Notes under the pieces: model-generated
What the model saw: the letters and a program-made list of their open reading frames with translations, nothing else
Told to the model about the DNA's origin: nothing
Database searches by the model: none
Position numbers and translations under genes: made by a program
Source of the DNA: Candidatus Saccharimonadales bacterium
GTDB taxonomy: Bacteria > Patescibacteriota > Saccharimonadia > Saccharimonadales > UBA4665
Length of the DNA: 64,000 bases
Direction of reading: 5' to 3'
Assembly: GCA_035480095.1 (NCBI GenBank)
Contig: DATIIC010000019.1
Location: 17,658-81,657 of the forward strand
Part shown: piece after piece, positions 1-64,000 of the stretch
How the letters are laid out: the number at the start of each line of letters is the position of its first letter
How positions within the stretch are numbered: the first letter of the stretch is position 1

Positions 1-1
1 C

Positions 2-1366
2 TATGGCTATGGCGCACAAGATAGTTCCTGCACAGGCCTACCGGGTGCTAACGTAAATGCCGGCAAAGACAGCAACCGTACCTCACAAACCGTGAATGGA
101 GTAACCACCACCTACTGCTACGACCAAGCTGACCGCATGATTGCCAGCAGCAATGCCACCCTTACGAACCCCGTCTACGACGCCCACGGCAACGTAGTGC
201 AGTTAGGCTCCGGCAACAGCCCGCTGCGCCTGCCCGTAGACTCTTCAGACCGCAACCGCGGCGTAGAGCAGTACGATGGCAACGGCAACGGCCTGGCCTA
301 CTACTACACCCGTGACGCCCAAGGGCGCATCATCGACCGAGACAAAATGAACATCTCCAACTGGAACTGGGTGTGGGCCAGCGACACCTTCTATGGCTTC
401 ACCGGCAGCGGTGACACCCCAGACTTTGTCCGCAGCGCCGATGGCACCCTAACAGAGAAGTACCTACAGCTACCAGGCAATGTACTGGTCACCATCCATA
501 CGCAGCAAACCGGCAATGCTGCCGCTACATACAGCCTGCCAAACATCCACGGCGACATCTTTGCCACCACCGACGCCAGCGGCATGGTAACCGGCACCTA
601 CCAAACCGGTCCCTTCGGCGAGCAGCTACCGGGCCAGGCCAGCCCGAACAACACCGCTGCCGGCAGCACCTTCGGCTATGTCGGCCAACACGAAAAGATA
701 ACCGAAACCGAATTCAGCGTCCAATTCACCCAAATGGGCGCCCGTGTCTACATAGCATCCATGGGCCGCTTCCTCTCTGTCGACCCCGTCCAAGGCGGCA
801 CAGCCAATGCCTACGTGTACGTAAGCGACCCCGTCAACGACTTCGACCTCACTGGCGAATGGGGCTGGAAAGACCTCGGGAATATAGCAAGTTTTGCTTC
901 TATGATTCCAGGGCCAATAGGCATGGTGGCAAGTGGCGTTGCTGCCGTAAGCTACGCCGCAGCCGGGGACAAGAAAGCTGCAGCCATCGCCTGTGCCGGC
1001 ATAGCCCTTGCTGCGGTGGGTGCGGGTGCGGCAGTAACCATATACAAGGTGTCTAAGGCAGCGACAACAGTTGCCAAAGCTGGAGAGGCAGTTAAGGGCA
1101 TCAAAGGCGCCTACAGTGTGTATCATGCTAAAGATGCAGCTGGAGTCGTCAGATATGTTGGAATCACCAGCCGCAATCCTGTCGTAAGGTTCGCGGAACA
1201 TATCAGAACCGGTGCACCCAAGAACACACTTAGCTATAGCGTCCTCAGAAACGGGCTAACAAAGGGCCTGGCCAGGCAGATGGAGCAAAGACTAATAGAC
1301 AAATATGGTTTGCAAAAGAACGGCGGCCAACTCTACAATAAGATAAACTCAATAAGAAGACGCTAG
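2..1366 (+). CDS. RHS/YD-repeat polymorphic toxin, C-terminal part (5' end outside window) ending in a GIY-YIG-like nuclease toxin domain
   Basis: The frame is open from base 2 (the ORF track lists 92..1366). It has YD-repeat-like segments ([39 protein letters not shown]). An RHS-core-end-like motif follows ([19 protein letters not shown]), then a Gly/Ala-rich hydrophobic linker. The tail has SVY-x10-YVGIT..R..EH..E spacing, as in GIY-YIG nucleases. Confidence 0.7.
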
Positions 1367-1367
1367 C

Positions 1368-1820
1368 ATGGCAAAGTTTCACTCAAAAATTGGTGATGTG
1401 TTTGAAATAGCTGGTATGGAACCCGCCAGATACTTGCAGCTGGTTCACATCGACCCAGTGCAGATGAACTCGGATGTGGTCGTCGTGTACCAAGAAGGCG
1501 CCGATGAGTTTGACTTCTACACGCACACCACCGTTGAACAAGGCCTTCAGGACCAATTGTGGCGAAAAGTAGACAAAGAGCCACTAGCAGTCGACCTGGC
1601 CAAGCTTACCTTCAAACAATTCATGGAAGATGTGTTTGACGAGGGCATCGAACCTTATTGGTACTACTGGACTTGCGAGGACGCAGAGTGGAAAGAGGTC
1701 GGCCTGCAAGAGGGTATTGGGTTACGTGCGGTCGACGGAAGCATACATCCCGCAAGCGATATACTCTACCAAATTGCCCATGGTAAAAGCGAGTTCAAAG
1801 TCGACTGGCCAGGGAACTAG
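1368..1820 (+). CDS. hypothetical protein, putative cognate immunity protein of the upstream RHS toxin
   Basis: This 150-aa acidic ORF starts 1 nt after the toxin stop (TAGCATG) on the same strand. The call rests only on its position immediately downstream of a polymorphic-toxin tip. Confidence 0.5.
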   Translation: MAKFHSKIGDVFEIAGMEPARYLQLVHIDPVQMNSDVVVVYQEGADEFDFYTHTTVEQGLQDQLWRKVDKEPLAVDLAKLTFKQFMEDVFDEGIEPYWYYWTCEDAEWKEVGLQEGIGLRAVDGSIHPASDILYQIAHGKSEFKVDWPGN

Positions 1821-1840
1821 CCGCACGCCAGGACCAATTA

Positions 1841-2776
1841 CTAGGGAGTAATGTTGACGCTGAACGGAAGCGTTACGGTCTGAAACTGGTTTTCGAAGAT
1901 TAAGCTGCCAAGATAATAGCCGGCAGGTACGCTGTCCAGTGCGGCATCGCAAGTGGGGCTGTCCGCCGCGTCTAGGCTGGTGTGGCACGAATACCCAGCC
2001 ACGGTCAGTGTCAGGGTAGGCATAAAGTCGGCAACTTGCGAGAGGTCGAACTGCAGCTGGTCGAATCCGCTAAGCATTACGTCGTCGCTAGTAGCACTCC
2101 CAGAAGCAACCAGCGGTTCCGGCGCATAGACGTCAAAGATGGGCATGGGCTTCACAATCACCTGTACTGTGCCCGTGTACGTTACGCCCGCTGCGGTTTT
2201 GGCGGATAACGTGTAGTTGAACGTGCCGACCGAGACATAGGTAGACTCGGTCTTCATGGGCCAGGCAAGTTTGTATGGGGCTGGGTCTTGGGTTGTGACC
2301 TGGAATATACCAGCCGAGGCGGGGCTAAATGGCAGGTTAATAGCTTTGGCGTCATTGGTGCTAACCGCGAATGGTACGCTATAGGTAGCGCCGGCCTTGA
2401 TGGTGAAGTTCGCGCCGTCAGGCTTTTTGTACACTACAGTGGGCGACTGGCTAAAGATGAGTGCTTTGGACGTGGCAGGATTTGCATGAGCGCCGCTCGG
2501 AACGACAGGAACATCGGCAGGAGCAGCTGATGGGGTTTCGGCGGCAGCTTTGACATCAGATGCACCGAGAACCCGGGGCGGGGTTTTAGCGTGGTGTTTT
2601 GATGCGACAGCGAGTTGGCCTATGTATTTGGAACCATCCGGGTGGTACGAGAATTGAACACCCAAGACCACTAGGAGCAGCGCTATGGCCGCCAGCGGCA
2701 GTTTGAGCCACAACCAACGGGCCAAGCGGGGCAATTTGACCGTAAGAAGGGTAATGTTTGGCTGATGCATTTTCAT
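1841..2776 (-). CDS. hypothetical N-terminally membrane-anchored or secreted protein
   Basis: This 311-aa ORF has an N-terminal hydrophobic helix (WLWLKLPLAAIALLLVVLGV) followed by a Thr/Ser/Ala-rich, probably beta-rich region. An extended -10 box lies 8 nt upstream of the ATG. Confidence 0.6.
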   Translation of the reverse strand: MKMHQPNITLLTVKLPRLARWLWLKLPLAAIALLLVVLGVQFSYHPDGSKYIGQLAVASKHHAKTPPRVLGASDVKAAAETPSAAPADVPVVPSGAHANPATSKALIFSQSPTVVYKKPDGANFTIKAGATYSVPFAVSTNDAKAINLPFSPASAGIFQVTTQDPAPYKLAWPMKTESTYVSVGTFNYTLSAKTAAGVTYTGTVQVIVKPMPIFDVYAPEPLVASGSATSDDVMLSGFDQLQFDLSQVADFMPTLTLTVAGYSCHTSLDAADSPTCDAALDSVPAGYYLGSLIFENQFQTVTLPFSVNITP

Positions 2777-2784
2777 TAGGATAT

Positions 2785-2809
2785 ATTATACCACATCTGT
2801 CAATACCTG
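2785..2809 (-). promoter_or_regulatory. extended -10 promoter (TGGTATAAT) with a conserved upstream block, 8 nt from the ATG at 2776
   Basis: The minus strand reads CAGGTATTGACAGATGTGGTATAAT, then ATATCCTA, then ATG. A near-identical block occurs at 55644..55668. Confidence 0.55.
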
Positions 2810-2823
2810 GCGAGTACCGCAAG

Positions 2824-3761
2824 TCAGACCAGTTTTTGACGGCGGGCCAGGAGGAGGGCGAAGACGCCGGGGACAAGCGGCAGCCAGTAGGTAATGAGGC
2901 GGTACACGAGGACCGCCGCGCCGGCGGTTGGTGACGAAACCCCGTAAGCTACAAAGCCGGCGAACAGGCCGGCTTCGGCGCCAACTAGACCGCCGGGCGT
3001 AGGTGTGGCAGTACTGGCGAGCATGCCCAGCGAGAAGACTATGAAGGCTTGCAGCAACCCGATGTGAATCTGCAAAGAATGCGCAGTGGTAAATAATATG
3101 GTAGTAGACAAGGTGGTGATACACACTGCCACCAGTGCCGCGGCGGCCAGTTGGTGCAGGCGAAATTTACGCACACTCGCCAGCAGGTTTTTTAGAAAGC
3201 GGCCAGCGCGGCGACGTGCGGCAGGCATAACCACCAGCAGCACTACTAAGCCAGCACAGAAACTACCGGCCAGGCCAGGTGGAAGTGGCGGCCGTCCAGA
3301 AACCGGTGCAGCACACTCGGATAAAACACCAGCACCCCGGCTAGCAACGTGACATGCACCGTAATGCCGACCAGGTTGTTAATGGAAACCACCACCGTTG
3401 CTTCGGCGGCCGTATGCTTTCGCTTGAAAAGATAGTACCCAACCAGCCCCAGGCTACCCAGCGCGGCAGGCAGCAGCCGGTTCACGAACGCCGTCGACAG
3501 CTCCACCAAAAACGTTTCGGCCAGCCGCAGTTTGTGCAGCGCCAACACGCCGATGCAAACAGCCGACAAACCATACACCACAACCACCAACAATAGGGAA
3601 ACAACTAGCCATGGGATACTAGCGCCGCGCGCCAGTTCCAGGCTGCGGTGCACTACACTCCAATTACGCGCCAGCACGAACGCCGCGGCCGCCAGCAACA
3701 CCACACTTACGCCCACCCGCAGCAATACAGCACGTTTGTTGGGTCGTTTGGATGCCGGCAT
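2824..3761 (-). pseudogene. flippase-like / lysylphosphatidylglycerol-synthase-TM-region family membrane protein, split into two frames (frameshift or sequencing error)
   Basis: ORFs 3246..3761 (171 aa) and 2824..3243 (139 aa) are both polytopic. The second carries a PGGLVGAEAGL...YRLITYWLP signature. Together they give the length expected for one protein. The second frame stays open upstream across the first ORF's TAG at 3246..3248. Confidence 0.5.
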
Positions 3762-3769
3762 ATGGTTTT

Positions 3770-4030
3770 TTATGAGTTAGTGGTTTGGCGAGCTAGGCGG
3801 CGGTAAGCTAGGGTATTCAGGACAGCTACTGCCGCCAAGTACATCAGACCAGTAACGCAGGACTGTAGCAGCGGCGAATGCAAACTCCAAACCAGGTAGG
3901 TACCACTCGCCAGGGTGGCCGCCACCAACCCGTAGCTAACCCGCAGCTTTCGCCGGGACGGCGCCACCAAACACAGGCTGGCACAGACTAAGCTGAGTAG
4001 CGCGACCGAAACATGAAGCAGTACCATCAT
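3770..4030 (-). CDS. small hydrophobic membrane protein (86 aa) downstream of cyoE
   Basis: The ATGATG at 4025..4030 gives MMVLLHVSVALLSLV... with three predicted TM helices. The longer track ORF (to 4231) would overlap cyoE and was not used. Confidence 0.45.
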   Translation of the reverse strand: MMVLLHVSVALLSLVCASLCLVAPSRRKLRVSYGLVAATLASGTYLVWSLHSPLLQSCVTGLMYLAAVAVLNTLAYRRLARQTTNS

Positions 4031-4058
4031 ACTGGTTCTAGTGTACTCTAGAATGTGC

Positions 4059-4913
4059 TTACGGCAAAAGCGGACTGACTGCCAAGATGCCGGCCAGCGC
4101 CAGCAGCGTAATGAGCGAAAAGCCGAACATACCCCGTGCCCATTTTTCGGGCTGCTCCGACTGGAAGCCATTGACACCCTGGTACAGCCAGTACACACCG
4201 AGCACCGCCATAGCAGCCGCGAAGCTGGCACTGGCCGTACCGAACACGGTCAGCGACACCACGGAGAGCACATACAGCACGGTATACGCAATCATCCAAA
4301 CCTGGGTGCTGCGCACGCCTTTCTTTACTGGCCACACCGGCAGGCCCCCGGCCTTGTAGTCCTTCAGCCGGAAAATGCTTATGGCGTAAAAATGCGGCAT
4401 CTGCCAAAACACCATCACCAAACCAAGCAGCAGCGCAGTCAAATCGAACCGGCCGATGACGGCGGTGTAGCCGGCCACCAGCGGCACCGCGCCGGCAATT
4501 GTACCAACCAACGTACTGTGTATGGTGGTGCGTTTGGTCCAGGCATAAAACACTACGTAGTCAATGTACCCGATGGCGCCGAGTAGCGCCGTCAGCCAGT
4601 TCACGTGCAGCAGCAAGATGGCGATGCCGACCAGGCCAAATACGATGGCGATGGCCAGCAGGCGGCCAGGCGAAACCTCGCCAGTTACCGTCGCGCGCTT
4701 TTTGGTGCGGGACATTCGCGCGTCTATGCCACGGTCGGTCAGGTTGTTGGCCGCGCAGGCGGACATCACAATCAGCGTGGTGCCGATGATGGTATAAAAC
4801 AGCAATAACCAGTTGAGGTGCCAAGCACTAGCAAACAAAAACCCGGCCAGCGTCATCATGACGTTAGCGTACGTCCGCTCCGGCTTCAGCGCTTCGTAGT
4901 AGGCTTTTAGCAC
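4059..4913 (-). CDS. cyoE: protoheme IX farnesyltransferase (heme O synthase)
   Basis: It is a UbiA-family polytopic protein with the motif NNLTDRGIDARMSRTKKR. It is the last gene of the cyo operon. Confidence 0.9.
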   Translation of the reverse strand: MLKAYYEALKPERTYANVMMTLAGFLFASAWHLNWLLLFYTIIGTTLIVMSACAANNLTDRGIDARMSRTKKRATVTGEVSPGRLLAIAIVFGLVGIAILLLHVNWLTALLGAIGYIDYVVFYAWTKRTTIHSTLVGTIAGAVPLVAGYTAVIGRFDLTALLLGLVMVFWQMPHFYAISIFRLKDYKAGGLPVWPVKKGVRSTQVWMIAYTVLYVLSVVSLTVFGTASASFAAAMAVLGVYWLYQGVNGFQSEQPEKWARGMFGFSLITLLALAGILAVSPLLP

Positions 4914-4918
4914 GGCCG

Positions 4919-5287
4919 TTACAGCGAGTCTTGGCTCTTTAGGTACTGCTCAGTCTGCTGCAGCGTCATGCGGTTGTTCAGATTGTTCATAATCCACCAG
5001 GAACCAAAGACCACCAGCACCACAATCATCAGCATCAGCAGGGCGGTTGCCAGCTTCCACCGCGAGCCGGTCTCTTCGCCCACGTGCAAAAACAGAATCA
5101 TCTGTACCGCGAACTGGGCAACAGCTAACCCCGAAATGAAGAAAATGACGGTGTTGTGGTCCAGCGTAGAGCGCGTCACTAGCACATAGGCCAGCATCGT
5201 CAGCGCCACCGAGGCGATGAAGCCACCGATGTACTTTGTAAGCTTCAATGGGTGATGCGTTCCGTGTTCTGCAACTACCGATTTCAT
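4919..5287 (-). CDS. cyoD: cytochrome o ubiquinol oxidase subunit IV
   Basis: This 122-aa protein has three TM helices and follows cyoC with a 4-nt overlap. Confidence 0.8.
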   Translation of the reverse strand: MKSVVAEHGTHHPLKLTKYIGGFIASVALTMLAYVLVTRSTLDHNTVIFFISGLAVAQFAVQMILFLHVGEETGSRWKLATALLMLMIVVLVVFGSWWIMNNLNNRMTLQQTEQYLKSQDSL

Positions 5288-5895
5288 ACGCCCAAACTCC
5301 CATACAAGTAAACGATGGTGAAGATGAAAATCCAGATGACGTCCAAGAAGTGCCAGAACAAACTAAGCAGCGTTAGGCGCTTCATGATGCTGTGTGTCAG
5401 TCCCTGGGTAAACGTAAAGAAGCCCATCACCGCCATCCAAATCAAGCCAAACGTAATGTGCAACCCGTGCGTACCAACCAGCGTAAAGTAGCTGCTTAGG
5501 AACCCGCTGCGCCGCCAACTATCGCCGTCCACCACCATGTTGCGGAACTCGGTCAATTCTAACCCCAGGAAGGTTGCGCCCAGCAGGAAGGTGACGCCAA
5601 ACCACAGCAGCACCTGCTGTTTGTCGCGCCGCTGTGCCGCCAGCATGGCCATACCGCAGGTAAAACTACTGGCCAGCAGCGCCATGGTTTCCACCAGCAC
5701 GTAGGGAAGCTTGAATAGTTCTTTACCGCTTGGCCCGCCAAACGTATTACCGTGCAGCACCGCGTAAGTCGCAAACAGTGTGGCGAACAGCACGCAGTCG
5801 GTCATCAGGTACACCCAGAAACCAAAGACCGTTTTTTCGGTGGCTTCGTGCTCGATGTGTTCGAGGTCTAGCGTGGTGGAAGTTAGTTCACTCAC
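5284..5895 (-). CDS. cyoC: cytochrome o ubiquinol oxidase subunit III
   Basis: This 203-aa polytopic protein resembles heme-copper oxidase subunit III (FWHFLDVIWIFIF). It overlaps cyoB by 4 nt. Confidence 0.9.
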   Translation of the reverse strand: MSELTSTTLDLEHIEHEATEKTVFGFWVYLMTDCVLFATLFATYAVLHGNTFGGPSGKELFKLPYVLVETMALLASSFTCGMAMLAAQRRDKQQVLLWFGVTFLLGATFLGLELTEFRNMVVDGDSWRRSGFLSSYFTLVGTHGLHITFGLIWMAVMGFFTFTQGLTHSIMKRLTLLSLFWHFLDVIWIFIFTIVYLYGSLGV

Positions 5896-7877
5896 CGGGC
5901 ATACTCCTTTTGCTGATGGATGATGGCGTGCTCCATTTTTTCTACTTCCTTGGCAGTCATGATGTATTCGGGCTCGGGGTTGCTAGCGCGAACGACAAGT
6001 GTTGTCACCAGCGCCAGCAGGCCCAATACCGACAGCCAGTATAGGTGCCAAATCATGCCAAAGCCAATCGCACCGGCCAGCATACCAATCACCACACTCA
6101 GGCCCGAGTTCTTCGGCAGCAGAATGTCTTCGTAGCGCTTTACGGGTTTCTTAGCCAAGTGTTTGTCGTGCCAGAATTGGTCGTGTTCGGTCACCACGGG
6201 CAACGTGGTGAAGTTGTAAACCGGAGCGGGTGAGGGCACCGACCATTCCAGTGTGCGGCCATTCCATGGGTCACCGGTAACATCACGCCGTTCGTTGCGC
6301 TGCCAAATGCTAAGTGCCAGCTGCAGTACCTGCAGGCCAATGCCCACGCCAATCACCGCCACGCCCACACCAGCCACAATGAACAGTGGCTGCCAACCGA
6401 GTGATGGGTCGTAGTGGTCCAGGCGGCGGGTAGCGCCCATCAACCCCAAAATGTACAACGGCATGAACGCTAGCAGGAAGCCGATAGACCAACACCAGAA
6501 AGCGGCTTTGCCCAAGCCCTCGTGCAGGCGGAAGCCAAAAATCTTCGGGAACCAGTAAATTAAGCCGGCAAAGTAGCCAAACACCACACCGCCGACAATC
6601 ATCATGTGGAAGTGGGCGACCAGGAACAGGCTGTTGTGAACCTGGTAGTCGATGGCCGGGACACTCATCAGCACACCCATCACGCCACCTATTGTAAAGA
6701 TTACAACGAATCCTATAAACCACAGCATGGGCGATTTAAAGCTAATGCGCCCGCGGTACATGGTAAATAGCCAGTTAAATATTTTCACGCCAGTCGGAAT
6801 CGCAATCACGCCGGTAGCTATACCAAAGACGGCATTCACGTCCGCGCCCGCACCCATGGTAAAGAAGTGGTGCAACCACACGGTAAAGCTTAGAACCACG
6901 ATGGCCCAAATGGCCCACACCATGCTGGCGTAACCAAACAGCCGCTTGCGCGCAAACGTCGCCACAACTTCACTGTAAATGCCGAAGGCCGGTAGTACCA
7001 AAATGTACACCTCCGGGTGGCCCCAGGCCCAAATCAAGTTCACGTACATCATGGGATTGCCGCCAAAACCGCCGCTAAAGAAATGCATGCCGAGCGTGCG
7101 GTCCAGCGCCAGCAAGGCCAGCGTAACGGTCAAAATGGGGAAGGCGAAAGCAACTAGCACCATCGAGGCCATGACGCTCCAGGCGAACATCGGCATTTTC
7201 ATCAGCGTCATACCGGGTGCGCGCATTTTTATAATCGTCACCAGAAAGTTGATGCCTGAGAGCATACTGCCCACACCAGCAATCTGCAGCGCCCATATCC
7301 AGTAGTCCACGCCCACGCCTGGGCTATACGCGAGCTCGCTCAGCGGCGGGTAAGCTAGCCAACCGGCAGCCGAAAATTCACCAAAGACAAGTGACAAGTT
7401 CACCAGCGCCATACCGACTGCAAACAGCCAGAAACTGGTGGCGTTTAAGAACGGGAAGGCAACGTCACGGGCGCCCAACTGCAGCGGCAGCACTAGGTTG
7501 ATGAGCCCGAACATTAGTCCCATCGCAACAAAGAAAATCATAATGGTACCGTGGGCACTAAAAATCTGCTGGAAATGGTAGGGGTCTAGAATGCCGTGGC
7601 CATTAGCGCCCAGCGCCTGTTGCAGACGCATCAGCACCGCGTCACCGGCGCCGCGCAGCAGCATTACCAGCGCCACGATGATGTACATCACGCCAATTTT
7701 CTTAGGGTCCTGCGTGGTCAGCCATTCTTTCCAGAGCCATTTCCACCGCTTCAAAACGGTTATCAGCACCACCACGGCCAGCGCGCCAAACACCAGTGAA
7801 CCGGCACCGCCAATCGTAATAGCATCTTTCGGGAACCAGTCCCAACTCAGGCGTCCCAGCAGGCTGGCAAACATCAT
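5892..7877 (-). CDS. cyoB: cytochrome o ubiquinol oxidase subunit I
   Basis: This 661-aa protein carries heme-copper oxidase subunit I signatures (WAWGHPEVYILVLPAFG, HHFFTMG, VAHFHMM). Confidence 0.95.
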   Translation of the reverse strand: MMFASLLGRLSWDWFPKDAITIGGAGSLVFGALAVVVLITVLKRWKWLWKEWLTTQDPKKIGVMYIIVALVMLLRGAGDAVLMRLQQALGANGHGILDPYHFQQIFSAHGTIMIFFVAMGLMFGLINLVLPLQLGARDVAFPFLNATSFWLFAVGMALVNLSLVFGEFSAAGWLAYPPLSELAYSPGVGVDYWIWALQIAGVGSMLSGINFLVTIIKMRAPGMTLMKMPMFAWSVMASMVLVAFAFPILTVTLALLALDRTLGMHFFSGGFGGNPMMYVNLIWAWGHPEVYILVLPAFGIYSEVVATFARKRLFGYASMVWAIWAIVVLSFTVWLHHFFTMGAGADVNAVFGIATGVIAIPTGVKIFNWLFTMYRGRISFKSPMLWFIGFVVIFTIGGVMGVLMSVPAIDYQVHNSLFLVAHFHMMIVGGVVFGYFAGLIYWFPKIFGFRLHEGLGKAAFWCWSIGFLLAFMPLYILGLMGATRRLDHYDPSLGWQPLFIVAGVGVAVIGVGIGLQVLQLALSIWQRNERRDVTGDPWNGRTLEWSVPSPAPVYNFTTLPVVTEHDQFWHDKHLAKKPVKRYEDILLPKNSGLSVVIGMLAGAIGFGMIWHLYWLSVLGLLALVTTLVVRASNPEPEYIMTAKEVEKMEHAIIHQQKEYAR

Positions 7878-8761
7878 AACCGCGCGTCTCCTATTGGCAT
7901 CATAGATTTCATAACGATGTTGTCGTACAGGTTCGGCTCTACACTGCTGTAGCCATTTTTGAATTCGGTGGGCTCGGTAATGACGCTGGGCTTGGAAAGC
8001 TTGGCGTATTCGGCAGCCGTCAGGTGCTGGGGCAGGCGGTGCATGATGTCCAGCCAGTAGCCATAAATCTCGGCAGGCAGCACGTGCACGGTAAACTTCA
8101 TGTCGGCGAAACCTTTGCCGCCGATGTTTGCCGATACACCGCGGTAGTCGCCAAGCTTGTCGGCTTGCAGGTTCAGTCTGGTTACCATACCCGGCATAGC
8201 ATACATCTGCCCGCCCAGTTGCGGAACCCAGAAGCTGCCCATGGTCGTGTCGCTGGTGATGTCGAACTCCACCGGTGTGCCAACCGGGATGTCAACGGCA
8301 TTCACCCGGGCAATGTGTTCGCCGGGGTAAATGAACAGCCACTTCCAGTCCATGGCCACCACCTGGATGTGCAGGGTAGGCTTGGTGGACGAAAGTGGTT
8401 TGTACGGGTCGAGCGCGTAGCTGCTGCGCCAGGTGATGGTAGAAATAACCACCAGCAAGATAGTGGGAATTACCCACCACACTGTTTCAATCTGCCAGTT
8501 GCCTTCAAATTCTGGTGCGTACTTGGCAGTTTTGTTGCCCTCGCGGTATTTCCAGACGAAGTAAATCAGCAAAGAAAAAACCGGGATGACAATCAGCCCG
8601 GAAAGCACCGAACAGAGGATGATAAGGTTGAGTTCCTTGTGCGCAATCTGTCCGGCTGGCTGTACCACCGCCACCATATGCCGGCTAAGGTACCAGCCCG
8701 TAACGGCTACGATGCCGGCGATTGCCGCCAGCAGCATTACAAACTTCGCGTACTTTTTCAT
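7874..8761 (-). CDS. cyoA: cytochrome o ubiquinol oxidase subunit II (no CuA ligands)
   Basis: It has two N-terminal TM helices and a cupredoxin-like domain (SFWVPQLGGQMYAMPG). The CuA Cys-x3-Cys position reads GVSANIGG, which is what a quinol oxidase shows. Confidence 0.9.
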   Translation of the reverse strand: MKKYAKFVMLLAAIAGIVAVTGWYLSRHMVAVVQPAGQIAHKELNLIILCSVLSGLIVIPVFSLLIYFVWKYREGNKTAKYAPEFEGNWQIETVWWVIPTILLVVISTITWRSSYALDPYKPLSSTKPTLHIQVVAMDWKWLFIYPGEHIARVNAVDIPVGTPVEFDITSDTTMGSFWVPQLGGQMYAMPGMVTRLNLQADKLGDYRGVSANIGGKGFADMKFTVHVLPAEIYGYWLDIMHRLPQHLTAAEYAKLSKPSVITEPTEFKNGYSSVEPNLYDNIVMKSMMPIGDARL

Positions 8762-8873
8762 GTTGTATCAGTAGGCACCTGTCTTACACCGATTGTACCA
8801 CAGCCCGGGGTATAAATGTGACCACTTGCGCAAAAACGCTGTACCCTAGGCCACAAACGAGTTAGGACGGCTT

Positions 8874-8882
8874 TGCTACGCT
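8874..8882 (+). promoter_or_regulatory. extended -10 box TGCTACGCT, 6 nt upstream of GTG 8889 (leaderless arrangement)
   Basis: TGCTACGCT is followed by GATGGT and then GTG. Confidence 0.45.
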
Positions 8883-8888
8883 GATGGT

Positions 8889-9407
8889 GTGGGCAGTATA
8901 ACGACTAGTGAGGTGGGACCAGAGCATGTGCCATGGGCAGGCGTGAACGAAATTGACCGCGGGTTTATGGAGTGGTTCGAAGAGGACCAGGAGCTAAACG
9001 GGTTCGCCAACGAACGCGCCGCCGAATTCGTGACCGAGTTACACGCCCTGCTAGAAACCAACGGCCACCCGGTCGAATCCGACCCGGGCAGCTCACTGCA
9101 TTTCGAACTAAAAAAACTGGTGTTTTTATTCACCAACCCCGATGACTTCGAAAACACCATTGAACTGCGCGATGTAATGTTGTTCTTCGTAGTGTTATAT
9201 GCCCGCGCGGGCAAGGACCTGGGCAAGGTACCGGCCGTCCTGAGCGATTTCACTTACCAGGCAGACGAAGTGTACTTGCCAAGGCTGGCCGAAGCCATCG
9301 AACCTTGGAACTCCATGCAGGAGCGCGAACACTTTTGGCTAGCCTGGGGCATGGCCACGACGGGCGGCAGCGGCCCGAACATACCGGCACAGTCACGAAT
9401 ATCGTAA
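8889..9407 (+). CDS. hypothetical acidic protein
   Basis: This 172-aa ORF has a leaderless-type promoter. No motif was recognised. Confidence 0.5.
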   Translation: MGSITTSEVGPEHVPWAGVNEIDRGFMEWFEEDQELNGFANERAAEFVTELHALLETNGHPVESDPGSSLHFELKKLVFLFTNPDDFENTIELRDVMLFFVVLYARAGKDLGKVPAVLSDFTYQADEVYLPRLAEAIEPWNSMQEREHFWLAWGMATTGGSGPNIPAQSRIS

Positions 9408-11078
9408 TTAGAAGTGTTCGCGGATGTGGCTGTAGCTGTACTTCCAGTCGGCGTTGGCTTTTTTGTGCGGGTTGAAGATGCCGGCCGGGTCGAACGTGGT
9501 TTTAACTTCGCGGAACAACCCCACGATTTCCTTGCCGAACTGGGCTTCCAGCCATGGGCCGCGCACCAGGCCGTCGTTGTGTTCGCCGCTTAGGGACCCG
9601 CCGTATTGCAGCACCAAATCGTTGACTTCTTTCTGCGATGGCTCAATTTTGCGGCGCTCTTTGGGGTCTTCGATGCGCATCAGCGGGATGACGTGGAAGT
9701 TGCCGTCGCCCATGTGCCCGGCAATCGTCGCAAACAAACCGTACTTTTTAATAATCTTCCGTAGCTTGGGCAGGAACTCGGGCAAGTTCTTGGGCGGCAC
9801 AATGAAATCGTCGATGTACGGCGCGGTGTGCTTGTCCTTCACTTTGCTGCGCAGCAATTGGAAGCTGTAGCGGCGCATAATCCAAAACTTCTCGCTCTTG
9901 GCTTCCGATGGGTCTTCCTCGAAGCCGTTGATTTCGTAGCGGGCACGGTACTCCGCCAGTTCCTCGTGCAGGGCATGGACTTTTTTGCGCACTTCCGCTT
10001 CGGTTTCGCCGTTGAACTCAACCATCAGAATTAATTTAGGGATGCCGCGCAATAATTGCAGGCCGTCCGGTATGAGCGTGACCAGCAGGTGGATGAAGCG
10101 CTTCCAGCCCAAGATTTTCAGGAACGATGGCATAAAGCGGATGCTCAGCCAGAGCGTGGCGTCGTCGAAACTTTCGAAGGTGGCCGGTTGGTGCTCCAGC
10201 ACTTTGGGGATGAGCTCGCCCAGTTTGTCGATGTCTTTCAGGAACAGCACCAGCAGCCCGGAGTGCGCCCGGTGCGGCACCAACCGATACGTGATGTCTG
10301 TCACGAACCCTAGCGTGCCTTCAGAGCCCACAATCAACTTCGTCAGGTCAAAGATGCCGGACTCGCGGTCCCACACATCCCACAGCGTATAGCCCATGCT
10401 GTTTTTGCTGACTTTCGGCCGTGCCGCCTTAATCTCGTCGTAGTGCTTTTCGCACAAATCATAGATGCGCTTGTAGATGTTGCCCTCGTAATCTTTTTGG
10501 GCAATCTTCTTTTCCAGTTCCTTTTTGTTCAGCGGCTTCAGCGTGTATTCGTTGCCGTCGGCAAACACCACGCGCAGCTCGTTCACAAAGTTCTGGACTT
10601 TGCCGTACTCCAATGATTTTTCGCCGCCAGAGTTGTTGGCCACCATGCCGCCGACGGTGCAGAGGTCGCGGGACGCCGGGTAGCTCGGCATCAGGGCGTT
10701 TTGTTTCAAGGTCTCTTTTTCGAAGTCGCGGTAGAACACGCCCGGCTGGGTTTGGGCTTCCGTGGCCGTCACACGCTCCACTTTGTTGAAGTGCGCGTTA
10801 AAGTCCACGATGACGGATTCGTTGATAGCGCCGCCGGCCATGTCGGTGCCGGCGCTGCGGGCAGTTACGGACAGGTCCGGCATGGTTTTCTTCTTAGACG
10901 AGACAAGTTTGATGAGCGTTTGGACGTCGGCGCTGTCTTTGGGCATGACCACCAGCTTAGGGCGGAGCTCGAACATGCTGGCGTCGTGGCTGTATTTGTC
11001 TTTGGCAGCAGGGGAGTCATCCAGTTCGCCCTTAAAGCCGCTGCGAACTAGAGCCTGCTTAAAATCTTCCATAAGCAT
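9408..11078 (-). CDS. FAD-binding oxidoreductase (FAD_binding_4 family; D-lactate dehydrogenase or GlcD-like)
   Basis: This 556-aa protein has an N-terminal FAD-binding PCMH-type region (VVMPKDSADVQTLIKL...ARSAGTDMAGG) and a C-terminal FAD-linked oxidase-like region (HNDGLVRG). Confidence 0.8.
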   Translation of the reverse strand: MLMEDFKQALVRSGFKGELDDSPAAKDKYSHDASMFELRPKLVVMPKDSADVQTLIKLVSSKKKTMPDLSVTARSAGTDMAGGAINESVIVDFNAHFNKVERVTATEAQTQPGVFYRDFEKETLKQNALMPSYPASRDLCTVGGMVANNSGGEKSLEYGKVQNFVNELRVVFADGNEYTLKPLNKKELEKKIAQKDYEGNIYKRIYDLCEKHYDEIKAARPKVSKNSMGYTLWDVWDRESGIFDLTKLIVGSEGTLGFVTDITYRLVPHRAHSGLLVLFLKDIDKLGELIPKVLEHQPATFESFDDATLWLSIRFMPSFLKILGWKRFIHLLVTLIPDGLQLLRGIPKLILMVEFNGETEAEVRKKVHALHEELAEYRARYEINGFEEDPSEAKSEKFWIMRRYSFQLLRSKVKDKHTAPYIDDFIVPPKNLPEFLPKLRKIIKKYGLFATIAGHMGDGNFHVIPLMRIEDPKERRKIEPSQKEVNDLVLQYGGSLSGEHNDGLVRGPWLEAQFGKEIVGLFREVKTTFDPAGIFNPHKKANADWKYSYSHIREHF

Positions 11079-11172
11079 AAGCTTATCACAAACCTCACAT
11101 TTCGTGCGCTAGGCTTAGTTTCATAGCGCCGCAAAGCAAAATATGCTAGCGGCTTGCAACTGGGGAAATTGC

Positions 11173-11181
11173 TGCTACAAT
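11173..11181 (+). promoter_or_regulatory. extended -10 box TGCTACAAT, with TTGCAA 16 nt upstream, serving ndh
   Basis: TTGCAA sits at 11154..11159 and TACAAT at 11176..11181. The ATG at 11192 lies 10 nt downstream. The track's ATG at 11180 overlaps the -10 box. Confidence 0.5.
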
Positions 11182-11191
11182 GGGTGCCGAA

Positions 11192-12388
11192 ATGGAAAAA
11201 ACACAGAAACAACGCATCGTTGTCGTCGGCGGCGGCTTTGGTGGCGTAAAGACAGCTCTAGAACTAGCCGCTCACCCCAGTAACTTTGAAATCACGCTCA
11301 TTTCCGAGCGGCCGGATTTTTGGTACTTCCCAACTCTCTACCATACGGCCACGGGCGGTAGCAACACGCAGAGCAGCATTGCGCTTAAAGAACTTTTCCA
11401 CAAGAAGCCGGTCAAGATTATTGTCGGCAAGGCCACGGTCCTCGACCGCGAAGCCAAAACAGTCAAACTCGAAGATAAGACGGCCGTACCATACGACCGT
11501 CTTGTTTTAGCGCTCGGTGTCGTCACTAACTACTTCGGCATCCCCGGCCTGGCCGAATACAGCTTCGGTGTCAAATCCATTGCCGAAGCCGAAACGCTAA
11601 AGCGCCACCTGCACGAACAAATCACCGACAACAGCAAGCCGGAACTCAGCTACGTCGTAGTCGGCGGCGGCCCGACCGGCATCGAGCTAGCCGGCGCCAT
11701 GACGAAATACATCAAATTCATCATGAAGAACCACGGCGTGGAAGACCGCCGCGTGCACGTCGACCTAGTCGAGGGCAACGAGCGCCTGATGCCGCGCATG
11801 CCCAAGAGTGTCGGCCTGGCCATCGAGCGCCGCTTGAAGCGCCTGGGCGTTAATTTGTACCTGGGCAAAACCGTCGAAGGCGCCACCGCCGACGAACTAA
11901 TGGTCTCCGGCAAGCCCATCCGCAGCCACACCATCATCTGGACCGCCGGCCAGGCCAACAACCCGTTCTTTACCGAAAACGCGTTCGCACTCAGCCCACG
12001 TAAAAAGGTTGAGGTCGATGAATTCCTGCGCGCCAGCAAAGACATCTTCGTCATCGGCGACAACGCCGAAACCGTCTACAGCGGCATGGCCCAAACCGCC
12101 ATTTACGACGCCGACTTCGTGGCCCACAACATGGTCAAGGACGCCAAGGGCGAACCGAAGCTGGCCTACCGGCCGAAGAAACCCATTTACGTCACCCCCG
12201 CCGGTTCGTACTGGGCGGCAGTGGAGTGGGGCAACACGCACATCTACGGCAAGCTCGGCTGGCTACTGCGCGAAGCCGGCGACTTTGTGGCCTTTACCGA
12301 CATCGAACCCATCCCCTCGGCCGTCGGCCAATGGGCGCAAGTCCTCAAGCACCAACATCTTTGTGACACCTGCGGCGCCGCTTCTTAA
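11192..12388 (+). CDS. ndh: type II NADH:quinone oxidoreductase (NDH-2)
   Basis: It has two dinucleotide-binding folds (RIVVVGGGFGGV and YVVVGGGPTGIELAG). An alternative start at 11180 is possible. Confidence 0.85.
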   Translation: MEKTQKQRIVVVGGGFGGVKTALELAAHPSNFEITLISERPDFWYFPTLYHTATGGSNTQSSIALKELFHKKPVKIIVGKATVLDREAKTVKLEDKTAVPYDRLVLALGVVTNYFGIPGLAEYSFGVKSIAEAETLKRHLHEQITDNSKPELSYVVVGGGPTGIELAGAMTKYIKFIMKNHGVEDRRVHVDLVEGNERLMPRMPKSVGLAIERRLKRLGVNLYLGKTVEGATADELMVSGKPIRSHTIIWTAGQANNPFFTENAFALSPRKKVEVDEFLRASKDIFVIGDNAETVYSGMAQTAIYDADFVAHNMVKDAKGEPKLAYRPKKPIYVTPAGSYWAAVEWGNTHIYGKLGWLLREAGDFVAFTDIEPIPSAVGQWAQVLKHQHLCDTCGAAS

Positions 12389-12407
12389 GTAACACATGGA
12401 ATGAGAA

Positions 12408-12437
12408 CCCTCCGCATCCGCGGGGCGTTTTTATTTT
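12408..12437 (+). terminator. putative rho-independent terminator between convergent ndh and the ABC permease gene
   Basis: A CCTCCGC-ATCC-GCGGGG stem (with one G-U pair) is followed by CGTTTTTATTTT. Confidence 0.4.
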
Positions 12438-12457
12438 GGGGCGAGTGCAGCCTTAGC

Positions 12458-13258
12458 TTAGCCAGTCGTTTTCTTGCGGAACAGGTAGCTGGAGACGGGG
12501 ATGGCCACGGCCAGGATGCCCAGGCACCAGACTACGGATAGCCACACGTAGTTGCCCACGGGCAGGCCGTTCATGAGCGCCCGGATGGCGTTGACTACCT
12601 GGGTAATGGGCTGGTTTTCGGCAAAGGCCTTCAGGCCCGCCGACATTCCGGCGGTAGGCACAAAGGCGGATGAAGCGAACGTCAAAGGGAACACCAGCAC
12701 AAAGCCCAGCCACTGCACGCCCTCGACACTTTTGGCCACAATGCCCATGATGGCCGAAAGCCACGAAAAGGCCAGGGTAAACAGCAGCAAAATGCCGGCG
12801 ATGACCAGCCAGTCGGTAAAGCTGGCGCTGGGGCGGAAGCCAATCAGCAGACCCACCAGAATCATAACGGTGGTAGAAATCATGTTCCGGAACAGGTCCG
12901 ACACCACGTGGCCGTTTAGCACCGCCAGGTTAAACATGGGTAAGGAGCGGAACCGGTCCATAATGCCTTTTTGCAGGTCGTTGGCCACTGCCAGTGAGGT
13001 AGTGGTGGAACCAAACGCCGCGGTTTGGACGATGATGCCGGCAATCAGGAAGTTGATGTAGCTGCCATGCCCGGTCTTGATGGCCGCGCCAAACACATAC
13101 ACAAACAGCACCAGGAACATGATGGGCTGGAAGAACGCGCCCAGCAGTTGGTCGCGGTTGCGGATGATGTGGCGGCTGCTGCGGCCAATCATCAGTAGCG
13201 AATCGGTAATGGCAAACATCCATTTGGGTTTGTGCGAAAATTGTAGTTCTGCTGCCAT
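12458..13258 (-). CDS. ABC-2 type transporter permease (DrrB-like)
   Basis: This 266-aa protein has six TM helices and lies 2 nt downstream of the ATPase gene. Confidence 0.85.
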   Translation of the reverse strand: MAAELQFSHKPKWMFAITDSLLMIGRSSRHIIRNRDQLLGAFFQPIMFLVLFVYVFGAAIKTGHGSYINFLIAGIIVQTAAFGSTTTSLAVANDLQKGIMDRFRSLPMFNLAVLNGHVVSDLFRNMISTTVMILVGLLIGFRPSASFTDWLVIAGILLLFTLAFSWLSAIMGIVAKSVEGVQWLGFVLVFPLTFASSAFVPTAGMSAGLKAFAENQPITQVVNAIRALMNGLPVGNYVWLSVVWCLGILAVAIPVSSYLFRKKTTG

Positions 13259-13260
13259 GA

Positions 13261-14229
13261 TTATTTCTCCTCCGCTTCGGCTTCGTCATGCGCTTTTTGT
13301 TTGCCGGTTAGGCTTAGGAACACGTCGTCGAGCGTGGGTTTGTGCACGTTCAGGCTGGCCACGGTCACCTTGGCCCGGTCTAGCGTTTCTAGCACGTCTT
13401 TTACGTCTTTGTTGGTGTCGGTTATCACGGTAGTTAGGCTGTTTTCTTTGTCGTTAGTATCTACCACGCGTTTGCCCAGTAGTTCTACGGCCTGCTGCAG
13501 TGCTTTGGCGCTGGTGAAGGTCAGCTCCAGGCGGTCTTTACCCACCTTGGACTTGAGCTCGCTGGCGCTGCCCTCGGCTATCACTTTGCCGCCGTCTATC
13601 ACCACAATGTTGTCGGCCAGTTGGTCGGCTTCTTCCAGGTACTGGGTGGTTAGCAGGATGGTGGTGCCGCCGGCCAGCAGGTTTTTGATGATGCCCCACA
13701 TGCTCTGGCGGCTGCGCGGGTCCAGCCCGGTGGTTGGTTCGTCCAGGAAGATAATGGGCGGAGTAGCAATGAGGCTAACGGCCAGGTCTAGGCGCCGGCG
13801 CATGCCGCCGCTGTAGGTTTTTAGCGGGCGGTCGGCGGCTTTTACTAGGTCGAACTCGGCCAGCAGTTCCGTGGCCCGGGCCTGGGCGCTGTGCTTGGTT
13901 AGGCGGTACAGGCGGCCCATCATCACCAGGTTTTCGCGGCCGGTTAGCATTTCGTCCACCGCGGCACTCTGGCCGGTCAGGCCAATCACGCTGCGCACCT
14001 TTTGCGCTTCCGCCAGCACATCGTGCCCCTCAATTGTTACGCTGCCGCCATCTGCCCGCAGCAGGGTACTCAGGATGCGCACAGTGGTAGTCTTGCCAGC
14101 CCCGTTTGGCCCCAGCAGCGCCAGCATGGTCCCACGCTGCACGCTAAAGTTAACGCCCTTTAAAACCTCGTTCTTGCCATACGCCTTGCGCAGGTTTTTA
14201 ACCGAAATAACTGTGTCATTTTGTTGCAT
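13261..14229 (-). CDS. ABC transporter ATP-binding protein (DrrA-like)
   Basis: It has Walker A GPNGAGKTT, signature YSGGMRRRL and Walker B IIFLDEPTTGLD. An extended -10 box (TGTTAAACT, 14239..14247) lies 9 nt upstream of the ATG. Confidence 0.9.
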   Translation of the reverse strand: MQQNDTVISVKNLRKAYGKNEVLKGVNFSVQRGTMLALLGPNGAGKTTTVRILSTLLRADGGSVTIEGHDVLAEAQKVRSVIGLTGQSAAVDEMLTGRENLVMMGRLYRLTKHSAQARATELLAEFDLVKAADRPLKTYSGGMRRRLDLAVSLIATPPIIFLDEPTTGLDPRSRQSMWGIIKNLLAGGTTILLTTQYLEEADQLADNIVVIDGGKVIAEGSASELKSKVGKDRLELTFTSAKALQQAVELLGKRVVDTNDKENSLTTVITDTNKDVKDVLETLDRAKVTVASLNVHKPTLDDVFLSLTGKQKAHDEAEAEEK

Positions 14230-14339
14230 ACGGGTATTAGTTTAACAGATGTTGTGCCGGTAAATCCAAACCTGTGGCTTCAATACACGCACAGTGGTAA
14301 GATTGGATTAGTGCTTAATCGTGGTGGGATGAGGCAAAC

Positions 14340-15662
14340 ATGGCAAATAATGTATTCCCACATTTCAAAGTTATAACCGAAACAAACTGCCTAGCCCCCA
14401 GACTTGAAAATCTAGTGGAACAGGTTCCGTACTCCGGCTTCAGGGAAGCTATGGGTAATTTAATAGCGATACGCAAATCGCTACGCATGCTTAGTGCCGC
14501 TGGACGTATTAGCGAAATATCAAATTGGCAACAATACTGTGAAGCTCTATGTTGGATAAACGGTGAGGCACCACTGACTACATGGTACCCGGTTGCCCAG
14601 ATTGATGATTACAGACAAATTGACGAGGCGACAGCGAACAGTTTTAACTCGTATGTCGCCAGCCTTAAAAGCACCCTCAATGGGCAACCCACATACACAC
14701 AGACCCAACTCTATGTCGCAGCCATCGAATCAAAACTCGTTGATGACATAGTTCACGAACAAATCGAACCACTGCGCACCGATTTCGACAGTGCAATGAC
14801 CGAGGGCCGCACAAACCTCATCAGCTCTCTTGAGGAGTTGCAGTCCCAGAAGGCACTGGATCTTAACACGAGCTTTAATACGCAGCTTCAGGATATTCAC
14901 GTTGCCAAAGACGGAGCCATTGCCGAGTTTACCCAAGCACGTGCACTTGCAGACTGGAGTGAATTTTACGAAGAGCGTGTAAAGGAATACGAGCTTGCAC
15001 TATACGGTAAACCGTGGCCGACAAATGCTATGAGAAAGAAGTACAAATCGTATCGAAAATTCCGGAATGGTTTACCGAAATCGAATACTTGGCAATCAGA
15101 TTTGGCAGGTGTGCCGGTAGGCGAATCATCGGTAAGCGCATTTGTTAAGGGTTCTGTGCGCTGCATATCCAAGGGCATGCCAATAGTACGCTCTAAGGCT
15201 AGATCCTACAGTGGAAAACGAACTATGTGGTTTTCTCTACTTGTAGCCAGCGTCTTGTTAGTTGTTCTAGTAAACCTTGCGAGTGTATATGATATACATT
15301 CTTTCCTAGGCATTGACCCCACGAAGTTACGTCCGACCCACGAGGACACCCAATTATTCGCAAAGATAGCCACCTATGTTGCGCTCTTTGCGATACCATC
15401 GCTTGGATATTCCTTTGCCAACAAAAACTATCGCATTTATTCGAACATACTCGAGCAATACCGTCACCGAGCCATTGTTGCAAAGACAATTCAGGGCGTA
15501 CTGAAGCAGGAACATGACGATTCGACCAAGGATATCCGGCAACAGCTCACTGCAGTTGCTGCAATTGCAATGTTTGAGCAGAAGACGATTGGTCACCTGA
15601 CCAAGAACGAAGCAAACTCAACCTCCGTACTTGATTTAATAACAGCCTTTAAACAATCCTAG
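14340..15662 (+). CDS. hypothetical protein: helical or coiled-coil N-terminal two-thirds, then two TM helices and an amphipathic tail
   Basis: This 440-aa ORF is visibly AT-richer than its flanks. The TM helices are MWFSLLVASVLLVVLVNLASVY and LFAKIATYVALFAIPSLGYSF. No enzymatic motif was recognised. Confidence 0.6.
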   Translation: MANNVFPHFKVITETNCLAPRLENLVEQVPYSGFREAMGNLIAIRKSLRMLSAAGRISEISNWQQYCEALCWINGEAPLTTWYPVAQIDDYRQIDEATANSFNSYVASLKSTLNGQPTYTQTQLYVAAIESKLVDDIVHEQIEPLRTDFDSAMTEGRTNLISSLEELQSQKALDLNTSFNTQLQDIHVAKDGAIAEFTQARALADWSEFYEERVKEYELALYGKPWPTNAMRKKYKSYRKFRNGLPKSNTWQSDLAGVPVGESSVSAFVKGSVRCISKGMPIVRSKARSYSGKRTMWFSLLVASVLLVVLVNLASVYDIHSFLGIDPTKLRPTHEDTQLFAKIATYVALFAIPSLGYSFANKNYRIYSNILEQYRHRAIVAKTIQGVLKQEHDDSTKDIRQQLTAVAAIAMFEQKTIGHLTKNEANSTSVLDLITAFKQS

Positions 15663-15687
15663 CTAGGCTTAGGCTTGAGATAAAGTC

Positions 15688-16476
15688 ATGAGCGATTCAA
15701 GTCAAGATGTCCCGACGACCAGTCTCACAGAAAAAGGAGGCTTGTGCAGACTTTGCCTAGAGAATAAGCCCGACATGAGGGCTCATATTATGGCCGAAGG
15801 GCTTATGAAGCTCATCCACGGCCAACCGGAATATGACGGGCGGTTTATAATGGTTGGTCCTGACCTTCCTCGGCCCATCAACCGACCGACAGGCTCCTAC
15901 GACAGAACCATACTGTGCCGAAAATGTGACAACCAACTTGGGTCACTCGATGAGGTGGCTATTCAATTCTGTAAACGCACTGATTTGAAGCCACACCCCT
16001 CTGGGGCTGCATTTACCATAACGGGAGTTGACGCAAAGAAGCTTAAACTCTTTGCCCTCTCCTATGTTTGGAGAGCCTCGATAACAAATCTGGACGAATA
16101 CAAAGGCGTAAGCTTGGGCGTCCATCATGAGGAGATGATTAGAAACATGCTCATCGAGAACAATTCTGGTGGTGCTGACGATTACTCCGTGCTTATATCA
16201 AAGTTCAAGCTGCCTGCTGACAAGGAAAAATGGGGAATGCACGTACTTAATCCTGTGGCCAATCGAATGGACGGGATTAACCTCGTTGACGTTTACCTTC
16301 CAAATCTTTACAAGCTTAAAGTGAAGGTCGACAGGCGACCCTTCACTCAAGGAATGGGGAGGATGGGTCTTGGTGCAACAGATGAAATATTAGTCTTGGA
16401 CATGGGAGAGTATACAGCTTCACAAGAATTCTCAATTATGCATCGGGCAATTATGAATACACGTTCTCAATCTTAG
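15688..16476 (+). CDS. HNH_5-like zinc-finger nuclease-fold protein with an uncharacterised C-terminal domain
   Basis: This 262-aa protein has CRLC...AHIMAEGL...CRKCDNQLGSLDE, which fits the CxxC..(E/D)H..P/E..L....CxxCN...G..D pattern of HNH_5-type proteins. It is AT-richer than the flanks. Confidence 0.5.
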   Translation: MSDSSQDVPTTSLTEKGGLCRLCLENKPDMRAHIMAEGLMKLIHGQPEYDGRFIMVGPDLPRPINRPTGSYDRTILCRKCDNQLGSLDEVAIQFCKRTDLKPHPSGAAFTITGVDAKKLKLFALSYVWRASITNLDEYKGVSLGVHHEEMIRNMLIENNSGGADDYSVLISKFKLPADKEKWGMHVLNPVANRMDGINLVDVYLPNLYKLKVKVDRRPFTQGMGRMGLGATDEILVLDMGEYTASQEFSIMHRAIMNTRSQS

Positions 16477-16524
16477 GGCCAACACAAAAGTCAGTCCAAG
16501 AGAGCCGGTTTTTGCGAGGCGTGG

Positions 16525-17514
16525 CTAGCCAAAGGTGAACACCAACACCTGCGCGCCGGGCTGGAGGAATTCGATTTGGAATAGGCGGTCCTGGATGGGT
16601 TGTTGGCTACGGATTAGCTGGTACATGCGCTGTTCGGTGGCCGTGCCGTTGCCCTCGGCATCTGCGTCTTCGCCGTGTGCGCCGTGCGGTGGTTCGCCGT
16701 CCAGCCGCACCCGGAACTGCACCGAGCCGCCGTGCGTAACCGGGCCCATTACCAGGTTTAGGTCGCGGGCGTGGAAGCGGAAGCTAAGGCTGGCGCTGGG
16801 TTCGTCGGCCACGGCGACGGTGTTGTCTACCGTCCAGGCGCCCTGGAGCGCCCACTGGTTTAGCCCCGGCGTGTCCTCGCCGTCGTAGGTGTGGCTGCGG
16901 CCCACGGCCAGGCCGCCGGGCGTTACGAAACCGTTGGCGCGGTCGTAGCCCAGGTAGGTTTCGGCCGAGCCCAAGTTGGTCCAGTCCGCCGGGGCGGCTG
17001 TACCGCGCAGGTCTACGTCTACCAAACTGTCGCTGACCTTTTCCGCACCGGCTTCCGCCAGCAGCTGCTGCAGCACCCGTTCGCACATTTCGTATTCACC
17101 CTCGCCGAAATGGTTGTAACGGATGCGCCCCTGGGCGTCCGCAAAATACAGCGCCGGCCAGTAGTGGTTGGCAAAGGCGTTCCAGATGGCGTAGTCGTTG
17201 TCTACCACCACGGGGTAGTCCACCTGCAGGCGCTGAATGGCTTGCTGCACGTTGGCCAGGTCGTGCTCCAGCGCAAACTCCGGCGTGTGCACGCCCAGCA
17301 CCACCAGCCCGGCCGCCCGGTATTTTTTGGACCAAGCCCGCACGTAGGGCAGGGTACGCAGCCAGTTTACGCAGGTGTAGGTCCAGAAGTTTACCAGCAC
17401 CACCTTGCCGCGCAGGGCCTCCGGCGTGAGCGGGTCGGTGTTAAACCACTGCGTAGCGCCCGTAAAGGGCGGCAGGTGTTCGGTGGCTGGCAGGTGGAAT
17501 ATTGCGCGGGTCAT
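16525..17514 (-). CDS. thioredoxin-fold redoxin with a DipZ-like C-terminal domain (single-Cys active site)
   Basis: This 329-aa protein has VVLVNFWTYTCVNWLRTLPY in place of the usual WCxxC/CxxC, followed by a roughly 150-aa beta-rich C-terminal domain. Confidence 0.75.
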   Translation of the reverse strand: MTRAIFHLPATEHLPPFTGATQWFNTDPLTPEALRGKVVLVNFWTYTCVNWLRTLPYVRAWSKKYRAAGLVVLGVHTPEFALEHDLANVQQAIQRLQVDYPVVVDNDYAIWNAFANHYWPALYFADAQGRIRYNHFGEGEYEMCERVLQQLLAEAGAEKVSDSLVDVDLRGTAAPADWTNLGSAETYLGYDRANGFVTPGGLAVGRSHTYDGEDTPGLNQWALQGAWTVDNTVAVADEPSASLSFRFHARDLNLVMGPVTHGGSVQFRVRLDGEPPHGAHGEDADAEGNGTATEQRMYQLIRSQQPIQDRLFQIEFLQPGAQVLVFTFG

Positions 17515-17641
17515 ACGTGCATACCATACTTGCTACACGGGCCGGCCTCTATAAAATTATTCACCCGCCGGCAAGCCCAGTGGTGCAAAGTAACGTCTGT
17601 CCATACTTGCATATTTTTAAATTATGTAATGAAATATATGG

Positions 17642-18037
17642 ATGTCTTCCATGGAGGCCTTGTTTTCCCTCAAACCATCCGCCCGAGACCTAACCGGCGT
17701 TGGCTGCTTTGCGGTGGGTGCAATCCGGGCCGGAACCCGTCTGCACATCCCAGGCGATACCGGTACGCGCCGGTTGAGTCTGGAGGAGGTTCCCGACACC
17801 CACCTAAAGTACTGCCCATTACTTGAATCGGGTGATTTCCTGGCACCCGCCAATTTCGCCCTAATGTCTGTGTTCTGGTACATCAACCACGACCGCGACC
17901 CCAATGTTATCGCCGACGGATGGCGGCTATTCGCCAAGCAGGACATGCCACCAGGGGAAGAGCTCACCCTCTATTATCCCGACCTGCTGACCCATCCCAA
18001 AAACAAACTCTGGGTAATTCCCGAACTGCACGTTTAG
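17642..18037 (+). CDS. SET domain-containing protein (putative protein-lysine methyltransferase)
   Basis: This 131-aa protein has GVGCFAVGAIRAGTRL, WYINHDRDPN (compare the NHSCxPN motif) and GEELTLYY (compare GEELxxxY). Confidence 0.7.
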   Translation: MSSMEALFSLKPSARDLTGVGCFAVGAIRAGTRLHIPGDTGTRRLSLEEVPDTHLKYCPLLESGDFLAPANFALMSVFWYINHDRDPNVIADGWRLFAKQDMPPGEELTLYYPDLLTHPKNKLWVIPELHV

Positions 18038-18111
18038 CTTGGGGTGCCGATGTGAAAGCTGGCCTTGTTGAGGGCCGGCTTTTGCTTAAACGCCCGCCAG
18101 TAAAACGTGCC

Positions 18112-18120
18112 TGCTACAAT
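18112..18120 (+). promoter_or_regulatory. extended -10 box TGCTACAAT, 6 nt upstream of ATG 18127 (leaderless arrangement)
   Basis: TGCTACAAT is followed by GGTGGC and then ATG. Confidence 0.55.
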
Positions 18121-18126
18121 GGTGGC

Positions 18127-19446
18127 ATGCAAAAACATGTCGTGGTCATCGGCGGGGGCATCGCCGGCACCGGTGCGGCGTATGCGCTGCGGCAGCGGGG
18201 CTACGCGGTGACCATCGTCGAAAAGGATGGCCGCCTGGGCGGGCGCATCTGCAGTGAGACCGCCGGCAGTGCCGATGTGGAAATGGGCGCGGGGTTTATA
18301 ACCAAAGGTTACCGGAACCTCCGCGCGTTCCTGCAGGCTACCGGCCTGCACCGGCAGCTCTACTCACAGCCCGGTACCTCCGGAGTGCTGCGCGGCGGCA
18401 CCATAAACCTGGCGACCATGGGCAGCCTGGCCGGCAATAGCGCACTATCGTGGCGGGCCAAGCTGCAAGCCCTGCCGCTGCTCCTGCGGGTGCTGGGCGG
18501 CTGGCGCCGTCTGGACATGCAAGCCCCTTGGCGGGCAGCAGCCTACGACACCAAATCCGCGGCAGATATGTTCACCGGCCGGGGCGGCAAGGAATTTCTG
18601 GAGTATGTCGTGCAGCCCATCCTGAACGGCTATTTTTATTGGACGCCGGAGCAGACCAGCCAGGCGATGGTGCTCGTAATCGTAAAAGCCATGCTGCTGG
18701 GCGGCACCCAGAAACTGCGCGGCGGCCTGCGGCAAATACCCCAAAAAGCCGCCGAGGGGTGCAAGGTCCTGCTAAACCACAGCGCCGCGAACGTACACCG
18801 CCAAGCCGATGGCACCTTTACCATTACGGCCACGCGGGGTACAAAGAAAGTAACGCTGCAGGCAGACGGCGTCGTTTGCGCGACCACCGCGTCCGCGGTC
18901 CCCAAAATCATTGCCGGGCTAAATAGCGTGCAGAAGAAATTTTTTGAGTCCATCAGCTATTCATCTACGGTGGTGTTCGCCCAAACCTACGGCCCAAACC
19001 AGACTTGCAGCAACACCGGGCTCGCGTTCCCCCGCGCCGAGGGCAGCAGCCTGGCGGCCGTTACCGTTTCCGCCGGCCCGGGCAGCACTAAGCCGCTTGG
19101 CACCGTGAAGGCTTACGCTTCCGGCGCCTCCGGGGCCAGGCTCATCGGCCAAACAGACAAGGCCATCGCCGCCAGCCTGACCGCCGCGATAGAGCCGATA
19201 CGCTCCCTGGTCGTGCCGTCCAAGGCCGCGCCCAAGTTCACCCACCTGCAGCGCTGGCCCGAAGCCCTGCCGATGTTCTGCACAGGACACTTCCAAAAGC
19301 TCCGCACCTTTGCGCAGGGCGGCATAGAAAACCCCGGCCACGCCCTGGTGTTTGCCGGCGATTACCTGGGCGGGCCCTTCATGGAGGGCGCGTTTACGAG
19401 CGGGCTGCTGGCCGCCGAACGGCTGGACCGGCGGCTGACCCCTTAG
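18127..19446 (+). CDS. FAD-dependent oxidoreductase, amine-oxidase / protoporphyrinogen-oxidase family
   Basis: The N-terminal Rossmann motif is HVVVIGGGIAGTGAAYAL...VTIVEKDGRLGGR. The C-terminus is VFAGDYLGGPFMEGAFTSG. The start is set at 18127. The track's 17920 start would overlap the SET gene. Confidence 0.8.
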   Translation: MQKHVVVIGGGIAGTGAAYALRQRGYAVTIVEKDGRLGGRICSETAGSADVEMGAGFITKGYRNLRAFLQATGLHRQLYSQPGTSGVLRGGTINLATMGSLAGNSALSWRAKLQALPLLLRVLGGWRRLDMQAPWRAAAYDTKSAADMFTGRGGKEFLEYVVQPILNGYFYWTPEQTSQAMVLVIVKAMLLGGTQKLRGGLRQIPQKAAEGCKVLLNHSAANVHRQADGTFTITATRGTKKVTLQADGVVCATTASAVPKIIAGLNSVQKKFFESISYSSTVVFAQTYGPNQTCSNTGLAFPRAEGSSLAAVTVSAGPGSTKPLGTVKAYASGASGARLIGQTDKAIAASLTAAIEPIRSLVVPSKAAPKFTHLQRWPEALPMFCTGHFQKLRTFAQGGIENPGHALVFAGDYLGGPFMEGAFTSGLLAAERLDRRLTP

Positions 19447-19477
19447 GCTCCGTGGCATTCACGCCTTTGCGCCGTAG

Positions 19478-19693
19478 TTAGTAGCGCTCGCGGGCACCCA
19501 TCTGCCGGGCAATTTGCCTGAATTGCCGCCGCATTATGAAATGGCCGCTTTCCGGCAGCCGCATTTCAATCCCTACGGCCACATCCCTAGAAACATCGTC
19601 CGATGGTTCGTGGAGGTTGTGCAGGTATTGTTCCGCGTGTACTTTTTGGTGATGTTGGTGTTTGTTCGTTGCTACCGAATATGTGCGAGACAT
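19478..19693 (-). CDS. hypothetical small His-rich protein
   Basis: This 71-aa ORF has AAGGAG 5 nt upstream of its ATG. No motif was recognised. Confidence 0.4.
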   Translation of the reverse strand: MSRTYSVATNKHQHHQKVHAEQYLHNLHEPSDDVSRDVAVGIEMRLPESGHFIMRRQFRQIARQMGARERY

Positions 19694-19908
19694 ACTCGCT
19701 CCTTTCAGTCACGTTGCCGAACAAGCCCAGCCGCTTCTCGTGTAACACCTCCCTCCGGTGGTACGCATACGAACGTCAGTCTTACTGCTGGTAGTATGTT
19801 CCTATTGTCTGCCCACGTATGTGCGTGATATCACCGTGCGGCTGTGACATGTCCTGCCATAGGACAGGCGAGGGCAGCGTACACTAGTAGGTACAGATAG
19901 GAGGCACT

Positions 19909-20307
19909 ATGAAAGGATTCTGTACTAACATCGAGCAGGCCGCTGGCGGCAACACCGACTTCCGCCGCGTGCTCTACACCGGCGCGCACAGCCAGCTGGT
20001 GCTGATGAGCCTGGCACCGGGCGAAGACATCGGCCTGGAAACCCACCCGGACAACGACCAGTTCCTGCGGTTTGAGGCAGGCAAGGGCAGAGTGGCCATC
20101 GACGACGCAACGTACGAAGTCAGCGGCGGCGACGCCGTCCTCGTGCCGGCCGGCGCCAAGCACAACGTCACCAATCTGTCGGACACCGAAGCCCTCAAAC
20201 TATACACGCTGTATGCACCCGCCCACCACATGGACGGCACCGTGCGCGCCACAAAAACAGACGCCGAATCTCAACCCGAAGCGTTCGACGGTGTAACTAC
20301 CGAGTGA
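19909..20307 (+). CDS. cupin domain protein
   Basis: It has GEDIGLETHPDNDQFLRFEAG...VPAGAKHNV, which matches the two cupin motifs. AGGAGG lies upstream. Confidence 0.8.
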   Translation: MKGFCTNIEQAAGGNTDFRRVLYTGAHSQLVLMSLAPGEDIGLETHPDNDQFLRFEAGKGRVAIDDATYEVSGGDAVLVPAGAKHNVTNLSDTEALKLYTLYAPAHHMDGTVRATKTDAESQPEAFDGVTTE

Positions 20308-20828
20308 ACGGCCTGCAGGTAACCATCAAGCGCCGTAGCAGGGAACTGCTGGGCCCAAACAGAGCCGCCGGTAGAGAAAAAGCGCAGCACCGGCAGCAAA
20401 AAGTCCAGGTAGCCCTGGGCTTGGGGCTCGCCGCGCCAATCATAAATGCCCAGGTAGTTTTTGGTGGCCGGGTCCACCAGCCACAGTTTGGTGCGGAAGC
20501 CGGGCAGCCCGCTCCAAAACGGGGTGGTTAGGATGCACACACGCTGAAACAGCCAGTGCAGCAGCCGGCTGGACCGAATCAGCTTCAGCCGAAAGCCCAC
20601 CACCAGCACCACCGGTTCACCCCGCGCCGCCGCGCGTTCCGTCTCCCGGAACACCACGTATTTGCCACCTTGTGCTGCGTAATACATACCCAGCCGCTCA
20701 TGCCGCAGCCTTAGGCTGCCAGCCATACCCAAAAACACCACCGCCGACCGCCCAGCCGCCGGCAACGACCGCCATACGCTCCGGCCCGCATCCATCTGCA
20801 TCATTTCTGCCATGCCAACCTCCTGCAC
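20271..20828 (-). CDS. hypothetical protein
   Basis: This 185-aa ORF converges on the cupin gene, with their 3' ends overlapping. No motif was recognised. Confidence 0.45.
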   Translation of the reverse strand: MQEVGMAEMMQMDAGRSVWRSLPAAGRSAVVFLGMAGSLRLRHERLGMYYAAQGGKYVVFRETERAAARGEPVVLVVGFRLKLIRSSRLLHWLFQRVCILTTPFWSGLPGFRTKLWLVDPATKNYLGIYDWRGEPQAQGYLDFLLPVLRFFSTGGSVWAQQFPATALDGYLQAVHSVVTPSNASG

Positions 20829-21006
20829 CCATCATCCCACTATGCGTTTGTGCTGTATGTGACCGCAGTCACTAATGCACCCGCAGAGTGGCATGTGGCT
20901 GGTTGCGCGCTACAACATTCCACGGCTGCGGCGGCGCTGGCGGCGGTTTACGCCGGCTACGGAAACTGGGGTTAGTGGTCGTCCTAGTACCATGGTGGTG
21001 TCCTCC

Positions 21007-21435
21007 TTATTTTACGGTGGCTAGTTCTTTGGCGGCGGCTTCAACGGCTTCCGGGTGGATGCGGCCATCGGCCACCAGCATGCCGCCGGCGTCTTTGATG
21101 GCCTTTTTAAGGCCCTTGGCCCACAAGTGCTCCAGCACCAGCACGCCGGCCGCGGTGTTGGGGTCTAGCTGGTCGGCCACTTTGTCGATGTCGTCTTCGG
21201 TAAACAGCGGCGTGTCGTCGGTAATGCCCAGTTTGCTAAACGCCTTTTGCAGTTCCGCCGGCTGGTTTTCGTACTCGCCGACGGTAACATTGCCGTTCAT
21301 GTCTTTGACGATGAACAGCAAATCCACCACGCGGATGATGCCGTCCTGGGCAGCCTTCACCAGCTCATCGGCGATGCTGCCATCAAACTTATTGCCTTCA
21401 AACCCCACCACGATGTAATCGATTGGTCCCAGCAT
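21007..21435 (-). CDS. hypothetical protein (resembles the DUF6325-type family, from memory)
   Basis: MLGPIDYIVVGFEGNKFDGSIADELVKAAQDGIIRVVDLLFIVKD... The start is chosen at the internal ATG at 21435. Confidence 0.5.
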   Translation of the reverse strand: MLGPIDYIVVGFEGNKFDGSIADELVKAAQDGIIRVVDLLFIVKDMNGNVTVGEYENQPAELQKAFSKLGITDDTPLFTEDDIDKVADQLDPNTAAGVLVLEHLWAKGLKKAIKDAGGMLVADGRIHPEAVEAAAKELATVK

Positions 21436-21550
21436 GGCTGCACCCCCTTTCCAGGTTATGTTCCACCCTAATGCTACGCGCACCAGGGGACGGCCGCAGC
21501 GAATAAACTCACTCCGGGCCACGTGCGGGTACACACTGTGCCGAGTAGCC

Positions 21551-21940
21551 TTACTTGAGCCGTTCCAGGACGCCGCGGCGCTTGACGATGTTTTTGTAAT
21601 CCCACTGGATGGTTTTGGATTTCTCTAGCCAGCGGGCCAGGGCAGCCGTGTCGATTTGGTCGGCGCTGGTGTAGCGGGCTTGCGCGGCTTTGAAGCTACC
21701 CTCGGGTTGCAAGCCCGGCTCGTCAAACGATTGGCCGCTCCAAAACAGCAGCTGCACGCTGTCTTTCAGTACCGCGTAGCCGGCCACCGGGTTGCCGTCC
21801 AGAAACCACACCGGTGCCCGGTGCCAGACTTTGCTTTCTGCCTCTGGCAGCGCTCGCTGGATTTCGGCCGCCAGCAGCTCACAAATTGCTTTCCGGTCTG
21901 GTGCCTGGGAGTCGTTGTAAGTGATGATGTCTTGTTGCAT
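21551..21940 (-). CDS. DUF1801 (YdhG-like) domain protein
   Basis: This 129-aa protein has a layout typical of the family (KVWHRAPVWFLDGNPVAGY...). TATTAT lies 6 nt upstream of the ATG. Confidence 0.6.
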   Translation of the reverse strand: MQQDIITYNDSQAPDRKAICELLAAEIQRALPEAESKVWHRAPVWFLDGNPVAGYAVLKDSVQLLFWSGQSFDEPGLQPEGSFKAAQARYTSADQIDTAALARWLEKSKTIQWDYKNIVKRRGVLERLK

Positions 21941-22022
21941 AGCTTTATAATACGCCGGGATTGCCTAGACATGAATGCCAACATAGAAGTGTCAGATAGC
22001 ACGCCAGCCGCCACACACCTTG

Positions 22023-22031
22023 TGGTACAAT
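22023..22031 (+). promoter_or_regulatory. extended -10 box TGGTACAAT, 6 nt upstream of GTG 22038 (leaderless idi)
   Basis: TGGTACAAT is followed by CGAGCA and then GTG AAA TCA GAA TAC. This gives the typical IDI N-terminus (M)KSEYVVLLD. Confidence 0.5.
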
Positions 22032-22037
22032 CGAGCA

Positions 22038-22589
22038 GTGAAATCAGAATACGTAGTACTGCTAGACGCGGACGGTACAGAAATCGGCACCGCCGAGAAA
22101 TACAGTGCCCACCATGCCGATACACCGCTCCACAAAGCCTTTTCGTGCTACGTGTTTAACGACCGCAACCGGCTGCTCGTTACCAAGCGTGCGGACGGTA
22201 AAAAGGTCTGGCCGGGCGTGTGGACAAACTCAGTCTGCGGCCACCCCGCGCCAGGTGAGCCGACCGAGGCCGCAATCACGCGCCGCCTGATGTATGAACT
22301 TGGCATGGCGGCCGACAACGTGCGGGTAGTCGCCCCCCATTACCGCTACAAAACCCCGCCGTACAATGGAATCATCGAGAACGAAATCTGCCCGGTCTAC
22401 ATTGCCCACGCTCTGGGCGAACCTCAGCCTAACCCCGAAGAAGTCGCGGACTACAAGTGGGTGGGCTGGGCGGAGTACACCCAGGCGCTTGCAGCCGACA
22501 CGGACAATACATTTTCGTGGTGGAGCAAAGACCAGCTGCAGCACATCCGCACTCAAATAGACGCCTTACTCCACGCCAAGCCAGCGTAA
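22038..22589 (+). CDS. idi: isopentenyl-diphosphate delta-isomerase, type 1 (Nudix fold)
   Basis: It has HKAFSCYVFN, WTNSVCGHP and ENEICPVY. The track's start at 22020 (TTG) is an alternative. Confidence 0.85.
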   Translation: MKSEYVVLLDADGTEIGTAEKYSAHHADTPLHKAFSCYVFNDRNRLLVTKRADGKKVWPGVWTNSVCGHPAPGEPTEAAITRRLMYELGMAADNVRVVAPHYRYKTPPYNGIIENEICPVYIAHALGEPQPNPEEVADYKWVGWAEYTQALAADTDNTFSWWSKDQLQHIRTQIDALLHAKPA

Positions 22590-22677
22590 CTTCACGGCGA
22601 ATATGTTCACCCGTCGCCGGCTCTATAAAATCACTAATCTGCCGGTGGCGCAACCGATGTGAGATAATTGACTACAC

Positions 22678-25600
22678 ATGGAGGAGTTTGAGGAAGTTTA
22701 TGCAGGGTTGAACGCCGCGCAGAAGAAGGCAGTCGATGCCGTTGACGGGCCGGTGCTGGTGGTGGCCGGGCCGGGGACGGGCAAGACGCAGCTGCTTTCG
22801 GCCCGCGTGGCGCAAATTTTGCGCACCACCGACACCCTGCCGCAAAACATACTGTGTTTGACGTTTACCGAAAGCGGGGCGCAGAACATGCGCGACCGCC
22901 TGACGCGCTTCATCGGCAAAAACGCTTACGACGTACAGATTGGCACCTACCACGCCTTCGGCGGCGACCTCATCCGCCGTTACCCGGAGTACTTCACCGA
23001 AACCCGGCTGGAGCGGCCGGTGGACGAGCTGGGCAAACGGCAGATACTTTCGGGCATCATCGACAAGTTGAGTTACCGCAGCCCGCTGAAGCAAACCCGC
23101 CACCATTTGGGCGACTTGATGACCACCGTCAGTGAAGTAAAACGCGGGCTTTTGACGCCCGAATCCATCCGCGACATCGCGGCCAGCAACCTGGCGGTCA
23201 TCAACGAAGCCAGTAAAGTTATTTCCGGCGTGCTGGCCGACTACGTCAAACGCTTGCCCAGCAAAATTGCCGTGGCCGAACCAATTTTCGGTGAAATTTA
23301 CGGCGACCTGGCGGCAATTTCCGAAACCGCCACCAAATACCCGCCGTTCGAAAACCTGGCACAGTTGGCCGCCGACGAACTGGAAAAGGCGTTAACGGCC
23401 GCATCCGAAGCCGGCAAAACTAACCCGCTCACCGCCTGGAAAAACGCCTGGCTGGTAAAAAACGCCGATAACCAATACGTGCTGGGCGGGGCACTGGAAG
23501 CCGCCCGCATGGCCGAGCTGGCAAACGTACTCGAAGCCTACGAAAAGGCTTTGAGCGAACGCGGGCTGTACGACTTTGACGACATGATTTTGCGCGCGAT
23601 TACTGTCTTAGAGAGTAACGCTGACCTTAAATACACCCTGCAAGAACAGTACCAATACATCCTGCTAGACGAGTTCCAGGACACCAACGCCGCCCAGCTG
23701 CGGCTGGTAGAACTGCTGACTGACAACCCGGCGAACGAAGGCCGTCCCAACGTCCTGGCCGTGGGCGACGACGACCAAGCCATTTACGCCTTCCAGGGCG
23801 CACAGTACAGCAACATGCTGGATTATTTCCGGCTGTTCAAAGACGTGCTGGTGATTAATTTGAGCGAGAACTACCGCAGCACGCCAGGCATCATCGAAAC
23901 CGCCCGGAACGTCACTGCCCAAATCACCGACTCGCTTAGCGCCAGCTTCCCCGAGCTAGACAAACAACTTGTCGCTGTTTCCCAGTCATCCCCTCCGTCA
24001 TCCCAGCGAAGGCTGGGATCCAGTCAAAAGAATACTGTCGAAGACACAAGTCCTACACTAGATTCCAGCCTGCGCTGGAATGACCCGGGAAAGAATGCCT
24101 CTGGTGAAATTCGTCGCACCGAATACACCAGCGAAATCGCTGAACGGGCAGGGGTGGCGGCGCACATCAAGCAGCTTTTGCAAGACGGCGTGGAACCAAG
24201 CGAAATTGCCGTGTTGGCGCCCAAGCACAAATACCTCGAACCGCTGGTGCCGTACCTGGACGGCGTGCCGCTGCGCTACGAACGCCGCGAGAATATTCTG
24301 CAGGCACCGGTCATCCGCCAGCTGCTCACCATGAGCAAGCTGGTGCTGGCACTGCACAACTGCCGCTTCACCGAAGCCGACAGCTACTGGCCGGAGGTCT
24401 TGAGTTACCCGTTCTGGGAATTCCCGGTCAGCACCATCTGGAAACTCAGCTGGCGGGCGACCGACACGCGCAAACACTGGACTGAATTGCTTTTGAGTGA
24501 CGACCAATTCCGCCCGGTAGCGCTGCTATTTCTGGCGCTCGCTGGCCAGGTCGAAACCGAAACCTTGGAAGTCATGCTAGATAGATTAACCGGCACGGAC
24601 GAGGTCGCGACCGGCGAAGCGGACTTGCCATTTGTGCGCTCCAAACTCCGCCCGGCACTGCTGGAAGGCGGCGAGGCAAAACTCTACCAAACCGTCACCG
24701 AACTGACCGTGCTGCGGGCGCGGCTTAGCGAACACCAGCAGCAACGCGGCAGCGCCTTGATGCTAAAAGATCTGCTGGATTTCGTAGCCGAGTACGAAGC
24801 CGCCGACGAGCAAATGGTAAACACCAGCCCCTACTCTGAGGCCGCCGACGCCGTCCAGCTGATGACTGTCTTTAAGGCCAAGGGCCTAGAGTTCGCGCAC
24901 GTGTTCATAGTCAGCTGCCACGACGACGTCTGGGGCAGCAGCAGCCGCGGCGCCGGCAACAAGCTGACGCTACCGGCCAACCTGGCGCCCATCCGCCACG
25001 CCGGCGCCACCGAGGACGAGCGCCTGCGGATTTTCTTCGTGGCTCTCACCCGCGCCAAGCAGGGCCTGTACCTAACCAGCCACGCGTCAACTTACGCCGG
25101 CAAAAAACCAGCGCGACTGAAGTACCTGGCCGAAGCCGAGCAGGAAGACGGCACCGTAACCAGCCAAACGCTGCCCGCCGCACACGCCAGCGTCCGCCAA
25201 GACACCATCGACTCCCCGCCGCTGGAAAGCCTGGAAACCAACTGGCACGCCCGCCACACCACGCTCACGCCACGCTTAAGCGAGCTACTGCGCGAACGCC
25301 TGGAACGTTACCGCCTGAGCCCCACGCACCTCACCAAATTCCTAGACCTGGAACATGCCGGCCCGCAAAGCTTTTTGCTGGAAAACCTACTGCGCTTTCC
25401 CACCGCGCCCAGCGTGGACATCCTATTCGGCAACGCCATGCACGAAACGCTGGAGTGGCTGCAACAGGAGCTCAACCGCACCGGCAAACTGCCCACGGCG
25501 GGGCAGGCCAGCGCCCGTTTTAGCAAGCTTTTGGAGCCGGAACCCCTCACCAGCGAACAGCTGGCCGTGCAACAGCAAAGGGGTGAAAACGCCCTGCAGG

Positions 25601-26079
25601 GCTTCCTGGAGGCCTACACGGCCTTTCGCCCCGGCAACAAGCCCGAGTACAACTTCCGGCACGAAGGCGTGGTAACAGATGGCGTCCAGATGAGCGGCAA
25701 GATTGACCTGCTGGAAATCGACCCCGAAACCAAGCGCATAACAGTGGTGGACTACAAAACCGGCGTACTGGGTGCCGACCCCGCCAAGCGCCACCGCTAC
25801 GAACTGCAACTGTACTGCTACAAACTGCTGCTGCAGGGCTCGCACACCTTCCGTGACTACACCGTGGAGCAGGGCAGACTGGTGTTCGTAGAACCAGATG
25901 CCGACGGCAAAATCCAGCAGGTGAACATAACCTTCAAAGACGACGAACTAGCCCGCGTCCGCAAACTAATCACCGCCATGTGGGCCAGAGTCCAAGCCCT
26001 AGACCTTCCGGACATCAGCCAGTACCCAGCCAGCCTCGCCGGCATAAAACAATTCGAACAAGATTTCAGCGCACCGTAG
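22678..26079 (+). CDS. UvrD/Rep-family (SF1) helicase fused to a C-terminal PD-(D/E)xK nuclease domain
   Basis: This 1133-aa protein has Walker A AGPGTGKTQ, motif II DEFQDTN and motif VI-like VALTRAK. The C-terminus has GKIDLLEID...VVDYKTG, a RecB-like nuclease motif. Confidence 0.9.
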   Translation: MEEFEEVYAGLNAAQKKAVDAVDGPVLVVAGPGTGKTQLLSARVAQILRTTDTLPQNILCLTFTESGAQNMRDRLTRFIGKNAYDVQIGTYHAFGGDLIRRYPEYFTETRLERPVDELGKRQILSGIIDKLSYRSPLKQTRHHLGDLMTTVSEVKRGLLTPESIRDIAASNLAVINEASKVISGVLADYVKRLPSKIAVAEPIFGEIYGDLAAISETATKYPPFENLAQLAADELEKALTAASEAGKTNPLTAWKNAWLVKNADNQYVLGGALEAARMAELANVLEAYEKALSERGLYDFDDMILRAITVLESNADLKYTLQEQYQYILLDEFQDTNAAQLRLVELLTDNPANEGRPNVLAVGDDDQAIYAFQGAQYSNMLDYFRLFKDVLVINLSENYRSTPGIIETARNVTAQITDSLSASFPELDKQLVAVSQSSPPSSQRRLGSSQKNTVEDTSPTLDSSLRWNDPGKNASGEIRRTEYTSEIAERAGVAAHIKQLLQDGVEPSEIAVLAPKHKYLEPLVPYLDGVPLRYERRENILQAPVIRQLLTMSKLVLALHNCRFTEADSYWPEVLSYPFWEFPVSTIWKLSWRATDTRKHWTELLLSDDQFRPVALLFLALAGQVETETLEVMLDRLTGTDEVATGEADLPFVRSKLRPALLEGGEAKLYQTVTELTVLRARLSEHQQQRGSALMLKDLLDFVAEYEAADEQMVNTSPYSEAADAVQLMTVFKAKGLEFAHVFIVSCHDDVWGSSSRGAGNKLTLPANLAPIRHAGATEDERLRIFFVALTRAKQGLYLTSHASTYAGKKPARLKYLAEAEQEDGTVTSQTLPAAHASVRQDTIDSPPLESLETNWHARHTTLTPRLSELLRERLERYRLSPTHLTKFLDLEHAGPQSFLLENLLRFPTAPSVDILFGNAMHETLEWLQQELNRTGKLPTAGQASARFSKLLEPEPLTSEQLAVQQQRGENALQGFLEAYTAFRPGNKPEYNFRHEGVVTDGVQMSGKIDLLEIDPETKRITVVDYKTGVLGADPAKRHRYELQLYCYKLLLQGSHTFRDYTVEQGRLVFVEPDADGKIQQVNITFKDDELARVRKLITAMWARVQALDLPDISQYPASLAGIKQFEQDFSAP
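23997..24084. repeat. palindromic hairpin-pair mini-element (MITE/RPE-like) inserted in frame in the helicase gene
   Basis: The terminal inverted repeats are GTCATCCCAGCGAAGGCTGGGATCCAG (23997..24023) and CTAGATTCCAGCCTGCGCTGGAATGAC (24058..24084), with 23 of 27 positions complementary. Each arm is itself a 7-bp hairpin. Confidence 0.7.
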
Positions 26080-26092
26080 ACCGCAAGCACTC

Positions 26093-26101
26093 TGCTACAC
26101 T
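26093..26101 (+). promoter_or_regulatory. extended -10 box TGCTACACT, 6 nt upstream of ATG 26108 (leaderless arrangement)
   Basis: TGCTACACT is followed by AGGGTC and then ATG. Confidence 0.5.
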
Positions 26102-26107
26102 AGGGTC

Positions 26108-26407
26108 ATGAAAGCACTCTCTTATGTGTATCGCTGTCTAGTCGCGGCCGCTAATGTTGGGCTAGGTGTATTGTTTAGCTTTGCTATTAGCGACCAGAGC
26201 ACGACACACTCGGCCGGGTTCTGGGAAACCGCCGGCCCAAACCCCCGGCTCTTTTTGGTAAGCATCCTGGGGCTGCTCGGCACCATTGCCGTGCTGCTGT
26301 TTTGTACCATTTGGTGGAAATACTTACGGCCGTATGCCAAGCCCGGCTTGATTGTAATCACCGTGGCGTTTGCCGGAATTTTTCTATACGGCCTAGCATT
26401 CAAATAA
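26108..26407 (+). CDS. small membrane protein (three TM helices)
   Basis: This 99-aa hydrophobic ORF is followed directly by a strong terminator. Confidence 0.55.
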   Translation: MKALSYVYRCLVAAANVGLGVLFSFAISDQSTTHSAGFWETAGPNPRLFLVSILGLLGTIAVLLFCTIWWKYLRPYAKPGLIVITVAFAGIFLYGLAFK

Positions 26408-26436
26408 AAAAACCGCCGGTATTTCCGGCGGTTTTG
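26405..26436. terminator. bidirectional rho-independent terminator
   Basis: The sequence AAAAAACCGCCGG-TATTT-CCGGCGGTTTT has a perfect 7-bp GC stem flanked by A- and T-tracts. It lies between convergent genes. Confidence 0.8.
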
Positions 26437-26453
26437 ATTGAACTAGCCTAAAA

Positions 26454-27275
26454 CTAAGCGGCGTTCGGGTTGCGGCGGCGACCTGCGGGCTTTTTCTTCG
26501 CAGGGGCCTTGCGGCTAGCCGGGCGCTTGGCGCTCGATGGGCGGGAAGCCGTAACGGCGCGGTCGCCAGCAGACGCGACTTCGGACTGAGTCAGTGAAGC
26601 GTTTAGCGTGGAAGTCTTAGCCCGCTCGGACTTTGACTCAGCCACTTCAGCCAGCTCGGTCTCTACGAACAGCAAGTTGTAGAGGTTGAAGCCGATGATG
26701 GCACCCAGCACCGGGCCAAGCACGTATGTGCCCCAACCCCATTGGTGTAGGCCCAAGGCAACAGCTGGGTTCAAAATGCCGGCAGAACCGAGCGAAGCAA
26801 CCAGCGAACCACCCATCAAAGCACCACCAATCGCGCCAGCCTTGGCAGCCAGGCTAAAGCGCTGGTAGACAGCAGCAGCCCACACGAAGGCGAACACGAA
26901 TGTGCCAACTACCTCGGCTACCAGCACGCGCGAGCTGTAGGTGCCGACGTTGTGCACCCCACTCAGTTTGGTGAGGTAGACAAACAGCTCCCAGGCCACG
27001 GCGCCACCAAGCAGCTGCACGGCCAGGTAGGCTAGCGCTTGCATGGTGCGCAGCTTGCGGACCGTCCAGAGGCCGATAGTCATAGCCGGGTTAAACACGG
27101 CGCCAGAGATGCCAGCGAGCGCCAGCGTCATCAGGGCGACCATCAAGCCGGCCGCCGCAGCAATAAAGAACGTCAACGACAACTGCGAATGGCTGACTGC
27201 CAGGACAACCAGCGTCAGTGCGGCTGTGCCCAGAAATTCACCCACGAGCATCGCGAGCTTATTCTTACGAAACAT
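26454..27275 (-). CDS. MIP-family channel (aquaporin or glycerol facilitator) with a basic low-complexity C-terminal tail
   Basis: It has two NPA boxes (FNPAMT, LNPAVA) and six TM helices. GGAGG lies 9 nt upstream of the ATG. The tail is ...RPSSAKRPASRKAPAKKKPAGRRRNPNAA. Confidence 0.9.
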   Translation of the reverse strand: MFRKNKLAMLVGEFLGTAALTLVVLAVSHSQLSLTFFIAAAAGLMVALMTLALAGISGAVFNPAMTIGLWTVRKLRTMQALAYLAVQLLGGAVAWELFVYLTKLSGVHNVGTYSSRVLVAEVVGTFVFAFVWAAAVYQRFSLAAKAGAIGGALMGGSLVASLGSAGILNPAVALGLHQWGWGTYVLGPVLGAIIGFNLYNLLFVETELAEVAESKSERAKTSTLNASLTQSEVASAGDRAVTASRPSSAKRPASRKAPAKKKPAGRRRNPNAA

Positions 27276-27379
27276 ATATAGAATCCTCCACTTTGTTTGT
27301 GATACTTCTTAGCGTACCGGTACGCAATAGATTTGTAAAGGGTCAGCCCCTTGCAATCAGTACAGGTGGTGGAGCGCGG

Positions 27380-29230
27380 CTAAGAGGACTTGTAGGCTAT
27401 CTCGTGATAGCTCGTCCTATACGGCCCGAAGAAGACCTTCGTGTACAGGCGCATGACGCTTACGCCCATAATCAAATAGGCAACGCAAAACAGGGTTATC
27501 TGCAAAACGTGGCTTCCCGGTATCTGGCTTAGGAGGATATCTTGCGCTAAAAAGGAGGGACTGATAGGGAACGCCATGAACAGCAGGCACACGATGAAGA
27601 ACACATGCCCCAGCTTTTTGAAGGCATAGATGGAACCGTGGTAATCCCGCAGCTGCAGCGGCTCGCCCCTTACTTGCAAATACCACAGGCAAGCGTGGCC
27701 CGCTATGAATGCGGCCGTAACTCCCACTCCGTACACAATCAAGTATTTCCAACTTCCGGCGGACGCCAAGCCCAAAAAGAGCGCCCCAAACAGGTGCCCC
27801 AACAGTATAAGGTTCCAGCATATCCGGGCAGAGTTTTTCGTGGCGTATGCCCGTATATAAAAGATGATGCTTACGATGGCTGTAGTAGTGGAAACGGCCA
27901 GCATCGAGCTGATGGATACTGTCGCAGACGCGGCGATTAGTGCGAAAACCAAAAAGAGAGCAAGGGCAACCATCTGCGCGGAGAGTGTATCCAGGAACGC
28001 GAATGACCGCCCGATAGACTTGAGCGGCTTCCATACATAATGGCTGACTGCCGTGTTCATGTTCCATTCCTTGATGCCTAGGATGTAGAATGTGGCGCGA
28101 AGCTTGCCCAAAAGCGTGTTTTTAATCCGTTGGGGAGGCGGCACAAAGTAGAAAAACTGGTCGTGCACCAGGTAGCTCACAACCGACGGGGAAATAAGCA
28201 GCTGGTACGTCCGGAGCGAGGCGTTGCTGACAAAGTGGATGAGCGCCAACCATTGCAGTCCGGCAGCCACCTCGATGAACATGATGCCGATTTGGGTGAT
28301 GGACGCGTATGCAATCTGTGTCTTTATGGATGACTGAACCCGGGCGATGGACGAAGCAATAATTGCCGTAGCGAGGCCTACGGCCGCAACCGTGATGCGC
28401 AGCCAAACGCTACCTTGCCAGAGCGGGTAGGTCCTAAGCAGCAAAAACAAACCCATGTGCACCGAGAGCGCGCCGTAGAAGATGGCGCTGGAGGTAGTGG
28501 GGCCTTCCATGGCCCGCGGCAACCAGTACGAAAACGGGAACTGTGCAGACTTGATCAAAGCGGCGGCAAGCAGGAACAGGCCAAGCAGCGCCAGCTGACT
28601 TCCGTGCTGCGCGATTACCCCCGAAAATTCAGAAAACTGCACGCTGTGCCCAAACACATGGTGGGCATACCAAATGGCGACGAGCAAGAATGCATCCGCA
28701 ATGCGATACACCGAAAAAACCTTCAGCGCGTTCCTGGCCGGCAAAAATCGGTCCCTATAAAAAGCGATGAGCAGCACCGAGCTTATGCCGATGAACTCCC
28801 ACCCCAGCAACAGTACCTCAAAATTACCGGCCAGGATGATGCACGACAGCCCGATGAAAAACAGCAGCAGCGTGTAATAAAACCGTTTAAAGCCCGGCTC
28901 GCGGTGCATGTAAAACTTACTGAAGATGAAAACAAGGGCGGTCATAAGTGTGGCCATGCCAAAAAATACTGCCGAGAGCCGGTCAAAATAGAAGTCGAGT
29001 GAGAACGTGTAGTGGTGGCTGGCGTACAGGACCCCCAGGCTCGTCGACACTGGTGAAGCGCCAGCACCGAGCCATTGGTAACCCAGGCAGCAGAACGCGG
29101 CAAGCTCCAAAAGGATTGCGCTGAAGGCCACGGAGAAAATGGCGCGCTCCCATTTCTTGGGCGTCAGCACGACACCCACAAAGCCGAGGATTGGGATGAT
29201 TAGTAGTGCGGTAAGGAATTGGGCTGTCAT
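27380..29230 (-). CDS. dabB: proton-conducting membrane transporter, NuoL/MrpA-like (DabB/MpsA-type partner of DUF2309)
   Basis: This 616-aa polytopic protein has a Proton_antipo_M-like core. It starts 6 nt downstream of the DUF2309 gene on the same strand. Confidence 0.75.
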   Translation of the reverse strand: MTAQFLTALLIIPILGFVGVVLTPKKWERAIFSVAFSAILLELAAFCCLGYQWLGAGASPVSTSLGVLYASHHYTFSLDFYFDRLSAVFFGMATLMTALVFIFSKFYMHREPGFKRFYYTLLLFFIGLSCIILAGNFEVLLLGWEFIGISSVLLIAFYRDRFLPARNALKVFSVYRIADAFLLVAIWYAHHVFGHSVQFSEFSGVIAQHGSQLALLGLFLLAAALIKSAQFPFSYWLPRAMEGPTTSSAIFYGALSVHMGLFLLLRTYPLWQGSVWLRITVAAVGLATAIIASSIARVQSSIKTQIAYASITQIGIMFIEVAAGLQWLALIHFVSNASLRTYQLLISPSVVSYLVHDQFFYFVPPPQRIKNTLLGKLRATFYILGIKEWNMNTAVSHYVWKPLKSIGRSFAFLDTLSAQMVALALFLVFALIAASATVSISSMLAVSTTTAIVSIIFYIRAYATKNSARICWNLILLGHLFGALFLGLASAGSWKYLIVYGVGVTAAFIAGHACLWYLQVRGEPLQLRDYHGSIYAFKKLGHVFFIVCLLFMAFPISPSFLAQDILLSQIPGSHVLQITLFCVAYLIMGVSVMRLYTKVFFGPYRTSYHEIAYKSS

Positions 29231-29236
29231 ATAAAA

Positions 29237-31792
29237 CTATTTTCCGTGTATGACATGCACGGGCAGGTTTTCCCGCGTGGCGTCTAAAATATGGTTCGTT
29301 TTCATCTTCGGAGTAGTTTCCATCATGCGGGGCAGGTCAAGCACAATCGGCAGCTCTTTGGTAACTAAGGCGTATGGCACAAACTCCCCGTCTTTGAAGA
29401 CATGCAGGGTTTTCTTGACGGGATGGAGTGCAACCAAATGAATCCACTCGTTGTCGAACCATTCATACAGCGCAGGGTTTGCCTGTATGACCTGCTTGAC
29501 CACTGCCGGATAGTGCTCGACTATCATCAGCAGGCGTACGGGGTCGTGCACTTCAATCATTTGCAGCGGCAGTCCGGAACGGAGGTCACCGTCACTACTG
29601 TTCGCAACCCCCACCAGTCCCATGACGTTATGGGGCAGCTTTGTGCCCGCGCCCAGTTTGTAGTTATCCATCCGCGAAAAGAAATATTCCAGATTAATAC
29701 CGCCGCACACGATTCCCAGCGGCGCCAGCACACTTGCCAGCAGCGCACCGTCCGGGTCGCTCGAATAGTCGTAGGAATTCAAAAACGCCCTGCGGTCCAG
29801 AAACAGGTGCTTAGTCAGGTCGCGCCTGCCCACGACGCACAGCGCGTTGGTACCATGTCCCAATTCGGGGCGGGGCTCGTAGTATGAAACCGAGCGTTTC
29901 TTTATGTCGCTCCTGATTTTCTTGATGTGCTGTTTGGTGTCGATAGACATAAACCGGCGCGAGCGCTCCTTGGCGTCTAGGTCCAGCGCGTCTTCAAACG
30001 TCTGCTTGTTTTTGTGGTGCAGCTTTTGGTTTTCCCGCGTCAGCACACCTTCGTCATAAAACTGCATTTCATCGGACGCCGTGTCGTGCATGCCGCCTAA
30101 GAATTGTGTGGCGCTCGGTATGGACAGGCCGCGGGCTTTCAGCATGTCCCGCACCGGCTGGTAGTTTGCCATGTAGGCGAACACCCGGGCGTTCACTAGG
30201 CCTGGGCGGCCGCTGCACGCGCCGCAGTCGTGCGCGCCGTGGTGCGGGTTGTTGGCGCTACTGGACCCGTGGCCTATCACGTACACCAGCGGAGAAAAGT
30301 TCTTGGTAAGACCGATACAGCGAAGCATTTTTTCAACCCGGTCCGTCATTTCTGCTACCGTAAAGCCGACTTGCAGGCCTTTTTCGTGGTCATATTCCCC
30401 GTCGTATACGATGGTCAATTCGGCGTCCGGGTCCATGTGGGCGAAGGCGTCGGCAATCGCCGGGCTCATGGTAGGGCTTATAAGATTAACAATCAGTTTT
30501 CCCAGCGCCGGTATTCCCAGTAAATACGACAGGAAGAAACCCCCGACCAGCCGGTGGGAGTGCTTGCTGTACATGATTTCTTTGGCACGCACATGGGGGT
30601 CATCCCGGGGCGCTTCTTTGATGAGGTACTTAGGGGTAACGGGCGCCGGGCAGAGCTTGTCATAAAATTTTGCGTGGGCCGGGTGGAAATAAAACTCTAC
30701 CCCAAAAAATCCGGGCGCGCCGAATGTTTCGCAGCGGACGTCCAGGCTTTCCACGTAAGTACGCAGGGAATACTCGCGTTCGTCGATGCAAAAGATGGAC
30801 TGGAAGCTCTTTGTGGGCGACTTCGCTCCAGCCGGCTTAGCGGGCAGTCTAAGCGCCATTCCGGCGAGCACCGTGTCGTAATAACTCCACTCAAACGCAT
30901 CCTGCCAAAGCGTAATGACTTCGTGCAGCTCGCTGTTCGGTTCTGGCACGAACAAATCTGCCGGCGGCTGCGTAACACTGTTTCCCAACGGCTGCCATTT
31001 CTTCCCAAGGGTACTCTCCAGGGCATCGATTTCGAGTAATAGTTCCAGCACTATCATATCTTCCAGGGAAATTTTCTTTGGGTACATAAGCGCTTCTGGT
31101 TTGTCTTCCAGCGTCGACACTATGCCCGACCAGCCAGGGTGCGCAAACTGCTGGTCGTAGATGTACTGCTCGAAATATGCTTCCTTACCGACTACTATCT
31201 CCAGCAGCTTCGTTATGGTGCAGGACTTGTCGTGCAGTAGGTCACGGGCCTTTTTTGTTTTGAAAAAGCTTACCAGGCTACGCTCCTCTAGGTTGCGCAG
31301 CGCAGGTAACAGGCCCTTGTCCTCGAAGGGAAAGGGCGAGATGGCGATACCTTGGTCGATATAGCTGCAGATAGCGCGGAAGAGCAGTGGCTGCACGGCA
31401 TTGTCCATATCGATGGGATACAGCCGCTTCCACTCCCGGCGTAGCTTTCCCACCCGAGGTTCGGTAGTCCAACTGTACATTTTGTGCAGGGCCCTAAACT
31501 GCCAGGCTTCAGCGTCTTCGCTGCCTTTTCGTTCTGTTATTACCTTCGCCAAGATTTCCGGAGTTATCCGCCCAACCCTGTACAAGTCTCTATATTCGCT
31601 GAGCGAAAAGGTAGTTTGGTAGCCAAAAATTGCCGACGCCTTAAACAGTGCGTCATAAAACTTCATATCCTGAAACGCATGAAGCGTATTGTGATGTATG
31701 AAATCCTTGAGCGGGCCCTGGGTGGGCAGATAGTGCTTCAGCACGTGCAACAGGTGCCGTTCATTGAAACGATGGTTAGATTTTTGAGACAT
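29237..31792 (-). CDS. dabA: DUF2309/UPF0753 protein, probable inorganic carbon transporter subunit DabA
   Basis: This 851-aa protein has the N-terminus LKHYLPTQGPLKDFIHHNTLHAF, typical of the family. Putative zinc-ligand motifs FCIDEREYS and HGSSSANNPHHGAHDCGACSG are present. Confidence 0.8.
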   Translation of the reverse strand: MSQKSNHRFNERHLLHVLKHYLPTQGPLKDFIHHNTLHAFQDMKFYDALFKASAIFGYQTTFSLSEYRDLYRVGRITPEILAKVITERKGSEDAEAWQFRALHKMYSWTTEPRVGKLRREWKRLYPIDMDNAVQPLLFRAICSYIDQGIAISPFPFEDKGLLPALRNLEERSLVSFFKTKKARDLLHDKSCTITKLLEIVVGKEAYFEQYIYDQQFAHPGWSGIVSTLEDKPEALMYPKKISLEDMIVLELLLEIDALESTLGKKWQPLGNSVTQPPADLFVPEPNSELHEVITLWQDAFEWSYYDTVLAGMALRLPAKPAGAKSPTKSFQSIFCIDEREYSLRTYVESLDVRCETFGAPGFFGVEFYFHPAHAKFYDKLCPAPVTPKYLIKEAPRDDPHVRAKEIMYSKHSHRLVGGFFLSYLLGIPALGKLIVNLISPTMSPAIADAFAHMDPDAELTIVYDGEYDHEKGLQVGFTVAEMTDRVEKMLRCIGLTKNFSPLVYVIGHGSSSANNPHHGAHDCGACSGRPGLVNARVFAYMANYQPVRDMLKARGLSIPSATQFLGGMHDTASDEMQFYDEGVLTRENQKLHHKNKQTFEDALDLDAKERSRRFMSIDTKQHIKKIRSDIKKRSVSYYEPRPELGHGTNALCVVGRRDLTKHLFLDRRAFLNSYDYSSDPDGALLASVLAPLGIVCGGINLEYFFSRMDNYKLGAGTKLPHNVMGLVGVANSSDGDLRSGLPLQMIEVHDPVRLLMIVEHYPAVVKQVIQANPALYEWFDNEWIHLVALHPVKKTLHVFKDGEFVPYALVTKELPIVLDLPRMMETTPKMKTNHILDATRENLPVHVIHGK

Positions 31793-32113
31793 GGGTTACA
31801 AATTTTCAGCGCTTGGTGGTAACACAATCAGCATAGCAACCGGCTATGCCAGTCGGGTCGTAGAGCACCGTGCTTCTGACTCTGTTCGTATGCAATCATA
31901 CTCCCGTACGGGCTCCGAGTAAATAGCTTTTTGGAGGAAGGATGTAAAAATACTTACTGCGCCGCCACGCTTATACACCTTATTTATTGGTGATATTTCG
32001 CAGTGATATTGCGCACAGTTGGACGTAGTGCTATAGTGATATCTATACAATAAGTAAAGTAAAAGCGCTACTCCAAGAACACCCCCTAATCAGCGCTTAG
32101 GTATTAGGTACAT

Positions 32114-33289
32114 ATGGCCGCCCACAGGGTCGCTAGGCTCCATCACAGTTCAGAACTGTCACCTCCCGTCGCGTTCACCGATGCGGGTTTAGAGGCAGGC
32201 GAGCTCACCGGCTACATGAGCGAGGCTGCCCGAGAACAGCATGCTGAAACGCTCAGCCCGGTTCCGGCAGACATGGATGTAGCCGACATCTGCGGCGACG
32301 GTCGCGAACCCACCGGAGAATCTGCGGCGCGCATTAACACACTTACGGGTCCGGATACATTGCCGCTGGAAGATGGCTACGCGAGTATTTTTGGCGGCCC
32401 GGTTGGTAAGGCTATCGCCTTCATGGCGGCGGGCGTTGCCACAGCACAGACGCGCGAGCAATCACACACATTTCTGCGCAGTGTTGGCGGCCTGCACGGC
32501 GCCATCCAACTTATCCGCATGGCGCGGGGTCCGCGCAGCATCCTGCACAGCGACATCGGGCAGGAGGGCAACTCACTTCATTTTGCGTCCGACACTGGTA
32601 GAAATGACCAAGAGGTCGGCTGCTTGTACAATGGCAGCCTTGGGCGGGTACTCGAAAAGCTAGCCAGGCACCGCAACACTCACCACTACCCCGGCGACCA
32701 CCACACCCGAGGGCTCGTCAGGCAGGTAAGTGAGGCGGATCTGCGCCAAGCCTTCGGCAACGATGGCGACAAAGGCGCCGGCAGATTCTTCGATGCGTTC
32801 GGGTTCCTGCTGAATGAACTGGAACATGGTAAAGACCACGCCTTCGGCCGGAACGACTATATAAACCACGAGAGCGAAGGCACCCCCATAGTCATTTTGG
32901 GCGGCGTGCATCCCAGTGTTAAGGACAGCTGCCTGTTCATGAACTTTCACCTAGACCAAGTGGGCAACGCGTTCCAAGCCCACCGGCTGGGACTCGATCC
33001 TTACCGTGGTGATCCTGGCCGTATCGCACTGGGCATAGGCGACTTGCTCGCCGAGTACGACATACCTGCAGAAGCATTCCTAAAAGCCGCCGTCATATTA
33101 TCTACCGCCGTCAGGTCAGCGCTGGTGGCCGTCGATGCCGACCCGCGCCTGCACGGCCAGACCGACCCACGCCACTTGCCGCTGGGCATCATCGGTGACG
33201 CCCGAACCGCTGCCGCTATCATCGACGCCGAGGCCGGCCGGCGACGCAGCCAAGCACGCAGCTACATACTGCCTGCCCGGGTGGCCTAA
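32114..33289 (+). CDS. hypothetical protein
   Basis: This 391-aa ORF is divergent from dabA. TATTAG lies 6 nt upstream of the ATG. No motif was recognised. Confidence 0.45.
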   Translation: MAAHRVARLHHSSELSPPVAFTDAGLEAGELTGYMSEAAREQHAETLSPVPADMDVADICGDGREPTGESAARINTLTGPDTLPLEDGYASIFGGPVGKAIAFMAAGVATAQTREQSHTFLRSVGGLHGAIQLIRMARGPRSILHSDIGQEGNSLHFASDTGRNDQEVGCLYNGSLGRVLEKLARHRNTHHYPGDHHTRGLVRQVSEADLRQAFGNDGDKGAGRFFDAFGFLLNELEHGKDHAFGRNDYINHESEGTPIVILGGVHPSVKDSCLFMNFHLDQVGNAFQAHRLGLDPYRGDPGRIALGIGDLLAEYDIPAEAFLKAAVILSTAVRSALVAVDADPRLHGQTDPRHLPLGIIGDARTAAAIIDAEAGRRRSQARSYILPARVA

Positions 33290-33404
33290 AATCCTCGGTA
33301 TATTCGGGCCGCATCCGCCGCAAGCAGGGTGTGATTAACATCACATCTTAAAATTGCAATAGATACTATAATTCGTGAGTACTAACCTGAATTTGGGAGG
33401 TACT

Positions 33405-33713
33405 ATGAATAGTCAAAACCACAGCAAGAACACCGGTGGTGCTGGCGTGATTATTCTGGATGACTTTTTGGCCATTTCCGACCAAGCGAACGAGTTCCGC
33501 AAGAAGATTTCGCGGACTGCATGGAACCGACTTTCAGCCGTAGAGCAAGCAGCACTAAAGGAGGCAGCCACCATGGTAACGGGTAACGACGAAGACTTAC
33601 AGGCACTGTATACCGAGGCCGTACTGATTGTGAACCACATGCACCACCAGGCCCAACCCCACAGCGACCCAGCCAAGCTCCTGGCAGCAGAACACTACCG
33701 CTTTTGGTACTAG
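33405..33713 (+). CDS. hypothetical protein
   Basis: The ATG at 33405 is preceded by GGGAGG. The track's GTG at 33375 is an alternative. A terminator follows. Confidence 0.45.
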   Translation: MNSQNHSKNTGGAGVIILDDFLAISDQANEFRKKISRTAWNRLSAVEQAALKEAATMVTGNDEDLQALYTEAVLIVNHMHHQAQPHSDPAKLLAAEHYRFWY

Positions 33714-33731
33714 GTAATCCGACCGCCACCT

Positions 33732-33762
33732 AAAAGACCGCAGTATTTACTGCGGTCTTTTT
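33732..33762. terminator. bidirectional rho-independent terminator (end of the atp operon and of the upstream plus-strand gene)
   Basis: The sequence AAAAGACCGCAGTA-TT-TACTGCGGTCTTTTT is a perfect long stem flanked by A- and T-tracts. Confidence 0.8.
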
Positions 33763-33774
33763 CTAACCTTACCG

Positions 33775-34200
33775 CTACTTCTGGTGGCGGCGTTTGAGGC
33801 CCGCGACTTGGATGCGCACTGCGTGGCGGTCGACGAGCTGCTGGGCGTGCTCCAGGCTGACTTCATCCTTGGCTTCGGCATGCAGCTTCTTGGCGCGTTC
33901 CATGGCGGCTTCGGCCTCGGCGACATTAATGTCGTCGGCGTTGTCGGCTTCATCCACCAACACGCGCAGCTTATTGCCGCTGACTTCGATGACGCCGCCG
34001 CTAATCGCAAAATATTCGCGGCCCCGGTCGGCATCCTTCGGGTCCTTACGCACCGCAATCACACCGGACTTCGCCACGCTGACGAGAGGCATGTGGTCCT
34101 GCAGCACGCCAATCTCGCCATCTTTCGTCGGCAAAATTATCTCATAGGCATCGCCATCAAACTTGGTGCCGCTTAGCGCAACTAATTGAAAATGAATCAT
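33775..34200 (-). CDS. atpC: F1 ATP synthase epsilon subunit
   Basis: MIHFQLVALSGTKFDGDAYEIILPTKDGEIGVLQDHMPL... is typical of epsilon. It is the last gene of the operon. Confidence 0.9.
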   Translation of the reverse strand: MIHFQLVALSGTKFDGDAYEIILPTKDGEIGVLQDHMPLVSVAKSGVIAVRKDPKDADRGREYFAISGGVIEVSGNKLRVLVDEADNADDINVAEAEAAMERAKKLHAEAKDEVSLEHAQQLVDRHAVRIQVAGLKRRHQK

Positions 34201-34448
34201 TGTTCACTCCTTACAGCTATCAGGCCCGCCGCCTCGACCGTCTGTAAACGGCCTCGGACGGCAGTTAACACGGTTTCTTCGGTATGCAGGGCTGTGGTTG
34301 GAATTGTATCCTGAAAAGCAGGCGCCCCGTTCCAGTGCGTATATTCCTTGCCATCTGGACCGACGTAGTACGGGTCAAACACTACGGCCAAATTGCCGCT
34401 GCATTCAAAGGTGTGGCCGTCCGTATCCGGGTGCGCCTCGCAACCCAT
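34197..34448 (-). CDS. hypothetical 83-aa protein inserted between atpD and atpC
   Basis: It starts 7 nt after the atpD stop. Its TGA overlaps the atpC ATG (ATGA). The atpC AAGGAG lies inside its 3' end. Confidence 0.5.
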   Translation of the reverse strand: MGCEAHPDTDGHTFECSGNLAVVFDPYYVGPDGKEYTHWNGAPAFQDTIPTTALHTEETVLTAVRGRLQTVEAAGLIAVRSEQ

Positions 34449-34455
34449 CGTAAAC

Positions 34456-36069
<1,614 letters not shown>

Positions 36070-36077
<8 letters not shown>

Positions 36078-36345
36078 GCCGTGCCCCCGCTTCCTGTACG
36101 GCCCAAATGGCTTGGTTAGCCTCAAGCGGATCCGGCAGTGCCGCATTTATAAATACTTCCAGGCGCCGCACCGCTGCCGGTGACAAAGGACGCTGGCCGT
36201 CATTTTCATGGTGCCGCATGGCGTCGTACAAATTTTCGGCGAGCAGGCTGGGGGTGTGCTCGACTGGCCGCAAAACTGCAGCAAACTGCCGTGGAGCCTC
36301 GTAGCCACGGCTGACGGTAGTGTAGGGGCCACGGACAGCTTTCAT
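36070..36345 (-). CDS. hypothetical 91-aa protein in the atpG-atpD gap
   Basis: It is on the same strand. Its start overlaps the upstream ORF's stop by 1 nt (TAATG). Confidence 0.45.
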
Positions 36346-36770
36346 TAGTTCGGCACCTCCGTGCCTGCGGCGGCTGCCCGTTCAAGCGTCTCACGTATCA
36401 GTGAAGGACTGTTGCCCACATGCTGCACCAGCGCTGGGTCAAACCCCGGGTCAAAACCCGGGTACAGTGCCCGCTCCATGGGGTGCTGTGAAAACACAGG
36501 CTTACCTTCACGAATCGCGTGGGCCATAGCAGTAATAATCCCTTGTTCGAAGGGCAAGTGCTCGGCACCGGCCACAACCAATAGCCCATCTGTCTGCTCT
36601 ATCGCATCAACGGTTTTCATGGCCACATCCCAGGCGTCACCCTGGCTACCAACCTGCACCGCCTCATAGCCAGTCGTTTTTAGTAAGGCTTTCTTCCACA
36701 CGCGGCGCATGGCAGCCTCTCCTCTACCCGCTTCACGGGGTACTAGCAGTGCTAGGAGTGTCTCGCTCAT
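36345..36770 (-). CDS. hypothetical 141-aa protein in the atpG-atpD gap (weak Rossmann-like / nucleoside-deoxyribosyltransferase-like pattern)
   Basis: It has an ATGA overlap with the upstream ORF. The pattern LLALLVP...TDGLLVVAG...FEQGIITAMAHAIREGKPVF only loosely recalls that fold. Confidence 0.5.
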   Translation of the reverse strand: MSETLLALLVPREAGRGEAAMRRVWKKALLKTTGYEAVQVGSQGDAWDVAMKTVDAIEQTDGLLVVAGAEHLPFEQGIITAMAHAIREGKPVFSQHPMERALYPGFDPGFDPALVQHVGNSPSLIRETLERAAAAGTEVPN

Positions 36771-36994
36771 CCGTCCAGTGCCTCCGCGTCGCCGGTGATT
36801 TCCGGTCCGGTAAAATCGGGCCCGGGCTGTCCGAGCGTGGCACTACCTATATTCCCTGGGTGAAAACGTCCCCCTCCTATCAGCGGATCGAATAGCAACT
36901 GGGGATGCAATTCGGGTGGAGGTGGATCTCTGTCAATCAGATAGTATGAACCCCCTTCCATGCTAACCAGCCGCTCGTTACCCTGACTCATCAT
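36767..36994 (-). CDS. hypothetical 75-aa Pro/Gly-rich protein in the atpG-atpD gap
   Basis: It has an ATGA overlap with the atpG stop. Confidence 0.4.
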   Translation of the reverse strand: MMSQGNERLVSMEGGSYYLIDRDPPPPELHPQLLFDPLIGGGRFHPGNIGSATLGQPGPDFTGPEITGDAEALDG

Positions 36995-37854
36995 TTCAAT
37001 GCCTCCGCGCCGCCGGTGATTTCGGCCAGTTCCTGGGTGATGGCCGCCTGGCGGGCGGTGTTTAGCTCCAGGGTGTAGTCGTCTATCAGTTCTTTGGCGT
37101 TGTCGGTGGCGTTCTTCATGGCTACCATGCGCATGGCGTGCTCGCTGGCCAAAGATTCCAGGACGGCTTGCCAGATTTGGGCTTCAATCAGGCGGATGGC
37201 GACTTGGTCTACCACGGTTTCAACATCTGGTTCGAAGTTGCTGATGGTGTTTTCGGCGGCGACGCCTTCCAGTTTTTGGGCTGGCAGCAGCGGTGCGCTC
37301 AAAGCCTGCTGCGAAACAGTGGATTTGAACTTGGTGTACAGCAGGCGCACATCGTCGACCGCTTCAGATTTGTATTGCTCGATGACTGTGTTCAGCAGCG
37401 GCCGGACGGCATTAGCCGTCGGCTGGTCGCCAAAGGCAGGGTAGGCGGCCAGCAGGTCAACTCCGTGCAGCCGGCGCACGAACTGCGCGCCGCGGCTGCC
37501 GACCACAATCACGTGGCTGGCAATTTTAGCGGCTTGGTCGTCTTTGAGGCCTTGGGTCAGTTGCTTCAAAACGTTGGCGTTGTAGGCGCCGGCCAGGCCG
37601 CTGTTGCTAGTGATGACCACGTACAGACGGTTCTTGACCTCGCGCTTGGCGAACAACGGCTGCCGTTCCACTTCACTGATGCCGCTCAGACGCGTCAGCA
37701 GTTCCGTAGCCAGCTCGGCATACGCCCGTGAAGCCTGCGCGTACTCCTGCGCCCGGCGCAGTTTGCTGGCGCTCACCAACTGCATGGCCTTGGTAATCTG
37801 CCGCGTGTTCTTGATGGACTTAATCCGCCGCTTCAGTACGATAGTGCTAGCCAT
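36991..37854 (-). CDS. atpG: F1 ATP synthase gamma subunit
   Basis: This 287-aa protein has N- and C-terminal helices typical of gamma (IKSIKNTRQITKAMQLVSASKLRRAQ ... ITQELAEITGGAEAL). Confidence 0.95.
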   Translation of the reverse strand: MASTIVLKRRIKSIKNTRQITKAMQLVSASKLRRAQEYAQASRAYAELATELLTRLSGISEVERQPLFAKREVKNRLYVVITSNSGLAGAYNANVLKQLTQGLKDDQAAKIASHVIVVGSRGAQFVRRLHGVDLLAAYPAFGDQPTANAVRPLLNTVIEQYKSEAVDDVRLLYTKFKSTVSQQALSAPLLPAQKLEGVAAENTISNFEPDVETVVDQVAIRLIEAQIWQAVLESLASEHAMRMVAMKNATDNAKELIDDYTLELNTARQAAITQELAEITGGAEALK

Positions 37855-38143
37855 TTGCGCCCCCTAAATCTCTTATTTCAGTAAGCAGCCGAAGAAACCT
37901 ATTTTGAAGGTCAGTCATAGGAGCAACCTCTTGAGGTGGCCACTCGGGCGTATCCCAGCCGACGTGTCCCCGTATCTGTAGTAGTTGACACAGCACAGTT
38001 CGCGCACCAAGGATGCGGCCGGTCCGCTCATCTTCGGTAAGGCCGGGTGGCAGCTCCATACTCCAAGCCAGCTCCTGCACCAAGTTTACGGTGGTGGGAT
38101 ATCGACTACGGTCTGGGGCTGCTGGTTGCTCAGGATCTACCAT
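37847..38143 (-). CDS. hypothetical 98-aa protein inserted between atpA and atpG
   Basis: It starts 5 nt after the atpA stop. Its stop overlaps the atpG start by 8 nt (AATGGCTAG). Confidence 0.45.
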   Translation of the reverse strand: MVDPEQPAAPDRSRYPTTVNLVQELAWSMELPPGLTEDERTGRILGARTVLCQLLQIRGHVGWDTPEWPPQEVAPMTDLQNRFLRLLTEIRDLGGANG

Positions 38144-38148
38144 GGCTT

Positions 38149-39705
38149 TTAGTTATTTGCCTCTTTCTTGGGTGCGACTTTGTAGCTTTCAGCAATCTGG
38201 TTGGCGACTTTCATGACTTGCTCGTTCTGCTCGTCGGTGGGTTTGTCGCCGGTGTTGATGGCTTCAGTGAGTTTGGCGTGCTTGCTCTTAAGTTCGCGGA
38301 GCAGGGCTTCGCGGGCAGCATCGATTTTTTCAATCGGCACAATGTCGAACGCGCCGTTGTTGGCGGCGTACAGCACGCTGTACATTTCCCAGATGGCGTA
38401 GGGGCTGTACTGGGGCTGCTTCAGCAGTTCAGTTAGGCGCTGGCCGCGCTCGATGGTGTGGCGGGTGTCGTCGTCCAGGTCGGTCGAGAACTGGCTGAAG
38501 GCGGCTAGTTCGCGGAACTGCGCCAGGCTCAGCTTCATACCACCACCAGCTGCTTTGATGGCCTTGGTCTGGGCGTCACCACCCACGCGGGATACCGAAA
38601 GACCGACAGAAATTGCGGGGCGGATACCCTGGTAGAACAGGGAAGTTTCCAGGAAAATCTGACCGTCGGTAATGGAAATGACGTTTGTCGGAATGTACGC
38701 CGAAATGTCACCGGCCTGGGTTTCGATGATGGGCAGGGCGGTCAATGAGCCCGCACCCAGGTCATCAGAAAGCTTCGCAGCGCGCTCCAGCAGGCGAGAG
38801 TGCAGGTAGAAGACATCACCCGGGTAAGCTTCGCGGCCCGGCGGGCGGCGCAGCAGCAGCGACATCTGGCGGTAAGCCTGGGCGTGCTTGGTCAGGTCGT
38901 CGTAGATGATGAGGGCGTGTTGCTTGTTGTCGCGGAAATATTCGCCCATGGCGGCACCGGCGTACGGCGCCAGGTACAGCATGGCGGCCGGGTCGGACGG
39001 GGAAGTGGCCACGATGATGGTCTGGTCCATGACCCCCTCGCGCTTCAGGCGCTCCTGCAGGGCGGCCACCTTAGACAGCTTCTGGCCGATAGCGACATAG
39101 ACGTTAATCACACCGGTCTTCTGGCGGGCCTGGTTCACCATGGTATCGACCGCGATGGCGGTTTTACCCGTCTGGCGGTCACCGATGATGAGCTCGCGCT
39201 GGCCGCGGCCGATGGGCACCATGGCGTCAATCGCCACCAACCCGGTCATCATGGGCTCATGCACGTGTTTGCGGGCCAACACGCCAGGGGCGGGACGCTC
39301 CACGCGGCTTTTTTGCTTGGCCTTGATGGGCTCGCCGCCGTCCAGCGGGTTGCCCAACGGGTCGACCACGCGGCCGACCAGCTCCGGGCCGACCGGTACT
39401 TCCAGCACCTGGCCGCTTAAGCGCACGGTGGCACCGGCTTTTACATCGGTACCGTCACCCAGGATTACGGCGCCGATTTCGTCTTCGGCGAGGTTAAACG
39501 CAAACGCGGTTACTTTCTGGCCCGAAATGCCGTCAATGTCGAGCATTTCGTTATAGCCGGCGTCGCTTAAGCCGTAAATCCAGGCAATGCCGTCACCCAC
39601 ACGGGTAACCACACCTACGTTTTCAACTTCCGGACGGCTCTTAAGTTCGGCAATGGCTGCGCGAATGTCCGCCGAAAGATCTGTGATTGATAATTCAGCC
39701 ATCAC
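38149..39705 (-). CDS. atpA: F1 ATP synthase alpha subunit
   Basis: This 518-aa protein has Walker [10 protein letters not shown] and conserved alpha-subunit blocks. Confidence 0.97.
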
Positions 39706-40140
39706 TTATTCCTTTCCAGCTCCTGTGAGTTGTTTAAATCTGTTCAGTTTAGCCCTAACGCTCAAGTCCAGCCGTTGGTTGGCCACACTTAAGCGCACGC
39801 CGCCGACTACGGTCGGGTCGGCGATGTCGGTCACGGTGACCTTTTCGGCCTTGGGGTAGAGCGCCTTGGCTTGCTTTGCGATTTCGCGCTTAGTGGCTTC
39901 GTCCAGCGGGTGCGCGCTGCGCGCCAGTACTTCTACGTAGCCCACCCGCGCCCAGTCGGCGCTGATGTCACGCAAGATGCTGTCCAGTTCGCCCGTCCGC
40001 CTGGCCTCCAGCAGGTACGATGCCACCGACTCGATGTATTTCTGGCGGTCGCGGACATACTCTTTGGTGCCATGGACATCCGTGTAGTACAGATGGGCGG
40101 CGATGGCCTCGGCGATGTCATGACGGGGAACTTTTGCCAT
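39706..40140 (-). CDS. atpH: F1 ATP synthase delta (OSCP) subunit, short form
   Basis: This 144-aa protein has the C-terminal motif VVGGVRLSVANQRLDLSVRAKL. Its position between atpF and atpA supports the call. Confidence 0.8.
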   Translation of the reverse strand: MAKVPRHDIAEAIAAHLYYTDVHGTKEYVRDRQKYIESVASYLLEARRTGELDSILRDISADWARVGYVEVLARSAHPLDEATKREIAKQAKALYPKAEKVTVTDIADPTVVGGVRLSVANQRLDLSVRAKLNRFKQLTGAGKE

Positions 40141-40143
40141 AGT

Positions 40144-40683
40144 TTAAGCGCGACCTTTCAGAGCGGCGTCAATGAGCGCGGCGTCTTTCTTGGCATCGAC
40201 TTTCTCGCCGATGATGGCTTCAGTCGCGTCCGAAACCAGCCCCACAATTTCGCTTTCCAGAGCTTTGCGCGCCCGAGCCATTTCGGTCTTGGCACGCTCT
40301 TCGCCTTCTTTGACGATGACAGCAGCTTTTTCGGCAGCCTTGGCCTCGGCACCGCGCACCGTGTCACGGGCGGTCTCTTCGGCTCCGGCGACAATCGCGT
40401 CGGCCTCCTGGCGGGCTTTGGCTAGTTCATCCGCCACCTTGGCTTCCAGGGCAGCTTTGTCTTTCTTCATCTGCTCGCCCAGCTCCACGCCGGCTTCGAT
40501 GGTTTTGCGCCGCTCGTCCATGATGCGCACAATCGGCCCAAACGCCCATTTCTTGAGCACCAAAAACGCCAGCGCAAACGTAACCAGCTGGATGACCAGC
40601 GCTTTGCCGTCAATACCCAGCGCCCCGATGCCGGAAGCGCCTGACTCTGCTGCAAAATTAGTTGATAGTATGTCTAGCATCAA
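40144..40683 (-). CDS. atpF: Fo ATP synthase subunit b
   Basis: This 179-aa protein has one N-terminal TM helix followed by a long Ala/Glu/Lys-rich helix. Confidence 0.85.
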   Translation of the reverse strand: MMLDILSTNFAAESGASGIGALGIDGKALVIQLVTFALAFLVLKKWAFGPIVRIMDERRKTIEAGVELGEQMKKDKAALEAKVADELAKARQEADAIVAGAEETARDTVRGAEAKAAEKAAVIVKEGEERAKTEMARARKALESEIVGLVSDATEAIIGEKVDAKKDAALIDAALKGRA

Positions 40684-40689
40684 AATTCC

Positions 40690-40923
40690 TTATTTCACGA
40701 AGAACGTCGAAGCGAAGGCCAACAGTCCGTAAACCTCAATCAGACCCACGAACACCAGGGCCTGGCCCAAGAACTTTGCGGCCTCTGGGTTGCGCCCAAC
40801 GGCGTTTAGGTAGTTGGCGCCCACCAGGCCGATGCCGATGGTTGGGCCAATGAACCCGGCGCCAATCATGATGCCGTGCCCAATCACCGAAGTGTTGACT
40901 GCCTCTGCTAGTAATGAAACCAT
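40690..40923 (-). CDS. atpE: Fo ATP synthase subunit c
   Basis: This 77-aa hairpin protein has a GxGxGxG-like helix 1 and the carboxylate in GLIEVYGLL. AAGGAG lies upstream. Confidence 0.9.
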   Translation of the reverse strand: MVSLLAEAVNTSVIGHGIMIGAGFIGPTIGIGLVGANYLNAVGRNPEAAKFLGQALVFVGLIEVYGLLAFASTFFVK

Positions 40924-40963
40924 TTTAATATTCTCCTTTGTTTACAGTAATGGAAATCTGCGA

Positions 40964-41083
40964 AGACCGTTGCAAAATGGTGCAGTGTGGGATGAACGGG
41001 GAGCACCGAAGCGCAGCGTACTTTCGGTACGTGAGCATCGGAGCGCAGCCGTTCGCCCGCAATGTGCCGTTTTGCAACGGTCT
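40964..41083 (-). promoter_or_regulatory. structured atpB-atpE intergenic element (14-bp perfect long-range inverted repeat enclosing internal hairpins)
   Basis: AGACCGTTGCAAAA (40964..40977) is complementary to TTTTGCAACGGTCT (41070..41083). The interior holds an ACCGAA/TTCGGT hairpin and the direct repeat CG(A/G)AGCGCAGC. Confidence 0.5.
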
Positions 41084-41940
41084 CATCCGTTTGCTCCTTC
41101 GGGCACCAACTCGTGGCTACCATGCTCATCAGCGTGTGAGTGCGCGCTGTTGACCGCGATAGCCAAGTAGTTGACGCCAAGGATAACGAAAATGTAAGCC
41201 TGCAGGGCGCCCACACCCAGTTCCAGCAGGGTAAACGGCAGCGCCGTGATGGGCGATAGGATGCTCAGAGGTGCCAGCATGCTGCCCAGGAACGCAAACA
41301 CGGCAATCACGATTTCGCCGATGGTCACGTTCAGGAACAACCGGAGCGCCAGGCTAAGTGCCCGGGTGAGGTCGGTCAGCATCTCAATCAACCCAATCAC
41401 TAGGTACAGCGGGTTCAGTGGACTACCAATGAAGAAGTGGCGGATGTACTTGCCAAAGCCACCAACCTCGCGAATCGAAGCAATATAGACATAAACCATC
41501 GTGATTAGGCCCATGCCGAGCGTCAGGTTCAGGTCGCCGGTAATCGGCCGGAACGCCGGGTGGCCGTGAATCTGGATGGCGTCACCGACGCCGGGAATCA
41601 GCCCCGACCAGTTGTTCAAAAGCACAAAGAAAAACAATGTGACGAAGAATGGCACGTATTTGCGCGCCACCGTTTTGTCCGTAAAAGCATTTTCCACCAA
41701 ATCAACCACAAAGGTGACTACGGCTTCGACATACTGGATGACGCCGCCCTTGGGCTTAACGGTTACCCGGCGGGCCAGCGCGGCCAGGCTGAGCGCCAAA
41801 AACAGGCAGACTACCCAACCCCAAACCATGGAGTTGGTGATGTGGATGCCCCACAGCGTGAAATCGGTGCCGGGCGCCACATGGATGCTTGGGCCGCTTT
41901 CGGCGCCAAACCGGGTGAAAAGGGAAGACAGGCCGAACAT
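41083..41940 (-). CDS. atpB: Fo ATP synthase subunit a
   Basis: This 285-aa polytopic protein has the conserved Arg region LSLALRLFLNVTIGE. Confidence 0.9.
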   Translation of the reverse strand: MFGLSSLFTRFGAESGPSIHVAPGTDFTLWGIHITNSMVWGWVVCLFLALSLAALARRVTVKPKGGVIQYVEAVVTFVVDLVENAFTDKTVARKYVPFFVTLFFFVLLNNWSGLIPGVGDAIQIHGHPAFRPITGDLNLTLGMGLITMVYVYIASIREVGGFGKYIRHFFIGSPLNPLYLVIGLIEMLTDLTRALSLALRLFLNVTIGEIVIAVFAFLGSMLAPLSILSPITALPFTLLELGVGALQAYIFVILGVNYLAIAVNSAHSHADEHGSHELVPEGANG

Positions 41941-42293
41941 TACTCGTCGTCCTCCGCATCAAAGCGCTTACGGACTTCGCGGCGCTGTTTTTCGGTGAGT
42001 TTAGGCACGGGGATTTGGTTCGCAACTTGGATGGCGCGCCACATCACCACGCCCGTACCCGCTAGCGCCAAGCCCAGGCCGACGAACGTCCAGATGTAGC
42101 CAGTGCCGAAGTGCTTGTCTGCCTGTACGCCAACAAAAACCGGCACCAACACCACAATAGCCAATTGCCAGCTCATGTTGAGAGCGGTGACTACAAACGC
42201 CTGGCGGGCGTTGGTGTTTTTGGGGCTTTTAGATGCGGGGCGCATATGGCCTCCCCTCGTTTTAGTCGTCGTATACGCGGCGGCTTGGGTCAT
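41940..42293 (-). CDS. atpZ: AtpZ/AtpI-like small membrane protein (ATPase_gene1 family)
   Basis: It has two TM helices (WQLAIVVLVPVFVGV..., WTFVGLGLALAGTGVV) and its stop overlaps the atpB start by 1 nt. The start is either 42293 or 42245, and the latter has the stronger GAGGGGAGG. Confidence 0.6.
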   Translation of the reverse strand: MTQAAAYTTTKTRGGHMRPASKSPKNTNARQAFVVTALNMSWQLAIVVLVPVFVGVQADKHFGTGYIWTFVGLGLALAGTGVVMWRAIQVANQIPVPKLTEKQRREVRKRFDAEDDE

Positions 42294-42379
42294 TTCCCTA
42301 CCACTATAGCAGACAGGGGTGGGGGATGCAATGCTATGGGGACCTAAACACGGTAGAAAATAGGCACAACAGACGAGCA

Positions 42380-42408
42380 TTGATTAAAATCGTACAATGT
42401 GACATAAT
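42380..42408 (+). promoter_or_regulatory. sigma-70-type promoter TTGATT-17-CATAAT, 6 nt upstream of ATG 42415 (leaderless arrangement)
   Basis: The hexamers sit at 42380..42385 and 42403..42408. ATAGCT and then ATG follow. Confidence 0.55.
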
Positions 42409-42414
42409 ATAGCT

Positions 42415-43209
42415 ATGCATCAGCCTTCGGACGGAAACCCCTTTGCCACCACGCCTGGGCCCGAGCAGCCTTGGAGCGTCGTAGACGAAGTCGTCCGCGA
42501 CAACTGGCTGAGCTTTTACTATAGCCGGGGAGATACAAGCACCCAGGCCCACCTGACTAGACTCTTCGTAGACACCTATACAACCTGGCCCGCTAAAAAG
42601 CGTACTGAGCTCCTCGGCAAGCTAGGAGATGTCGTCACGGCCACACTCGGCATACGCGAACCCCGGCCGGACAGACATGTCGAAATAGACGATGGTGCTC
42701 GGGCGAACCAAATCGACCTACAGATAAATCGGTTCCAGAAAGCCGTGCGGCGAGGCCCATTAAGCGAAAGACGCAGGCGTGTTGTCAGCCAGTGGGCTCT
42801 ACAAGGCATGTTCGATAGAGACAATCTGTATCAAATAAAGGGCCGGCCTGGCCGGGACGTTACCGACAAATACACCAGCTCGGTGCGCGAGTACGTCCTA
42901 GATAATAAGCCGGCACGCTCCGACGCCTACGAGACCATATTCACCGACATGCGAGCACGCTCATTCAAATACGGCCTGCCCTTGGGTGCAGGCATGCTGC
43001 GGGCACGCTGGGAGCGTCGCCACCGCGGCCACGGCCAACAGTTCTTCCCAGAGAGCTACGCTTGGGACTACCAAAACAACGCCACCCGCTTAGCGCGACT
43101 GCACAACACTGTCGGTTACGCTATCGGGAGGCCACTCAGTTTTGGCGTGGATCTTATCCGCAGGCCGTATTATTGGCTGAAGACTACGTTACAACGAGAC
43201 ACGGCCTAG
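42415..43209 (+). CDS. hypothetical protein
   Basis: This 264-aa basic ORF has a leaderless-type promoter. No motif was recognised. Confidence 0.5.
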   Translation: MHQPSDGNPFATTPGPEQPWSVVDEVVRDNWLSFYYSRGDTSTQAHLTRLFVDTYTTWPAKKRTELLGKLGDVVTATLGIREPRPDRHVEIDDGARANQIDLQINRFQKAVRRGPLSERRRRVVSQWALQGMFDRDNLYQIKGRPGRDVTDKYTSSVREYVLDNKPARSDAYETIFTDMRARSFKYGLPLGAGMLRARWERRHRGHGQQFFPESYAWDYQNNATRLARLHNTVGYAIGRPLSFGVDLIRRPYYWLKTTLQRDTA

Positions 43210-43263
43210 ACAGCCCCTTAACACCTTTGCTATACTAAATATAGTAAGAAAGGATTGCTAGCC

Positions 43264-43509
43264 ATGTCCCAAACTACCCCTGTTATCGTTTACGGAGCCG
43301 AGTGGTGCGCCTTCTGCCACGTCGCCATGAAGTACTTCGACCAGAAGGGTGTGAAATACGAATACCGCGATGTCGACACCAACCAAGACTGGATTAAAGA
43401 ATCCGTCCAAAAATCCGGCCAGACCGGCATCCCGGTGCTGGACTTCGGCGGCGGCAAAGTCGTCGTCGGCTTCGACCGCCCGGCCATCGACGCGGCGTTG
43501 GCCGCTTAA
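43264..43509 (+). CDS. glutaredoxin-like protein (NrdH/Grx fold)
   Basis: VIVYGAEWCAFCHVAMKYFDQKGVKYEYRDVD...GIPVLDFGG contains a CxxC active site. AAAGGA lies upstream. Confidence 0.8.
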   Translation: MSQTTPVIVYGAEWCAFCHVAMKYFDQKGVKYEYRDVDTNQDWIKESVQKSGQTGIPVLDFGGGKVVVGFDRPAIDAALAA

Positions 43510-43594
43510 AACCTCCGCTCGGTAAGAAATCTAACTTCTTACGGCTCTTTGGTGCCATATAGTTACTTTAGTATCAGCTGCTAAAGGAGGTGTT

Positions 43595-44047
43595 ATGGGA
43601 GTAGGTGAGCTGCGCACAGATGTACTACCGGACCAGGCCGAGACCGGACCAATCGGGTTCGATGTCCCGGCTTTTTTCATAGATGACGGCCTTGACCCTG
43701 GGCCCTCCGACCGTTTGCAAGCAGCCCGGGTCTATTTACTGTCATCACCAGAGGCAGCAGAACATAGCCTGCTGGCATACGACCCCTTTAACCCTACAGC
43801 AGACTCAATCTGGCACGATCTCGTGAATGACCGTTCGACACGTACCTCATACTGGTTCGATGATGCAACTATGGCAGCCATCGACCGGAACAAAGACTAC
43901 CAAAAGTTACGACGCACCACAGGCGAGGATGCCCAGTTCCGGCTGCGCATGCTTCGTCTGCAACTGTTTCTGAACGAAGTCAAAACCAGGCGGCAAGTGG
44001 GTGCCACCGCCCTAGACGCCACGCAACAAGCCGCCGAAGCAGCTTAA
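43595..44047 (+). CDS. hypothetical protein
   Basis: This 150-aa ORF has AAGGAGG 4 nt upstream of its ATG. Confidence 0.5.
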   Translation: MGVGELRTDVLPDQAETGPIGFDVPAFFIDDGLDPGPSDRLQAARVYLLSSPEAAEHSLLAYDPFNPTADSIWHDLVNDRSTRTSYWFDDATMAAIDRNKDYQKLRRTTGEDAQFRLRMLRLQLFLNEVKTRRQVGATALDATQQAAEAA

Positions 44048-44072
44048 GCCGCGGTATAATGGGTGCCAGGTT

Positions 44073-44642
44073 ATGGCATTCGAGGATTTTTCGACCAAAG
44101 AGTCGGTAGTGGTGGTGTATACCGGCGAGGGCAAGGGCAAAACCAGTGCCTCGCTGGGGCTGTTAACGCGCGCCCTGGGCAACCGCTGGAACGTGGCGTT
44201 TATCCAATTTATAAAATACTGGGGCGTAGGCGAGCACGTGTTCATCCGCGACATCATGCCGCTTTTTAAAGACCAGCTGATGTTCTACAAGGGCGGCAAG
44301 GGGTTTTACGACGCCGGCGAGCTGTCCGCCAGCCAAATCACCCCGAAGCAGCACAAGCAGGCGGCCCAAGAAACCTATGAGGTAGCCCTGGAAGCCGCCA
44401 AATCCGGCAAGTACAACCTGGTGATTTGCGACGAAATCAACAACGCTGTCCATGACGGCCTCGTTAGCAGAGGCCAGTTGCAGGCCCTCCTGGAGGCCCA
44501 CAGCCCCAAAACCAGCCTGTGCCTTACGGGTAGGGACTTTCCTGAAGATTTACTGCAGTACGTCGACATCGCCACCAACATGTCCAAAATAAAGCACCAT
44601 TTCGACGACAAATTCCTGGCGAACAAAGGGATTGATTTTTAG
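44073..44642 (+). CDS. cobO: cob(I)yrinic acid a,c-diamide adenosyltransferase (CobA/CobO/BtuR family)
   Basis: It has the P-loop-like motif YTGEGKGKTSASLG, plus FIQFIK and VICDEINNAV. TATAAT (44055..44060) lies 12 nt upstream. Confidence 0.8.
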   Translation: MAFEDFSTKESVVVVYTGEGKGKTSASLGLLTRALGNRWNVAFIQFIKYWGVGEHVFIRDIMPLFKDQLMFYKGGKGFYDAGELSASQITPKQHKQAAQETYEVALEAAKSGKYNLVICDEINNAVHDGLVSRGQLQALLEAHSPKTSLCLTGRDFPEDLLQYVDIATNMSKIKHHFDDKFLANKGIDF

Positions 44643-44667
44643 AACATAGCAACAAGCTCGTGCTAGT

Positions 44668-45813
44668 ATGGGTAGTCAGGAAACCCCCATGGTCCTAACC
44701 CAAGAAACACTTCCCGAAGCAGCCGGCGCGCTGCCGCCAGTCGAACCCGAACAACCACGTTTAGTGGTTTTTTATAACCCCAATTCCACTAACGCCCGTG
44801 AGCATTGGGAAGAAACCAAACAAAGGCTGGGACGACTCGCCTCACGGGCGGGCTACCTACTGGAAACCGTCGAGACCAAGCAAGACCCGGAAGAAGACCG
44901 GGAGCAGGTATATAGCAGCGTCCGAAAGGGAGATGTGATTGGCGCGGCTTCCGGCGATGGTTATCTCAATCGCCTCGCGGAAGCTTTGCAGCGTGACGAC
45001 GCACCGCAGCATGTAGCCGAAGCACCGATCCTGGCTGTACCCATGGGCAACAAGAGCGACCTGGCCAACACCTTTAACCGCTTTGGGTGGTGGAATTTCT
45101 TGGGCTTAGGCTGGCGCCGCATCGCCAAGGCGCTAAAGGAGCGGCGCACGGTACCGATGTACCCGATGGTGGCAGAATTCAAGCCCGATGCCAAACCCGA
45201 GGATTCTGCCGAAGGCTTGCCGGCTAGCTTTAAAAAGCTTGTTGTGTATGTGCTGGCCTTTGGACTCACCGGTAGGGGCGCGGACACAATTAATAATCCG
45301 GCCTGGCGGAAGGAGCATCAACAGCCTGCTTCCAAAGCTTTAGGTCCCATAGCGCGAATACCAGCCGTAACTCAAGCAATACGACTGTGGCGAGAGGTTA
45401 AGATGGTGGCAACACTCATCCGCGAGAGTAAGCCCATCCAGGTTGGCGAGGGTTCGGATGCGTACCCCGATAGTCAACAGGCGCCTAGCCCCTACATCGA
45501 TTACTCCATCTTTAATGGTCCACGGGCGGCCGGCTCGATGCACAATATGATTCAGCCCTACACCAAAGAGATACTGATTTCCAAAACACGCGGCCTGGTG
45601 GGTGCCGCGGTCAATCTGCTCGCCCGCGTATCACACCTCGGTTTTGGCATCTGGCACAACGGGTCGCACACACTTAATCTCGCCCAGGACACACCCATGA
45701 CGTTCGACGGCGAAGCATTCAACGCCCCGGCCGGACAGGTGAAGGTGACACACGCCGAAAAAGCCCTGAATTTCATCACCTCCAAACGCAAATATTGGGA
45801 CAGGCGCGAATAG
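44668..45813 (+). CDS. diacylglycerol/lipid kinase catalytic-domain family protein (divergent)
   Basis: LVVFYNPNSTN... and GDVIGAASGDGYLNRLAEAL resemble the DAGK_cat GGDGT region. Confidence 0.55.
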   Translation: MGSQETPMVLTQETLPEAAGALPPVEPEQPRLVVFYNPNSTNAREHWEETKQRLGRLASRAGYLLETVETKQDPEEDREQVYSSVRKGDVIGAASGDGYLNRLAEALQRDDAPQHVAEAPILAVPMGNKSDLANTFNRFGWWNFLGLGWRRIAKALKERRTVPMYPMVAEFKPDAKPEDSAEGLPASFKKLVVYVLAFGLTGRGADTINNPAWRKEHQQPASKALGPIARIPAVTQAIRLWREVKMVATLIRESKPIQVGEGSDAYPDSQQAPSPYIDYSIFNGPRAAGSMHNMIQPYTKEILISKTRGLVGAAVNLLARVSHLGFGIWHNGSHTLNLAQDTPMTFDGEAFNAPAGQVKVTHAEKALNFITSKRKYWDRRE

Positions 45814-45832
45814 TTTAGGCCTGGCGAGAGCC

Positions 45833-45841
45833 TGCTATACT
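45833..45841 (+). promoter_or_regulatory. extended -10 box TGCTATACT, 8 nt upstream of ATG 45850
   Basis: TGCTATACT is followed by GGCCGGGT and then ATG. Confidence 0.5.
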
Positions 45842-45849
45842 GGCCGGGT

Positions 45850-46422
45850 ATGAGCAGACTGCGGCGCAGACACAAGGTTAGTTTGGTTTCGCTATTGCTG
45901 CTGATGTTTCTGCTGATTGGCCAGTGGCAGGGGTGGTTCGGGCAAGCCGCCAAGGGGGTGCTGACGAATCAGCCGGGGCTGTACAACGTTGACCACTTCG
46001 TGGACGGCGACACGATTGCGGTTAAGATGAACGGCGTATCGGAAACGATTCGGTTCATCGGCATCGACACGCCGGAAACGCACAAGCCGAATACGCCGGT
46101 GCAATGTTACGGACCGGCCGCGGCGGCCTACACCAAAAACCGCATCGGTACACAGCGCATCCGCCTAGTTTCCGACTCCTTAAGCACCAACCGCGACCGC
46201 TACAACCGCCTGCTGCGGTATGTGTACCTGCCGGACGACACCAACCTAGACCAAGAATTGGTTGCCAAGGGCTATGCCTTTGCGTATGTGTCGTTCCCGT
46301 TCACCAAGTCTGATGACTTCGCTGCCGCCCAGAAGGCCGCACGGCAAGGCAACAAAGGCCTCTGGGGCAATTGCAAGCCCTACCAGGAAGCAAGCGGCCG
46401 TTGGCAGAGCAATAACCAATAG
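45850..46422 (+). CDS. thermonuclease (staphylococcal nuclease-like), membrane-anchored or secreted
   Basis: It has an N-terminal hydrophobic helix, then VDGDTIAV...IRFIGIDTPE...RYNRLLRYVY...LVAKGYA. Confidence 0.85.
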   Translation: MSRLRRRHKVSLVSLLLLMFLLIGQWQGWFGQAAKGVLTNQPGLYNVDHFVDGDTIAVKMNGVSETIRFIGIDTPETHKPNTPVQCYGPAAAAYTKNRIGTQRIRLVSDSLSTNRDRYNRLLRYVYLPDDTNLDQELVAKGYAFAYVSFPFTKSDDFAAAQKAARQGNKGLWGNCKPYQEASGRWQSNNQ

Positions 46423-46440
46423 CAGCTGGCGCTTGGTAAA

Positions 46441-46469
46441 TTGGCACAAGCGCCATTTTATGTTATAAT
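46441..46469 (+). promoter_or_regulatory. near-consensus promoter TTGGCA-17-TATAAT, 6 nt upstream of ATG 46476 (leaderless sigma-factor mRNA)
   Basis: The hexamers sit at 46441..46446 and 46464..46469. TCTGCT and then ATG follow. Confidence 0.65.
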
Positions 46470-46475
46470 TCTGCT

Positions 46476-47885
46476 ATGAACACGCTGGAAACGGTTGCGG
46501 CCTGCAACGAAGCTTACCGCACGCTGCAAACAGATGAGACACTCGCTGCCAGTGCCGCTGCGGCGTTGGCCGACCGCATCCATACCGCCGCACCCGCCTA
46601 CCGGCAGGCCGCCAAGGCCATCTGTAAGGAATTAGTAGCCCTCACTGGAGATGACCCGGACTACGCGCCAGATGCCTACACCGTCGCCGTCTATGACGCC
46701 CTGGCCGACACAATCGAAGGCGATACCCAAGAAGAAGTCTCCCGCCGCGCCTTGCGCCGTTTGCTGGTCCCACCGGCCCGGCCGGAACCGGCCGCCCCAG
46801 CACCCGAATTGGAGCCAGAGGCTGCAGTGGATGTGGCGACAGAGCCAGGACCAACCGAACCCGCCGTAGAGGCCATGGCCGATGAGGCCTTGCCCGATGA
46901 GGAGATGCCAACAGAATCGCCTGATGAAGCACCCGCTAAATTGACCATTGAAGAGCAACGGCAAGCCGACTTCGAACTGTGCCGCAAAGTTGTCGCGCAC
47001 GACCCGGAGGCAACGGCTTTGTTCGTGAAGCGGTATGAGCGCTCCCTCTGGAAGGAAGTAAACTGGATGACGGCCAGGATGGAGCCAGGCATCATCAGCC
47101 GGGACGACCTGTTCCAAGAAGCTGTCGTCTACGCACTTGAGGCGGCAGGGCGGTATATATCCGAAACGGCCGAGTACAGCAAATTCATGAACTTCAACTC
47201 ATTCTTAACCAACTACCTGTTTCGGCACCTGGCGAGGGTAGCCATCGGCCAGTACGCTGTCCGGCTACCCGTCCACGTCCAGGAGATGCTGAACCGGATT
47301 GACGCCATCAATAGGAAGCGCCTCGCGAATGGCCAGGGCCTGATGGGCGACGAGAATTTGCGGGCGACGTTCAAGACCCCAATAGGTGGGCCGGGCCAGT
47401 TCGCCCGGATTTCAACCGGCGACATTTGGCAGGCCTACCTGCTAACCCGGTACCTGGGCTCAACCGACACCGGTTACAGCCCCGGTAAAGAAGACGCCCT
47501 CGACACCGACTACATCATGGATGAGCGAAGGGCCTTAAGCCCCATCCATGGCGAAGCAGAGCCGCCCATTGACGACCAAGTCACCGACAAACAGCTGAAA
47601 GAACTGCTAAACAAGGCGATTGCCAGCTTGCCCCATGAACGGCAGCGGGGGGTCATCCGATTGCTGTTCAACCTAGATGGTGCAGGCCCGAAAACGCTCG
47701 ACGAAGTCGGTGAAGTGTATGGAGTGACCCGCGAGCGAATTAGGCAAATCCGTAAAACAGCATTGGGCTTGCTTCGCCACCCCAGCCGGTCACAGCCATT
47801 TTATGCCTACATAGGGTGGGACGACCCCTTGCCACGCCCCCGTCCAACGCAAGAAGCCGAAGAATTCGAAGAATCTACAGATTAA
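46476..47885 (+). CDS. RNA polymerase sigma-70 family factor, divergent RpoD-like, with an Ala/Pro/Glu-rich N-terminal extension
   Basis: Region 2 is DLFQEAVVYALEAAGRY...FLTNYLFRHLARVAIGQYAVRLPVHVQEMLNRI. Region 4 is TLDEVGEVYGVTRERIRQIRKTALGLLR. Confidence 0.85.
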   Translation: MNTLETVAACNEAYRTLQTDETLAASAAAALADRIHTAAPAYRQAAKAICKELVALTGDDPDYAPDAYTVAVYDALADTIEGDTQEEVSRRALRRLLVPPARPEPAAPAPELEPEAAVDVATEPGPTEPAVEAMADEALPDEEMPTESPDEAPAKLTIEEQRQADFELCRKVVAHDPEATALFVKRYERSLWKEVNWMTARMEPGIISRDDLFQEAVVYALEAAGRYISETAEYSKFMNFNSFLTNYLFRHLARVAIGQYAVRLPVHVQEMLNRIDAINRKRLANGQGLMGDENLRATFKTPIGGPGQFARISTGDIWQAYLLTRYLGSTDTGYSPGKEDALDTDYIMDERRALSPIHGEAEPPIDDQVTDKQLKELLNKAIASLPHERQRGVIRLLFNLDGAGPKTLDEVGEVYGVTRERIRQIRKTALGLLRHPSRSQPFYAYIGWDDPLPRPRPTQEAEEFEESTD

Positions 47886-48691
47886 TCCTCAAGGATAGGT
47901 GGTCGGCCAAAGAGGCGGGCAGCGGTTTCCATAGCCGGCAGAAGCGGCGACAGCAGCCACAAAAACAGTGCGCCCAGCCAGGCCAGCGGCCATCGGTTGT
48001 TACCGTGCGCACGCAGCGTGTTGGGCCACCACTGCAGGTTGGCCCACAACTGGTCGTGCTCGCTGCGCGCCCGGCGCATTTTGGCGCCCACTTTGAGGCC
48101 TTCGTGGTACGTTATTTGGTAACCCAGACGGTGCAGGTGGATGGACAGGTCCAGGTCTTCGTGGATGTCGGTGCGCTGGCAAGTGTGCGCGCGTGCCGCC
48201 CGCCACAGCTTGGCCGGCACGGCCATGTTGGTGCCGAAGAGTATGTAATGCCCCAGCAGCAAGCGGTTCTGCCGGAACACAATCTGGCCCTGAATCCAGG
48301 AAACCAAGCGCTGCAAGCGCAGGTTGTAGCACAAAACACCGCCGGTTAGTGCTTGGTTGGTATGCGCCGGCTCCGCATAAAATGCGGCAACACGTTCCAG
48401 CCAGTCCGGCGGCAGTACGGTGTCGGCGTCGATGCGGGCGATGATGTTCCCGCGCGCCGCGTCGAACCCACGGTTCCGGGCGAACACCACGCCCTGGCGC
48501 GGTTCATGCAGCAACTTCACAAACTTGTGCTTTTTGGCAATTGCCGCCGTGCGGTCAGTGGAATTGTTATCCACCACAATCACTTCGTACGGCCCGCGCG
48601 TCTGTGCGGCCACCGCGTCCAAACACCGGGCTAGATGGCGCTCCTCGTTATAAGCGGGTATGATGATACTAATGTTTACGATGTTTGACAC
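47882..48691 (-). CDS. glycosyltransferase family 2
   Basis: It has SIIIPAYNEE, VVDNNSTD and RIDAD. TACAAT (48698..48703) lies 6 nt upstream of the GTG at 48691. The track's start at 48712 is an alternative. Confidence 0.85.
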   Translation of the reverse strand: MSNIVNISIIIPAYNEERHLARCLDAVAAQTRGPYEVIVVDNNSTDRTAAIAKKHKFVKLLHEPRQGVVFARNRGFDAARGNIIARIDADTVLPPDWLERVAAFYAEPAHTNQALTGGVLCYNLRLQRLVSWIQGQIVFRQNRLLLGHYILFGTNMAVPAKLWRAARAHTCQRTDIHEDLDLSIHLHRLGYQITYHEGLKVGAKMRRARSEHDQLWANLQWWPNTLRAHGNNRWPLAWLGALFLWLLSPLLPAMETAARLFGRPPILED

Positions 48692-49797
48692 AGGTACATT
48701 GTATGCCAACACTTAAGAAATTTTCGAAAACTGCAGGCTGGCTGTGCCTATGGCTAGCACGCTACTGGCGGGCGAATTGGCGGCACAAGGTAGTCGTTGT
48801 GGTGGTTGCGGTAGGCGTGGCGTTCGTCGGTTTTATGTATGGCGTGGCGCTCTGGTACCAACACGGCGAGCAGGGCAAGCCGGCCACGCTGGGCGTCAGT
48901 TTTATCCCCGATTACGCGCAGTCGCTGGGCGTAGACCCGGGGAAGACCATGGACGCGCTGCTGCAAGACCTGCACGTACGGCAGTTCCGGCTAGTCAGCT
49001 ACTGGAAAGACATTGAACCCACCCCCGGCACCTACGACTTCAGCCAGCTGGACTGGCAGTTTGCGAAGGCCGGACAAGCACACGCGCACATCATTTTAAC
49101 GGTGGGGCTGCGCCAACCGCGCTGGCCGGAATGCCACCCGCCGGACTGGGTAGATACATCAAAGCCGCTGGACACCTGGCAGCCACAACTTGAACAATTT
49201 ATGGCCGCCGTGGTCAACCGCTACAAATACAGCCCGGCGCTGCAAAGCTACCAACTGGAAAACGAATACTTCCTAAAAGGGTTTGGAACGTGTACCGATT
49301 CGACGCGCAGCCGGCTGGTTAGCGAATACAATCTGGTGAAACAGCTGGACCCGGCGCACCCCATCATAGTCGGACGCAGCAATAACGACCTGGGCACGCC
49401 GGTTGGGCAGCCAACGCCCGATGAATACAGCGTGTCCATGTACCAACGAGTGTGGGACAAAACCGTCACCCACCGCTACCTGCAGTACCCGTTCCCCAGT
49501 TGGTACTACGCGTTTTTGGCGGGCATGCAGAAAATCACCAAAGGCCGCGACATGATGATAGCCGAACTCCAAGCCGAGCCGTGGCCGGCAAACGGGCAGA
49601 CCATCCAGGAAAGTTCACTGGCCGAACACAACAAATCATTTAATGCCGGACGGCTGCAAACCACTGTTGATTTTGCTCGGGCAACCGGCATGAAATCCAT
49701 CGACCTATGGGGTGCCGAGTACTGGTACTACCGCCTGCAAGTCTTACACGACCCGTCGGTCTGGAACACCGCCCGGGATATCTTTGGCAATTCCTAA
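48685..49797 (+). CDS. glycoside hydrolase, clan GH-A TIM-barrel type (GH5/GH35/GH42-like), N-terminally anchored
   Basis: It has FRLVSYWKDIEPTPGTYDFSQLDW, and YQLENEY is a candidate acid/base NE motif. There is an N-terminal TM helix. The start is 48685 (TTG) or 48703 (ATG). Confidence 0.65.
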   Translation: MTQVHCMPTLKKFSKTAGWLCLWLARYWRANWRHKVVVVVVAVGVAFVGFMYGVALWYQHGEQGKPATLGVSFIPDYAQSLGVDPGKTMDALLQDLHVRQFRLVSYWKDIEPTPGTYDFSQLDWQFAKAGQAHAHIILTVGLRQPRWPECHPPDWVDTSKPLDTWQPQLEQFMAAVVNRYKYSPALQSYQLENEYFLKGFGTCTDSTRSRLVSEYNLVKQLDPAHPIIVGRSNNDLGTPVGQPTPDEYSVSMYQRVWDKTVTHRYLQYPFPSWYYAFLAGMQKITKGRDMMIAELQAEPWPANGQTIQESSLAEHNKSFNAGRLQTTVDFARATGMKSIDLWGAEYWYYRLQVLHDPSVWNTARDIFGNS

Positions 49798-49883
49798 GTG
49801 CAGTATAAGATTGCCTAAAGTGACTCACTGAGGCAACGGCCATCTTGCATCAAATCACACTTACGTGATATAAATCACAAGTC

Positions 49884-49914
49884 ATACTTTCGGCAGCGAA
49901 AGTATTTTTGTTTG
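49884..49914 (+). terminator. rho-independent terminator
   Basis: ATACTTTCG-GCAG-CGAAAGTAT is a perfect 9-bp stem followed by TTTTTGTTTG. Confidence 0.75.
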
Positions 49915-49940
49915 TTAGTACTGCTTTCAAAGGAGTTTTT

Positions 49941-50828
49941 ATGCCCTACGTTACATCCCTAGAATTTGATGCTGGTCCGGCAGAATTGCTCGCCAGCAAC
50001 GACTGGGAGCTGGCAGCCCACCTATTGCAGCTCGATATCGCCGCTGGAGTCCATGGGGTGCGGGGACAGATTGAGCATGCGCCATACGAGCGTATCGTCA
50101 ATACGGGGGATGCGGGACTTTTCTCGCACGCACCAGCCGAGAGAGCTTGGGACGGCACCCGTGCCGCCAATAGATCCGTTTTTACGGGCGAACCAGTACA
50201 AGTGCCCGGATTCCTGGAACCGCGCCCCGTCGGCCAACTTGGCCGGGCTGCCGTGTTTAGCGATGTGACGCCTGCAGACGAGCCGCTCGACCAACCTGCC
50301 GGCAACACTGGGCTCACATTCAAACATCCCGGAATTGGACTGGAGAGCGCGGCCATGGCGCACCGGACCTGGCTACACACACAAACAATGTGCACTGAAG
50401 ACAATAAAATATTCATCGATCCGCCACAATCTGAAGCAGAATTAATTGCAGGTGCCGAACAACTCTGGCCAAATGTGGTTTTGATGCCTAGGGACAGGGA
50501 GCGCCGTGCGGCTGCCCGCGTGGCCAGCGAGAAGGCAAATTTGCGGGAAGAGCAGCGCTGGTTCCCCGAGAAGTTCCCGGCAGGCTACGCACGTGTATCG
50601 GCAGATGCGTTCGACGATTGTTTTGGTGAGGAAGTGTTTTACCCGGACAAAGGCAACCGTGCGCCGCAGTCCGACACGCCTGGTGGTAAACATCCAGACT
50701 TCACGGAGCCAGAGTCGAGAACGGACGACCAGTCAAAGCTGAGCCATTTACTCACACTGCTCCGCTCGGTGCGCAAGGACGAACCCGGGATGCTAGTACC
50801 CGGTGACCTAGGCAGGGAAGCCGCATAG
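49941..50828 (+). CDS. hypothetical protein
   Basis: The ATG at 49941 is preceded by AAGGAG. The track's start at 49908 would lie inside the terminator. Confidence 0.5.
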   Translation: MPYVTSLEFDAGPAELLASNDWELAAHLLQLDIAAGVHGVRGQIEHAPYERIVNTGDAGLFSHAPAERAWDGTRAANRSVFTGEPVQVPGFLEPRPVGQLGRAAVFSDVTPADEPLDQPAGNTGLTFKHPGIGLESAAMAHRTWLHTQTMCTEDNKIFIDPPQSEAELIAGAEQLWPNVVLMPRDRERRAAARVASEKANLREEQRWFPEKFPAGYARVSADAFDDCFGEEVFYPDKGNRAPQSDTPGGKHPDFTEPESRTDDQSKLSHLLTLLRSVRKDEPGMLVPGDLGREAA

Positions 50829-50842
50829 GCTCCGGCCGCTTA

Positions 50843-51355
50843 CTAATACACCCGCACATGGGGCGACACGCCGGAAAGGGGCAGCACACCCGCATGCGCC
50901 ACAATGTCGGGAGAAGTCGCCACCGTCCGATTAGCTAACAAAACCGCCGGCGCCACATGCATGTCCCGCAGGCCAGGCAAGCGGACGCCAAACAGCAAAT
51001 CCGTTTCTTCTATGGGCGTCAGCAGGCCGGCCATGGCATTCGGCGGCCAAGCGCTGAAGAGCACGGCATTGCCGAGTGCTTGCGCCATCCCTAACTGGCT
51101 GTGCCGGTTTTCTTGCTGCAGCCGGATGAGCGGCTCACGGTTCAGGGCGACCAGGCCAACGTAGCGTTCGGCGGCAAACTCCGGCAGTGGCGGGAACGAA
51201 ACCCAGTCCGGTATGTCACCGGCGCTCTGCCGAAAAACCGGCCATAGCCACAACCGCTGCAGCCGCAAATCTTTGGGCTCACGGAAACGGGTATTCACGG
51301 CATACCAGGTAGCCGCTAGCCGCTCGGTGATGGGTGCTTTTGCCATAGCTACCAT
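50843..51355 (-). CDS. hypothetical protein (start uncertain, up to 51457)
   Basis: It is an ORF of 170-204 aa. The longest version would overlap the smpB start. Confidence 0.35.
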   Translation of the reverse strand: MVAMAKAPITERLAATWYAVNTRFREPKDLRLQRLWLWPVFRQSAGDIPDWVSFPPLPEFAAERYVGLVALNREPLIRLQQENRHSQLGMAQALGNAVLFSAWPPNAMAGLLTPIEETDLLFGVRLPGLRDMHVAPAVLLANRTVATSPDIVAHAGVLPLSGVSPHVRVY

Positions 51356-51422
51356 ATATACCGTAAAGGCCGGGGGCAGCCAGTTAGCAAACCAACAGAT
51401 GTCAGGTACAATAGTAAGCACT

Positions 51423-51884
51423 ATGGTTAAGAAAAAGGCGAATGCGCCCAAATCCATCCAAAACCGCCGTGCCCGGTTCGACTACGAACTGGGTGATTCG
51501 TTGGTGGTCGGCCTGGAACTGACCGGCGCCGAGGTAAAGAGCCTGCGCATGGGCCACGGCCAGCTGCGCGGCGCCTATGTGACCGTAAAAGACGGCGAGC
51601 TGTACCTGTTAAATGGTGCCGTGAATGGCACCCACGCCGTTCCGCTGACCGAACAAGAACAAACCCGCACCCGCAAACTGCTCGCCAAACGCCGCGAAAT
51701 CGACGCCCTGGTGACCGCCAAACAGCAAGGCAAAACCATCGTGCCGCTGGAGCTGCTCACCCGCGGCCGGTTCATAAAACTACGCATCGCCGTCGGCAAG
51801 GGCAAACGGCAATATGACAAGCGGCAGACGCTAAAGAAGCGCGATGAGGACCGCCAGGCCCGCGCCGCCATGAAGCCCCGTTAA
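51423..51884 (+). CDS. smpB: SsrA-binding protein
   Basis: IQNRRARFDYELGDSLVVGLELTGAEVKSLR... is typical of SmpB. TACAAT (51407..51412) lies 10 nt upstream of the ATG. Confidence 0.9.
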   Translation: MVKKKANAPKSIQNRRARFDYELGDSLVVGLELTGAEVKSLRMGHGQLRGAYVTVKDGELYLLNGAVNGTHAVPLTEQEQTRTRKLLAKRREIDALVTAKQQGKTIVPLELLTRGRFIKLRIAVGKGKRQYDKRQTLKKRDEDRQARAAMKPR

Positions 51885-52017
51885 TAATTCACCACGCCTA
51901 GCCGTGATATACTAGGCGCTGAAACAAACGATAACCTGCAGTACGCCCTGCGACAGAAACTGTTTAAACCAGCGTGTATACTGAAGGTTCGTGCGTAAGG
52001 GGGGTCGTTTGGAGCAT

Positions 52018-53217
52018 ATGAAACGCCTGCGTATCGCAATCATCGCGCCACCCTGGCTGAAACTACCCGTTGAAGGTTACGGCGGTCTTGAGGCCGTACT
52101 GGACAGCCTGGTACGCGAGCTGGTCAAACTAGATGTAGATGTCGAGATATTCGGGGTCGGCCGGCGCAAGTTCCACGGCGTCAAAGTCCATCCCGTTACC
52201 AAAACTGAACAGTTTGAGCACATCCTGAAGCCGATGTACGACTTCTCGCTGCCAATTCCGACCGCGCACATGCTGAACGCACTCAAACTAATCCAGGAAG
52301 ATGGTACGTTTGATGTCATCCACGACCACAATTACTTCATAGGCCCGGCAATCTTATCGTACGCCGCGGGCAGCGGCAAAATCCCGCCAGCGGTACACAC
52401 ACTGCATGGCCCACCACTCACCACCGACCGCATGGTCGAAGACGGCGTGCCGGACAACCGCATTTTCTGGCGCTCCATGGCCGGCAAGCACCAGTGTTTC
52501 ATCGTGCCGATTTCCGACGCCATGCGAGACACCATGCCCGCGGAACTGGCCGGAAACTTGCTAGACACCGTCCACAACGCCCTGGAAATCACCGACTTTC
52601 CGTATATTAACAAAGAGGGCAAGAAGAACTACTTCATAACCCTGGCGCGCTTCTGCGAGGAAAAAGGCCAGCATGTCGCCGCCCGGATTTGCGCCCGCAA
52701 CAACTACCGTCTGCGGATGGCCGGCACGGTAGCGGCCATTTCCTCCACCCGAAAGCTGCTTTTGGAACTGGCCAACCCCGTCAGCCGCTACCGCAACGAC
52801 CGCGATTTCCGCTACTACAGCGAGCAGGTACTGCCCTATGTGCTGCGCAACCCGCGCGTCACCTACGCCGGCAACATCAACGGCCGGCGCAAAATGAAAT
52901 TCATTTCCGAGGCCAAAGCGCTGCTGTTTCCCATCGCCTGGGAAGAGCCATTTGGCATGTCGGTGATTGAAGCCCTGGCCTGCGGCACCCCAGTAGTGGC
53001 CATGAACCACGGCGCCATGCCGGAACTGATTGAGCACGGCGTCACCGGCTTTTTAGCCGACACCGAGGAAGAATTCGCCGAGTACATGAAACGAGTGGAT
53101 GAAATCGACCCGGCGGCTTGCCGTAAGTCGGTCGAAGCCAAGTTCTCGGGCCGCCTGATGGCCGAACGCTACGTCGAGCGCTACTACACCGCTATCAAGC
53201 GGGCTGGCAGACAGTAG
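52018..53217 (+). CDS. glycosyltransferase family 4 (GT-B, group 1)
   Basis: It has RIAIIAPPW...GGLE and the E-x7-E region EPFGMSVIEALACGTPVVA. GGAG lies upstream of the ATG at 52018. Confidence 0.85.
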   Translation: MKRLRIAIIAPPWLKLPVEGYGGLEAVLDSLVRELVKLDVDVEIFGVGRRKFHGVKVHPVTKTEQFEHILKPMYDFSLPIPTAHMLNALKLIQEDGTFDVIHDHNYFIGPAILSYAAGSGKIPPAVHTLHGPPLTTDRMVEDGVPDNRIFWRSMAGKHQCFIVPISDAMRDTMPAELAGNLLDTVHNALEITDFPYINKEGKKNYFITLARFCEEKGQHVAARICARNNYRLRMAGTVAAISSTRKLLLELANPVSRYRNDRDFRYYSEQVLPYVLRNPRVTYAGNINGRRKMKFISEAKALLFPIAWEEPFGMSVIEALACGTPVVAMNHGAMPELIEHGVTGFLADTEEEFAEYMKRVDEIDPAACRKSVEAKFSGRLMAERYVERYYTAIKRAGRQ

Positions 53218-53284
53218 ACTGCAGATTGGGTAGCCTACCCAATCTACTATCTGCTTTCTACAATCTACCAATCCAAAATGCTTA

Positions 53285-53293
53285 TGGTACGAT
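53285..53293 (+). promoter_or_regulatory. extended -10 box TGGTACGAT, 6 nt upstream of ATG 53300 (leaderless arrangement)
   Basis: TGGTACGAT is followed by GGTCGT and then ATG. Confidence 0.5.
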
Positions 53294-53299
53294 GGTCGT

Positions 53300-54697
53300 A
53301 TGGATCCGCTTACCGATTGGCTTGCCGCCCCGAAACCCGACCGCCAAGCCCTGATTGCGGCCCTTAGCTCCGACCACGCCGAACACGCGCTCAACTTGGT
53401 GCGCGCGCCCGAACGGTGGGGCGTCTACGCCAGCCTGGGCCCGAACTTCCAGTACGCCATTTTCGGGCGCGATTCCATCGAAACCGCCGAAGACATCCTC
53501 GCGTTCGACCCGGACACGGTGCACGACATCATCCTCAAACTGTGCTACCTGCAAGGCACCACCAACACCACCACCGAAGAAGAACCCGGTAAAATCCACC
53601 ACGAGTTCCGCGCTGTGCGCCTGAACGGCCACGACGTGCCGGAGCGCTCCATCGAAATTATCCGCCGGCTGCAGCGCCAATGGGGCGGGGAAGGCACCGA
53701 CGAAATGATTTACTACGGCAGCCATGACGCCACACCGCTGTTCGTGCGGTTGGTGGGACGGTACTGCGACCGCGCCGGCAGCGGCATTTTGGACGAAACC
53801 GTTACCCGGCGCGGGGACGGCGAAACAACCGTCCGCGACTGCCTGAGGGCAGCCCTGGGTTGGCTGGAAACCAAAATTTCGGACCACTCGCTCGGCCTGT
53901 TCGTGCAGCAGCGCCTGAACCCGAACGGCATCGTCAACCAGGCCTGGAAGGATTCACCCACTTCGTACTTGCACCTTGACGGTACCTTGCCGGGCTACGA
54001 CAGCCCAGTGGCATCCATCGAGCTGCAAGGTTACGCCTACGATGCGCTGCTGACCGGCATGCGGCTCCACCTGGGCAGCCCCGAAGACCGCGAGCGCTGG
54101 GGGCATTTGGCACAGCAGCTGCAGCGGCAGACCGTCCAGCTGCTGTGGATGGAGGATGCACAGTACTTCGCCCAGGCGCTAGATTTTACCAACCCGGCCG
54201 AACCCCGGCAAATTGCCACCATCACTTCAAACCCGGGAGCACTATTAGACAGCGGCCTGTTGCACGATTTGCCCGGCAGTGATGCCAGACGCTTTTCGGA
54301 AGCGATTATGCACACCGTGATGGGCCCGGAACTGCTGACCACCATCGGCGTACGCTGCCGCGCCGTCAAGCATTGGGATTTGCAGGCCTTCATCGACTAC
54401 CACGGCCCCAATACCGTCTGGCCGAAGGAAACCTACGACATCGCCAAGGGTCTGCGCCGGGCAGGGCTGCACCATGAAGCCGGGGATCTCGAAGACCGCC
54501 TGATGGCAGGCTTAAAGGAAGCTGGCGAGTTTGCCGAATTTTTCTATGTCAGCCGCAGCGGCAAAGTCTGGTACGACACCGCTGAAGCCATGGGGCACTT
54601 CAGCGCCCAATCGCAGGGCCACGACATACCCGTACCCGAACCGGCCCAGGCCTGGACCATCGCCGCGGCACTAGCCATTAGTCGGCGGCGTGCCTAG
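53300..54697 (+). CDS. amylo-alpha-1,6-glucosidase family protein (glycogen-debranching-enzyme-like, (alpha/alpha)6 barrel)
   Basis: It has AIFGRDSIETA, GKIHHE, NQAWKDS and VWPKETY blocks, as in GDE_C-type proteins. Confidence 0.75.
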   Translation: MDPLTDWLAAPKPDRQALIAALSSDHAEHALNLVRAPERWGVYASLGPNFQYAIFGRDSIETAEDILAFDPDTVHDIILKLCYLQGTTNTTTEEEPGKIHHEFRAVRLNGHDVPERSIEIIRRLQRQWGGEGTDEMIYYGSHDATPLFVRLVGRYCDRAGSGILDETVTRRGDGETTVRDCLRAALGWLETKISDHSLGLFVQQRLNPNGIVNQAWKDSPTSYLHLDGTLPGYDSPVASIELQGYAYDALLTGMRLHLGSPEDRERWGHLAQQLQRQTVQLLWMEDAQYFAQALDFTNPAEPRQIATITSNPGALLDSGLLHDLPGSDARRFSEAIMHTVMGPELLTTIGVRCRAVKHWDLQAFIDYHGPNTVWPKETYDIAKGLRRAGLHHEAGDLEDRLMAGLKEAGEFAEFFYVSRSGKVWYDTAEAMGHFSAQSQGHDIPVPEPAQAWTIAAALAISRRRA

Positions 54698-55631
54698 GAA
54701 TGTAGCGGCGCTGCGCCGTGGCACGCGCAAACATATGTTCAAAGATGCGGGCACCGTTTAGGCGGTCAGTAATGGTGCTGGGGTGCGTGGCGCCCCGCAG
54801 GATGGAGATGTTTTCTTCTGGCACGCCAGCCGCCAGCAGGCCATCTTTGGTCGGACCGGCTAGGACCATGGCGTCATTTTCAGCCAGTACCGCACTGACG
54901 TCAAACACCGCCTCTTTGCAGAATTGTTGCAGGCGCTCTCGGTTATCCGTCCAGAAAATTGCCGTCGACACCATCCGCCAGGATTCGCGGGGCGCAAACA
55001 GGAACCGGCCTCCCATCGACCGCACCACACTGCCCAGTACCTTCAGGTCGCTTGGCCGAAAGGCGCCCTTTGAAGTCGCTGCCTCCACTGCCGCCCGTCC
55101 GGCTAGCTGCACCGTGTTCCGCGGCTGGCTTTCTGGTGCAATGCCCAGCGGGGTGACAAGTGTTACGCCCTTCAACCGTCTTCCCACTCGTTCGTCCTCC
55201 TGCAGCGTAAGGCCCGCAGCCAAAATCGCCGTCGAACCGATGGAATGCCCCAACACCGCCAGCTCACCGCGTTCGATGTCAACTTCGCCGGCCGCGTAAA
55301 TCATCACTTCGTTGAAGCGGCGCATGCGCTCCGCCGCGGTGTAGTCCCGTGCTTTCTTGGGCTCATCGTACGTGATGAACCGCACCGCCACCCCGTTTTC
55401 CTGGGCGGCAGCCAAGAAGCCTTCGATAAACGGTTCAACCGTACCCCGCGACTTGAATGCACCGTTGCACATCACAATCGTCCAGGGGTCTTGGCCTTCC
55501 GGCACTGCTTCGCCCCAAGGTGCGTTTTCGTACGTCCGCACCATGATGGGGCTAACCAGCCCCCGAGCAGGGACAATCACATGTTCAGTCGGTTCAAACC
55601 GTGGGGCAGGGTTTTCGGCAAGCAGTTCCAT
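54678..55631 (-). CDS. alpha/beta hydrolase
   Basis: It has the nucleophile elbow GHSIGS. Its promoter block is shared with the gene at 1841..2776. Confidence 0.7.
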   Translation of the reverse strand: MELLAENPAPRFEPTEHVIVPARGLVSPIMVRTYENAPWGEAVPEGQDPWTIVMCNGAFKSRGTVEPFIEGFLAAAQENGVAVRFITYDEPKKARDYTAAERMRRFNEVMIYAAGEVDIERGELAVLGHSIGSTAILAAGLTLQEDERVGRRLKGVTLVTPLGIAPESQPRNTVQLAGRAAVEAATSKGAFRPSDLKVLGSVVRSMGGRFLFAPRESWRMVSTAIFWTDNRERLQQFCKEAVFDVSAVLAENDAMVLAGPTKDGLLAAGVPEENISILRGATHPSTITDRLNGARIFEHMFARATAQRRYIPRHAAD

Positions 55632-55643
55632 ATCTAGCAGAAT

Positions 55644-55668
55644 ATTATACCACTTATGTCAATACCTG
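55644..55668 (-). promoter_or_regulatory. extended -10 promoter (TGGTATAAT) with a conserved upstream block, 12 nt from the ATG at 55631
   Basis: The minus strand reads CAGGTATTGACATAAGTGGTATAAT. Over the 27-nt block 55642..55668 versus 2783..2809, 24 of 27 positions are identical. Confidence 0.55.
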
Positions 55669-55825
55669 TCTCTGGTGGCCACCTGTTGCCTCTCTGTTGT
55701 GTTTTCGGTATAATTCTCCCAGCTTACAACCGTTCTCTGGCGAAGGGAAAAGAGCAGCCAGACAAAATGTGAACCATTTTGCCTGCGCGTTGAGAAAAAC
55801 CGTAGGTTTGTCTCAAGGTTGGCGT

Positions 55826-55900
55826 TCCGGGGTAGCGCAGCGGTAGCGCAGTTGACTGTTAATCAATTGGTCGCGGGTTCGAATCCCGCCCCCGGAGCCA
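55826..55900 (+). tRNA. tRNA-Asn (anticodon GTT), CCA encoded
   Basis: It was folded manually. The acceptor stem is TCCGGGG/CCCCGGA, the D arm is GCGC-AGCGGTA-GCGC, and the anticodon arm is GTTGA-CTGTTAA-TCAAT. The T arm is GCGGG-TTCGAAT-CCCGC, followed by G and CCA, for 75 nt in total. Confidence 0.9.
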
Positions 55901-57463
55901 TTGTGAAGAAGCGGACGTTAAAGCGTCCGTTTTCTCTTTAGAAGAGGCATTTTGGTTAGTTCTAACCTTCCTTAGACTCCGCGCGATAGCGGGGTATTTT
56001 TCTTTTATAGGGACGAACCAGGGGTAAAGCTCTATATGCACCCTTTGGTCGCGCAGCGTCAGGCTACCACCAAGCGCGGTGAACACATCGCGTCGCTCTG
56101 TATCTGTTCCGTTATTAAAAATGTACCTCGCGTTAGTGGCAAAATCAAAGACACGCTCGGTTAGTTCTAACCATTTGTCTGCGCGACGCTCCGTATCGTG
56201 CAACGCTTCCTTTAATCGCTCCAGCTCACCAGCCAACCGCTCACGCTGCTCCACATATTCCTTGTCATCGATTAGCTCACGCAGGCGTAGGCCAGTCAGA
56301 ACGTCGAGTTCGTGCTGCTTTTTAAGCACCGCGCTGGACTGGGTTTGTTGCACAACCTCCCGCTGCTCGGTTTCTTGGTCGTGGCTAGCTCGCAACACAT
56401 CCAATGCCCAATCCCGAAACTCGGGTTCGATGGTCAGGGAAGCCAGTATGTTGTCTATCTGCTCTGTGATTTGCGCTTGGGTTAGCGACCGCTGACTACA
56501 AGGTTTCTTGTGGGTACAGTGGTAATAGGTGTACTCACGGGACAGTCCCGTACGTTTGATGGCCTTTGTCTTTGTTTCGGCGGTGATTGCACAACCACAC
56601 TCGCCGCACTGGAACGGGCCACGATACAGGAAGTCATGCGTTTTGGGTCGTGGTCGGCCTTTTCGCCCAAGCAAAACCTGTACGCGGTCAAATTCCTCTA
56701 GGGTAATCATGGGTTCATGACTGCCTTTATACAGCTCACCATTATGACGAACGTAGCCTGCATAAAAAGGGTCTGTAAACGCCCTGTACAGTGTTGAACG
56801 CGACACGGGGCAATCGCCAGTTTTGCGCGTCCTACGAAGCCTGTAGCCCCAGTCGTTATTAAGCACGTCCAGCACGTCGGGGACGCTACAGTTTCCAGTG
56901 AGCATAAGCCGCCATGCACGCTGTATTAGCGACCACCTGTCGGGGTCATTGATGATTATTTTAGTGCCCTTCATGCGCTCCGGCGTATTCAGATAACCCG
57001 TGGGTGCCCAGCCCGGTTTCCAGCCCATACTAAGCTTCTTTTCGTTACCGCGCTTTACATCCTTGCTAAGCTTGGCCGAAAAGTACTGTGACTGTGACAT
57101 GGTGAGCTGTAGCATCATCATGCCCTCGGGCGAGTTATCGAACGCGTAGGAGCCGAATTTGAGGTCACGGATAGCGCCAGTACGCACGCGATAGGTAACA
57201 CCCGAAGCGTCAATTTCGTTACGCGAAAGGCGGTCGGGGTGCCATGCAATTATGCCGTGCGCCTCACCGGCATCGATGCGCCGCAGCATATCGGCAAAAA
57301 TAGGGCGATTGTCCGGCTTAAAGGCGCTGGCCGCTTCGGGCGGCAGCTCGATAATCTCCAGGTCGGGGAACAGCTCCCGCGCCTTGTCACGCTGGCTCTG
57401 TAGCGACAACGCCTGCCGTTCTTCGGCTTCGGTAGATTTACGGGTGTACAGGAAGTATTTCAT
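55859..57463 (-). CDS. large serine recombinase (integrase)
   Basis: The resolvase catalytic domain has YTRKST...DRLSRN. A recombinase domain and zinc-ribbon-like CGECGC...YYHC follow, then a coiled coil. GGAGA lies upstream of the ATG at 57463. The last 14 codons are read from the complement of the tRNA-Asn 3' half. Confidence 0.9.
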   Translation of the reverse strand: MKYFLYTRKSTEAEERQALSLQSQRDKARELFPDLEIIELPPEAASAFKPDNRPIFADMLRRIDAGEAHGIIAWHPDRLSRNEIDASGVTYRVRTGAIRDLKFGSYAFDNSPEGMMMLQLTMSQSQYFSAKLSKDVKRGNEKKLSMGWKPGWAPTGYLNTPERMKGTKIIINDPDRWSLIQRAWRLMLTGNCSVPDVLDVLNNDWGYRLRRTRKTGDCPVSRSTLYRAFTDPFYAGYVRHNGELYKGSHEPMITLEEFDRVQVLLGRKGRPRPKTHDFLYRGPFQCGECGCAITAETKTKAIKRTGLSREYTYYHCTHKKPCSQRSLTQAQITEQIDNILASLTIEPEFRDWALDVLRASHDQETEQREVVQQTQSSAVLKKQHELDVLTGLRLRELIDDKEYVEQRERLAGELERLKEALHDTERRADKWLELTERVFDFATNARYIFNNGTDTERRDVFTALGGSLTLRDQRVHIELYPWFVPIKEKYPAIARSLRKVRTNQNASSKEKTDALTSASSQWLRGRDSNPRPID

Positions 57464-57606
57464 GATTTCTCCAATCAAAAAGGGCGACTCGCTGTTCACA
57501 CAGTCAGCAGCGAAAAGCCGCCTTCCGATACGAGCCGCCCTTAATGAGCGGAATAGAAAAGACTCTTCGCGTTTTTACTGACTATGTGAACGTTAATATT
57601 ATACCA

Positions 57607-57753
57607 TCAATCAGCTTCGGCTCGAAGTAGGGAGCGCACCAGAAGAACTAGGCTAGTGGCCTTTTTGGCAGCCTCATCACGGCTTAGTACAACGCCCGTC
57701 TTTTTGCTGTACAGCGCAACAAATTCGTCTAGCTGTGTGTCCGTAAAGTTCAT
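57607..57753 (-). CDS. possible 48-aa protein upstream of the integrase (candidate directionality factor or regulator)
   Basis: This ORF, MNFTDTQLDEFVALYSKKTGVVLSRDEAAKKATSLVLLVRSLLRAEAD, falls below the track's length cutoff. It lies directly downstream of the palindrome-rich region. Confidence 0.3.
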   Translation of the reverse strand: MNFTDTQLDEFVALYSKKTGVVLSRDEAAKKATSLVLLVRSLLRAEAD

Positions 57754-57882
57754 GGGGTATCCCTATAGTTATAGGAACTATAGATACCTACAGGTATCAC
57801 CATATGTTTCCTAATAGGGAATATATGGCGGTCTCTTTGGTTACCTATGTAGGTATCTCTATATCTATAGTTACTATAGTGG
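57754..57882. promoter_or_regulatory. AT-rich palindrome/repeat cluster (CTATAG and TACCTA..TAGGTA motifs), putative operator or recombination-associated region
   Basis: It contains CTATAGTT-ATAGG-AACTATAG, ATACC-TACA-GGTAT, TACCTA-TG-TAGGTA and CTATATCTATAGTTACTATAG. Confidence 0.4.
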
Positions 57883-58188
57883 TTAGCTGCCACTGTTTCT
57901 CTGCCATTCCTTTAGCGCAGCAATAGCAGCATCGTACATTTCTTGCCAAAGGTCGGTACGGGTGTCGAACTCTACGTCCGCGTAGTACCTGCCGAACTTT
58001 AGGTGCCTGGGCGGCTGCATCCACCAGTTGTCGTTCTTCTTTGACATTCGCATCGTCATCCCGGTGATGTACATGCCCAGGCTGGGGGACTCCACTTTTA
58101 GGCTGTATACGCCGTTTACCTCGTTCAGAACGTACGCTTCGACACCATACTTACTAAAGCCCACGGGATACCCCCAGAATCTCTTCAC
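57883..58188 (-). CDS. hypothetical protein
   Basis: This 101-aa ORF has a GTG start and overlaps the upstream ORF by 35 nt. Confidence 0.35.
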   Translation of the reverse strand: MKRFWGYPVGFSKYGVEAYVLNEVNGVYSLKVESPSLGMYITGMTMRMSKKNDNWWMQPPRHLKFGRYYADVEFDTRTDLWQEMYDAAIAALKEWQRNSGS

Positions 58189-58426
58189 GCAGCTCGTTTT
58201 GAGCTATCTCCACGGCCTGTAGAACCTGCACAACCGCAACTGGGTCGTGTAGGTCGTGACATACGCCACTAGTTTGTTCGTGCAAGCGCCTATGTTGCAG
58301 TGCGCTAAGTAGTGAATGTACCGATTCAAAATACTCGGAACGTTTCCATTGCTTGCCAGTCCGCCTTTGCAGCAGCCACCCGGTCTTGGTGGTTTTCGCT
58401 CGGTATTCGCCAAAAAATAAAACCAT
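58154..58426 (-). CDS. hypothetical protein
   Basis: This 90-aa ORF has AGGAG 4 nt upstream of its ATG. Confidence 0.45.
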   Translation of the reverse strand: MVLFFGEYRAKTTKTGWLLQRRTGKQWKRSEYFESVHSLLSALQHRRLHEQTSGVCHDLHDPVAVVQVLQAVEIAQNELREEILGVSRGL

Positions 58427-58443
58427 GTTTACTCCTAAATACT

Positions 58444-58479
58444 AAAAATCCCCCGCTCACTAGCGCGTGAAGCAGGGGG
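58444..58479 (-). terminator. putative rho-independent terminator after the 236-aa gene
   Basis: The minus strand reads CCCCCTGC-loop-GCGGGGG (one bulge), followed by ATTTTTAG. Confidence 0.4.
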
Positions 58480-58574
58480 TTCCAAGGCGCTAGTGAATCG
58501 TGAGCTTAGCTCACACGAACGACTATAGCCATAGGCAACGAGCGGTACCGCTTACCGTAGCGATAAACTTAAAT

Positions 58575-59285
58575 TCACGGCTTGTGTGACTTCTTGTATG
58601 CAGCGATAATTTTGCGAATATTTGATTCGTCGTACAGGCGGTCGAACTTTGCGCCAATCTCTTCGCGAATCTGTGGCGACTTCAGACCCTTGTTGTGCAG
58701 CCTGATGATTTCGTGACGAATGGCAGCACTATCCGACCTACTAACCCGTGCGCCAGGCTTAAAAAGCTTCGCTGGTTGGTACTCTTCTGCGCCCAGGACT
58801 GGGTGTGTGGCAAGCTGCTTTAAGTTGCGGTCGTACTCTTTATCGATGAACGCCTTTAGCTCGGTAGCTGATGTGTTTGGCGCTGCTAGTATCTGCAAAT
58901 AGCCGTGGGCATCGCTTGTCTTTGCCGGCACCTCCTCTGGTAATACCGTGTCTTTGTAGTACCACGCTGGGTCTTTGTGCGGGCCCCGTACGCCGTGCGC
59001 GTGGCTGATGTACTCAATGGGCGATTTGATTTGTTCAAGCAGCTTAGTATCCAACGCATCGGGGTGCAAGATGTGGTAGTAGTATGCCTGCACACATTCC
59101 CACGGTATTTTGTAGCGCTTCATTAAACGGAATACTCCCTGGTCTATAGGCTCATAACCCCAGTCGTGGCGAAACCGCTCCGTCTGCCTTTGCACGGCCG
59201 GGTCATCTATGAACGTTTTGAAAAGTCTCCACCGTCTTTCAAGCCAGACTGGTACATTTGGGGCGCTACCCATTGCATACATCAT
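58575..59285 (-). CDS. hypothetical protein with a possible C-terminal helix-turn-helix
   Basis: This 236-aa protein has the C-terminal region SAAIRHEIIRLHNKGLKSPQIREEIG, which resembles a short HTH. Confidence 0.5.
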   Translation of the reverse strand: MMYAMGSAPNVPVWLERRWRLFKTFIDDPAVQRQTERFRHDWGYEPIDQGVFRLMKRYKIPWECVQAYYYHILHPDALDTKLLEQIKSPIEYISHAHGVRGPHKDPAWYYKDTVLPEEVPAKTSDAHGYLQILAAPNTSATELKAFIDKEYDRNLKQLATHPVLGAEEYQPAKLFKPGARVSRSDSAAIRHEIIRLHNKGLKSPQIREEIGAKFDRLYDESNIRKIIAAYKKSHKP

Positions 59286-59533
59286 AACATCGGTGGCAGT
59301 TGTTTGGCAGCCCTGTAAATGGTATAAAACCTATAAGCTCTTTGAGCTATGACCTAAAGCCACGCGCAAGCGAAGGTATGGTCGCCAAAACCACATAGAA
59401 GAATTTAAGCTCGTCGTCAGAGCCCTCTTCTATGTGGTGCAGCCCGAAAGGGTTGTAGGCGTCCGCAAGGGCGTCGCTGGCGGCGGGCTTTTTGTTTGCC
59501 GCAAAACCAACCACAACACCGGAGGCAACAGGC

Positions 59534-60031
59534 ATGGGCTTATTCACTAAACCGACATTCACACCAGACGTAGCCGCAGGCGATACCATGCGCATTGCGG
59601 CGCAGGATTACGCCTGGCTAAACAACGAGCTGCGACCCTACACCAAACTCGAACGGCCATCACTCATGCCCGGACAGCTCGAATACCTAAAGGTGATTTG
59701 TGCCATTCTGCTCAAACAGGCTACGGTTGCACTGGGCGAAGCTGGGGATACCTACTTCGATGATTACATGACCACCATTCTGAACCGTATGCAGGACGTC
59801 CCGGATGCGGAGCTAATCGTACAGGTGCTGCAAACACAGGAGCTGTACGACGACGTTGGCTACTTAATGGGGCTGCCGATGGACGAACTTATAGCGGTGG
59901 CGACCAAGCGCGTGGCAAAGGCACTACCATATAGCCTGTCTGCCAAGGAGCGCGATATATTGGTGGACTTCATGGTTGTTCGACTGCCTAAGCTCACAGA
60001 GGGTATACAGAAGCACAATTTCGAGCTGTAG
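59534..60031 (+). CDS. hypothetical protein
   Basis: The ATG at 59534 is preceded by GGAGG. The track's start at 59492 is an alternative. Confidence 0.45.
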   Translation: MGLFTKPTFTPDVAAGDTMRIAAQDYAWLNNELRPYTKLERPSLMPGQLEYLKVICAILLKQATVALGEAGDTYFDDYMTTILNRMQDVPDAELIVQVLQTQELYDDVGYLMGLPMDELIAVATKRVAKALPYSLSAKERDILVDFMVVRLPKLTEGIQKHNFEL

Positions 60032-60129
60032 CTTCCGTACAAGCATTGCGGGTATATCACCGACGGTGTTTGTCTGTTATATTCTGACATCCATTTCTGG
60101 CCCTATGCCGCGCCAGCGTAACCAGGCCT

Positions 60130-60135
60130 TATACT
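60130..60135 (+). promoter_or_regulatory. -10 box TATACT, 6 nt upstream of ATG 60142 (leaderless arrangement)
   Basis: TATACT is followed by AGAGTT and then ATG. Confidence 0.45.
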
Positions 60136-60141
60136 AGAGTT

Positions 60142-60879
60142 ATGCCATCAGACTACTGGGAGTTAAATTACAAGGAGCTCAACAAAGACACGGTAAAGAT
60201 ATGCTACCTATGTGGCAGAGAGCTATCTGGGGAGGTCAGCCCTGACCACGTTATACCCACCGGACTATTCGCCAAAGGCTCCCCGAAACGACCCCAGCTT
60301 GCCGTGCACCACGGTTGCAACAACAGCAAGTCGTTCGAGGATGAGAAGTTTATCCGACAAATTCAGGTCATGGGCTCACTGAATCCCGATGCCGAAGCCG
60401 AAGCAATAAAGCTGTTACACAAAGCCCAAGCCCAAAAGCCAAACGCTTACATAATAGGCAAGTCCCACCTACTTCGCGACTACAAGAAAGCTGTGGGCCT
60501 GCTGGATAAGACCTCGTGGGGCATGCAGCTTGTGGTGGACGGTGATGTAAAGTCCGCTCTGCACTTTGGCAAGGAAAACGCCGAGCTGGTTGCCGCGTAC
60601 ATGAAACGACTGTGCAGGGGGCTGTACATAAGGAATGTACCTGACGCGACCCCCGCAATACCCCGCCTTAGGGGTGTACAGTATGCCGCAGCAAAACTCG
60701 CAGGCAATCTGGAAGAATTCACCACGCCTGTAAACACCCTTATGCAACAGTGTGGCTATGTCCAGCAGTGGGGCAACCGCGTGCGCTACGCAGGGAACTT
60801 CCTATCATCAGATATCAGCAAAGGCTTCGTGTTCGTTGAGTTTTATGGCGAGGTCGGCTATCTGGCTATGTTCGAGTAA
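60142..60879 (+). CDS. HNH-type (HNH_5-like) endonuclease-fold protein with an uncharacterised C-terminal domain
   Basis: CYLCGRELSGEVSPDHVIPTGLF....VHHGCNNSKSFEDE fits the HNH_5-type pattern. It is 245 aa. Confidence 0.65.
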   Translation: MPSDYWELNYKELNKDTVKICYLCGRELSGEVSPDHVIPTGLFAKGSPKRPQLAVHHGCNNSKSFEDEKFIRQIQVMGSLNPDAEAEAIKLLHKAQAQKPNAYIIGKSHLLRDYKKAVGLLDKTSWGMQLVVDGDVKSALHFGKENAELVAAYMKRLCRGLYIRNVPDATPAIPRLRGVQYAAAKLAGNLEEFTTPVNTLMQQCGYVQQWGNRVRYAGNFLSSDISKGFVFVEFYGEVGYLAMFE

Positions 60880-60885
60880 TACCGT

Positions 60886-60891
60886 TAGAAT
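60886..60891 (+). promoter_or_regulatory. -10 box TAGAAT, 6 nt upstream of ATG 60898 (leaderless arrangement)
   Basis: TAGAAT is followed by TGCGCT and then ATG. Confidence 0.45.
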
Positions 60892-60897
60892 TGCGCT

Positions 60898-62589
60898 ATG
60901 AGCACACGAAAAAATTCCAACTTACAGGGCCGTGACGCCGAAGAAAACGTTCTCGAATATTTGCAAAGCTTCCTAAATCAGTTGGGGTTCACTGGACTAA
61001 AGAAGCGAAAGCAGTCCAGCGGAAGCCAGCAGGGGAAAGATATCCAGATGGCTTGGGTTTCCAGCGGGAACAAGTACAACTGGCACTTTGAAGTAAAATC
61101 CCAACGCTCCGAGGAAATTCTAAAAAAGGACATCCTAGAAAAACTCGATGACACAAAACGCTCCGGCCACGAAATAGACTGCTGGTGCCTGGTTGCACTC
61201 CACCGCAATCCAAAAAATGAACTGGATGACGCCATACAGGATTGGAACGCGCGAAAGCAATTTCCCTTTAAGATAGTTGTGTGGTCTCCCGAAACGTATC
61301 TTCCCGAGCAAATCCGCGCTATCGACCAAGCCGTTTACGGGAAGATATACGGCGACACAGAACCCCCGGCCCCGAATTATGACCTTGGGGTTTTCAAAAA
61401 CGACGTCAATACACTAAGTCAGGAAGGCCGCCGTGCTCGTGAGCTTTACCCTAAAGACATCGCGAACAGCCTTTTGGACAGCCGTGATGATGCATCCGGC
61501 ATGCTGGGTGTACTGGACAGGGTATACGGATTTGGGCGTGAGCATAAAGACTTTACTATCGAGAACGTTCAGCACACCTCGACTGGGACATCTGCATCAA
61601 TCATGCCTCGCGAAGGCAGACAGGTTACGATTACCGGAACCTTTAAGCTAGACCCCGCCAAGCAGAAAGAATACAACGAATTCCTTAAGCTGGAACGCTC
61701 CGCGATTGAGCTCGAGCCACAGGAGATAGAGAGCATTGAAGCTCTTGTCGGCACAACCAGCATCCTGCCAAAAGACGGGGGTAATAAACTTATAATCTCA
61801 CGCCCTCCGCCAGAGTTTCCGGTGTTCTCCCTATACAGCAAAAAGCGTAATTACTTGGCGCTCAAGCGCCTAGATTTGCCTTACAAGGAAGTGCGGGACG
61901 GCGCACTTGTATTTGACAACTTTGGCAGCGGCGACCCTACATGGGTATCCCTCGTAATAGAGAAAGACGGCCTATCCTTCAAAAATGTTCACGCTAACCG
62001 GGAAAGCCCTGACTACGAAATCGAGCTCGAGCTTAGCACGCTAGATTTCTGGGAAGATACGGTTACGAATCAAGCCATTACCGTAGAAGACGTATCTACC
62101 CACAAGAAGATACTCGAGGGCGTCTTTATGCCCACGAACATTGATGTGGGCGACACCATGGATGCTATACACGACTTCAGACTAATCCTAAAGAAGCTGC
62201 GCGACATACGCGACTTTTGCGGACAAAAGCTGCCCGTACCTAGGCAGCTAACGAGGGAGGAATACGATACAGTAATCCGCATTCATCGCGCTATAACAGA
62301 GAAGGAAGTGAAGGTCAGGCTAAATGGCTCGAGTTTTGTTGTTCCAAGCTCCAAAGCCGTTGACGACATACCGGAAGGGCTACAAAGCGAATATTACACA
62401 GTGCTCGACCCATACATGGAGGACCTGTTCGGTATACCCATAGACCTTGGCAAGGTGTTAATGGAACACCACAATATGCGTATCGAGAAGAAGGCCCAAA
62501 AGGCTGGCGTACGGGTAACCATGTCCGCAGAGGACGATAGTTCATACAGCATTTTTAAGTTTGGGGATGCCATACCCGAAGGTGCTTAG
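60898..62589 (+). CDS. 563-aa protein: N-terminal Mrr-like PD-(D/E)xK restriction-endonuclease fold, with a large uncharacterised C-terminal region
   Basis: The N-terminus GRDAEENVLEYLQSFLNQLGF...QQGKDIQMAW...WHFEVKSQ fits the G..(F/A)E...G(F/Y)...D(I)...E(V)K layout of Mrr_cat-type nucleases. The remaining roughly 420 aa show no recognised motif and no P-loop. Confidence 0.55.
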   Translation: MSTRKNSNLQGRDAEENVLEYLQSFLNQLGFTGLKKRKQSSGSQQGKDIQMAWVSSGNKYNWHFEVKSQRSEEILKKDILEKLDDTKRSGHEIDCWCLVALHRNPKNELDDAIQDWNARKQFPFKIVVWSPETYLPEQIRAIDQAVYGKIYGDTEPPAPNYDLGVFKNDVNTLSQEGRRARELYPKDIANSLLDSRDDASGMLGVLDRVYGFGREHKDFTIENVQHTSTGTSASIMPREGRQVTITGTFKLDPAKQKEYNEFLKLERSAIELEPQEIESIEALVGTTSILPKDGGNKLIISRPPPEFPVFSLYSKKRNYLALKRLDLPYKEVRDGALVFDNFGSGDPTWVSLVIEKDGLSFKNVHANRESPDYEIELELSTLDFWEDTVTNQAITVEDVSTHKKILEGVFMPTNIDVGDTMDAIHDFRLILKKLRDIRDFCGQKLPVPRQLTREEYDTVIRIHRAITEKEVKVRLNGSSFVVPSSKAVDDIPEGLQSEYYTVLDPYMEDLFGIPIDLGKVLMEHHNMRIEKKAQKAGVRVTMSAEDDSSYSIFKFGDAIPEGA

Positions 62590-62594
62590 GCCAG

Positions 62595-62603
62595 TGTTAT
62601 CAT
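62595..62603 (+). promoter_or_regulatory. extended -10 box TGTTATCAT, 6 nt upstream of ATG 62610 (leaderless arrangement)
   Basis: TGTTATCAT is followed by GTGCAC and then ATG. Confidence 0.45.
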
Positions 62604-62609
62604 GTGCAC

Positions 62610-63125
62610 ATGAACCATCAGCACTCCCAGCTAATAAGTAAGTTCGTAAGCTCCCAAAGCATGCTGGCAATAATGACGCTAGTTCAGGCGATGACTGCCG
62701 CCGAAGTGTCTTCCACAGCTTTTATAAACACGGGGCAGAAATTGAAAACCGACCCGCCCGGAGCCGTCATGGAGCTCCTCGCCCATGCTCGTTTCTTTAG
62801 CGAGTCCTGCGGATGGTTTGCTCTAGCCGCGCGCCGCCTAAGGCACGACACTACGGACGGCATCGGTCAGTTACTAACAGACAACAAGCAACTTATAGAC
62901 AATCTGTACGGCGTACGGGTTGCCGTAAACCACCATTACAACGAAGACCTGGCCGACGAATACCGAAAAAATAACTACACGCCCGGCAGGCACCTAGACA
63001 AGTTTGCATTCAAGTTTCGCCCCAAGCTCGATGACATGAGTTTTCAGATTGGCACCCTCGAGGTTAGCATCGCGGCCCAACTGGCTGCGATGCAAAAGAT
63101 AGAGAAAGCTTTACTAGAGCTTTAG
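62610..63125 (+). CDS. hypothetical helical protein
   Basis: It is a 171-aa ORF if started at ATG 62610. The track's GTG at 62604 abuts the -10 box. No motif was recognised. Confidence 0.45.
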   Translation: MNHQHSQLISKFVSSQSMLAIMTLVQAMTAAEVSSTAFINTGQKLKTDPPGAVMELLAHARFFSESCGWFALAARRLRHDTTDGIGQLLTDNKQLIDNLYGVRVAVNHHYNEDLADEYRKNNYTPGRHLDKFAFKFRPKLDDMSFQIGTLEVSIAAQLAAMQKIEKALLEL

Positions 63126-63260
63126 GCTTGCACAGTCGCAGCCCTAACGCCCAGTACTACGACAAATCGGGGCTAAAATAAGCAGCAGCCTCTGTTTTTA
63201 TTTTAGACCTGGTGGAGTCCTAAGTTACAACTTACTCATATCTTTGTTATGATTGTGCCA

Positions 63261-64000
63261 ATGAGTAGAACAAATCCTGTTATTGCCTATTACCACACCT
63301 TTGAATCGAAGCTTGGCTACAGATGGCTTCAAGGTATTAAGCATTTTGGCTACTATCCCGAGGGGCAGGAAAGCCTACCCAAGAGAGAAGCGCAGCTGCT
63401 TATGAATGACCAGCTTGCAAAAAAGCTGGACTTACCAAAAGGTGCGGTCGTGCTTGACGCAGGATGCGGTGAAGGCGGTGTTGCGCTGTACTTAACCAAG
63501 AAATATCACCTTCGGGTTCAAGGTATTGATTTGCTCGACTTTAACGTAGAGCAAGCGCGCACAGGCGCAATTACGGCTGGCGTTGACCCAAACCTATTCC
63601 AGGAAGGTTCTTACATGAAGTTACCTTACGCAGATAACACATTCGACGGCCTATACACCATGGAGACACTTGTACATGCGCCAGACTACAGGGTTGCTAT
63701 GCGGGAGTTCCACCGTGTTCTGAAGCCCGGGGGCAAGTTGGTATTGTTTGAATACACCATTACTCCACCTTCAGAAACAGCAAACAAAGAGGGCTTGGCC
63801 GCTATACGCAAAGTAAATGAATACGCCTCAATGCCCGCCTTCAACGAATTTGAGCATGGCACCTTTGAAGATAAGCTTACAAAAGCTGGTTTTAAACACG
63901 TTAAAGAGCTAGACATAACCGACCGAATGCGGCCGATGCTTGCTTATTTTGCGCGAAAGGCACGGATACCGTATTCAATTATTAAGGCCCTGGGGCTCCG
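63261..64000 (+). CDS. class I SAM-dependent methyltransferase (3' end outside window)
   Basis: This ORF is not in the track because it has no stop in the window. Its translation contains VLDAGCGEGG (motif I), ADNTFDGLY and LKPGGKLVLFEY. TATGAT lies 7 nt upstream of the ATG at 63261. Confidence 0.8.
   Translation, partial: MSRTNPVIAYYHTFESKLGYRWLQGIKHFGYYPEGQESLPKREAQLLMNDQLAKKLDLPKGAVVLDAGCGEGGVALYLTKKYHLRVQGIDLLDFNVEQARTGAITAGVDPNLFQEGSYMKLPYADNTFDGLYTMETLVHAPDYRVAMREFHRVLKPGGKLVLFEYTITPPSETANKEGLAAIRKVNEYASMPAFNEFEHGTFEDKLTKAGFKHVKELDITDRMRPMLAYFARKARIPYSIIKALGL

Follow-up and report, generated by a model that had tools for sequence, protein, structure and literature searches.

A low-GC islet in a Saccharimonadales genome carries two orphan genes that are candidates for separate single-gene defence functions

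A gene that lies embedded in a type I R-M operon often serves in defence; PrrC (PMC12707154) and TgvAB (PMC11411939) are examples, and such guilt-by-embedding has been described (bioRxiv 10.1101/2024.01.29.577857). DUF4238 constitutes a single-gene defence system, Rst_DUF4238, whose validated member is anti-T7 (Rousset et al. 2022, PMC9122126). CPR bacteria such as Saccharimonadia seldom have CRISPR (PMC6509639). Here, we compare with these systems, and with 2-TM effectors such as SLATT, PycTM and those of CBASS, a two-gene islet in a window of 64,000 nucleotides (the whole stretch of DNA that was analysed) from a Candidatus Saccharimonadales bacterium (Table 1). We lean towards the reading that this islet is horizontally acquired DNA with two unrelated, independently mobile genes that are adjacent by chance, each an uncharacterised single-gene candidate against phages or mobile elements.

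Table 1. Coordinates of the islet, its two genes with their regions, and the flanking genes (window positions)
Feature	Position	Strand	Basis
Left flank, DrrA-type ABC transporter ATPase	13261..14229	-	PF00005 + PF13732; GC3 0.724; resident, high-GC
Low-GC islet, both genes and intergenic borders	14230..16524	.	GC/GC3; between ABC ATPase and redoxin genes
Gene A, orphan 2-TM protein, 440 aa	14340..15662	+	ORF; rare family; no library or fold match
A residues 1-290, variable all-helical N-terminal region, predicted cytoplasmic, putative sensor	14340..15209	+	AF2; low conservation
A residues 291-359, TM hairpin, short acidic loop between TM1 (291-316) and TM2 (339-359)	15210..15416	+	hydropathy, K+R counts
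A residues 360-425, conserved cytoplasmic core of superfamily	15417..15614	+	conservation across 78 representatives
Gene B, orphan soluble protein, 262 aa	15688..16476	+	ORF; AF2 pLDDT 88, pTM 0.87
B residues 20-95, CxxC...H(I)(M/I)(A/P)E...G.YD..ILCxxC(D/E) module, putative Zn site, possible His-Me finger	15745..15972	+	conservation
B residues 116-262, conserved helix KLKLF.LS..WRAS then alpha/beta domain	16033..16473	+	conservation, AF2 secondary structure
Right flank, AhpC-TSA/Redoxin/Thioredoxin_10 protein	16525..17514	-	Pfam families; GC3 0.821; resident, high-GC

The initial annotation had placed two co-directional genes in a segment of lower GC than its flanks, and both observations hold: the ORFs of A and B lie on the same strand, 25 nt apart, and the windowed GC and GC3 that we computed set them off from their surroundings. 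At 0.464, the GC of the islet (2.3 kb) is the minimum of the window, which averages 0.5625 (z = -3.26 among all 2137-nt windows), and GC3 is 0.467 in A and 0.498 in B, versus 0.72-0.82 in four flanking genes per side. The islet GC also agrees with the 0.42-0.48 of the loci and genomes with A relatives, and the named A relatives (those in GTDB genomes) are all Saccharimonadia MAGs. These data support a foreign origin of the islet by horizontal acquisition, as had been proposed. At its borders, no tRNA, integrase, flanking direct repeats or inverted repeats were found; a permease gene accompanies the ABC ATPase on the left. Promoter and terminator scans gave counts not above those of shuffled sequence, and an empty-site search with the exact flanking ABC ATPase protein returned only the window's own contig.

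A is predicted to be all-helical (AF2; model confidence moderate, pLDDT 71, pTM 0.41), with long helices at residues 117-171 (55 residues) and 179-222 (44 residues). These are followed by two hydrophobic segments, a strong one at 291-326 (KD 2.55) and a moderate one at 337-357 (KD 1.44), in agreement with the long helical region and the two TM helices noted earlier. Since K+R counts are 5 before, 2 between and 5 after these segments, the hairpin is predicted to be N-in/C-in. Two adjacent hydrophobic segments are present in nearly all of the 78 superfamily representatives, while the N-terminal region is poorly conserved and 170-300 aa long. In these representatives, the mean top-residue frequency is 0.60 over residues 360-390 and 0.44 over 391-425, with H376, R377, F412 and G418 each at least 91% conserved; the core motif reads ANKNYRIY..N..EQY.HR..VA.T ... 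FEQK..GHL.K, and in many distant relatives the profile match is confined to this core. Close relatives amount to 17 clusters among 5.8 billion, and 96 representative clusters are reached by profile. A belongs to a rare superfamily that joins a variable cytoplasmic N-domain and a TM hairpin to a conserved cytoplasmic core. The distant relatives are metagenomic singletons.

B carries a conserved C20-x2-C23, H33 and C77-x2-C80-D81 across 33 relatives. C20, C23, H33, C77 and C80 are invariant or nearly so, the paired CxxC motifs being putative zinc ligands that flank the motif, and S125, W128 and R129 are invariant. The automated gene call gives B 228 aa, starting from M35; since this would drop the conserved Cys/His module, the longer ORF of 262 aa is the better gene call. 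The family comprises 15 close clusters and 37 profile-level clusters. B matches two PHROGs, neither with an annotated function (phrog_19960 at 2e-15), and its model matches one uncharacterised phage protein (E 7.5e-13, TM 0.70); no B relatives were found in the phage database.

That neither protein could be assigned to a known family agrees with our searches. A had no family match in Pfam, NCBIfam, PADLOC or PHROGs, and its 78 relatives gave nothing significant against the family libraries; weak PADLOC matches to LeoBC, LeoA and ZorA in a few of them were discounted as probable coiled-coil or composition effects. Likewise, B and its 33 relatives gave nothing significant in Pfam, NCBIfam or PADLOC. 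Against the PDB, Foldseek found no fold match for either model, the C-terminal domain of B included, and none at E below 0.4. The A profile met only apolipoproteins, designed helical bundles and colicin E1 among PDB sequences, and the B profile only MsrB and a PHD finger, all non-significant. No A relatives were found in the phage database or in the plasmid database. In addition, the comparison of A with SLATT-like effectors that had been advised gave no support for membership: none of the 78 superfamily members matched the SLATT Pfam models at E<=0.01, and A itself had no match at E<=1. Other TM-effector models also matched none of the 78, and the ClyA-type alpha-pore-forming toxins ClyA, SmhB and AhlB appeared only at Foldseek E 2.9-9 and TM 0.11-0.15. 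A pore-forming activity of A is something that we purely infer.

The neighbourhoods of both families are of a defence type, as judged by eye in about ten contexts per family and as raw counts without a background rate. A relatives stand alone, with neighbours that change from locus to locus: GmrSD, DUF6119 and methylases; a MazG-like protein with an AbiO/Nhi-like SLFN helicase; Dcm with a BsuBI/PstI RE, Pycsar and Shedu being nearby; an MmeI type IIG R-M gene; an HpaII RE with Dcm and a reverse transcriptase; and a transposase. No SMODS/SLOG or other nucleotide-signalling partner adjoins A in any context examined, and the Pycsar genes at L016 are complete as a pair, with a PycTM of their own. 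B lies directly after hsdS at one locus (L029) and inside another hsd operon at a second (L036); further B contexts hold a TIR protein with a TraG-type coupling protein, or a type IIG R-M gene with an NYN protein. On plasmids, B relatives have as their neighbour a restriction endonuclease, DUF4238 (within a defence island) or a resolvase. The defence association made in the initial annotation is thus kept for each gene separately, and given up for the two as one module.

In that module, B (a nuclease-fold protein or nucleic-acid binder) would be the sensor or co-effector and A the membrane effector of a single abortive-infection system. The common strand and close spacing, the shared anomalous GC, the lack of any terminator-like site between the genes and the defence association of both families would all suit such a pairing. 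However, outside the window's own lineage, A and B are found together in 0 of 49 loci (tblastn and profile HMM): among loci of other origin, 15 have A and 34 have B, each time with no partner found, and both genes occur together only on the contig of the window itself and on two more that encode identical proteins. Moreover, each gene has its own, differing recurrent contexts, and in the nearest relatives of B the translational coupling is to a GajB-like gene rather than to A. We consider the module barely plausible, and a functional coupling of A and B that arose in this one lineage, though conceivable, has no support. Because of the separate loci and the confinement of the pair to one lineage, A and B are read as independent; they probably represent separate candidates for immunity genes and not the halves of one system. 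The coupling to the GajB-like gene could instead mean that B serves an hsd-embedded Gabija-like system as its dedicated third subunit or as an accessory, and that the window copy is an orphaned, functionless remnant. In the closest clade (63-67% identity), B follows GajA-like and GajB-like genes in 12 of 12 loci, in the order hsdS, GajA-like, GajB-like, B, hsdR; its start overlaps the GajB-like stop, the neighbours match the PADLOC models of GajA (2e-29) and GajB (3e-9), and the GajB-like protein is short (341 aa). Yet no OLD or UvrD gene accompanies the more distant B relatives (L011, L029-L036, L042, L050-L052, L065), and the window copy is intact, with all family-invariant residues kept. 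We also rejected B as the C-terminal half that the short GajB-like helicase lacks, as neither PDB profile nor Foldseek gave a UvrD/GajB match. These points make the accessory role very unlikely. B and its 33 relatives had 0 matches to the PADLOC GajA/GajB models.

Defence islands are general sinks for horizontally acquired DNA, and the company of both genes might simply reflect variable regions that collect it. Neither gene would then serve in defence: A would be a lineage-restricted membrane protein (for example, of the envelope or of episymbiosis in Saccharimonadia), and B a zinc-finger regulator or a mobile-element maintenance gene. Several A or B relatives do lie among housekeeping genes (L003, L032, L065), B relatives also adjoin resolvases, relaxases and coupling proteins, and searches of PADLOC, Pfam and NCBIfam link neither protein by homology to a proven defence protein. 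On the other hand, an R-M or other known defence gene directly adjoins A in at least five independent contexts, hsd operons of at least three distinct layouts contain B, and both families are so sparse and patchy that they fit a core physiological role poorly. A non-defence role for both genes therefore seems unlikely to us. Equally doubtful is the strongest version of the defence reading, in which both are active stand-alone immunity genes of undescribed families. There, A would be the founding member of a superfamily of membrane Abi effectors that work as single proteins (variable sensor, TM hairpin and HR...F...GH core, with named members in Saccharimonadia), and B would represent a zinc-bearing and very remote offshoot of the DUF4238/His-Me finger lineage that recurs inside type I R-M operons in a guardian role.

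Under the reading that we favour, two independent candidates that became neighbours by chance insertion into the same spot, we infer from guilt by association a defence function for A and for B, with a mechanism for each. A would be a self-contained membrane protein whose variable cytoplasmic helical N-domain senses infection; the TM hairpin and the conserved core after TM2 would then oligomerise or gate, and the compromised membrane would produce an abortive-infection-type response. B would be a soluble protein in which a Cys4 zinc site frames an acidic residue and a conserved His. Its target would be nucleic acid, and it may be a divergent His-Me finger nuclease. Proteins of this type are often embedded in type I R-M operons, where they would serve as a guardian or as a further layer of defence. 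At present, the islet represents a well-documented candidate pair, supported through guilt by association, and does not amount to a new system. If confirmed, it would add two new single-gene defence families, of which A would bear on how CPR bacteria resist phages, and the zinc site and conserved His of B would offer a possible first mechanistic handle on the DUF4238-like class.

Compared with SLATT, PycTM and the CBASS 2TM effectors, A is alike in having a TM hairpin with cytoplasmic ends, a location in defence islands, and the fusion of a variable region with a conserved membrane module. It differs in having no cyclase or nucleotide-signalling partner, and no counterpart was found for its large N-domain and conserved post-TM2 core (HR...F...GH). 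Among the genes embedded in type I R-M operons (PrrC, RloC, TgvAB), prrC and tgvAB lie between hsdS and hsdR, a position that B relatives also take, with embedding in one clade. In contrast, B shows no ABC ATPase, anticodon-nuclease or GmrSD domain match, and the window copy lies outside any R-M or hsd locus.

For the nucleases, HNH_5 and Endonuclease_7 are the two Pfam families matched by the largest numbers of B members, the matches mapping to residues 20-95, and both stay below the gathering score (HNH_5 in 5 of 33 relatives, best E 0.014; Endonuclease_7 in 3 of 33, best E 0.11). Of the "four-Cys HNH_5-like pattern" first described, the four Cys are thus confirmed by their conservation in 33 relatives, and the HNH_5 label is not established, its Pfam matches being sub-threshold. 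As in the His-Me finger of HNH_5 and endonuclease VII, a conserved His, in an x-H-I-x-P context, lies between two CxxC pairs, and, as in His-Me finger nucleases, an acidic or Asn position comes right after the second CxxC; the HNH motifs of the GmrSD type read DHIYP/EHICP (bioRxiv 10.1101/2024.01.29.577857). Unlike in HNH_5 and endonuclease VII, about 43 residues separate the His from the second CxxC, and Ser/Ala replaces the acidic residue before the His. T4 endonuclease VII did not match the B profile (hhalign), and HNH structures did not match the B model (Foldseek), in which a strand(32-33)...strand(71-72)-helix(78-95) arrangement is predicted around H33 and D/E81 (AF2). B is possibly a nuclease, a reading to which HMM, hhalign and fold comparisons give no significant support.

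The resemblance to DUF4238 is likewise sub-threshold. None of the 33 B relatives matched Pfam DUF4238 (PF14022) at E<=1, and the two CxxC pairs of B are absent from DUF4238. With hhalign, B and DUF4238 align collinearly over 196 columns with a score of 21.4, at a probability of only 1.3% (P 0.039); reversed and block-shuffled controls averaged 16.0 (sd 1.5, max 19.2), and 0 of 30 reached the real score. Like DUF4238, B is a stand-alone protein of about 250-300 aa from defence hotspots and plasmids, one of its relatives adjoins a DUF4238 gene, and both carry an N-terminal x-H-(I/Y)-(I/V)-P-x-F and a mid-protein F..S..W/F-R at similar spacing. Altogether, this sequence-level relationship is a lead, as distinct from demonstrated homology.

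The islet consists of two co-directional open reading frames separated by 25 nt, which encode a 440-aa orphan protein with two predicted transmembrane (TM) helices (A) and a 262-aa orphan soluble protein (B). The 2137-nt span that they cover has a GC content of 0.464, versus 0.5625 for the window, and is the lowest-GC span in it (z = -3.26 among all windows of this size). GC3 is 0.467 in A and 0.498 in B, versus 0.72 to 0.82 in the flanking genes. Coordinates, GC, and GC3 thus bear out the description of two closely spaced low-GC genes in the initial annotation. To the left lie a DrrA-type ABC ATPase and permease and, farther out, a haem-copper oxidase operon (COX1-4, UbiA), an FAD-linked oxidase, and NDH-2; to the right lies an AhpC/Redoxin protein. 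A search of the borders for a tRNA, an integrase, or flanking repeats found none. The window lies on contig CAZDDN010000002.1 of NCBI assembly GCA_964504245.1. L047 and L048, short independent contigs that encode identical A and B, stop 230 to 430 nt before A starts, at the islet's left border, which may be an assembly break from strain heterogeneity at the insertion point. Elsewhere in the window, GC falls a second time, though less far (about 0.50 versus 0.56), and the Rfam LOOT RNA (RF03000) gives a match (66.8 bits versus a gathering score of 46.4).

Coordinates of the features discussed, in the window or in the named locus
Feature	Sequence	Coordinates	Strand	Length
ORF A	window	14340-15662	+	440 aa
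ORF B	window	15688-16476	+	262 aa
N-terminal part of B left out by the public gene call	window	15688-15789		
Oxidase operon, FAD-linked oxidase, NDH-2	window	~4000-12400		
Same region	L046 (the window's own contig)	1-8049		
Contig end upstream of A	L047	1-232		
Contig end upstream of A	L048	1-426		
Second low-GC stretch	window	~57200-61000		
LOOT RNA match	window	59351-59475	+	
Defence island with the A relative	L016 (Saccharimonadales MAG)	1-9198		
B relative and DUF4238 gene	L051 (Sphingomonas plasmid)	6920-8587		

The initial annotation had read the pair as a candidate two-component defence module, whose homologues should be adjacent in other genomes. Among 5.8 billion cluster representatives, A has 17 close clusters and B has 15. 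Genomic contexts came from exact-protein look-ups, plasmid records, and scans of GTDB genomes and metagenomes with the A and B alignments, respectively, and were searched by tblastn with both proteins and by hmmsearch with deep-alignment profiles over six-frame ORFs. We found 15 A-only and 34 B-only loci; both genes occur together only in L046-L049, which comprise the contig of the window itself plus two short ones that encode identical proteins. Since A and B are together in none of the other loci, we do not retain the conserved module, and a true A+B module is very improbable despite the proximity of the two genes here. Instead, we lean, at slightly better than even confidence, toward a small defence islet that holds two orphan candidates acting independently of each other.

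Searches of Pfam, NCBIfam, PADLOC, and PHROG gave no family for protein A. Among 1.84 billion representatives, its profile retrieved 96 clusters, about 30 of them full-length and the rest matching mainly at profile positions 330-425. No consistent Pfam or PADLOC family emerged among 78 relatives, and the suggested SLATT-type effector is not borne out (0/78 match SLATT). The AlphaFold model is all-helical and of moderate confidence (pLDDT 71, pTM 0.41), with no neighbour at E < 1 among PDB structures. Hydropathy and charge distribution predict a TM hairpin (residues 291-316 and 339-359) whose two ends lie in the cytoplasm. Throughout the superfamily, a soluble N-region of 170 to 300 aa precedes two adjacent TM helices, and a signature comes directly after the second. 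Conservation is highest at residues 360-425, where H376, R377, F412, and G418 are each conserved in at least 91%. The N-region, which varies across the superfamily, may act as a diversifying sensor, and the hairpin and core would form the conserved effector; the most economical guess is a putative membrane-disrupting, abortive-infection-type action.

All four A relatives in GTDB genomes (4/4) come from Saccharimonadia MAGs. Their loci have a GC content of 0.42 to 0.48, close to that of the islet, which fits transfer from a Saccharimonadia-type donor into a higher-GC genome. A is always stand-alone, and its neighbours change between loci: DUF6119 and GmrSD, near which lie two Dcm methylases and a BpuJI_N/NOV_C protein; a MazG-like protein together with an AbiO/Nhi-like SLFN-type helicase; an MmeI-type IIG enzyme as the next gene downstream; an HpaII endonuclease and Dcm upstream with a reverse transcriptase downstream; an SMC-like AAA_21 ATPase and DUF2130; a PLD-like protein; or a DDE transposase. 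L016 is a dense defence island, with a resolvase, Shedu (SduA_C), and Pycsar (PycC and PycTM) within 7 kb of the A relative, which comes last, at the contig end, directly after Dcm and a BsuBI/PstI endonuclease.

The closest B clade (63-67% identity, 12 loci) has the gene order hsdM, variable cassette, hsdS, GajA-like OLD ATPase, short GajB-like UvrD protein, B, hsdR. In these type I restriction-modification (R-M) operons (L004-L010 and L024-L028), the first of two embedded cassettes holds RhuM, SLFN_AlbA_2 with HATPase_c_4, or HTH with an M78 peptidase, and the second holds the GajA-like protein (PADLOC, 2e-29), a GajB-like protein (3e-9) that is unusually short at 341 aa, and the B relative, whose start overlaps the GajB-like stop. 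This arrangement could make B an orphaned accessory of an hsd-embedded Gabija-like system, a reading that we consider improbable, if less so than the module; other B relatives lie directly 3' of hsdS (L029), downstream of an SLFN_AlbA_2 fusion within another hsd operon (L036), and next to a TIR protein and TraG/TrwB coupling protein (L030), a type IIG R-M gene and NYN protein (L042), or a relaxase, toxin-antitoxin pairs, and a TrwB-like ATPase (L011). On alphaproteobacterial plasmids, one distant relative has a restriction endonuclease and an integrase/IS91 element as neighbours, and another has a resolvase. Type I R-M-embedded genes have often proved to be defence genes, for example PrrC (PMC12707154) and TgvAB (PMC11411939), and a "guilt-by-embedding" survey leaves thousands of embedded families still unknown (bioRxiv 10.1101/2024.01.29.577857). 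A and B could also be non-defence cargo of variable regions, which we regard as unlikely, though the most plausible of the alternatives: one distant A relative lies amid housekeeping genes, and a few B contexts resemble housekeeping. Altogether, support for the broader idea of a horizontally acquired defence-type islet is purely by association, and the module part of it finds none; under the favoured reading of two independent candidates, A and B are stand-alone defence-island genes of families absent from all libraries searched here.

Across 33 aligned B sequences, C-x-L-C and (S/A)-H-I-(I/M)-(P/A)-E are conserved, followed by G-x-Y-D-x-x-I-L-C-x-x-C-(D/E) and K-L-F-x-L-S-x-x-W-R-A-S. The public gene call (228 aa, from M35) omits the conserved CxxC...H module, and the homologue alignment supports the longer ORF. 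AlphaFold models B with confidence (pLDDT 88, pTM 0.87); the model has no PDB neighbour and strongly resembles a single protein, an uncharacterised one from a phage (E 7.5e-13, TM 0.70). Profile and fold searches rejected B as a GajB fragment. The proposed HNH_5-like character gains no more than convergent weak support: HNH_5 (5/33) and Endonuclease_7 (3/33) are the Pfam families matched by the largest numbers of members, all below threshold, and hhalign found nothing between the B profile and T4 endonuclease VII (sequence checked against PDB 1e7d).

A Sphingomonas plasmid carries a distant B relative right next to a DUF4238 gene, in convergent orientation; a type ISP R-M enzyme and AAA ATPases belong to the same island. 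DUF4238 has been validated as a single-gene defence against T7, by a mechanism still unknown (PMC9122126). Against an alignment of 13 DUF4238 sequences from plasmid records, B gave a collinear hhalign match over 196 columns with both motifs lined up (score 21.4, at an HH probability of only 1.3%); reversed and 30 block-shuffled controls scored 16.0 on average (sd 1.5, maximum 19.2) and never aligned more than 60 columns. What makes the islet interesting is chiefly that A has its named carriers among CPR bacteria, and that B might connect, through this as yet unproven relationship, to the mechanistically obscure DUF4238 class.

What the first reader, a model, noticed from the sequence alone, without database searches (positions are those of the whole stretch)
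23997..24084. Palindromic hairpin-pair mini-element inserted in frame inside the UvrD-type helicase-nuclease gene
**Seen in sequence.**
- GTCATCCCAGCGAAGGCTGGGATCCAG (23997-24023) and CTAGATTCCAGCCTGCGCTGGAATGAC (24058-24084) are inverted repeats, with 23 of 27 positions complementary.
- Each arm is itself a 7-bp stem with a 4-nt loop (TCCCAGC-GAAG-GCTGGGA and TTCCAGC-CTGC-GCTGGAA).
- The element is translated as ...SSPPSSQRRLGSSQKNTVEDTSPTLDSSLRWNDPGK.... This low-complexity stretch interrupts otherwise helicase-like sequence.
- The opposite strand reads VIPAQAGI, a peptide signature typical of translated small palindromic repeats.

**Established knowledge.** Rickettsia palindromic elements are a precedent for such elements inserting in frame into coding genes without destroying them.

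Only one copy was seen in this window.
Basis: partly seen in the sequence, partly recalled or inferred. Interest (0 to 1): 0.6.

Follow-up and report, generated by a model that had tools for sequence, protein, structure and literature searches.

The report
Ssn-type hairpin repeat inside helicase gene
An 88-base selfish DNA repeat made of two mirror-image hairpins sits in frame in a floppy surface loop of a DNA-repair helicase of an ultra-small Saccharibacteria bacterium. The hairpins are of the NTS/SRM type that the small Ssn nuclease is known to cut in other bacteria, so this is a new example of a known kind of event.

Summary
Window 23997-24084 holds two inverted 27-28-nt arms, each with its own 8-bp stem and 4-nt loop.

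- **It is an insertion.** Among 120 homologues, 116 have a 9-12-residue turn where this protein has 45 residues. AlphaFold2 gives the insert as the only long disordered segment (residues 440-474), and only the frame in use is open.
- **Each arm is an NTS/SRM hairpin.** These are the Neisseria Transformation Sequence and Ssn-related motif of Chenal et al. 2025, the ssDNA target of the small GIY-YIG nuclease Ssn.
- **The genome encodes one Ssn-like gene** (103 aa), flanked by GTCAT-tagged hairpins.
- **Gene and arms co-occur.** Among 41 Saccharimonadales genomes, ssn homologues and NTS-like arms occur in the same four. One further genome has two arms, and the other 36 have neither.
- **The 86-89-bp unit recurs in congeners**, including a central hairpin that covaries.
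- **The site is reused.** The sister species carries a different ssn-associated palindrome at the same helicase turn, and a third genome carries yet another. GatB in this genome carries a single in-frame arm.

Verdict: this is a new member of a known kind, an RPE/WPE-like in-frame insertion of a known repeat family. Mobilisation by Ssn is inferred, not shown. The scan has noted similar in-frame palindromes in other candidate-phyla-radiation (CPR) genomes.

The parts
22678..26079 (+). Host gene: a 1133-aa UvrD/AddA-type helicase with a C-terminal PD-(D/E)XK nuclease. It is intact and has no internal stop.
   Evidence: ORF list and translation. Pfam UvrD-helicase 2.8e-61, UvrD_C, PDDEXK_1. The AF2 model has mean pLDDT 86.8. 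The best structural matches are AddA, UvrD, PcrA, RecB and AdnB.
23995..24099 (+). Inserted coding block of about 35 codons (residues 440-474). It is translated as a disordered loop in the turn between strands 432-433 and 477-483. The ends are approximate, because this loop aligns poorly.
   Evidence: The loop is 45 aa here and 9-12 aa in 116 of 120 homologues. pLDDT is below 50 for residues 440-474 only, apart from 368-373. The site aligns to the PcrA turn TENPEGKP, after motif IV. Only one of six frames is open, the one in use.
23996..24023 (+). Left arm, an NTS/SRM hairpin with its tag on the + strand: C-GTCAT-CCCAGC-GAAG-GCTGGG-ATCCAG.
   Evidence: It matches the published SRM search pattern and the NTS consensus apart from a compensated stem variant. 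8-bp stem with 4-nt loop.
24024..24057 (+). Spacer of 34 nt.
   Evidence: It is 65% identical to the spacer of a G008 copy and 56% to a G010 copy.
24035..24047 (+). Central small hairpin of the spacer: CTGTC-GAA-GACAC, with 4 pairs formed here.
   Evidence: RNAalifold on 7 copies predicts this stem, and 4 of its 5 pairs show a change on both sides that keeps the pair.
24058..24084 (-). Right arm, an NTS/SRM hairpin with its tag on the - strand: GTCAT-TCCAGC-GCAG-GCTGGA-ATCTAG read on the - strand.
   Evidence: It fits the NTS consensus. It fails the SRM pattern only at the first base, where the base before GTCAT is G (sequence).
23985..23992 (+). GTCATCCC, a direct duplicate of the left tag 12 nt upstream. 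Its origin is unexplained: it could be a remnant of an older arm or a footprint.
   Evidence: the repeat finder family D1. The sister species has CGTCAC at the corresponding place.

Best explanation
The segment is a non-autonomous, MITE-like repeat of 88 bp. It has two NTS/SRM-type hairpins in inverted orientation, with their GTCAT tags facing outward, around a small central hairpin. It has landed in a surface turn of domain 2A of a UvrD/AddA-type helicase-nuclease of a Saccharibacteria (Saccharimonadales) genome.

**Shown**
- It is an insertion relative to orthologues.
- It is a copy of a dispersed family.
- It preserves the reading frame, and only that frame is open.
- It is predicted to be a disordered loop.
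- The same arms flank small single-domain GIY-YIG (ssn-type) genes in congeners and in other phyla.
- Arms and ssn genes co-occur among related genomes.

**Inferred**
- The element is a gene-less derivative of the arm-ssn-arm unit.
- It spreads through single-stranded DNA, with the Ssn nuclease recognising each hairpin and nicking just 5' of the tag. That activity has been shown biochemically only for the Neisseria and Wolbachia enzymes.
- This copy persists because the turn tolerates about 35 extra residues, so it is a selfish passenger and not a functional part of the helicase.
For: **Insertion**
- Loop length is 9-12 aa in 116 of 120 homologues and 45 aa here.
- Metagenome relatives match over about 650 nt where this gene has 750 nt.

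**Structure**
- The insert (residues 440-474) is the only long segment with pLDDT below 50, and it lies between two strands.
- It maps to the PcrA turn after motif IV.

**Frame**
- One of six frames is open.

**Family identity**
- Arm 1 fits the published SRM pattern, and an arm on contig C13 equals the Neisseria NTS consensus.
- The exact arm occurs in at least 120 stretches from many phyla.
- In those loci, 36 inverted pairs have their tags outward.

**Link to ssn**
- The genome has a 103-aa GIY-YIG gene (PF01541, 63 bits) flanked by outward GTCAT hairpins.
- Homologues of that gene (E 1e-19 to 1e-34) lie beside or between the exact arms in 9 of 80 loci and in G008, G001 and G010.
- ssn homologues occur in 4 of 41 genomes, and arms occur in the same 4 plus 2 arms in one other. 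Fisher p = 5e-5, though the genomes are not independent.

**Discrete unit**
- Six copies of 86-89 bp in congeners and in a Saccharimonadales MAG share the arms and the central hairpin, which covaries.

**Turnover**
- Arm counts within one genus are 0, 7, 8, 16 and 30.
- The sister species carries a different ssn-associated palindrome at the same turn.
Against: - No closely related genome with an empty site was found, so the insertion event is inferred from distant orthologues of 82% identity or less.
- No target-site duplication or other transposition footprint is visible.
- GIY-YIG nucleases are not known transposases, and the Ssn paper offers mobility only as a hypothesis.
- The single ssn gene of this genome is flanked by a different arm variant (GTCATSCTGAAC...), not the NTS-like arms of the helicase element. 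The cognate enzyme may therefore be absent here.
- Homology of the 103-aa protein to N. meningitidis SsnA itself was not tested directly.
- Translation of the insert is inferred from the open frame, not observed.
Confidence: 0.8

Rival explanations
1. The copy is kept because it serves the host as a cis-acting Ssn site, as NTS repeats do in Neisseria. There, Ssn cuts incoming single-stranded DNA beside NTS and lowers transformation of NTS-flanked genes. The element would mark this helicase gene for such control.
For: The arms are NTS-type and the genome has an ssn-like gene. NTS/Ssn modulates transformation in N. meningitidis.
Against: - The element sits inside one gene and does not flank it.
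- Most congeners have no arms at all.
- NTS are rarely intragenic in Neisseria, at 2%.
- Other unrelated palindromes occupy the same turn in other species, which fits tolerance better than function.
Confidence: 0.08
2. The inserted loop has been co-opted by the protein, for example as a flexible interaction or regulatory loop of the helicase-nuclease.
For: The gene is intact and the frame is kept. Three lineages carry extra residues at this turn.
Against: - The three inserts are unrelated in sequence.
- The segment is predicted to be disordered, with pLDDT about 30.
- It is found in one lineage only.
- Its sequence is dictated by the DNA palindrome.
Confidence: 0.05
3. The element acts at the RNA level, either as a small RNA like Wolbachia WsnRNA46 or as an mRNA structure that slows translation or directs processing.
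For: Rfam RF02625 WsnRNA46 matches exactly 23997-24084, with E = 6e-6. The predicted hairpin is strong.
Against: - The score of 35.7 bits is far below the gathering score of 65.3.
- The match rests on the shared repeat arms.
- The compensated change in arm 1 favours the two short hairpins over the long RNA hairpin.
- Ssn does not act on RNA.
- No transcript data were available.
Confidence: 0.04
4. It is a REP doublet (REPIN) mobilised by a RAYT (IS200/IS605-like Y1) transposase.
For: The architecture of two inverted hairpins is REPIN-like. The genome has one Y1_Tnp gene, at C16:4304-4960.
Against: That gene is flanked by unrelated palindromes, TCTAGAGGACAGTCCTCTAGA. The arms carry GTCAT, not the GTAG tag. 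The arms flank GIY-YIG genes instead.
Confidence: 0.02
5. It is a chance palindrome in a native variable loop.
For: None beyond the variability of the loop.
Against: Expected 0.06 matches in the window, observed 2. z = -6.6. Copies with identical arms occur in congeners and in other phyla.
Confidence: 0.01

Closest known systems
NTS / SRM repeats with the Ssn GIY-YIG ssDNA nuclease (Chenal et al., Nat Commun 2025, PMC11893778)
   Same: - Same arm sequence: CGTCAT-TCC(C/A)GC-GMAV-GC(G/T)GGA-ATCYRG.
- An oriented 5' tag followed by a hairpin.
- Arms flank small single-domain GIY-YIG genes in inverted pairs.
- Gene and repeats co-occur across genomes.
   Different: - Here a gene-less pair with a conserved central hairpin forms a discrete 88-bp unit.
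- It lies in frame inside an intact housekeeping-type gene, whereas NTS are 2% intragenic in N. meningitidis.
- Saccharibacteria are not mentioned in the main text of that paper.
- Copy number is about a dozen, not hundreds.
Rickettsia palindromic elements (RPE; summarised in PMC10969869)
   Same: Palindromic repeats inserted in frame in unrelated genes of a reduced genome, read through as extra peptide at tolerated places.
   Different: RPEs are about 150 bp and form ten families of their own. No sequence relation to RPEs was tested here. The present element is defined by Ssn-type arms.
Wolbachia palindromic repeats / Rfam RF02625 WsnRNA46
   Same: Same termini, GTCAT...GGGATCCAG / CTGGATTCC...ATGAC, and a long-hairpin layout. 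cmscan delimits exactly 23997-24084. The Ssn paper tested a W. pipientis SRM with its own Ssn.
   Different: The score is below the family threshold (35.7 against 65.3 bits). The stems are shorter and the interior is different. There is no evidence of a small RNA here.
REP / REPIN elements with RAYT transposases
   Same: Doublets of inverted hairpins that form a longer hairpin, associated with a single-copy enzyme gene flanked by the same repeats.
   Different: The enzyme is a GIY-YIG nuclease, not a Y1 transposase. The tag is GTCAT, not GTAG. The RAYT-like gene of this genome has other repeats.

Membership tests
NTS / SRM (Ssn-related motif) repeats | The sequence fits the NTS consensus CGTCATTCCCGCGMAVGCGGGAATCYRG or the degenerate SRM search pattern. 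| tested here: met
   Arm 1 matches the SRM pattern. Arm 2 fails only at the first base. The stem variant CCAGC/GCTGG is a compensated change from CCCGC/GCGGG.
NTS / SRM (Ssn-related motif) repeats | A hairpin core with a non-palindromic, oriented 5' flank (GTCAT). | tested here: met
   8-bp stems with 4-nt loops. The GTCAT tag lies on the outer side of each arm. The two positions before the tag are pyrimidines in 135 arms from other genomes.
NTS / SRM (Ssn-related motif) repeats | The genome encodes a single-domain Ssn-type GIY-YIG protein of about 95-100 aa. | tested here: met
   A 103-aa ORF at G000:C27:18831-19142, PF01541 63.4 bits. Direct comparison with N. meningitidis SsnA or CDD cd10448 was not possible with these tools.
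NTS / SRM (Ssn-related motif) repeats | The repeats flank the ssn gene on both sides. | tested here: met
   NTS-like arms flank ssn homologues in G008, G010 and G001 and in loci L055, L084 and L114. In this genome the ssn gene is flanked by another GTCAT-tagged variant, not the NTS-like arm.
NTS / SRM (Ssn-related motif) repeats | Ssn cuts the motif as single-stranded DNA, on one strand only. | not testable with these tools
   This is a biochemical assay, shown only for Neisseria and Wolbachia enzymes.
RPE-like protein-coding palindromic insertions | A dispersed palindromic repeat is inserted in frame in an otherwise conserved gene, which stays intact. | tested here: met
RPE-like protein-coding palindromic insertions | The insert lies at the protein surface, away from the core. 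| tested here: met
   Residues 440-474 have pLDDT below 50 and lie at a turn between two strands. The site aligns to a PcrA turn. Solvent exposure was not computed, because no coordinates were available.
RPE-like protein-coding palindromic insertions | Sequence homology to one of the RPE-1 to RPE-10 families. | not tested
   No RPE consensus was at hand. The Rfam search gave only WsnRNA46.
REP/REPIN with RAYT | A RAYT (Y1) gene flanked by the same repeats. | tested here: not met
   The only Y1_Tnp gene is flanked by unrelated palindromes.
MITE (classical) | Terminal inverted repeats plus a target-site duplication. | tested here: not met
   The inverted terminal arms are present. No direct repeat flanks any of the 36 + 6 pairs inspected.
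Rfam RF02625 WsnRNA46 | A score at or above the gathering threshold. | tested here: not met
   35.7 bits against 65.3.

The most novel reading that the evidence does not exclude
The arm-ssn-arm units and their gene-less 88-bp derivatives are active mobile elements driven by a GIY-YIG ssDNA nuclease, a class of enzyme not known to transpose DNA. An existing GTCAT-tagged element then serves as a landing or exchange site. That would explain why sister species carry members of two different ssn-associated arm families at exactly the same helicase turn with similar junctions (CTNC-GTCAT ... ATGAC-NCGG).
Probability: 0.25. Interest if true: 0.7.

Novelty: new member of a known kind. Interest (0 to 1): 0.42.

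Why it matters
- It extends the recently described Ssn/NTS system to the Saccharibacteria, an ultra-small epibiotic lineage.
- Its hairpin repeats can behave like Rickettsia palindromic elements and add disordered loops to essential-type proteins.
- The genus offers a compact natural experiment. Related genomes carry 0, 1, 2 or 3 ssn genes and 0 to 30 arms. A well-defined 88-bp unit and recurrent insertion at the same protein loops are also available.
- This material could be used to test whether Ssn nucleases actually move their repeats.
- For annotation, the low-complexity peptides (SSQRRLGSS..., LDSSLRWND, VIPAxAGI) are repeat-derived and not part of the helicase family signature.

Tried and rejected
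- **IS110-type recombinase**, known to target dRS3 in Neisseria by my own knowledge: no PF01548 match in the genome, which is 93% complete.
- **RAYT/REPIN**: the only Y1 gene has its own unrelated palindromes.
- **Rfam**: only a sub-threshold hit to WsnRNA46 and a chance-level miRNA hit.
- **Closer relatives with an empty or filled site**: none were found.
  - The 5.8-billion-protein search gave at best 74% identity over the searched region, residues 330-620.
  - The metagenome scan found no contig with the insert-specific peptides QKNTVEDT or WNDPGKNA. Its best hit was 63% identical.
- **Supplementary tables of the Ssn paper**, wanted for the SsnA sequence and taxon lists: not held.
- **Target-site duplication**: none was seen in 36 pairs from other phyla or 6 pairs from the genus.
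- **NCBIfam** gave no specific family for the 103-aa protein. The PDB sequence search gave only the neighbouring UPF0213 family, at E = 7e-7.
Full report
**1. The observation**

The quoted sequence is present at 23997-24084.
- The repeat finder reports arms 23997-24024 and 24057-24084, 28 nt and 86% complementary. Each arm holds a perfect 8-bp stem with a 4-nt loop.
- The region folds far better than shuffles (-47.6 against -25.0 kcal/mol, z = -6.6).
- The arm core occurs twice in the window where 0.06 is expected.
- The element lies inside ORF 22678-26079 (+), 1133 aa, with UvrD-helicase, UvrD_C and PD-(D/E)XK domains.
- The AlphaFold2 model of that ORF is most like AddA, UvrD, PcrA, RecB and AdnB.

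**2. It is an insertion**

- In 30 orthologues from related genomes the stretch between '...LVAA' and 'RTEY...' is a short turn (N-x-x-L-P-x-x-x-I/L-x), whereas here it is 45 residues.
- Among the 120 best homologues in the 5.8-billion-protein collection the turn is 9-12 aa in 116.
- Internal insertions of 12 aa or more are rare anywhere in this protein. They occur at three places in the 120 sequences.
- Relatives in metagenome contigs match over about 650 nt where this gene has 750 nt. None carries the insert-specific peptides.
- The model has mean pLDDT 86.8. Its only long low-confidence segment is residues 440-474, between strands 432-433 and 477-483.
- The profile alignment to PcrA (1pjr) puts the site at the turn TENPEGKP that follows motif IV (QNYRS) in the helicase core.
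- Of the six frames through the 105-nt block only the one in use lacks a stop codon.
- The same protein is encoded on a second assembly, a 168-kb contig, so the element is not peculiar to one assembly.

**3. What the arms are**

- The arm type GTCATTCCAGCGAAGGCTGGAATCCAG occurs seven times in this 1.25-Mb genome: a 152-bp pair on C13, singles on C1, C2 and C5, and the helicase pair.
- A wider scan for GTCAT followed by a stem of 6 bp or more gives 30 sites, against 7-20 in random genomes. About a dozen of these have the full ...GGAATCCAG ending or the ssn-flank variant.
  - The Neisseria dRS3 repeat hides a longer oriented motif, NTS = CGTCATTCCCGCGMAVGCGGGAATCYRG.
  - NTS-like 'Ssn-related motifs' (SRM) occur in many phyla and flank a 94-aa single-domain GIY-YIG gene, ssnA.
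  - The product of ssnA binds the hairpin and cuts just upstream of it, on single-stranded DNA only and on one strand only.
- Arm 1 fits their degenerate SRM pattern. Arm 2 fails only at the first base. The C13 arm equals the Neisseria consensus letter for letter.
The hosts include Gamma-, Beta- and Alphaproteobacteria, Dehalococcoidia, several CPR groups including Saccharibacteria, Verrucomicrobia, Ignavibacteria and Cloacimonadota.

**4. The link to ssn, tested here**

- The genome has one small GIY-YIG gene of 103 aa (PF01541, 63 bits), at C27:18831-19142. It is flanked by outward-facing GTCAT-tagged hairpins of another variant, GTCATSCTGAAC...GTTCAG.
- Homologues of this protein (E 1e-19 to 1e-34) lie directly beside, or between, the exact NTS-like arms in 9 of the 80 fetched loci.
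- In congeners G008, G001 and G010, every ssn homologue inspected is bracketed by such arms, including perfect Neisseria-type NTS in G008.
- Across G000 and 40 relatives, ssn homologues (E <= 1e-8) occur in four genomes: G000, G001, G008 and G010.
- The NTS-like arms occur in the same four, with 7, 8, 30 and 16 arms. One other genome has two arms, and 36 genomes have neither.
- Fisher's test gives p = 5e-5. The four genomes belong to one genus, so this overstates the independence of the data.

**5. The 88-bp unit**

- In the loci from other phyla, 36 inverted pairs have the tags outward and spacers of 1-140 nt that are unrelated to each other. This is the same orientation as around ssn genes.
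- Within the genus the pair is a discrete unit. Four copies in G008, one in G010 and one in a Saccharimonadales MAG (L104) are 86-89 bp long and have arms 20-27/27 identical to ours (all but one at least 21/27).
- Two of these spacers are clearly related to ours (22/34 and 19/34 identities). All share a central stem CTGGC-GAA-GCCAG, which keeps pairing through changes on both sides in 4 of 5 pairs.
- Several copies, like ours, have one arm with ATCCCAGC/GCTGGGAT and the other with ATTCCAGC/GCTGGAAT. That difference keeps each short hairpin perfect but puts mismatches in the long hairpin.
- Intergenic copies in the genus are flanked by GTT...AAC. Ours is flanked by TCC...CCG. No target-site duplication is seen anywhere.
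- Rfam's WsnRNA46 model (Wolbachia sRNA 46) matches exactly 23997-24084 through the shared termini, but below threshold.

**6. Recurrence at tolerated loops**

- The sister species G001 (80% identical helicase) carries a different palindrome at the same turn, folding at -77 kcal/mol. Its arms, GTCATSCTGAGC...AGCGAAGSATC, form a second family with 5 copies in G001 and 7 in G008. One of these lies beside a G008 ssn gene.
- G014 carries a third, unrelated palindrome of about 110 nt there, folding at -101 kcal/mol, and G004 has a small insert.
- The junctions in G000 and G001 are alike: CT-N-C-GTCAT on the left and ATGAC-N-CGG on the right. I cannot tell whether this reflects one ancestral insertion later overwritten, or two hits at one site.
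- In this genome a single degenerate arm also lies in frame in the linker of GatB, read as VIQAEAGIH. G001's GatB has another GTCAT-tagged insert in the same linker.

**7. Mechanism and its limits**

- What is shown is the anatomy, the family identity, the insertion, the association with ssn and the patchy copy number.
- It is inferred that Ssn nicks these arms in this organism, that the 88-bp unit is a gene-less derivative of arm-ssn-arm units, and that Ssn drives their spread.
- The Ssn authors themselves raise the IS-like architecture only as a hypothesis, and GIY-YIG enzymes are not known transposases.
- The ssn gene of this genome is flanked by a different arm variant, so the NTS-like copies here may be orphans.
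- A RAYT-like gene exists but has its own unrelated repeats. No IS110-type gene was found.

**8. Verdict**

- The element is a new instance, in a new phylum and a new host gene, of two things already in print: NTS/SRM repeats and RPE/WPE-like in-frame palindromic insertions.
- I found no paper describing this for Saccharibacteria or other CPR bacteria in the library searched.
- Earlier agents of this scan have reported comparable in-frame palindromes in other CPR genomes.

Noticed in passing
L162:1834-1860 (G000:C5:38411-38437, outside the window): A single degenerate NTS-like arm (GTCATTCAAGCGGAGGCTGGAATCCAT) lies in frame in the linker of GatB and is read as VIQAEAGIH. Same-genus GatB proteins are 8-10 aa shorter there. 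G001's GatB has a different GTCAT-tagged insert (VIPSEAEES...) in the same linker.
   Followed up: partly
L009 (G001:C11) and L010 (G014:C1), helicase orthologues: Two other species carry unrelated long palindromes at the very same helicase turn, with folds of -77 and -101 kcal/mol. The G001 insert belongs to a second ssn-associated arm family. The family of the G014 palindrome (about 110 nt, arms CCGGCCACGGCTTCGCGGAGAC...) was not identified.
   Followed up: partly
L038:1781-1810 (G000:C27:19117-19146): The right-hand hairpin of the ssn unit contains both the TGA stop of ssn and, in ...GCATGAC..., the ATG start of the next gene, a TlyA-like methyltransferase (MTSQKQRLD...). The repeat tag therefore supplies a start codon.
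   Followed up: no
L161:1303-1959 (G000:C16:4304-4960): A RAYT-like Y1 transposase gene (219-aa frame) is flanked on both sides by the palindrome TCTAGAGGACAGTCCTC(TAGA). This is a second, unrelated repeat-enzyme pair in the genome.
   Followed up: partly
L005:1505-1658 (G000:C13:14963-15116): A 152-bp inverted pair lies in an intergenic region. Its left arm, CGTCATTCCCGCGAAGGCGGGAATCTAG, equals the Neisseria meningitidis NTS consensus letter for letter, in a Saccharibacteria genome.
   Followed up: partly
G000:C2:29550-29633 (outside the window, no locus): A gene-less inverted pair of the arm variant that flanks this genome's ssn gene (GTCATGCTGAACTCGTTTCAGCA / GTCACCCTGAACTTGTTTCAGGG). It suggests that this variant also forms short derivatives.
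   Followed up: no
window 23982-23992: CAGTCATCCC, 12 nt upstream of the left arm, repeats the arm's first bases. The sister species has CGTCAC at the matching place. It may be the remnant of an older arm.
   Followed up: no
protein P0120, around residue 650 of the P0001 numbering: One distant orthologue has a split insert of about 32 aa (GEANTKPDGWASATGDGKA / VERPEGSVFASPT) at another site of the helicase. Its DNA was not examined.
   Followed up: no

Follow-up and report, generated by a model that had tools for sequence, protein, structure and literature searches.

A predicted nuclease joined to an uncharacterised C-terminal module in an island gene of a Saccharimonadales-like bacterium

Our analysis of a 64-kb window (the whole stretch of DNA analysed, 64,000 nucleotides) indicates that three neighbouring genes, A, B and C, are probably independent cargo in the variable region of a serine-recombinase island inserted at tRNA-Asn, with gene B as the functional core. 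The host is a Saccharimonadales-like (Patescibacteria/CPR) ultra-small bacterium. Gene B, whose domain layout is rare and uncharacterised, encodes the one well-supported candidate anti-phage nuclease of the three, for which a defence role is plausible. The features on which the argument draws are the following, in coordinates of the window.

55826-55900, plus strand: tRNA-Asn (GTT), integration site of the island (ARAGORN)
55859-57499, minus strand: large serine recombinase, the island integrase (Pfam Resolvase 4.9e-14, Recombinase 1.2e-6, Zn_ribbon_recom)
60130-60135, plus strand: -10-like hexamer TATACT, read directly, 6 nt 5' of the gene A ATG
60142-60879, plus strand: gene A, ORF of 245 aa
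60886-60891, plus strand: -10-like hexamer TAGAAT, read directly, 6 nt 5' of the gene B ATG
60898-62589, plus strand: gene B, ORF of 563 aa
60898-61392, plus strand: gene B N-terminal domain (residues 1-165), predicted restriction-endonuclease fold with E15, D48 and E65-x-K67 (AlphaFold2, Foldseek, conservation)
61393-62589, plus strand: gene B residues 166-563, the C-terminal region, comprising a linker and a module of ~350-400 aa with no known-fold match
62598-62603, plus strand: -10-like hexamer TATCAT with TGT just before it, read directly, 6 nt 5' of the gene C ATG
62610-63125, plus strand: gene C, ORF of 171 aa from the ATG, or 173 aa from a GTG at 62604
63261-64000, plus strand: class I SAM-dependent methyltransferase, clipped by the window end (Pfam Methyltransf_11 1.1e-20)

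Residues 1-165 of gene B are a predicted, active-looking PD-(D/E)xK nuclease. The original prediction had recognised a Mrr-type nuclease layout at this N-terminus, and the motif reads G46-K-D48-I-Q...F64-E65-V-K67-S-Q as written there. Structure modelling bears out the fold: the AlphaFold2 model of the domain, built on a 26-sequence alignment, reaches a pLDDT of 89.6 and a pTM of 0.86, and its top Foldseek matches in the PDB are MspJI, EcoT38I, FokI, HamA, Avs4, Cap4 and NucS (probability 0.97-1.00), with the PaqCI cleavage domain also among the best structural neighbours. The E...D...ExK signature is conserved across 138 homologues, with E15 kept in 128 (the other ten being gaps), D48 in 137, E65 in all 138 and K67 in 136, and the four residues are invariant in the 26-sequence alignment. 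Compared with a viral library, the domain returns 'restriction endonuclease' matches. Gene B itself gives nothing against Pfam Mrr_cat (PF04471) at E<=1, and 5 of the 26 relatives of the domain match that family, all below threshold (best E=0.012).

The relatives of this domain place it in a particular company. Among the 149 other proteins listed as homologues of gene B (166 reached E<=0.001), all but seven share solely the N-terminal domain. A STAND-type NTPase (nSTAND5 or NACHT) lies downstream of the domain, which in most relatives stands at or close to the N-terminus, in nine of the 13 relatives scanned at full length. Of the remaining four, one has an NTPase score below threshold and one has only weak TPR matches, while in the other two the B-type domain is preceded by a protein kinase or a Ras-like GTPase. 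In this regard, REase-fold domains have been documented as effectors in STAND-type conflict systems (PMC7159879). The PADLOC candidate family PDC-M58A is matched by 7 of the 26 B-domain relatives, and LmuA and a CBASS endonuclease effector are each matched once, weakly, by such relatives. Gene B itself scores nothing in PADLOC, an observation that weighs against our preferred explanation.

Gene B resembles the Avs/STAND NTPases in several respects: its N-terminal domain is homologous to the domain found upstream of the NTPase, with E-values down to 1e-25, its nuclease model superimposes on the nuclease domain of Avs4 (PDB 8dgf), and an N-terminal effector followed by a C-terminal regulatory part is the order that we propose for B. 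However, B has no NTPase, P-loop or repeat sensor (TPR, WD40), and its module of ~400 aa is unrelated by sequence to any STAND part. Gene B illustrates that a nuclease effector normally tied to STAND NTPases is separable from them and can be joined to a different module.

That C-terminal region finds no match in Pfam, PADLOC, NCBIfam or the sequences of the PDB, and the three family profiles, including the one of the B module, give chance-level matches only when compared with the PDB. The lack of a P-loop in gene B, already pointed out from the sequence, is upheld by the Pfam search, in which no P-loop or NTPase family appears. A full-length AlphaFold2 model of gene B, computed on a two-sequence alignment, is unusable (pLDDT 33.8). 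The module is common to P0002, P0015, P0016, P0030, P0068, P0143, P0149 and P0154, and within this search its family was confined to island loci of Saccharimonadales-like type and to further metagenomic contigs; scans of genome, metagenome and viral contig collections returned no B-family relatives. In P0030 and P0068 the same C-terminal module follows transmembrane N-termini that stand where gene B has its nuclease, and the island of P0030 also encodes Vsr, RE_Bsp6I, a PLD nuclease and a C5 DNA methylase.

We infer that gene B could be a self-contained sensor-plus-nuclease defence protein, that is, a single polypeptide of two modules in which the ~400-aa module would take the place of the NTPase of its relatives. 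The C-terminal module, in which no fold or motif is recognised, may be the sensor or regulatory part. It would keep the nuclease inactive until an infection cue is sensed, and the released nuclease would then cut DNA, so that phage replication is stopped or the infected cell is killed. Were the module a sensor, this would be a new way to trigger a suicide nuclease. A further, tentative proposal, to which we give some but rather limited credence, is that the module is an undescribed, NTPase-independent infection sensor with interchangeable killing domains, which would be the STAND-type nuclease in the case of B and helices that span the membrane in P0030 and P0068; if true, gene B would represent a new single-gene anti-phage family. 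A comparable architecture is known from CBASS, where Cap4 (endonuclease-SAVED, PDB 6wan/6wam) likewise combines a nuclease with a C-terminal module of ligand-sensor size, and the exchange of nuclease for transmembrane helices among the sister proteins of B recalls the 2TM-SAVED effectors. However, no Pfam SAVED/CARF match is present in B or in the seven relatives scanned, and no CD-NTase or other cyclase lies beside B, its relatives or the relatives of the module.

A different account of the same protein, in which gene B is a stand-alone type IV (modification-dependent) or type IIS restriction endonuclease that recognises DNA through its C-terminal region, cleaves incoming DNA directly and involves no abortive-infection step, appears unlikely, although it draws on the structural comparison. 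The best structural neighbours of the domain are cleavage domains of modular enzymes (MspJI, EcoT38I, FokI, PaqCI), and the MspJI family of Mrr-like, modification-dependent enzymes (PDB 4f0p/4f0q), which provides the best match of the B nuclease (E=3.5e-5, TM 0.52 query-normalised), shares with it the D...(E/Q)xK active-site type and is, like B, modular, made of a single polypeptide and without a methylase. Type IV enzymes need no partner methylase, which fits the absence of a DNA methylase here, and in L021-L023 the B relative stands by itself, flanked by one divergent and one convergent gene. MspJI, however, carries an SRA-like reader at its N-terminus and the nuclease at its C-terminus, whereas the domain order is reversed in B, where no SRA or other reader was found and where the C-terminal region yields no DNA-binding family. 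Moreover, the close relatives of the B domain are mostly the STAND NTPase proteins described above (9/13 scanned), not restriction enzymes. The presence of the module behind transmembrane N-termini is hard to square with DNA recognition, and such fusions are more easily understood if a sensor drives interchangeable effectors than if the module reads DNA. Alternatively, the B nuclease could serve the island itself, not defence.

The setting of gene B agrees with the original view of an AT-richer integrative element on tRNA-Asn: the GC content is 0.50-0.52 at 56-63 kb as against 0.55-0.62 across most of the window, and the tRNA-Asn and the serine recombinase are both present. The recombinase gene, the likely true start of which is the MKYF... 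codon at 57463, overlaps the 3' end of the tRNA-Asn, and in the related islands L003, L012 and L013 the recombinase 3' end overlaps the same tRNA. Its product is 57-70% identical to the recombinases of L001, L003 and Candidatus Saccharimonadales MAGs. No attR, which would duplicate the 3' end of the tRNA, is present in the 64-kb window, so that the far boundary of the island lies beyond position 64000. Different cargo, for instance a 1059-aa SF1 helicase-PLD fusion, is found in the sister tRNA-Asn islands of Saccharimonadales MAGs, and the island family acts in Saccharimonadales as a swap-shop for rare conflict-type genes. Patescibacteria/CPR genomes are small and mostly without CRISPR. Their horizontally acquired regions are reportedly enriched in defence genes (PMC12455944).

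The product of gene C is small, stands alone and is of a kind typical of mobile islands; it belongs to a small mobile-element family. Its nine homologues are 45-64% identical to it and preserve the invariant motifs ARFFxExCGW, R103-x4-H108 (VNHxYN) and FxIGT; R103 and H108 are invariant in all 10 sequences at x4 spacing (HEPN RNases have R-x4-6-H in a small all-helical domain). Gene C matches nothing in Pfam, HEPN families included, or in the PDB, and its family returned no relatives from viral contig collections. We consider it improbable that gene C is the cognate partner (antitoxin, immunity protein or regulator) of the nuclease-like gene upstream, so that B and C would form a toxin/immunity-type module. 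In four of seven contexts, a C-family gene does sit immediately 3' of a large gene of the conflict type on the same strand, and that gene is another one in every case. It is B in the window, whereas L003 has an SLFN_AlbA_2 protein, L004 a protein of 466 aa, 4 nt away, whose HEPN_RiboL-PSP match is below threshold, and L008 a protein of 314 aa that contains an RNxxxH motif. However, no co-directional gene lies immediately upstream on a mobile element in L006/L007, L010/L011 or the ERR12040025 contig, no C-family gene is found beside any of the four other B relatives, and a separate -10-like element precedes gene C. The C-family gene of L006/L007 is overlapped at its 3' end by a gene of 112 aa.

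Gene A probably encodes a small HNH-type protein (beta-beta-alpha-metal finger) that stands alone, as judged by its motif only. The HNH_5-like pattern of the original prediction is present as written, C21xxC24...D35-H36-V-I-P...H56-H57-G-C59-N60-N61, within the N-terminal ~70 aa, but the profile scores stay below threshold, both for Pfam HNH_5 (13.4 bits against a cut-off of 27.5 bits, E=0.076) and for PHROG 338 'HNH endonuclease' (E=0.054, residues 16-69). The first 70 residues share with HNH_5 (PF14279) the CxxC...(D/E)H-[IV]-[IV]-P...xxC-N-N spacing, whereas only the first 23 of the 56 profile positions align and gene A has ~170 additional C-terminal residues, in which Pfam, NCBIfam, PHROGs and PADLOC recognise no domain. 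Its sole homologue, P0004, keeps all motif residues, which at 86% identity is uninformative on constraint; it is encoded in L002, a different island beside tRNA-Trp that contains neither B nor C. A second protein of L002 with a CxxC...HILP motif was considered as a distant paralogue of gene A and set aside, the similarity not being significant beyond the motif. A tblastn search of plasmids gave zero matches to gene A, a sequence search of the PDB gave chance-level matches only, and viral contig collections returned no relatives of its family.

The original prediction joined A, B and C into one three-gene system, and made this depend on finding the three families together in other genomes. They occur together nowhere else: among four other loci with B relatives, one with an A relative and six with C relatives, no second member of the trio was found at any, the neighbours differ each time, and the gene C family lacks both A and B in each of its six other contexts, a result that rests on few loci, since the B relatives of full length number four and gene A has a single relative. 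The genes are all on the plus strand, as claimed, with gaps of 18 nt between A and B and 20 nt between B and C (claimed, 15-20 nt), and this packing would also suit an operon, which speaks against the independent-cargo reading. The upstream gene overlaps the B relative at two of the four further loci. One of these, L001, is a sister island with a 70% identical recombinase, in which the B relative comes after a membrane/helical protein of 583 aa that is unrelated; in the other, L020, it is preceded by an unrelated 449-aa protein. On comparison, the two upstream proteins proved unrelated to gene A and to each other. B may thus often work with a variable partner, a role possibly taken here by gene A. 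Searches of A, B and C in Pfam, NCBIfam, PHROGs and PADLOC gave nothing significant, and the absence of any named defence system, as first proposed, is borne out by PADLOC-DB v2, in which none of the three has a match (E<=1). A phage structural or replication origin was rejected, there being no significant PHROG matches and no relatives on viral contigs.

Hence a single three-component defence system specific to this island, made of two nucleases and a helical partner, is highly improbable: the co-directional packing, the two nuclease-type signatures in an island context and the overlapping upstream partners in L001 and L020 would fit it, but no other locus has two of the three families, those partners resemble neither A nor one another, none of the genes matches PADLOC, and a separate -10-like element precedes each gene at the spacing of a leaderless start. 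Of the anti-phage proposal, a plausible defence role for B stands and the three-gene system is unsupported. For genome scans, the caution is that tightly packed, co-directional nuclease genes on an island do not by themselves make a system.

The hexamers deserve a separate comment. A -10 box exactly 6 nt upstream of every ATG had been reported, and all three are confirmed, with no -35 found by consensus scan upstream of the gene A hexamer. Since TANNNT is expected at one fixed offset in ~1/64 of genes, its presence in three out of three is unlikely to be due to chance. The pattern is nevertheless not special to A, B and C: of the 45 host ORFs in the 64-kb window, ~11 also have TANNNT 5-8 nt before the start codon, as does the methyltransferase gene, and it reflects a genome-wide, leaderless-type start architecture. 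Genes A, B and C each appear to have a separate leaderless-type promoter.

The SAM-dependent methyltransferase noted beside the cassette is indeed a class I enzyme, with further Pfam matches to Methyltransf_25, Methyltransf_31, UbiE and CMAS. Pfam finds no DNA methylase family in it, and a restriction-modification pairing with this gene was rejected on that ground. A promoter-like site, GTTACA-18-TATGAT, with TATGAT at 63248-63253, lies 7 nt before its ATG at 63261.

The three adjacent genes on the tRNA-Asn island, A, B and C, are probably independent cargo genes, and B is probably a defence-type protein complete in itself, with a C-terminal module that would gate its PD-(D/E)xK nuclease. The relevant features of the window are the following.

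55826-55900, tRNA-Asn, the integration site; the recombinase gene overlaps its 3' end
60130-60135, + strand, TATACT, ending exactly 6 nt 5' of the A ATG
60142-60879, + strand, gene A, an ORF of 245 aa
60886-60891, + strand, TAGAAT, ending exactly 6 nt 5' of the B ATG
60898-62589, + strand, gene B, an ORF of 563 aa
62598-62603, + strand, TATCAT with TGT in front, ending exactly 6 nt 5' of the C ATG
62604 (GTG, 173 aa) or 62610 (ATG, 171 aa) to 63125, + strand, gene C, an ORF

The N-terminal domain of B (residues 1-165) carries the main evidence. A scan of representative sequences with B gave 166 matches at E<=0.001 and, among the best 150 of these, all but seven of the 149 others align to residues ~4-160 alone. 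When 138 such domains are aligned, 128 have E15 (the remaining 10 are gaps), 137 have D48, all 138 have E65 and 136 have K67, and Q44, G46 and K82 are also near-invariant; the four acidic and lysine positions are all invariant in a smaller alignment of 26 sequences. At the sequence level, this E...D...ExK arrangement is the signature of PD-(D/E)xK nucleases. Consistently, an AlphaFold2 model of residues 1-165 built on the 26-sequence alignment (pLDDT 89.6, pTM 0.86) retrieved MspJI, EcoT38I, FokI, HamA of Hachiman, the Avs4 nuclease domain, Cap4, NucS/EndoMS, AF1548 and PaqCI from the PDB with Foldseek, and the viral library matches of this region are proteins named restriction endonuclease. 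The original prediction of an Mrr-type PD-(D/E)xK N-terminus is therefore right as to fold and active site, but the domain is, by sequence comparison, a distinct family uncaptured by Pfam: among 26 domain relatives, only five gave Mrr_cat matches, all below threshold, seven matched the PADLOC candidate family PDC-M58A (best E=8.5e-7), and LmuA and a CBASS endonuclease effector received one weak match each.

In addition, a full-length Pfam scan of 13 proteins carrying this domain showed it to be followed by a STAND-type NTPase (nSTAND5, NACHT or AAA_16) in nine; the rest comprise one with a sub-threshold nSTAND5, one with weak TPR matches only, and two with a protein kinase or Ras-like GTPase upstream of the matched domain. 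In several of the other 11 the nuclease domain is internal, with a Pup-like or TIR domain before it. In the literature, the commonest nucleic-acid-targeting effectors of NTP-dependent conflict systems are listed as domains of the REase fold: NaeI-like, Mrr-like and a new clade (PMC7159879).

Residues ~187-555 of B have no match in Pfam, NCBIfam, PADLOC or PDB sequences, and no known relative of the C-terminal module (~350-400 aa) was found in the families searched. The module occurs, however, in five other proteins (P0030, P0068, P0149, P0143 and P0154), of which P0030 and P0068 have hydrophobic, transmembrane-type N-termini where B has the nuclease, and in P0149 a hydrophobic helix comes after a Cys-rich stretch. 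The P0030 island contains Vsr, a C5 DNA methylase, RE_Bsp6I, an IS200-type transposase and a PLD-family protein, and P0068 neighbours a DUF3800 protein. A constant module combined with interchangeable nuclease or membrane domains is a pattern known from sensor-effector defence proteins, among them Avs, and Cap4 as against 2TM-SAVED; by this analogy, we infer a sensor role for the B module. The neighbourhoods of B and its relatives contain no cyclase and no other signal generator. B would both sense and be activated, would act on DNA and may have an anti-phage role.

That B is instead a type IV/IIS-like restriction enzyme appears unlikely: the nearest structural neighbours of its nuclease domain and its solitary occurrence would suit such an enzyme, but the transmembrane-fused sister proteins of its C-terminal module argue against it. 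The B relative P0002 (57% identity) was the single match in a search of 5.8 billion clusters, and an exhaustive scan with HMMER, over a library of 1.84 billion representatives that stands for about 15 billion proteins, added only two full-length relatives, P0015 and P0016, so that the full-length architecture is known from the window protein and three others. The N-terminal 135 residues are far better conserved between B and P0002 than the remainder. Mobile islands are already known to carry nuclease effectors with a regulatory module; the B architecture itself is, as far as sequence searches reach, new and very rare. Its relatives are preceded by an unrelated 583-aa membrane/helical protein in locus L001 and by an unrelated 449-aa protein in L020, and are solitary in L021-L023, with a divergent gene on one side and a convergent gene on the other. 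The 449-aa gene (L020 6665-8014) overlaps the start of the B relative and carries DDDRGDGGNDGY, a Gly/Asp-rich stretch that seems reminiscent of Mrr-type nuclease loops, and then a long helical region; BLAST found no relation between it and A.

The C family has nine relatives in six contexts besides the window, all seven contexts being listed here.

Window, downstream of B
L003, after an SLFN_AlbA_2 protein
L004, last of three genes, the first encoding a 541-aa protein and the second a 466-aa protein that is HEPN_RiboL-PSP-like (E=5e-5, below threshold)
L008, after a 314-aa protein with RNxxxH
One locus, after tRNA-Asn and a LexA-like gene
Two loci, opposite-strand neighbours only, one of them adjoining HipA, IS1595 and relaxase-type genes

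Thus, C lies downstream of a large conflict-type gene in four of the seven contexts, the upstream gene being different each time, and has no co-directional gene directly upstream in the other three. To judge from these neighbourhoods, C may act as a partner, but need not. The polar motifs of C are strongly conserved; among them is an invariant R103-x4-H108, which to the eye looks like the motif of HEPN RNases but gains no support from HEPN profiles or PDB sequences. The L004 operon (4970-8516, also in L005) is tight, its C-family gene lying 4 nt downstream, and the 541-aa product has an N-terminus that looks PD-(D/E)xK-like (IDG...QAK); as a multi-gene system, this operon is a stronger candidate than the cassette in the window. 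The L008 contig (6217-11818) also encodes a CBASS-type nucleotidyltransferase (SMODS, with AGS_C), an Mrr_cat nuclease and a DUF87/TrwB-like ATPase, which gives the C family a neighbourhood of the defence/mobile kind.

For A, the HNH_5-like motif originally described is present, ahead of a C-terminal part of 170 aa, but both library matches are far below threshold (HNH_5, 13.4 bits against a 27.5-bit cut-off; PHROG 338, E=0.054, over the same stretch). Its single relative, P0004, is at 86% identity too near to gauge motif conservation, and lies, without B or C, as the last gene of a separate island adjoining tRNA-Trp. This region (L002 740-5254) looks like another variable island, with six co-directional genes that have only weak sub-threshold Pfam matches, the A relative being the last; a second, unrelated 242-aa protein there has CxxC...HILP...CxxC.

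Across the loci of the A, B and C relatives, no other locus holds two of the three families. The genes are, as first reported, co-directional in the window, with gaps of 18 nt (A-B) and 20 nt (B-C), but the three-gene system drawn from them finds no counterpart in these loci, the very outcome that the original description named as refuting it, and on these sequence comparisons that framing should be dropped. A toxin/immunity-type pair of B and C is quite improbable, and the three-component system of A, B and C is the least credible reading.

The integrative-element setting, in turn, holds: GC drops to 0.50-0.52 beyond 56 kb, and a large serine recombinase (Resolvase, Recombinase and Zn_ribbon_recom domains) overlaps the tRNA-Asn. 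Among the GTDB species genomes scanned, its closest relatives are in Candidatus Saccharimonadales MAGs (67, 62 and 57% identity); the 3' end of the recombinase gene also overlaps tRNA-Asn in two of these three MAG loci and in the metagenomic L003. In the window, the last ~14 recombinase codons are encoded opposite the 3' part of the tRNA (55859-55900), and since this overlap is kept in L003, L012 and L013, the integrase C-terminus is tied to the attachment-site sequence. Host genes left of the tRNA, including an SmpB homologue, a glycosyltransferase and a glucosidase-like gene, are syntenic with one Saccharimonadales MAG and L003 (34-74% identity). On this evidence the window belongs to a Saccharimonadales-like Patescibacterium. 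The far island end lies beyond the window. The window is 57% GC overall (55-62% over most of it), against 38-48% in all related Saccharimonadales/CPR loci fetched (L001-L023), and thus represents an unusually GC-rich lineage for its group.

Sister islands have the recombinase in common, and L001, L003 and L014 also share a small backbone gene, a relative of the 101-aa ORF. The cargo comprises a 161-aa protein, a 583-aa protein and the B relative in L001, and four unrelated genes, the SLFN_AlbA_2 protein, the C relative and a different methyltransferase in L003. In L012, a Saccharimonadales MAG island, it is a 1059-aa fusion (2258-6093, - strand) of an SF1 helicase (AAA_11/AAA_12), a PLD-type nuclease and a Cys-rich tail, with a 218-aa gene directly downstream. 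In L006 (7735-8851, also L007), a C-family gene ~190 nt downstream of tRNA-Asn, with the recombinase absent, is overlapped and followed by a 112-aa gene; the locus may be what is left of a decayed island of this family.

Reading all three junctions confirmed a -10-like hexamer exactly 6 nt before each ATG of A, B and C; a consensus promoter scan found no -35 element for them. Three TANNNT hexamers in three genes are unlikely by chance, because ~1/64 is expected per gene at a fixed offset. The downstream methyltransferase gene (ATG 63261) has TATGAT with 7 nt spacing, and in the rest of the window TANNNT precedes the start codon by 5-8 nt at ~11 of the 45 long host ORFs. Since the arrangement recurs at these genes and, given a start at the fifth codon, at an upstream 236-aa island gene, it reflects the general leaderless-type start architecture of the genome and is not cassette-specific. 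Start codons so preceded are at 2776, 11072, 17514, 22038, 45850, 46476, 48691, 51991, 53300, 55631, 59273 and 63261; the 5-8 nt spacing, found at about a quarter of the long ORFs of the window, leaves a Shine-Dalgarno sequence no room, which suggests that leaderless transcripts are common in this Saccharimonadales-like genome. The 236-aa gene (58575-59285, - strand) is probably translated from ATG 59273, its fifth codon, with a TGnTATGAT -10 element 7 nt upstream, within the annotated 5' end, and its C-terminus has a weak HTH match in PHROGs (E=0.16).
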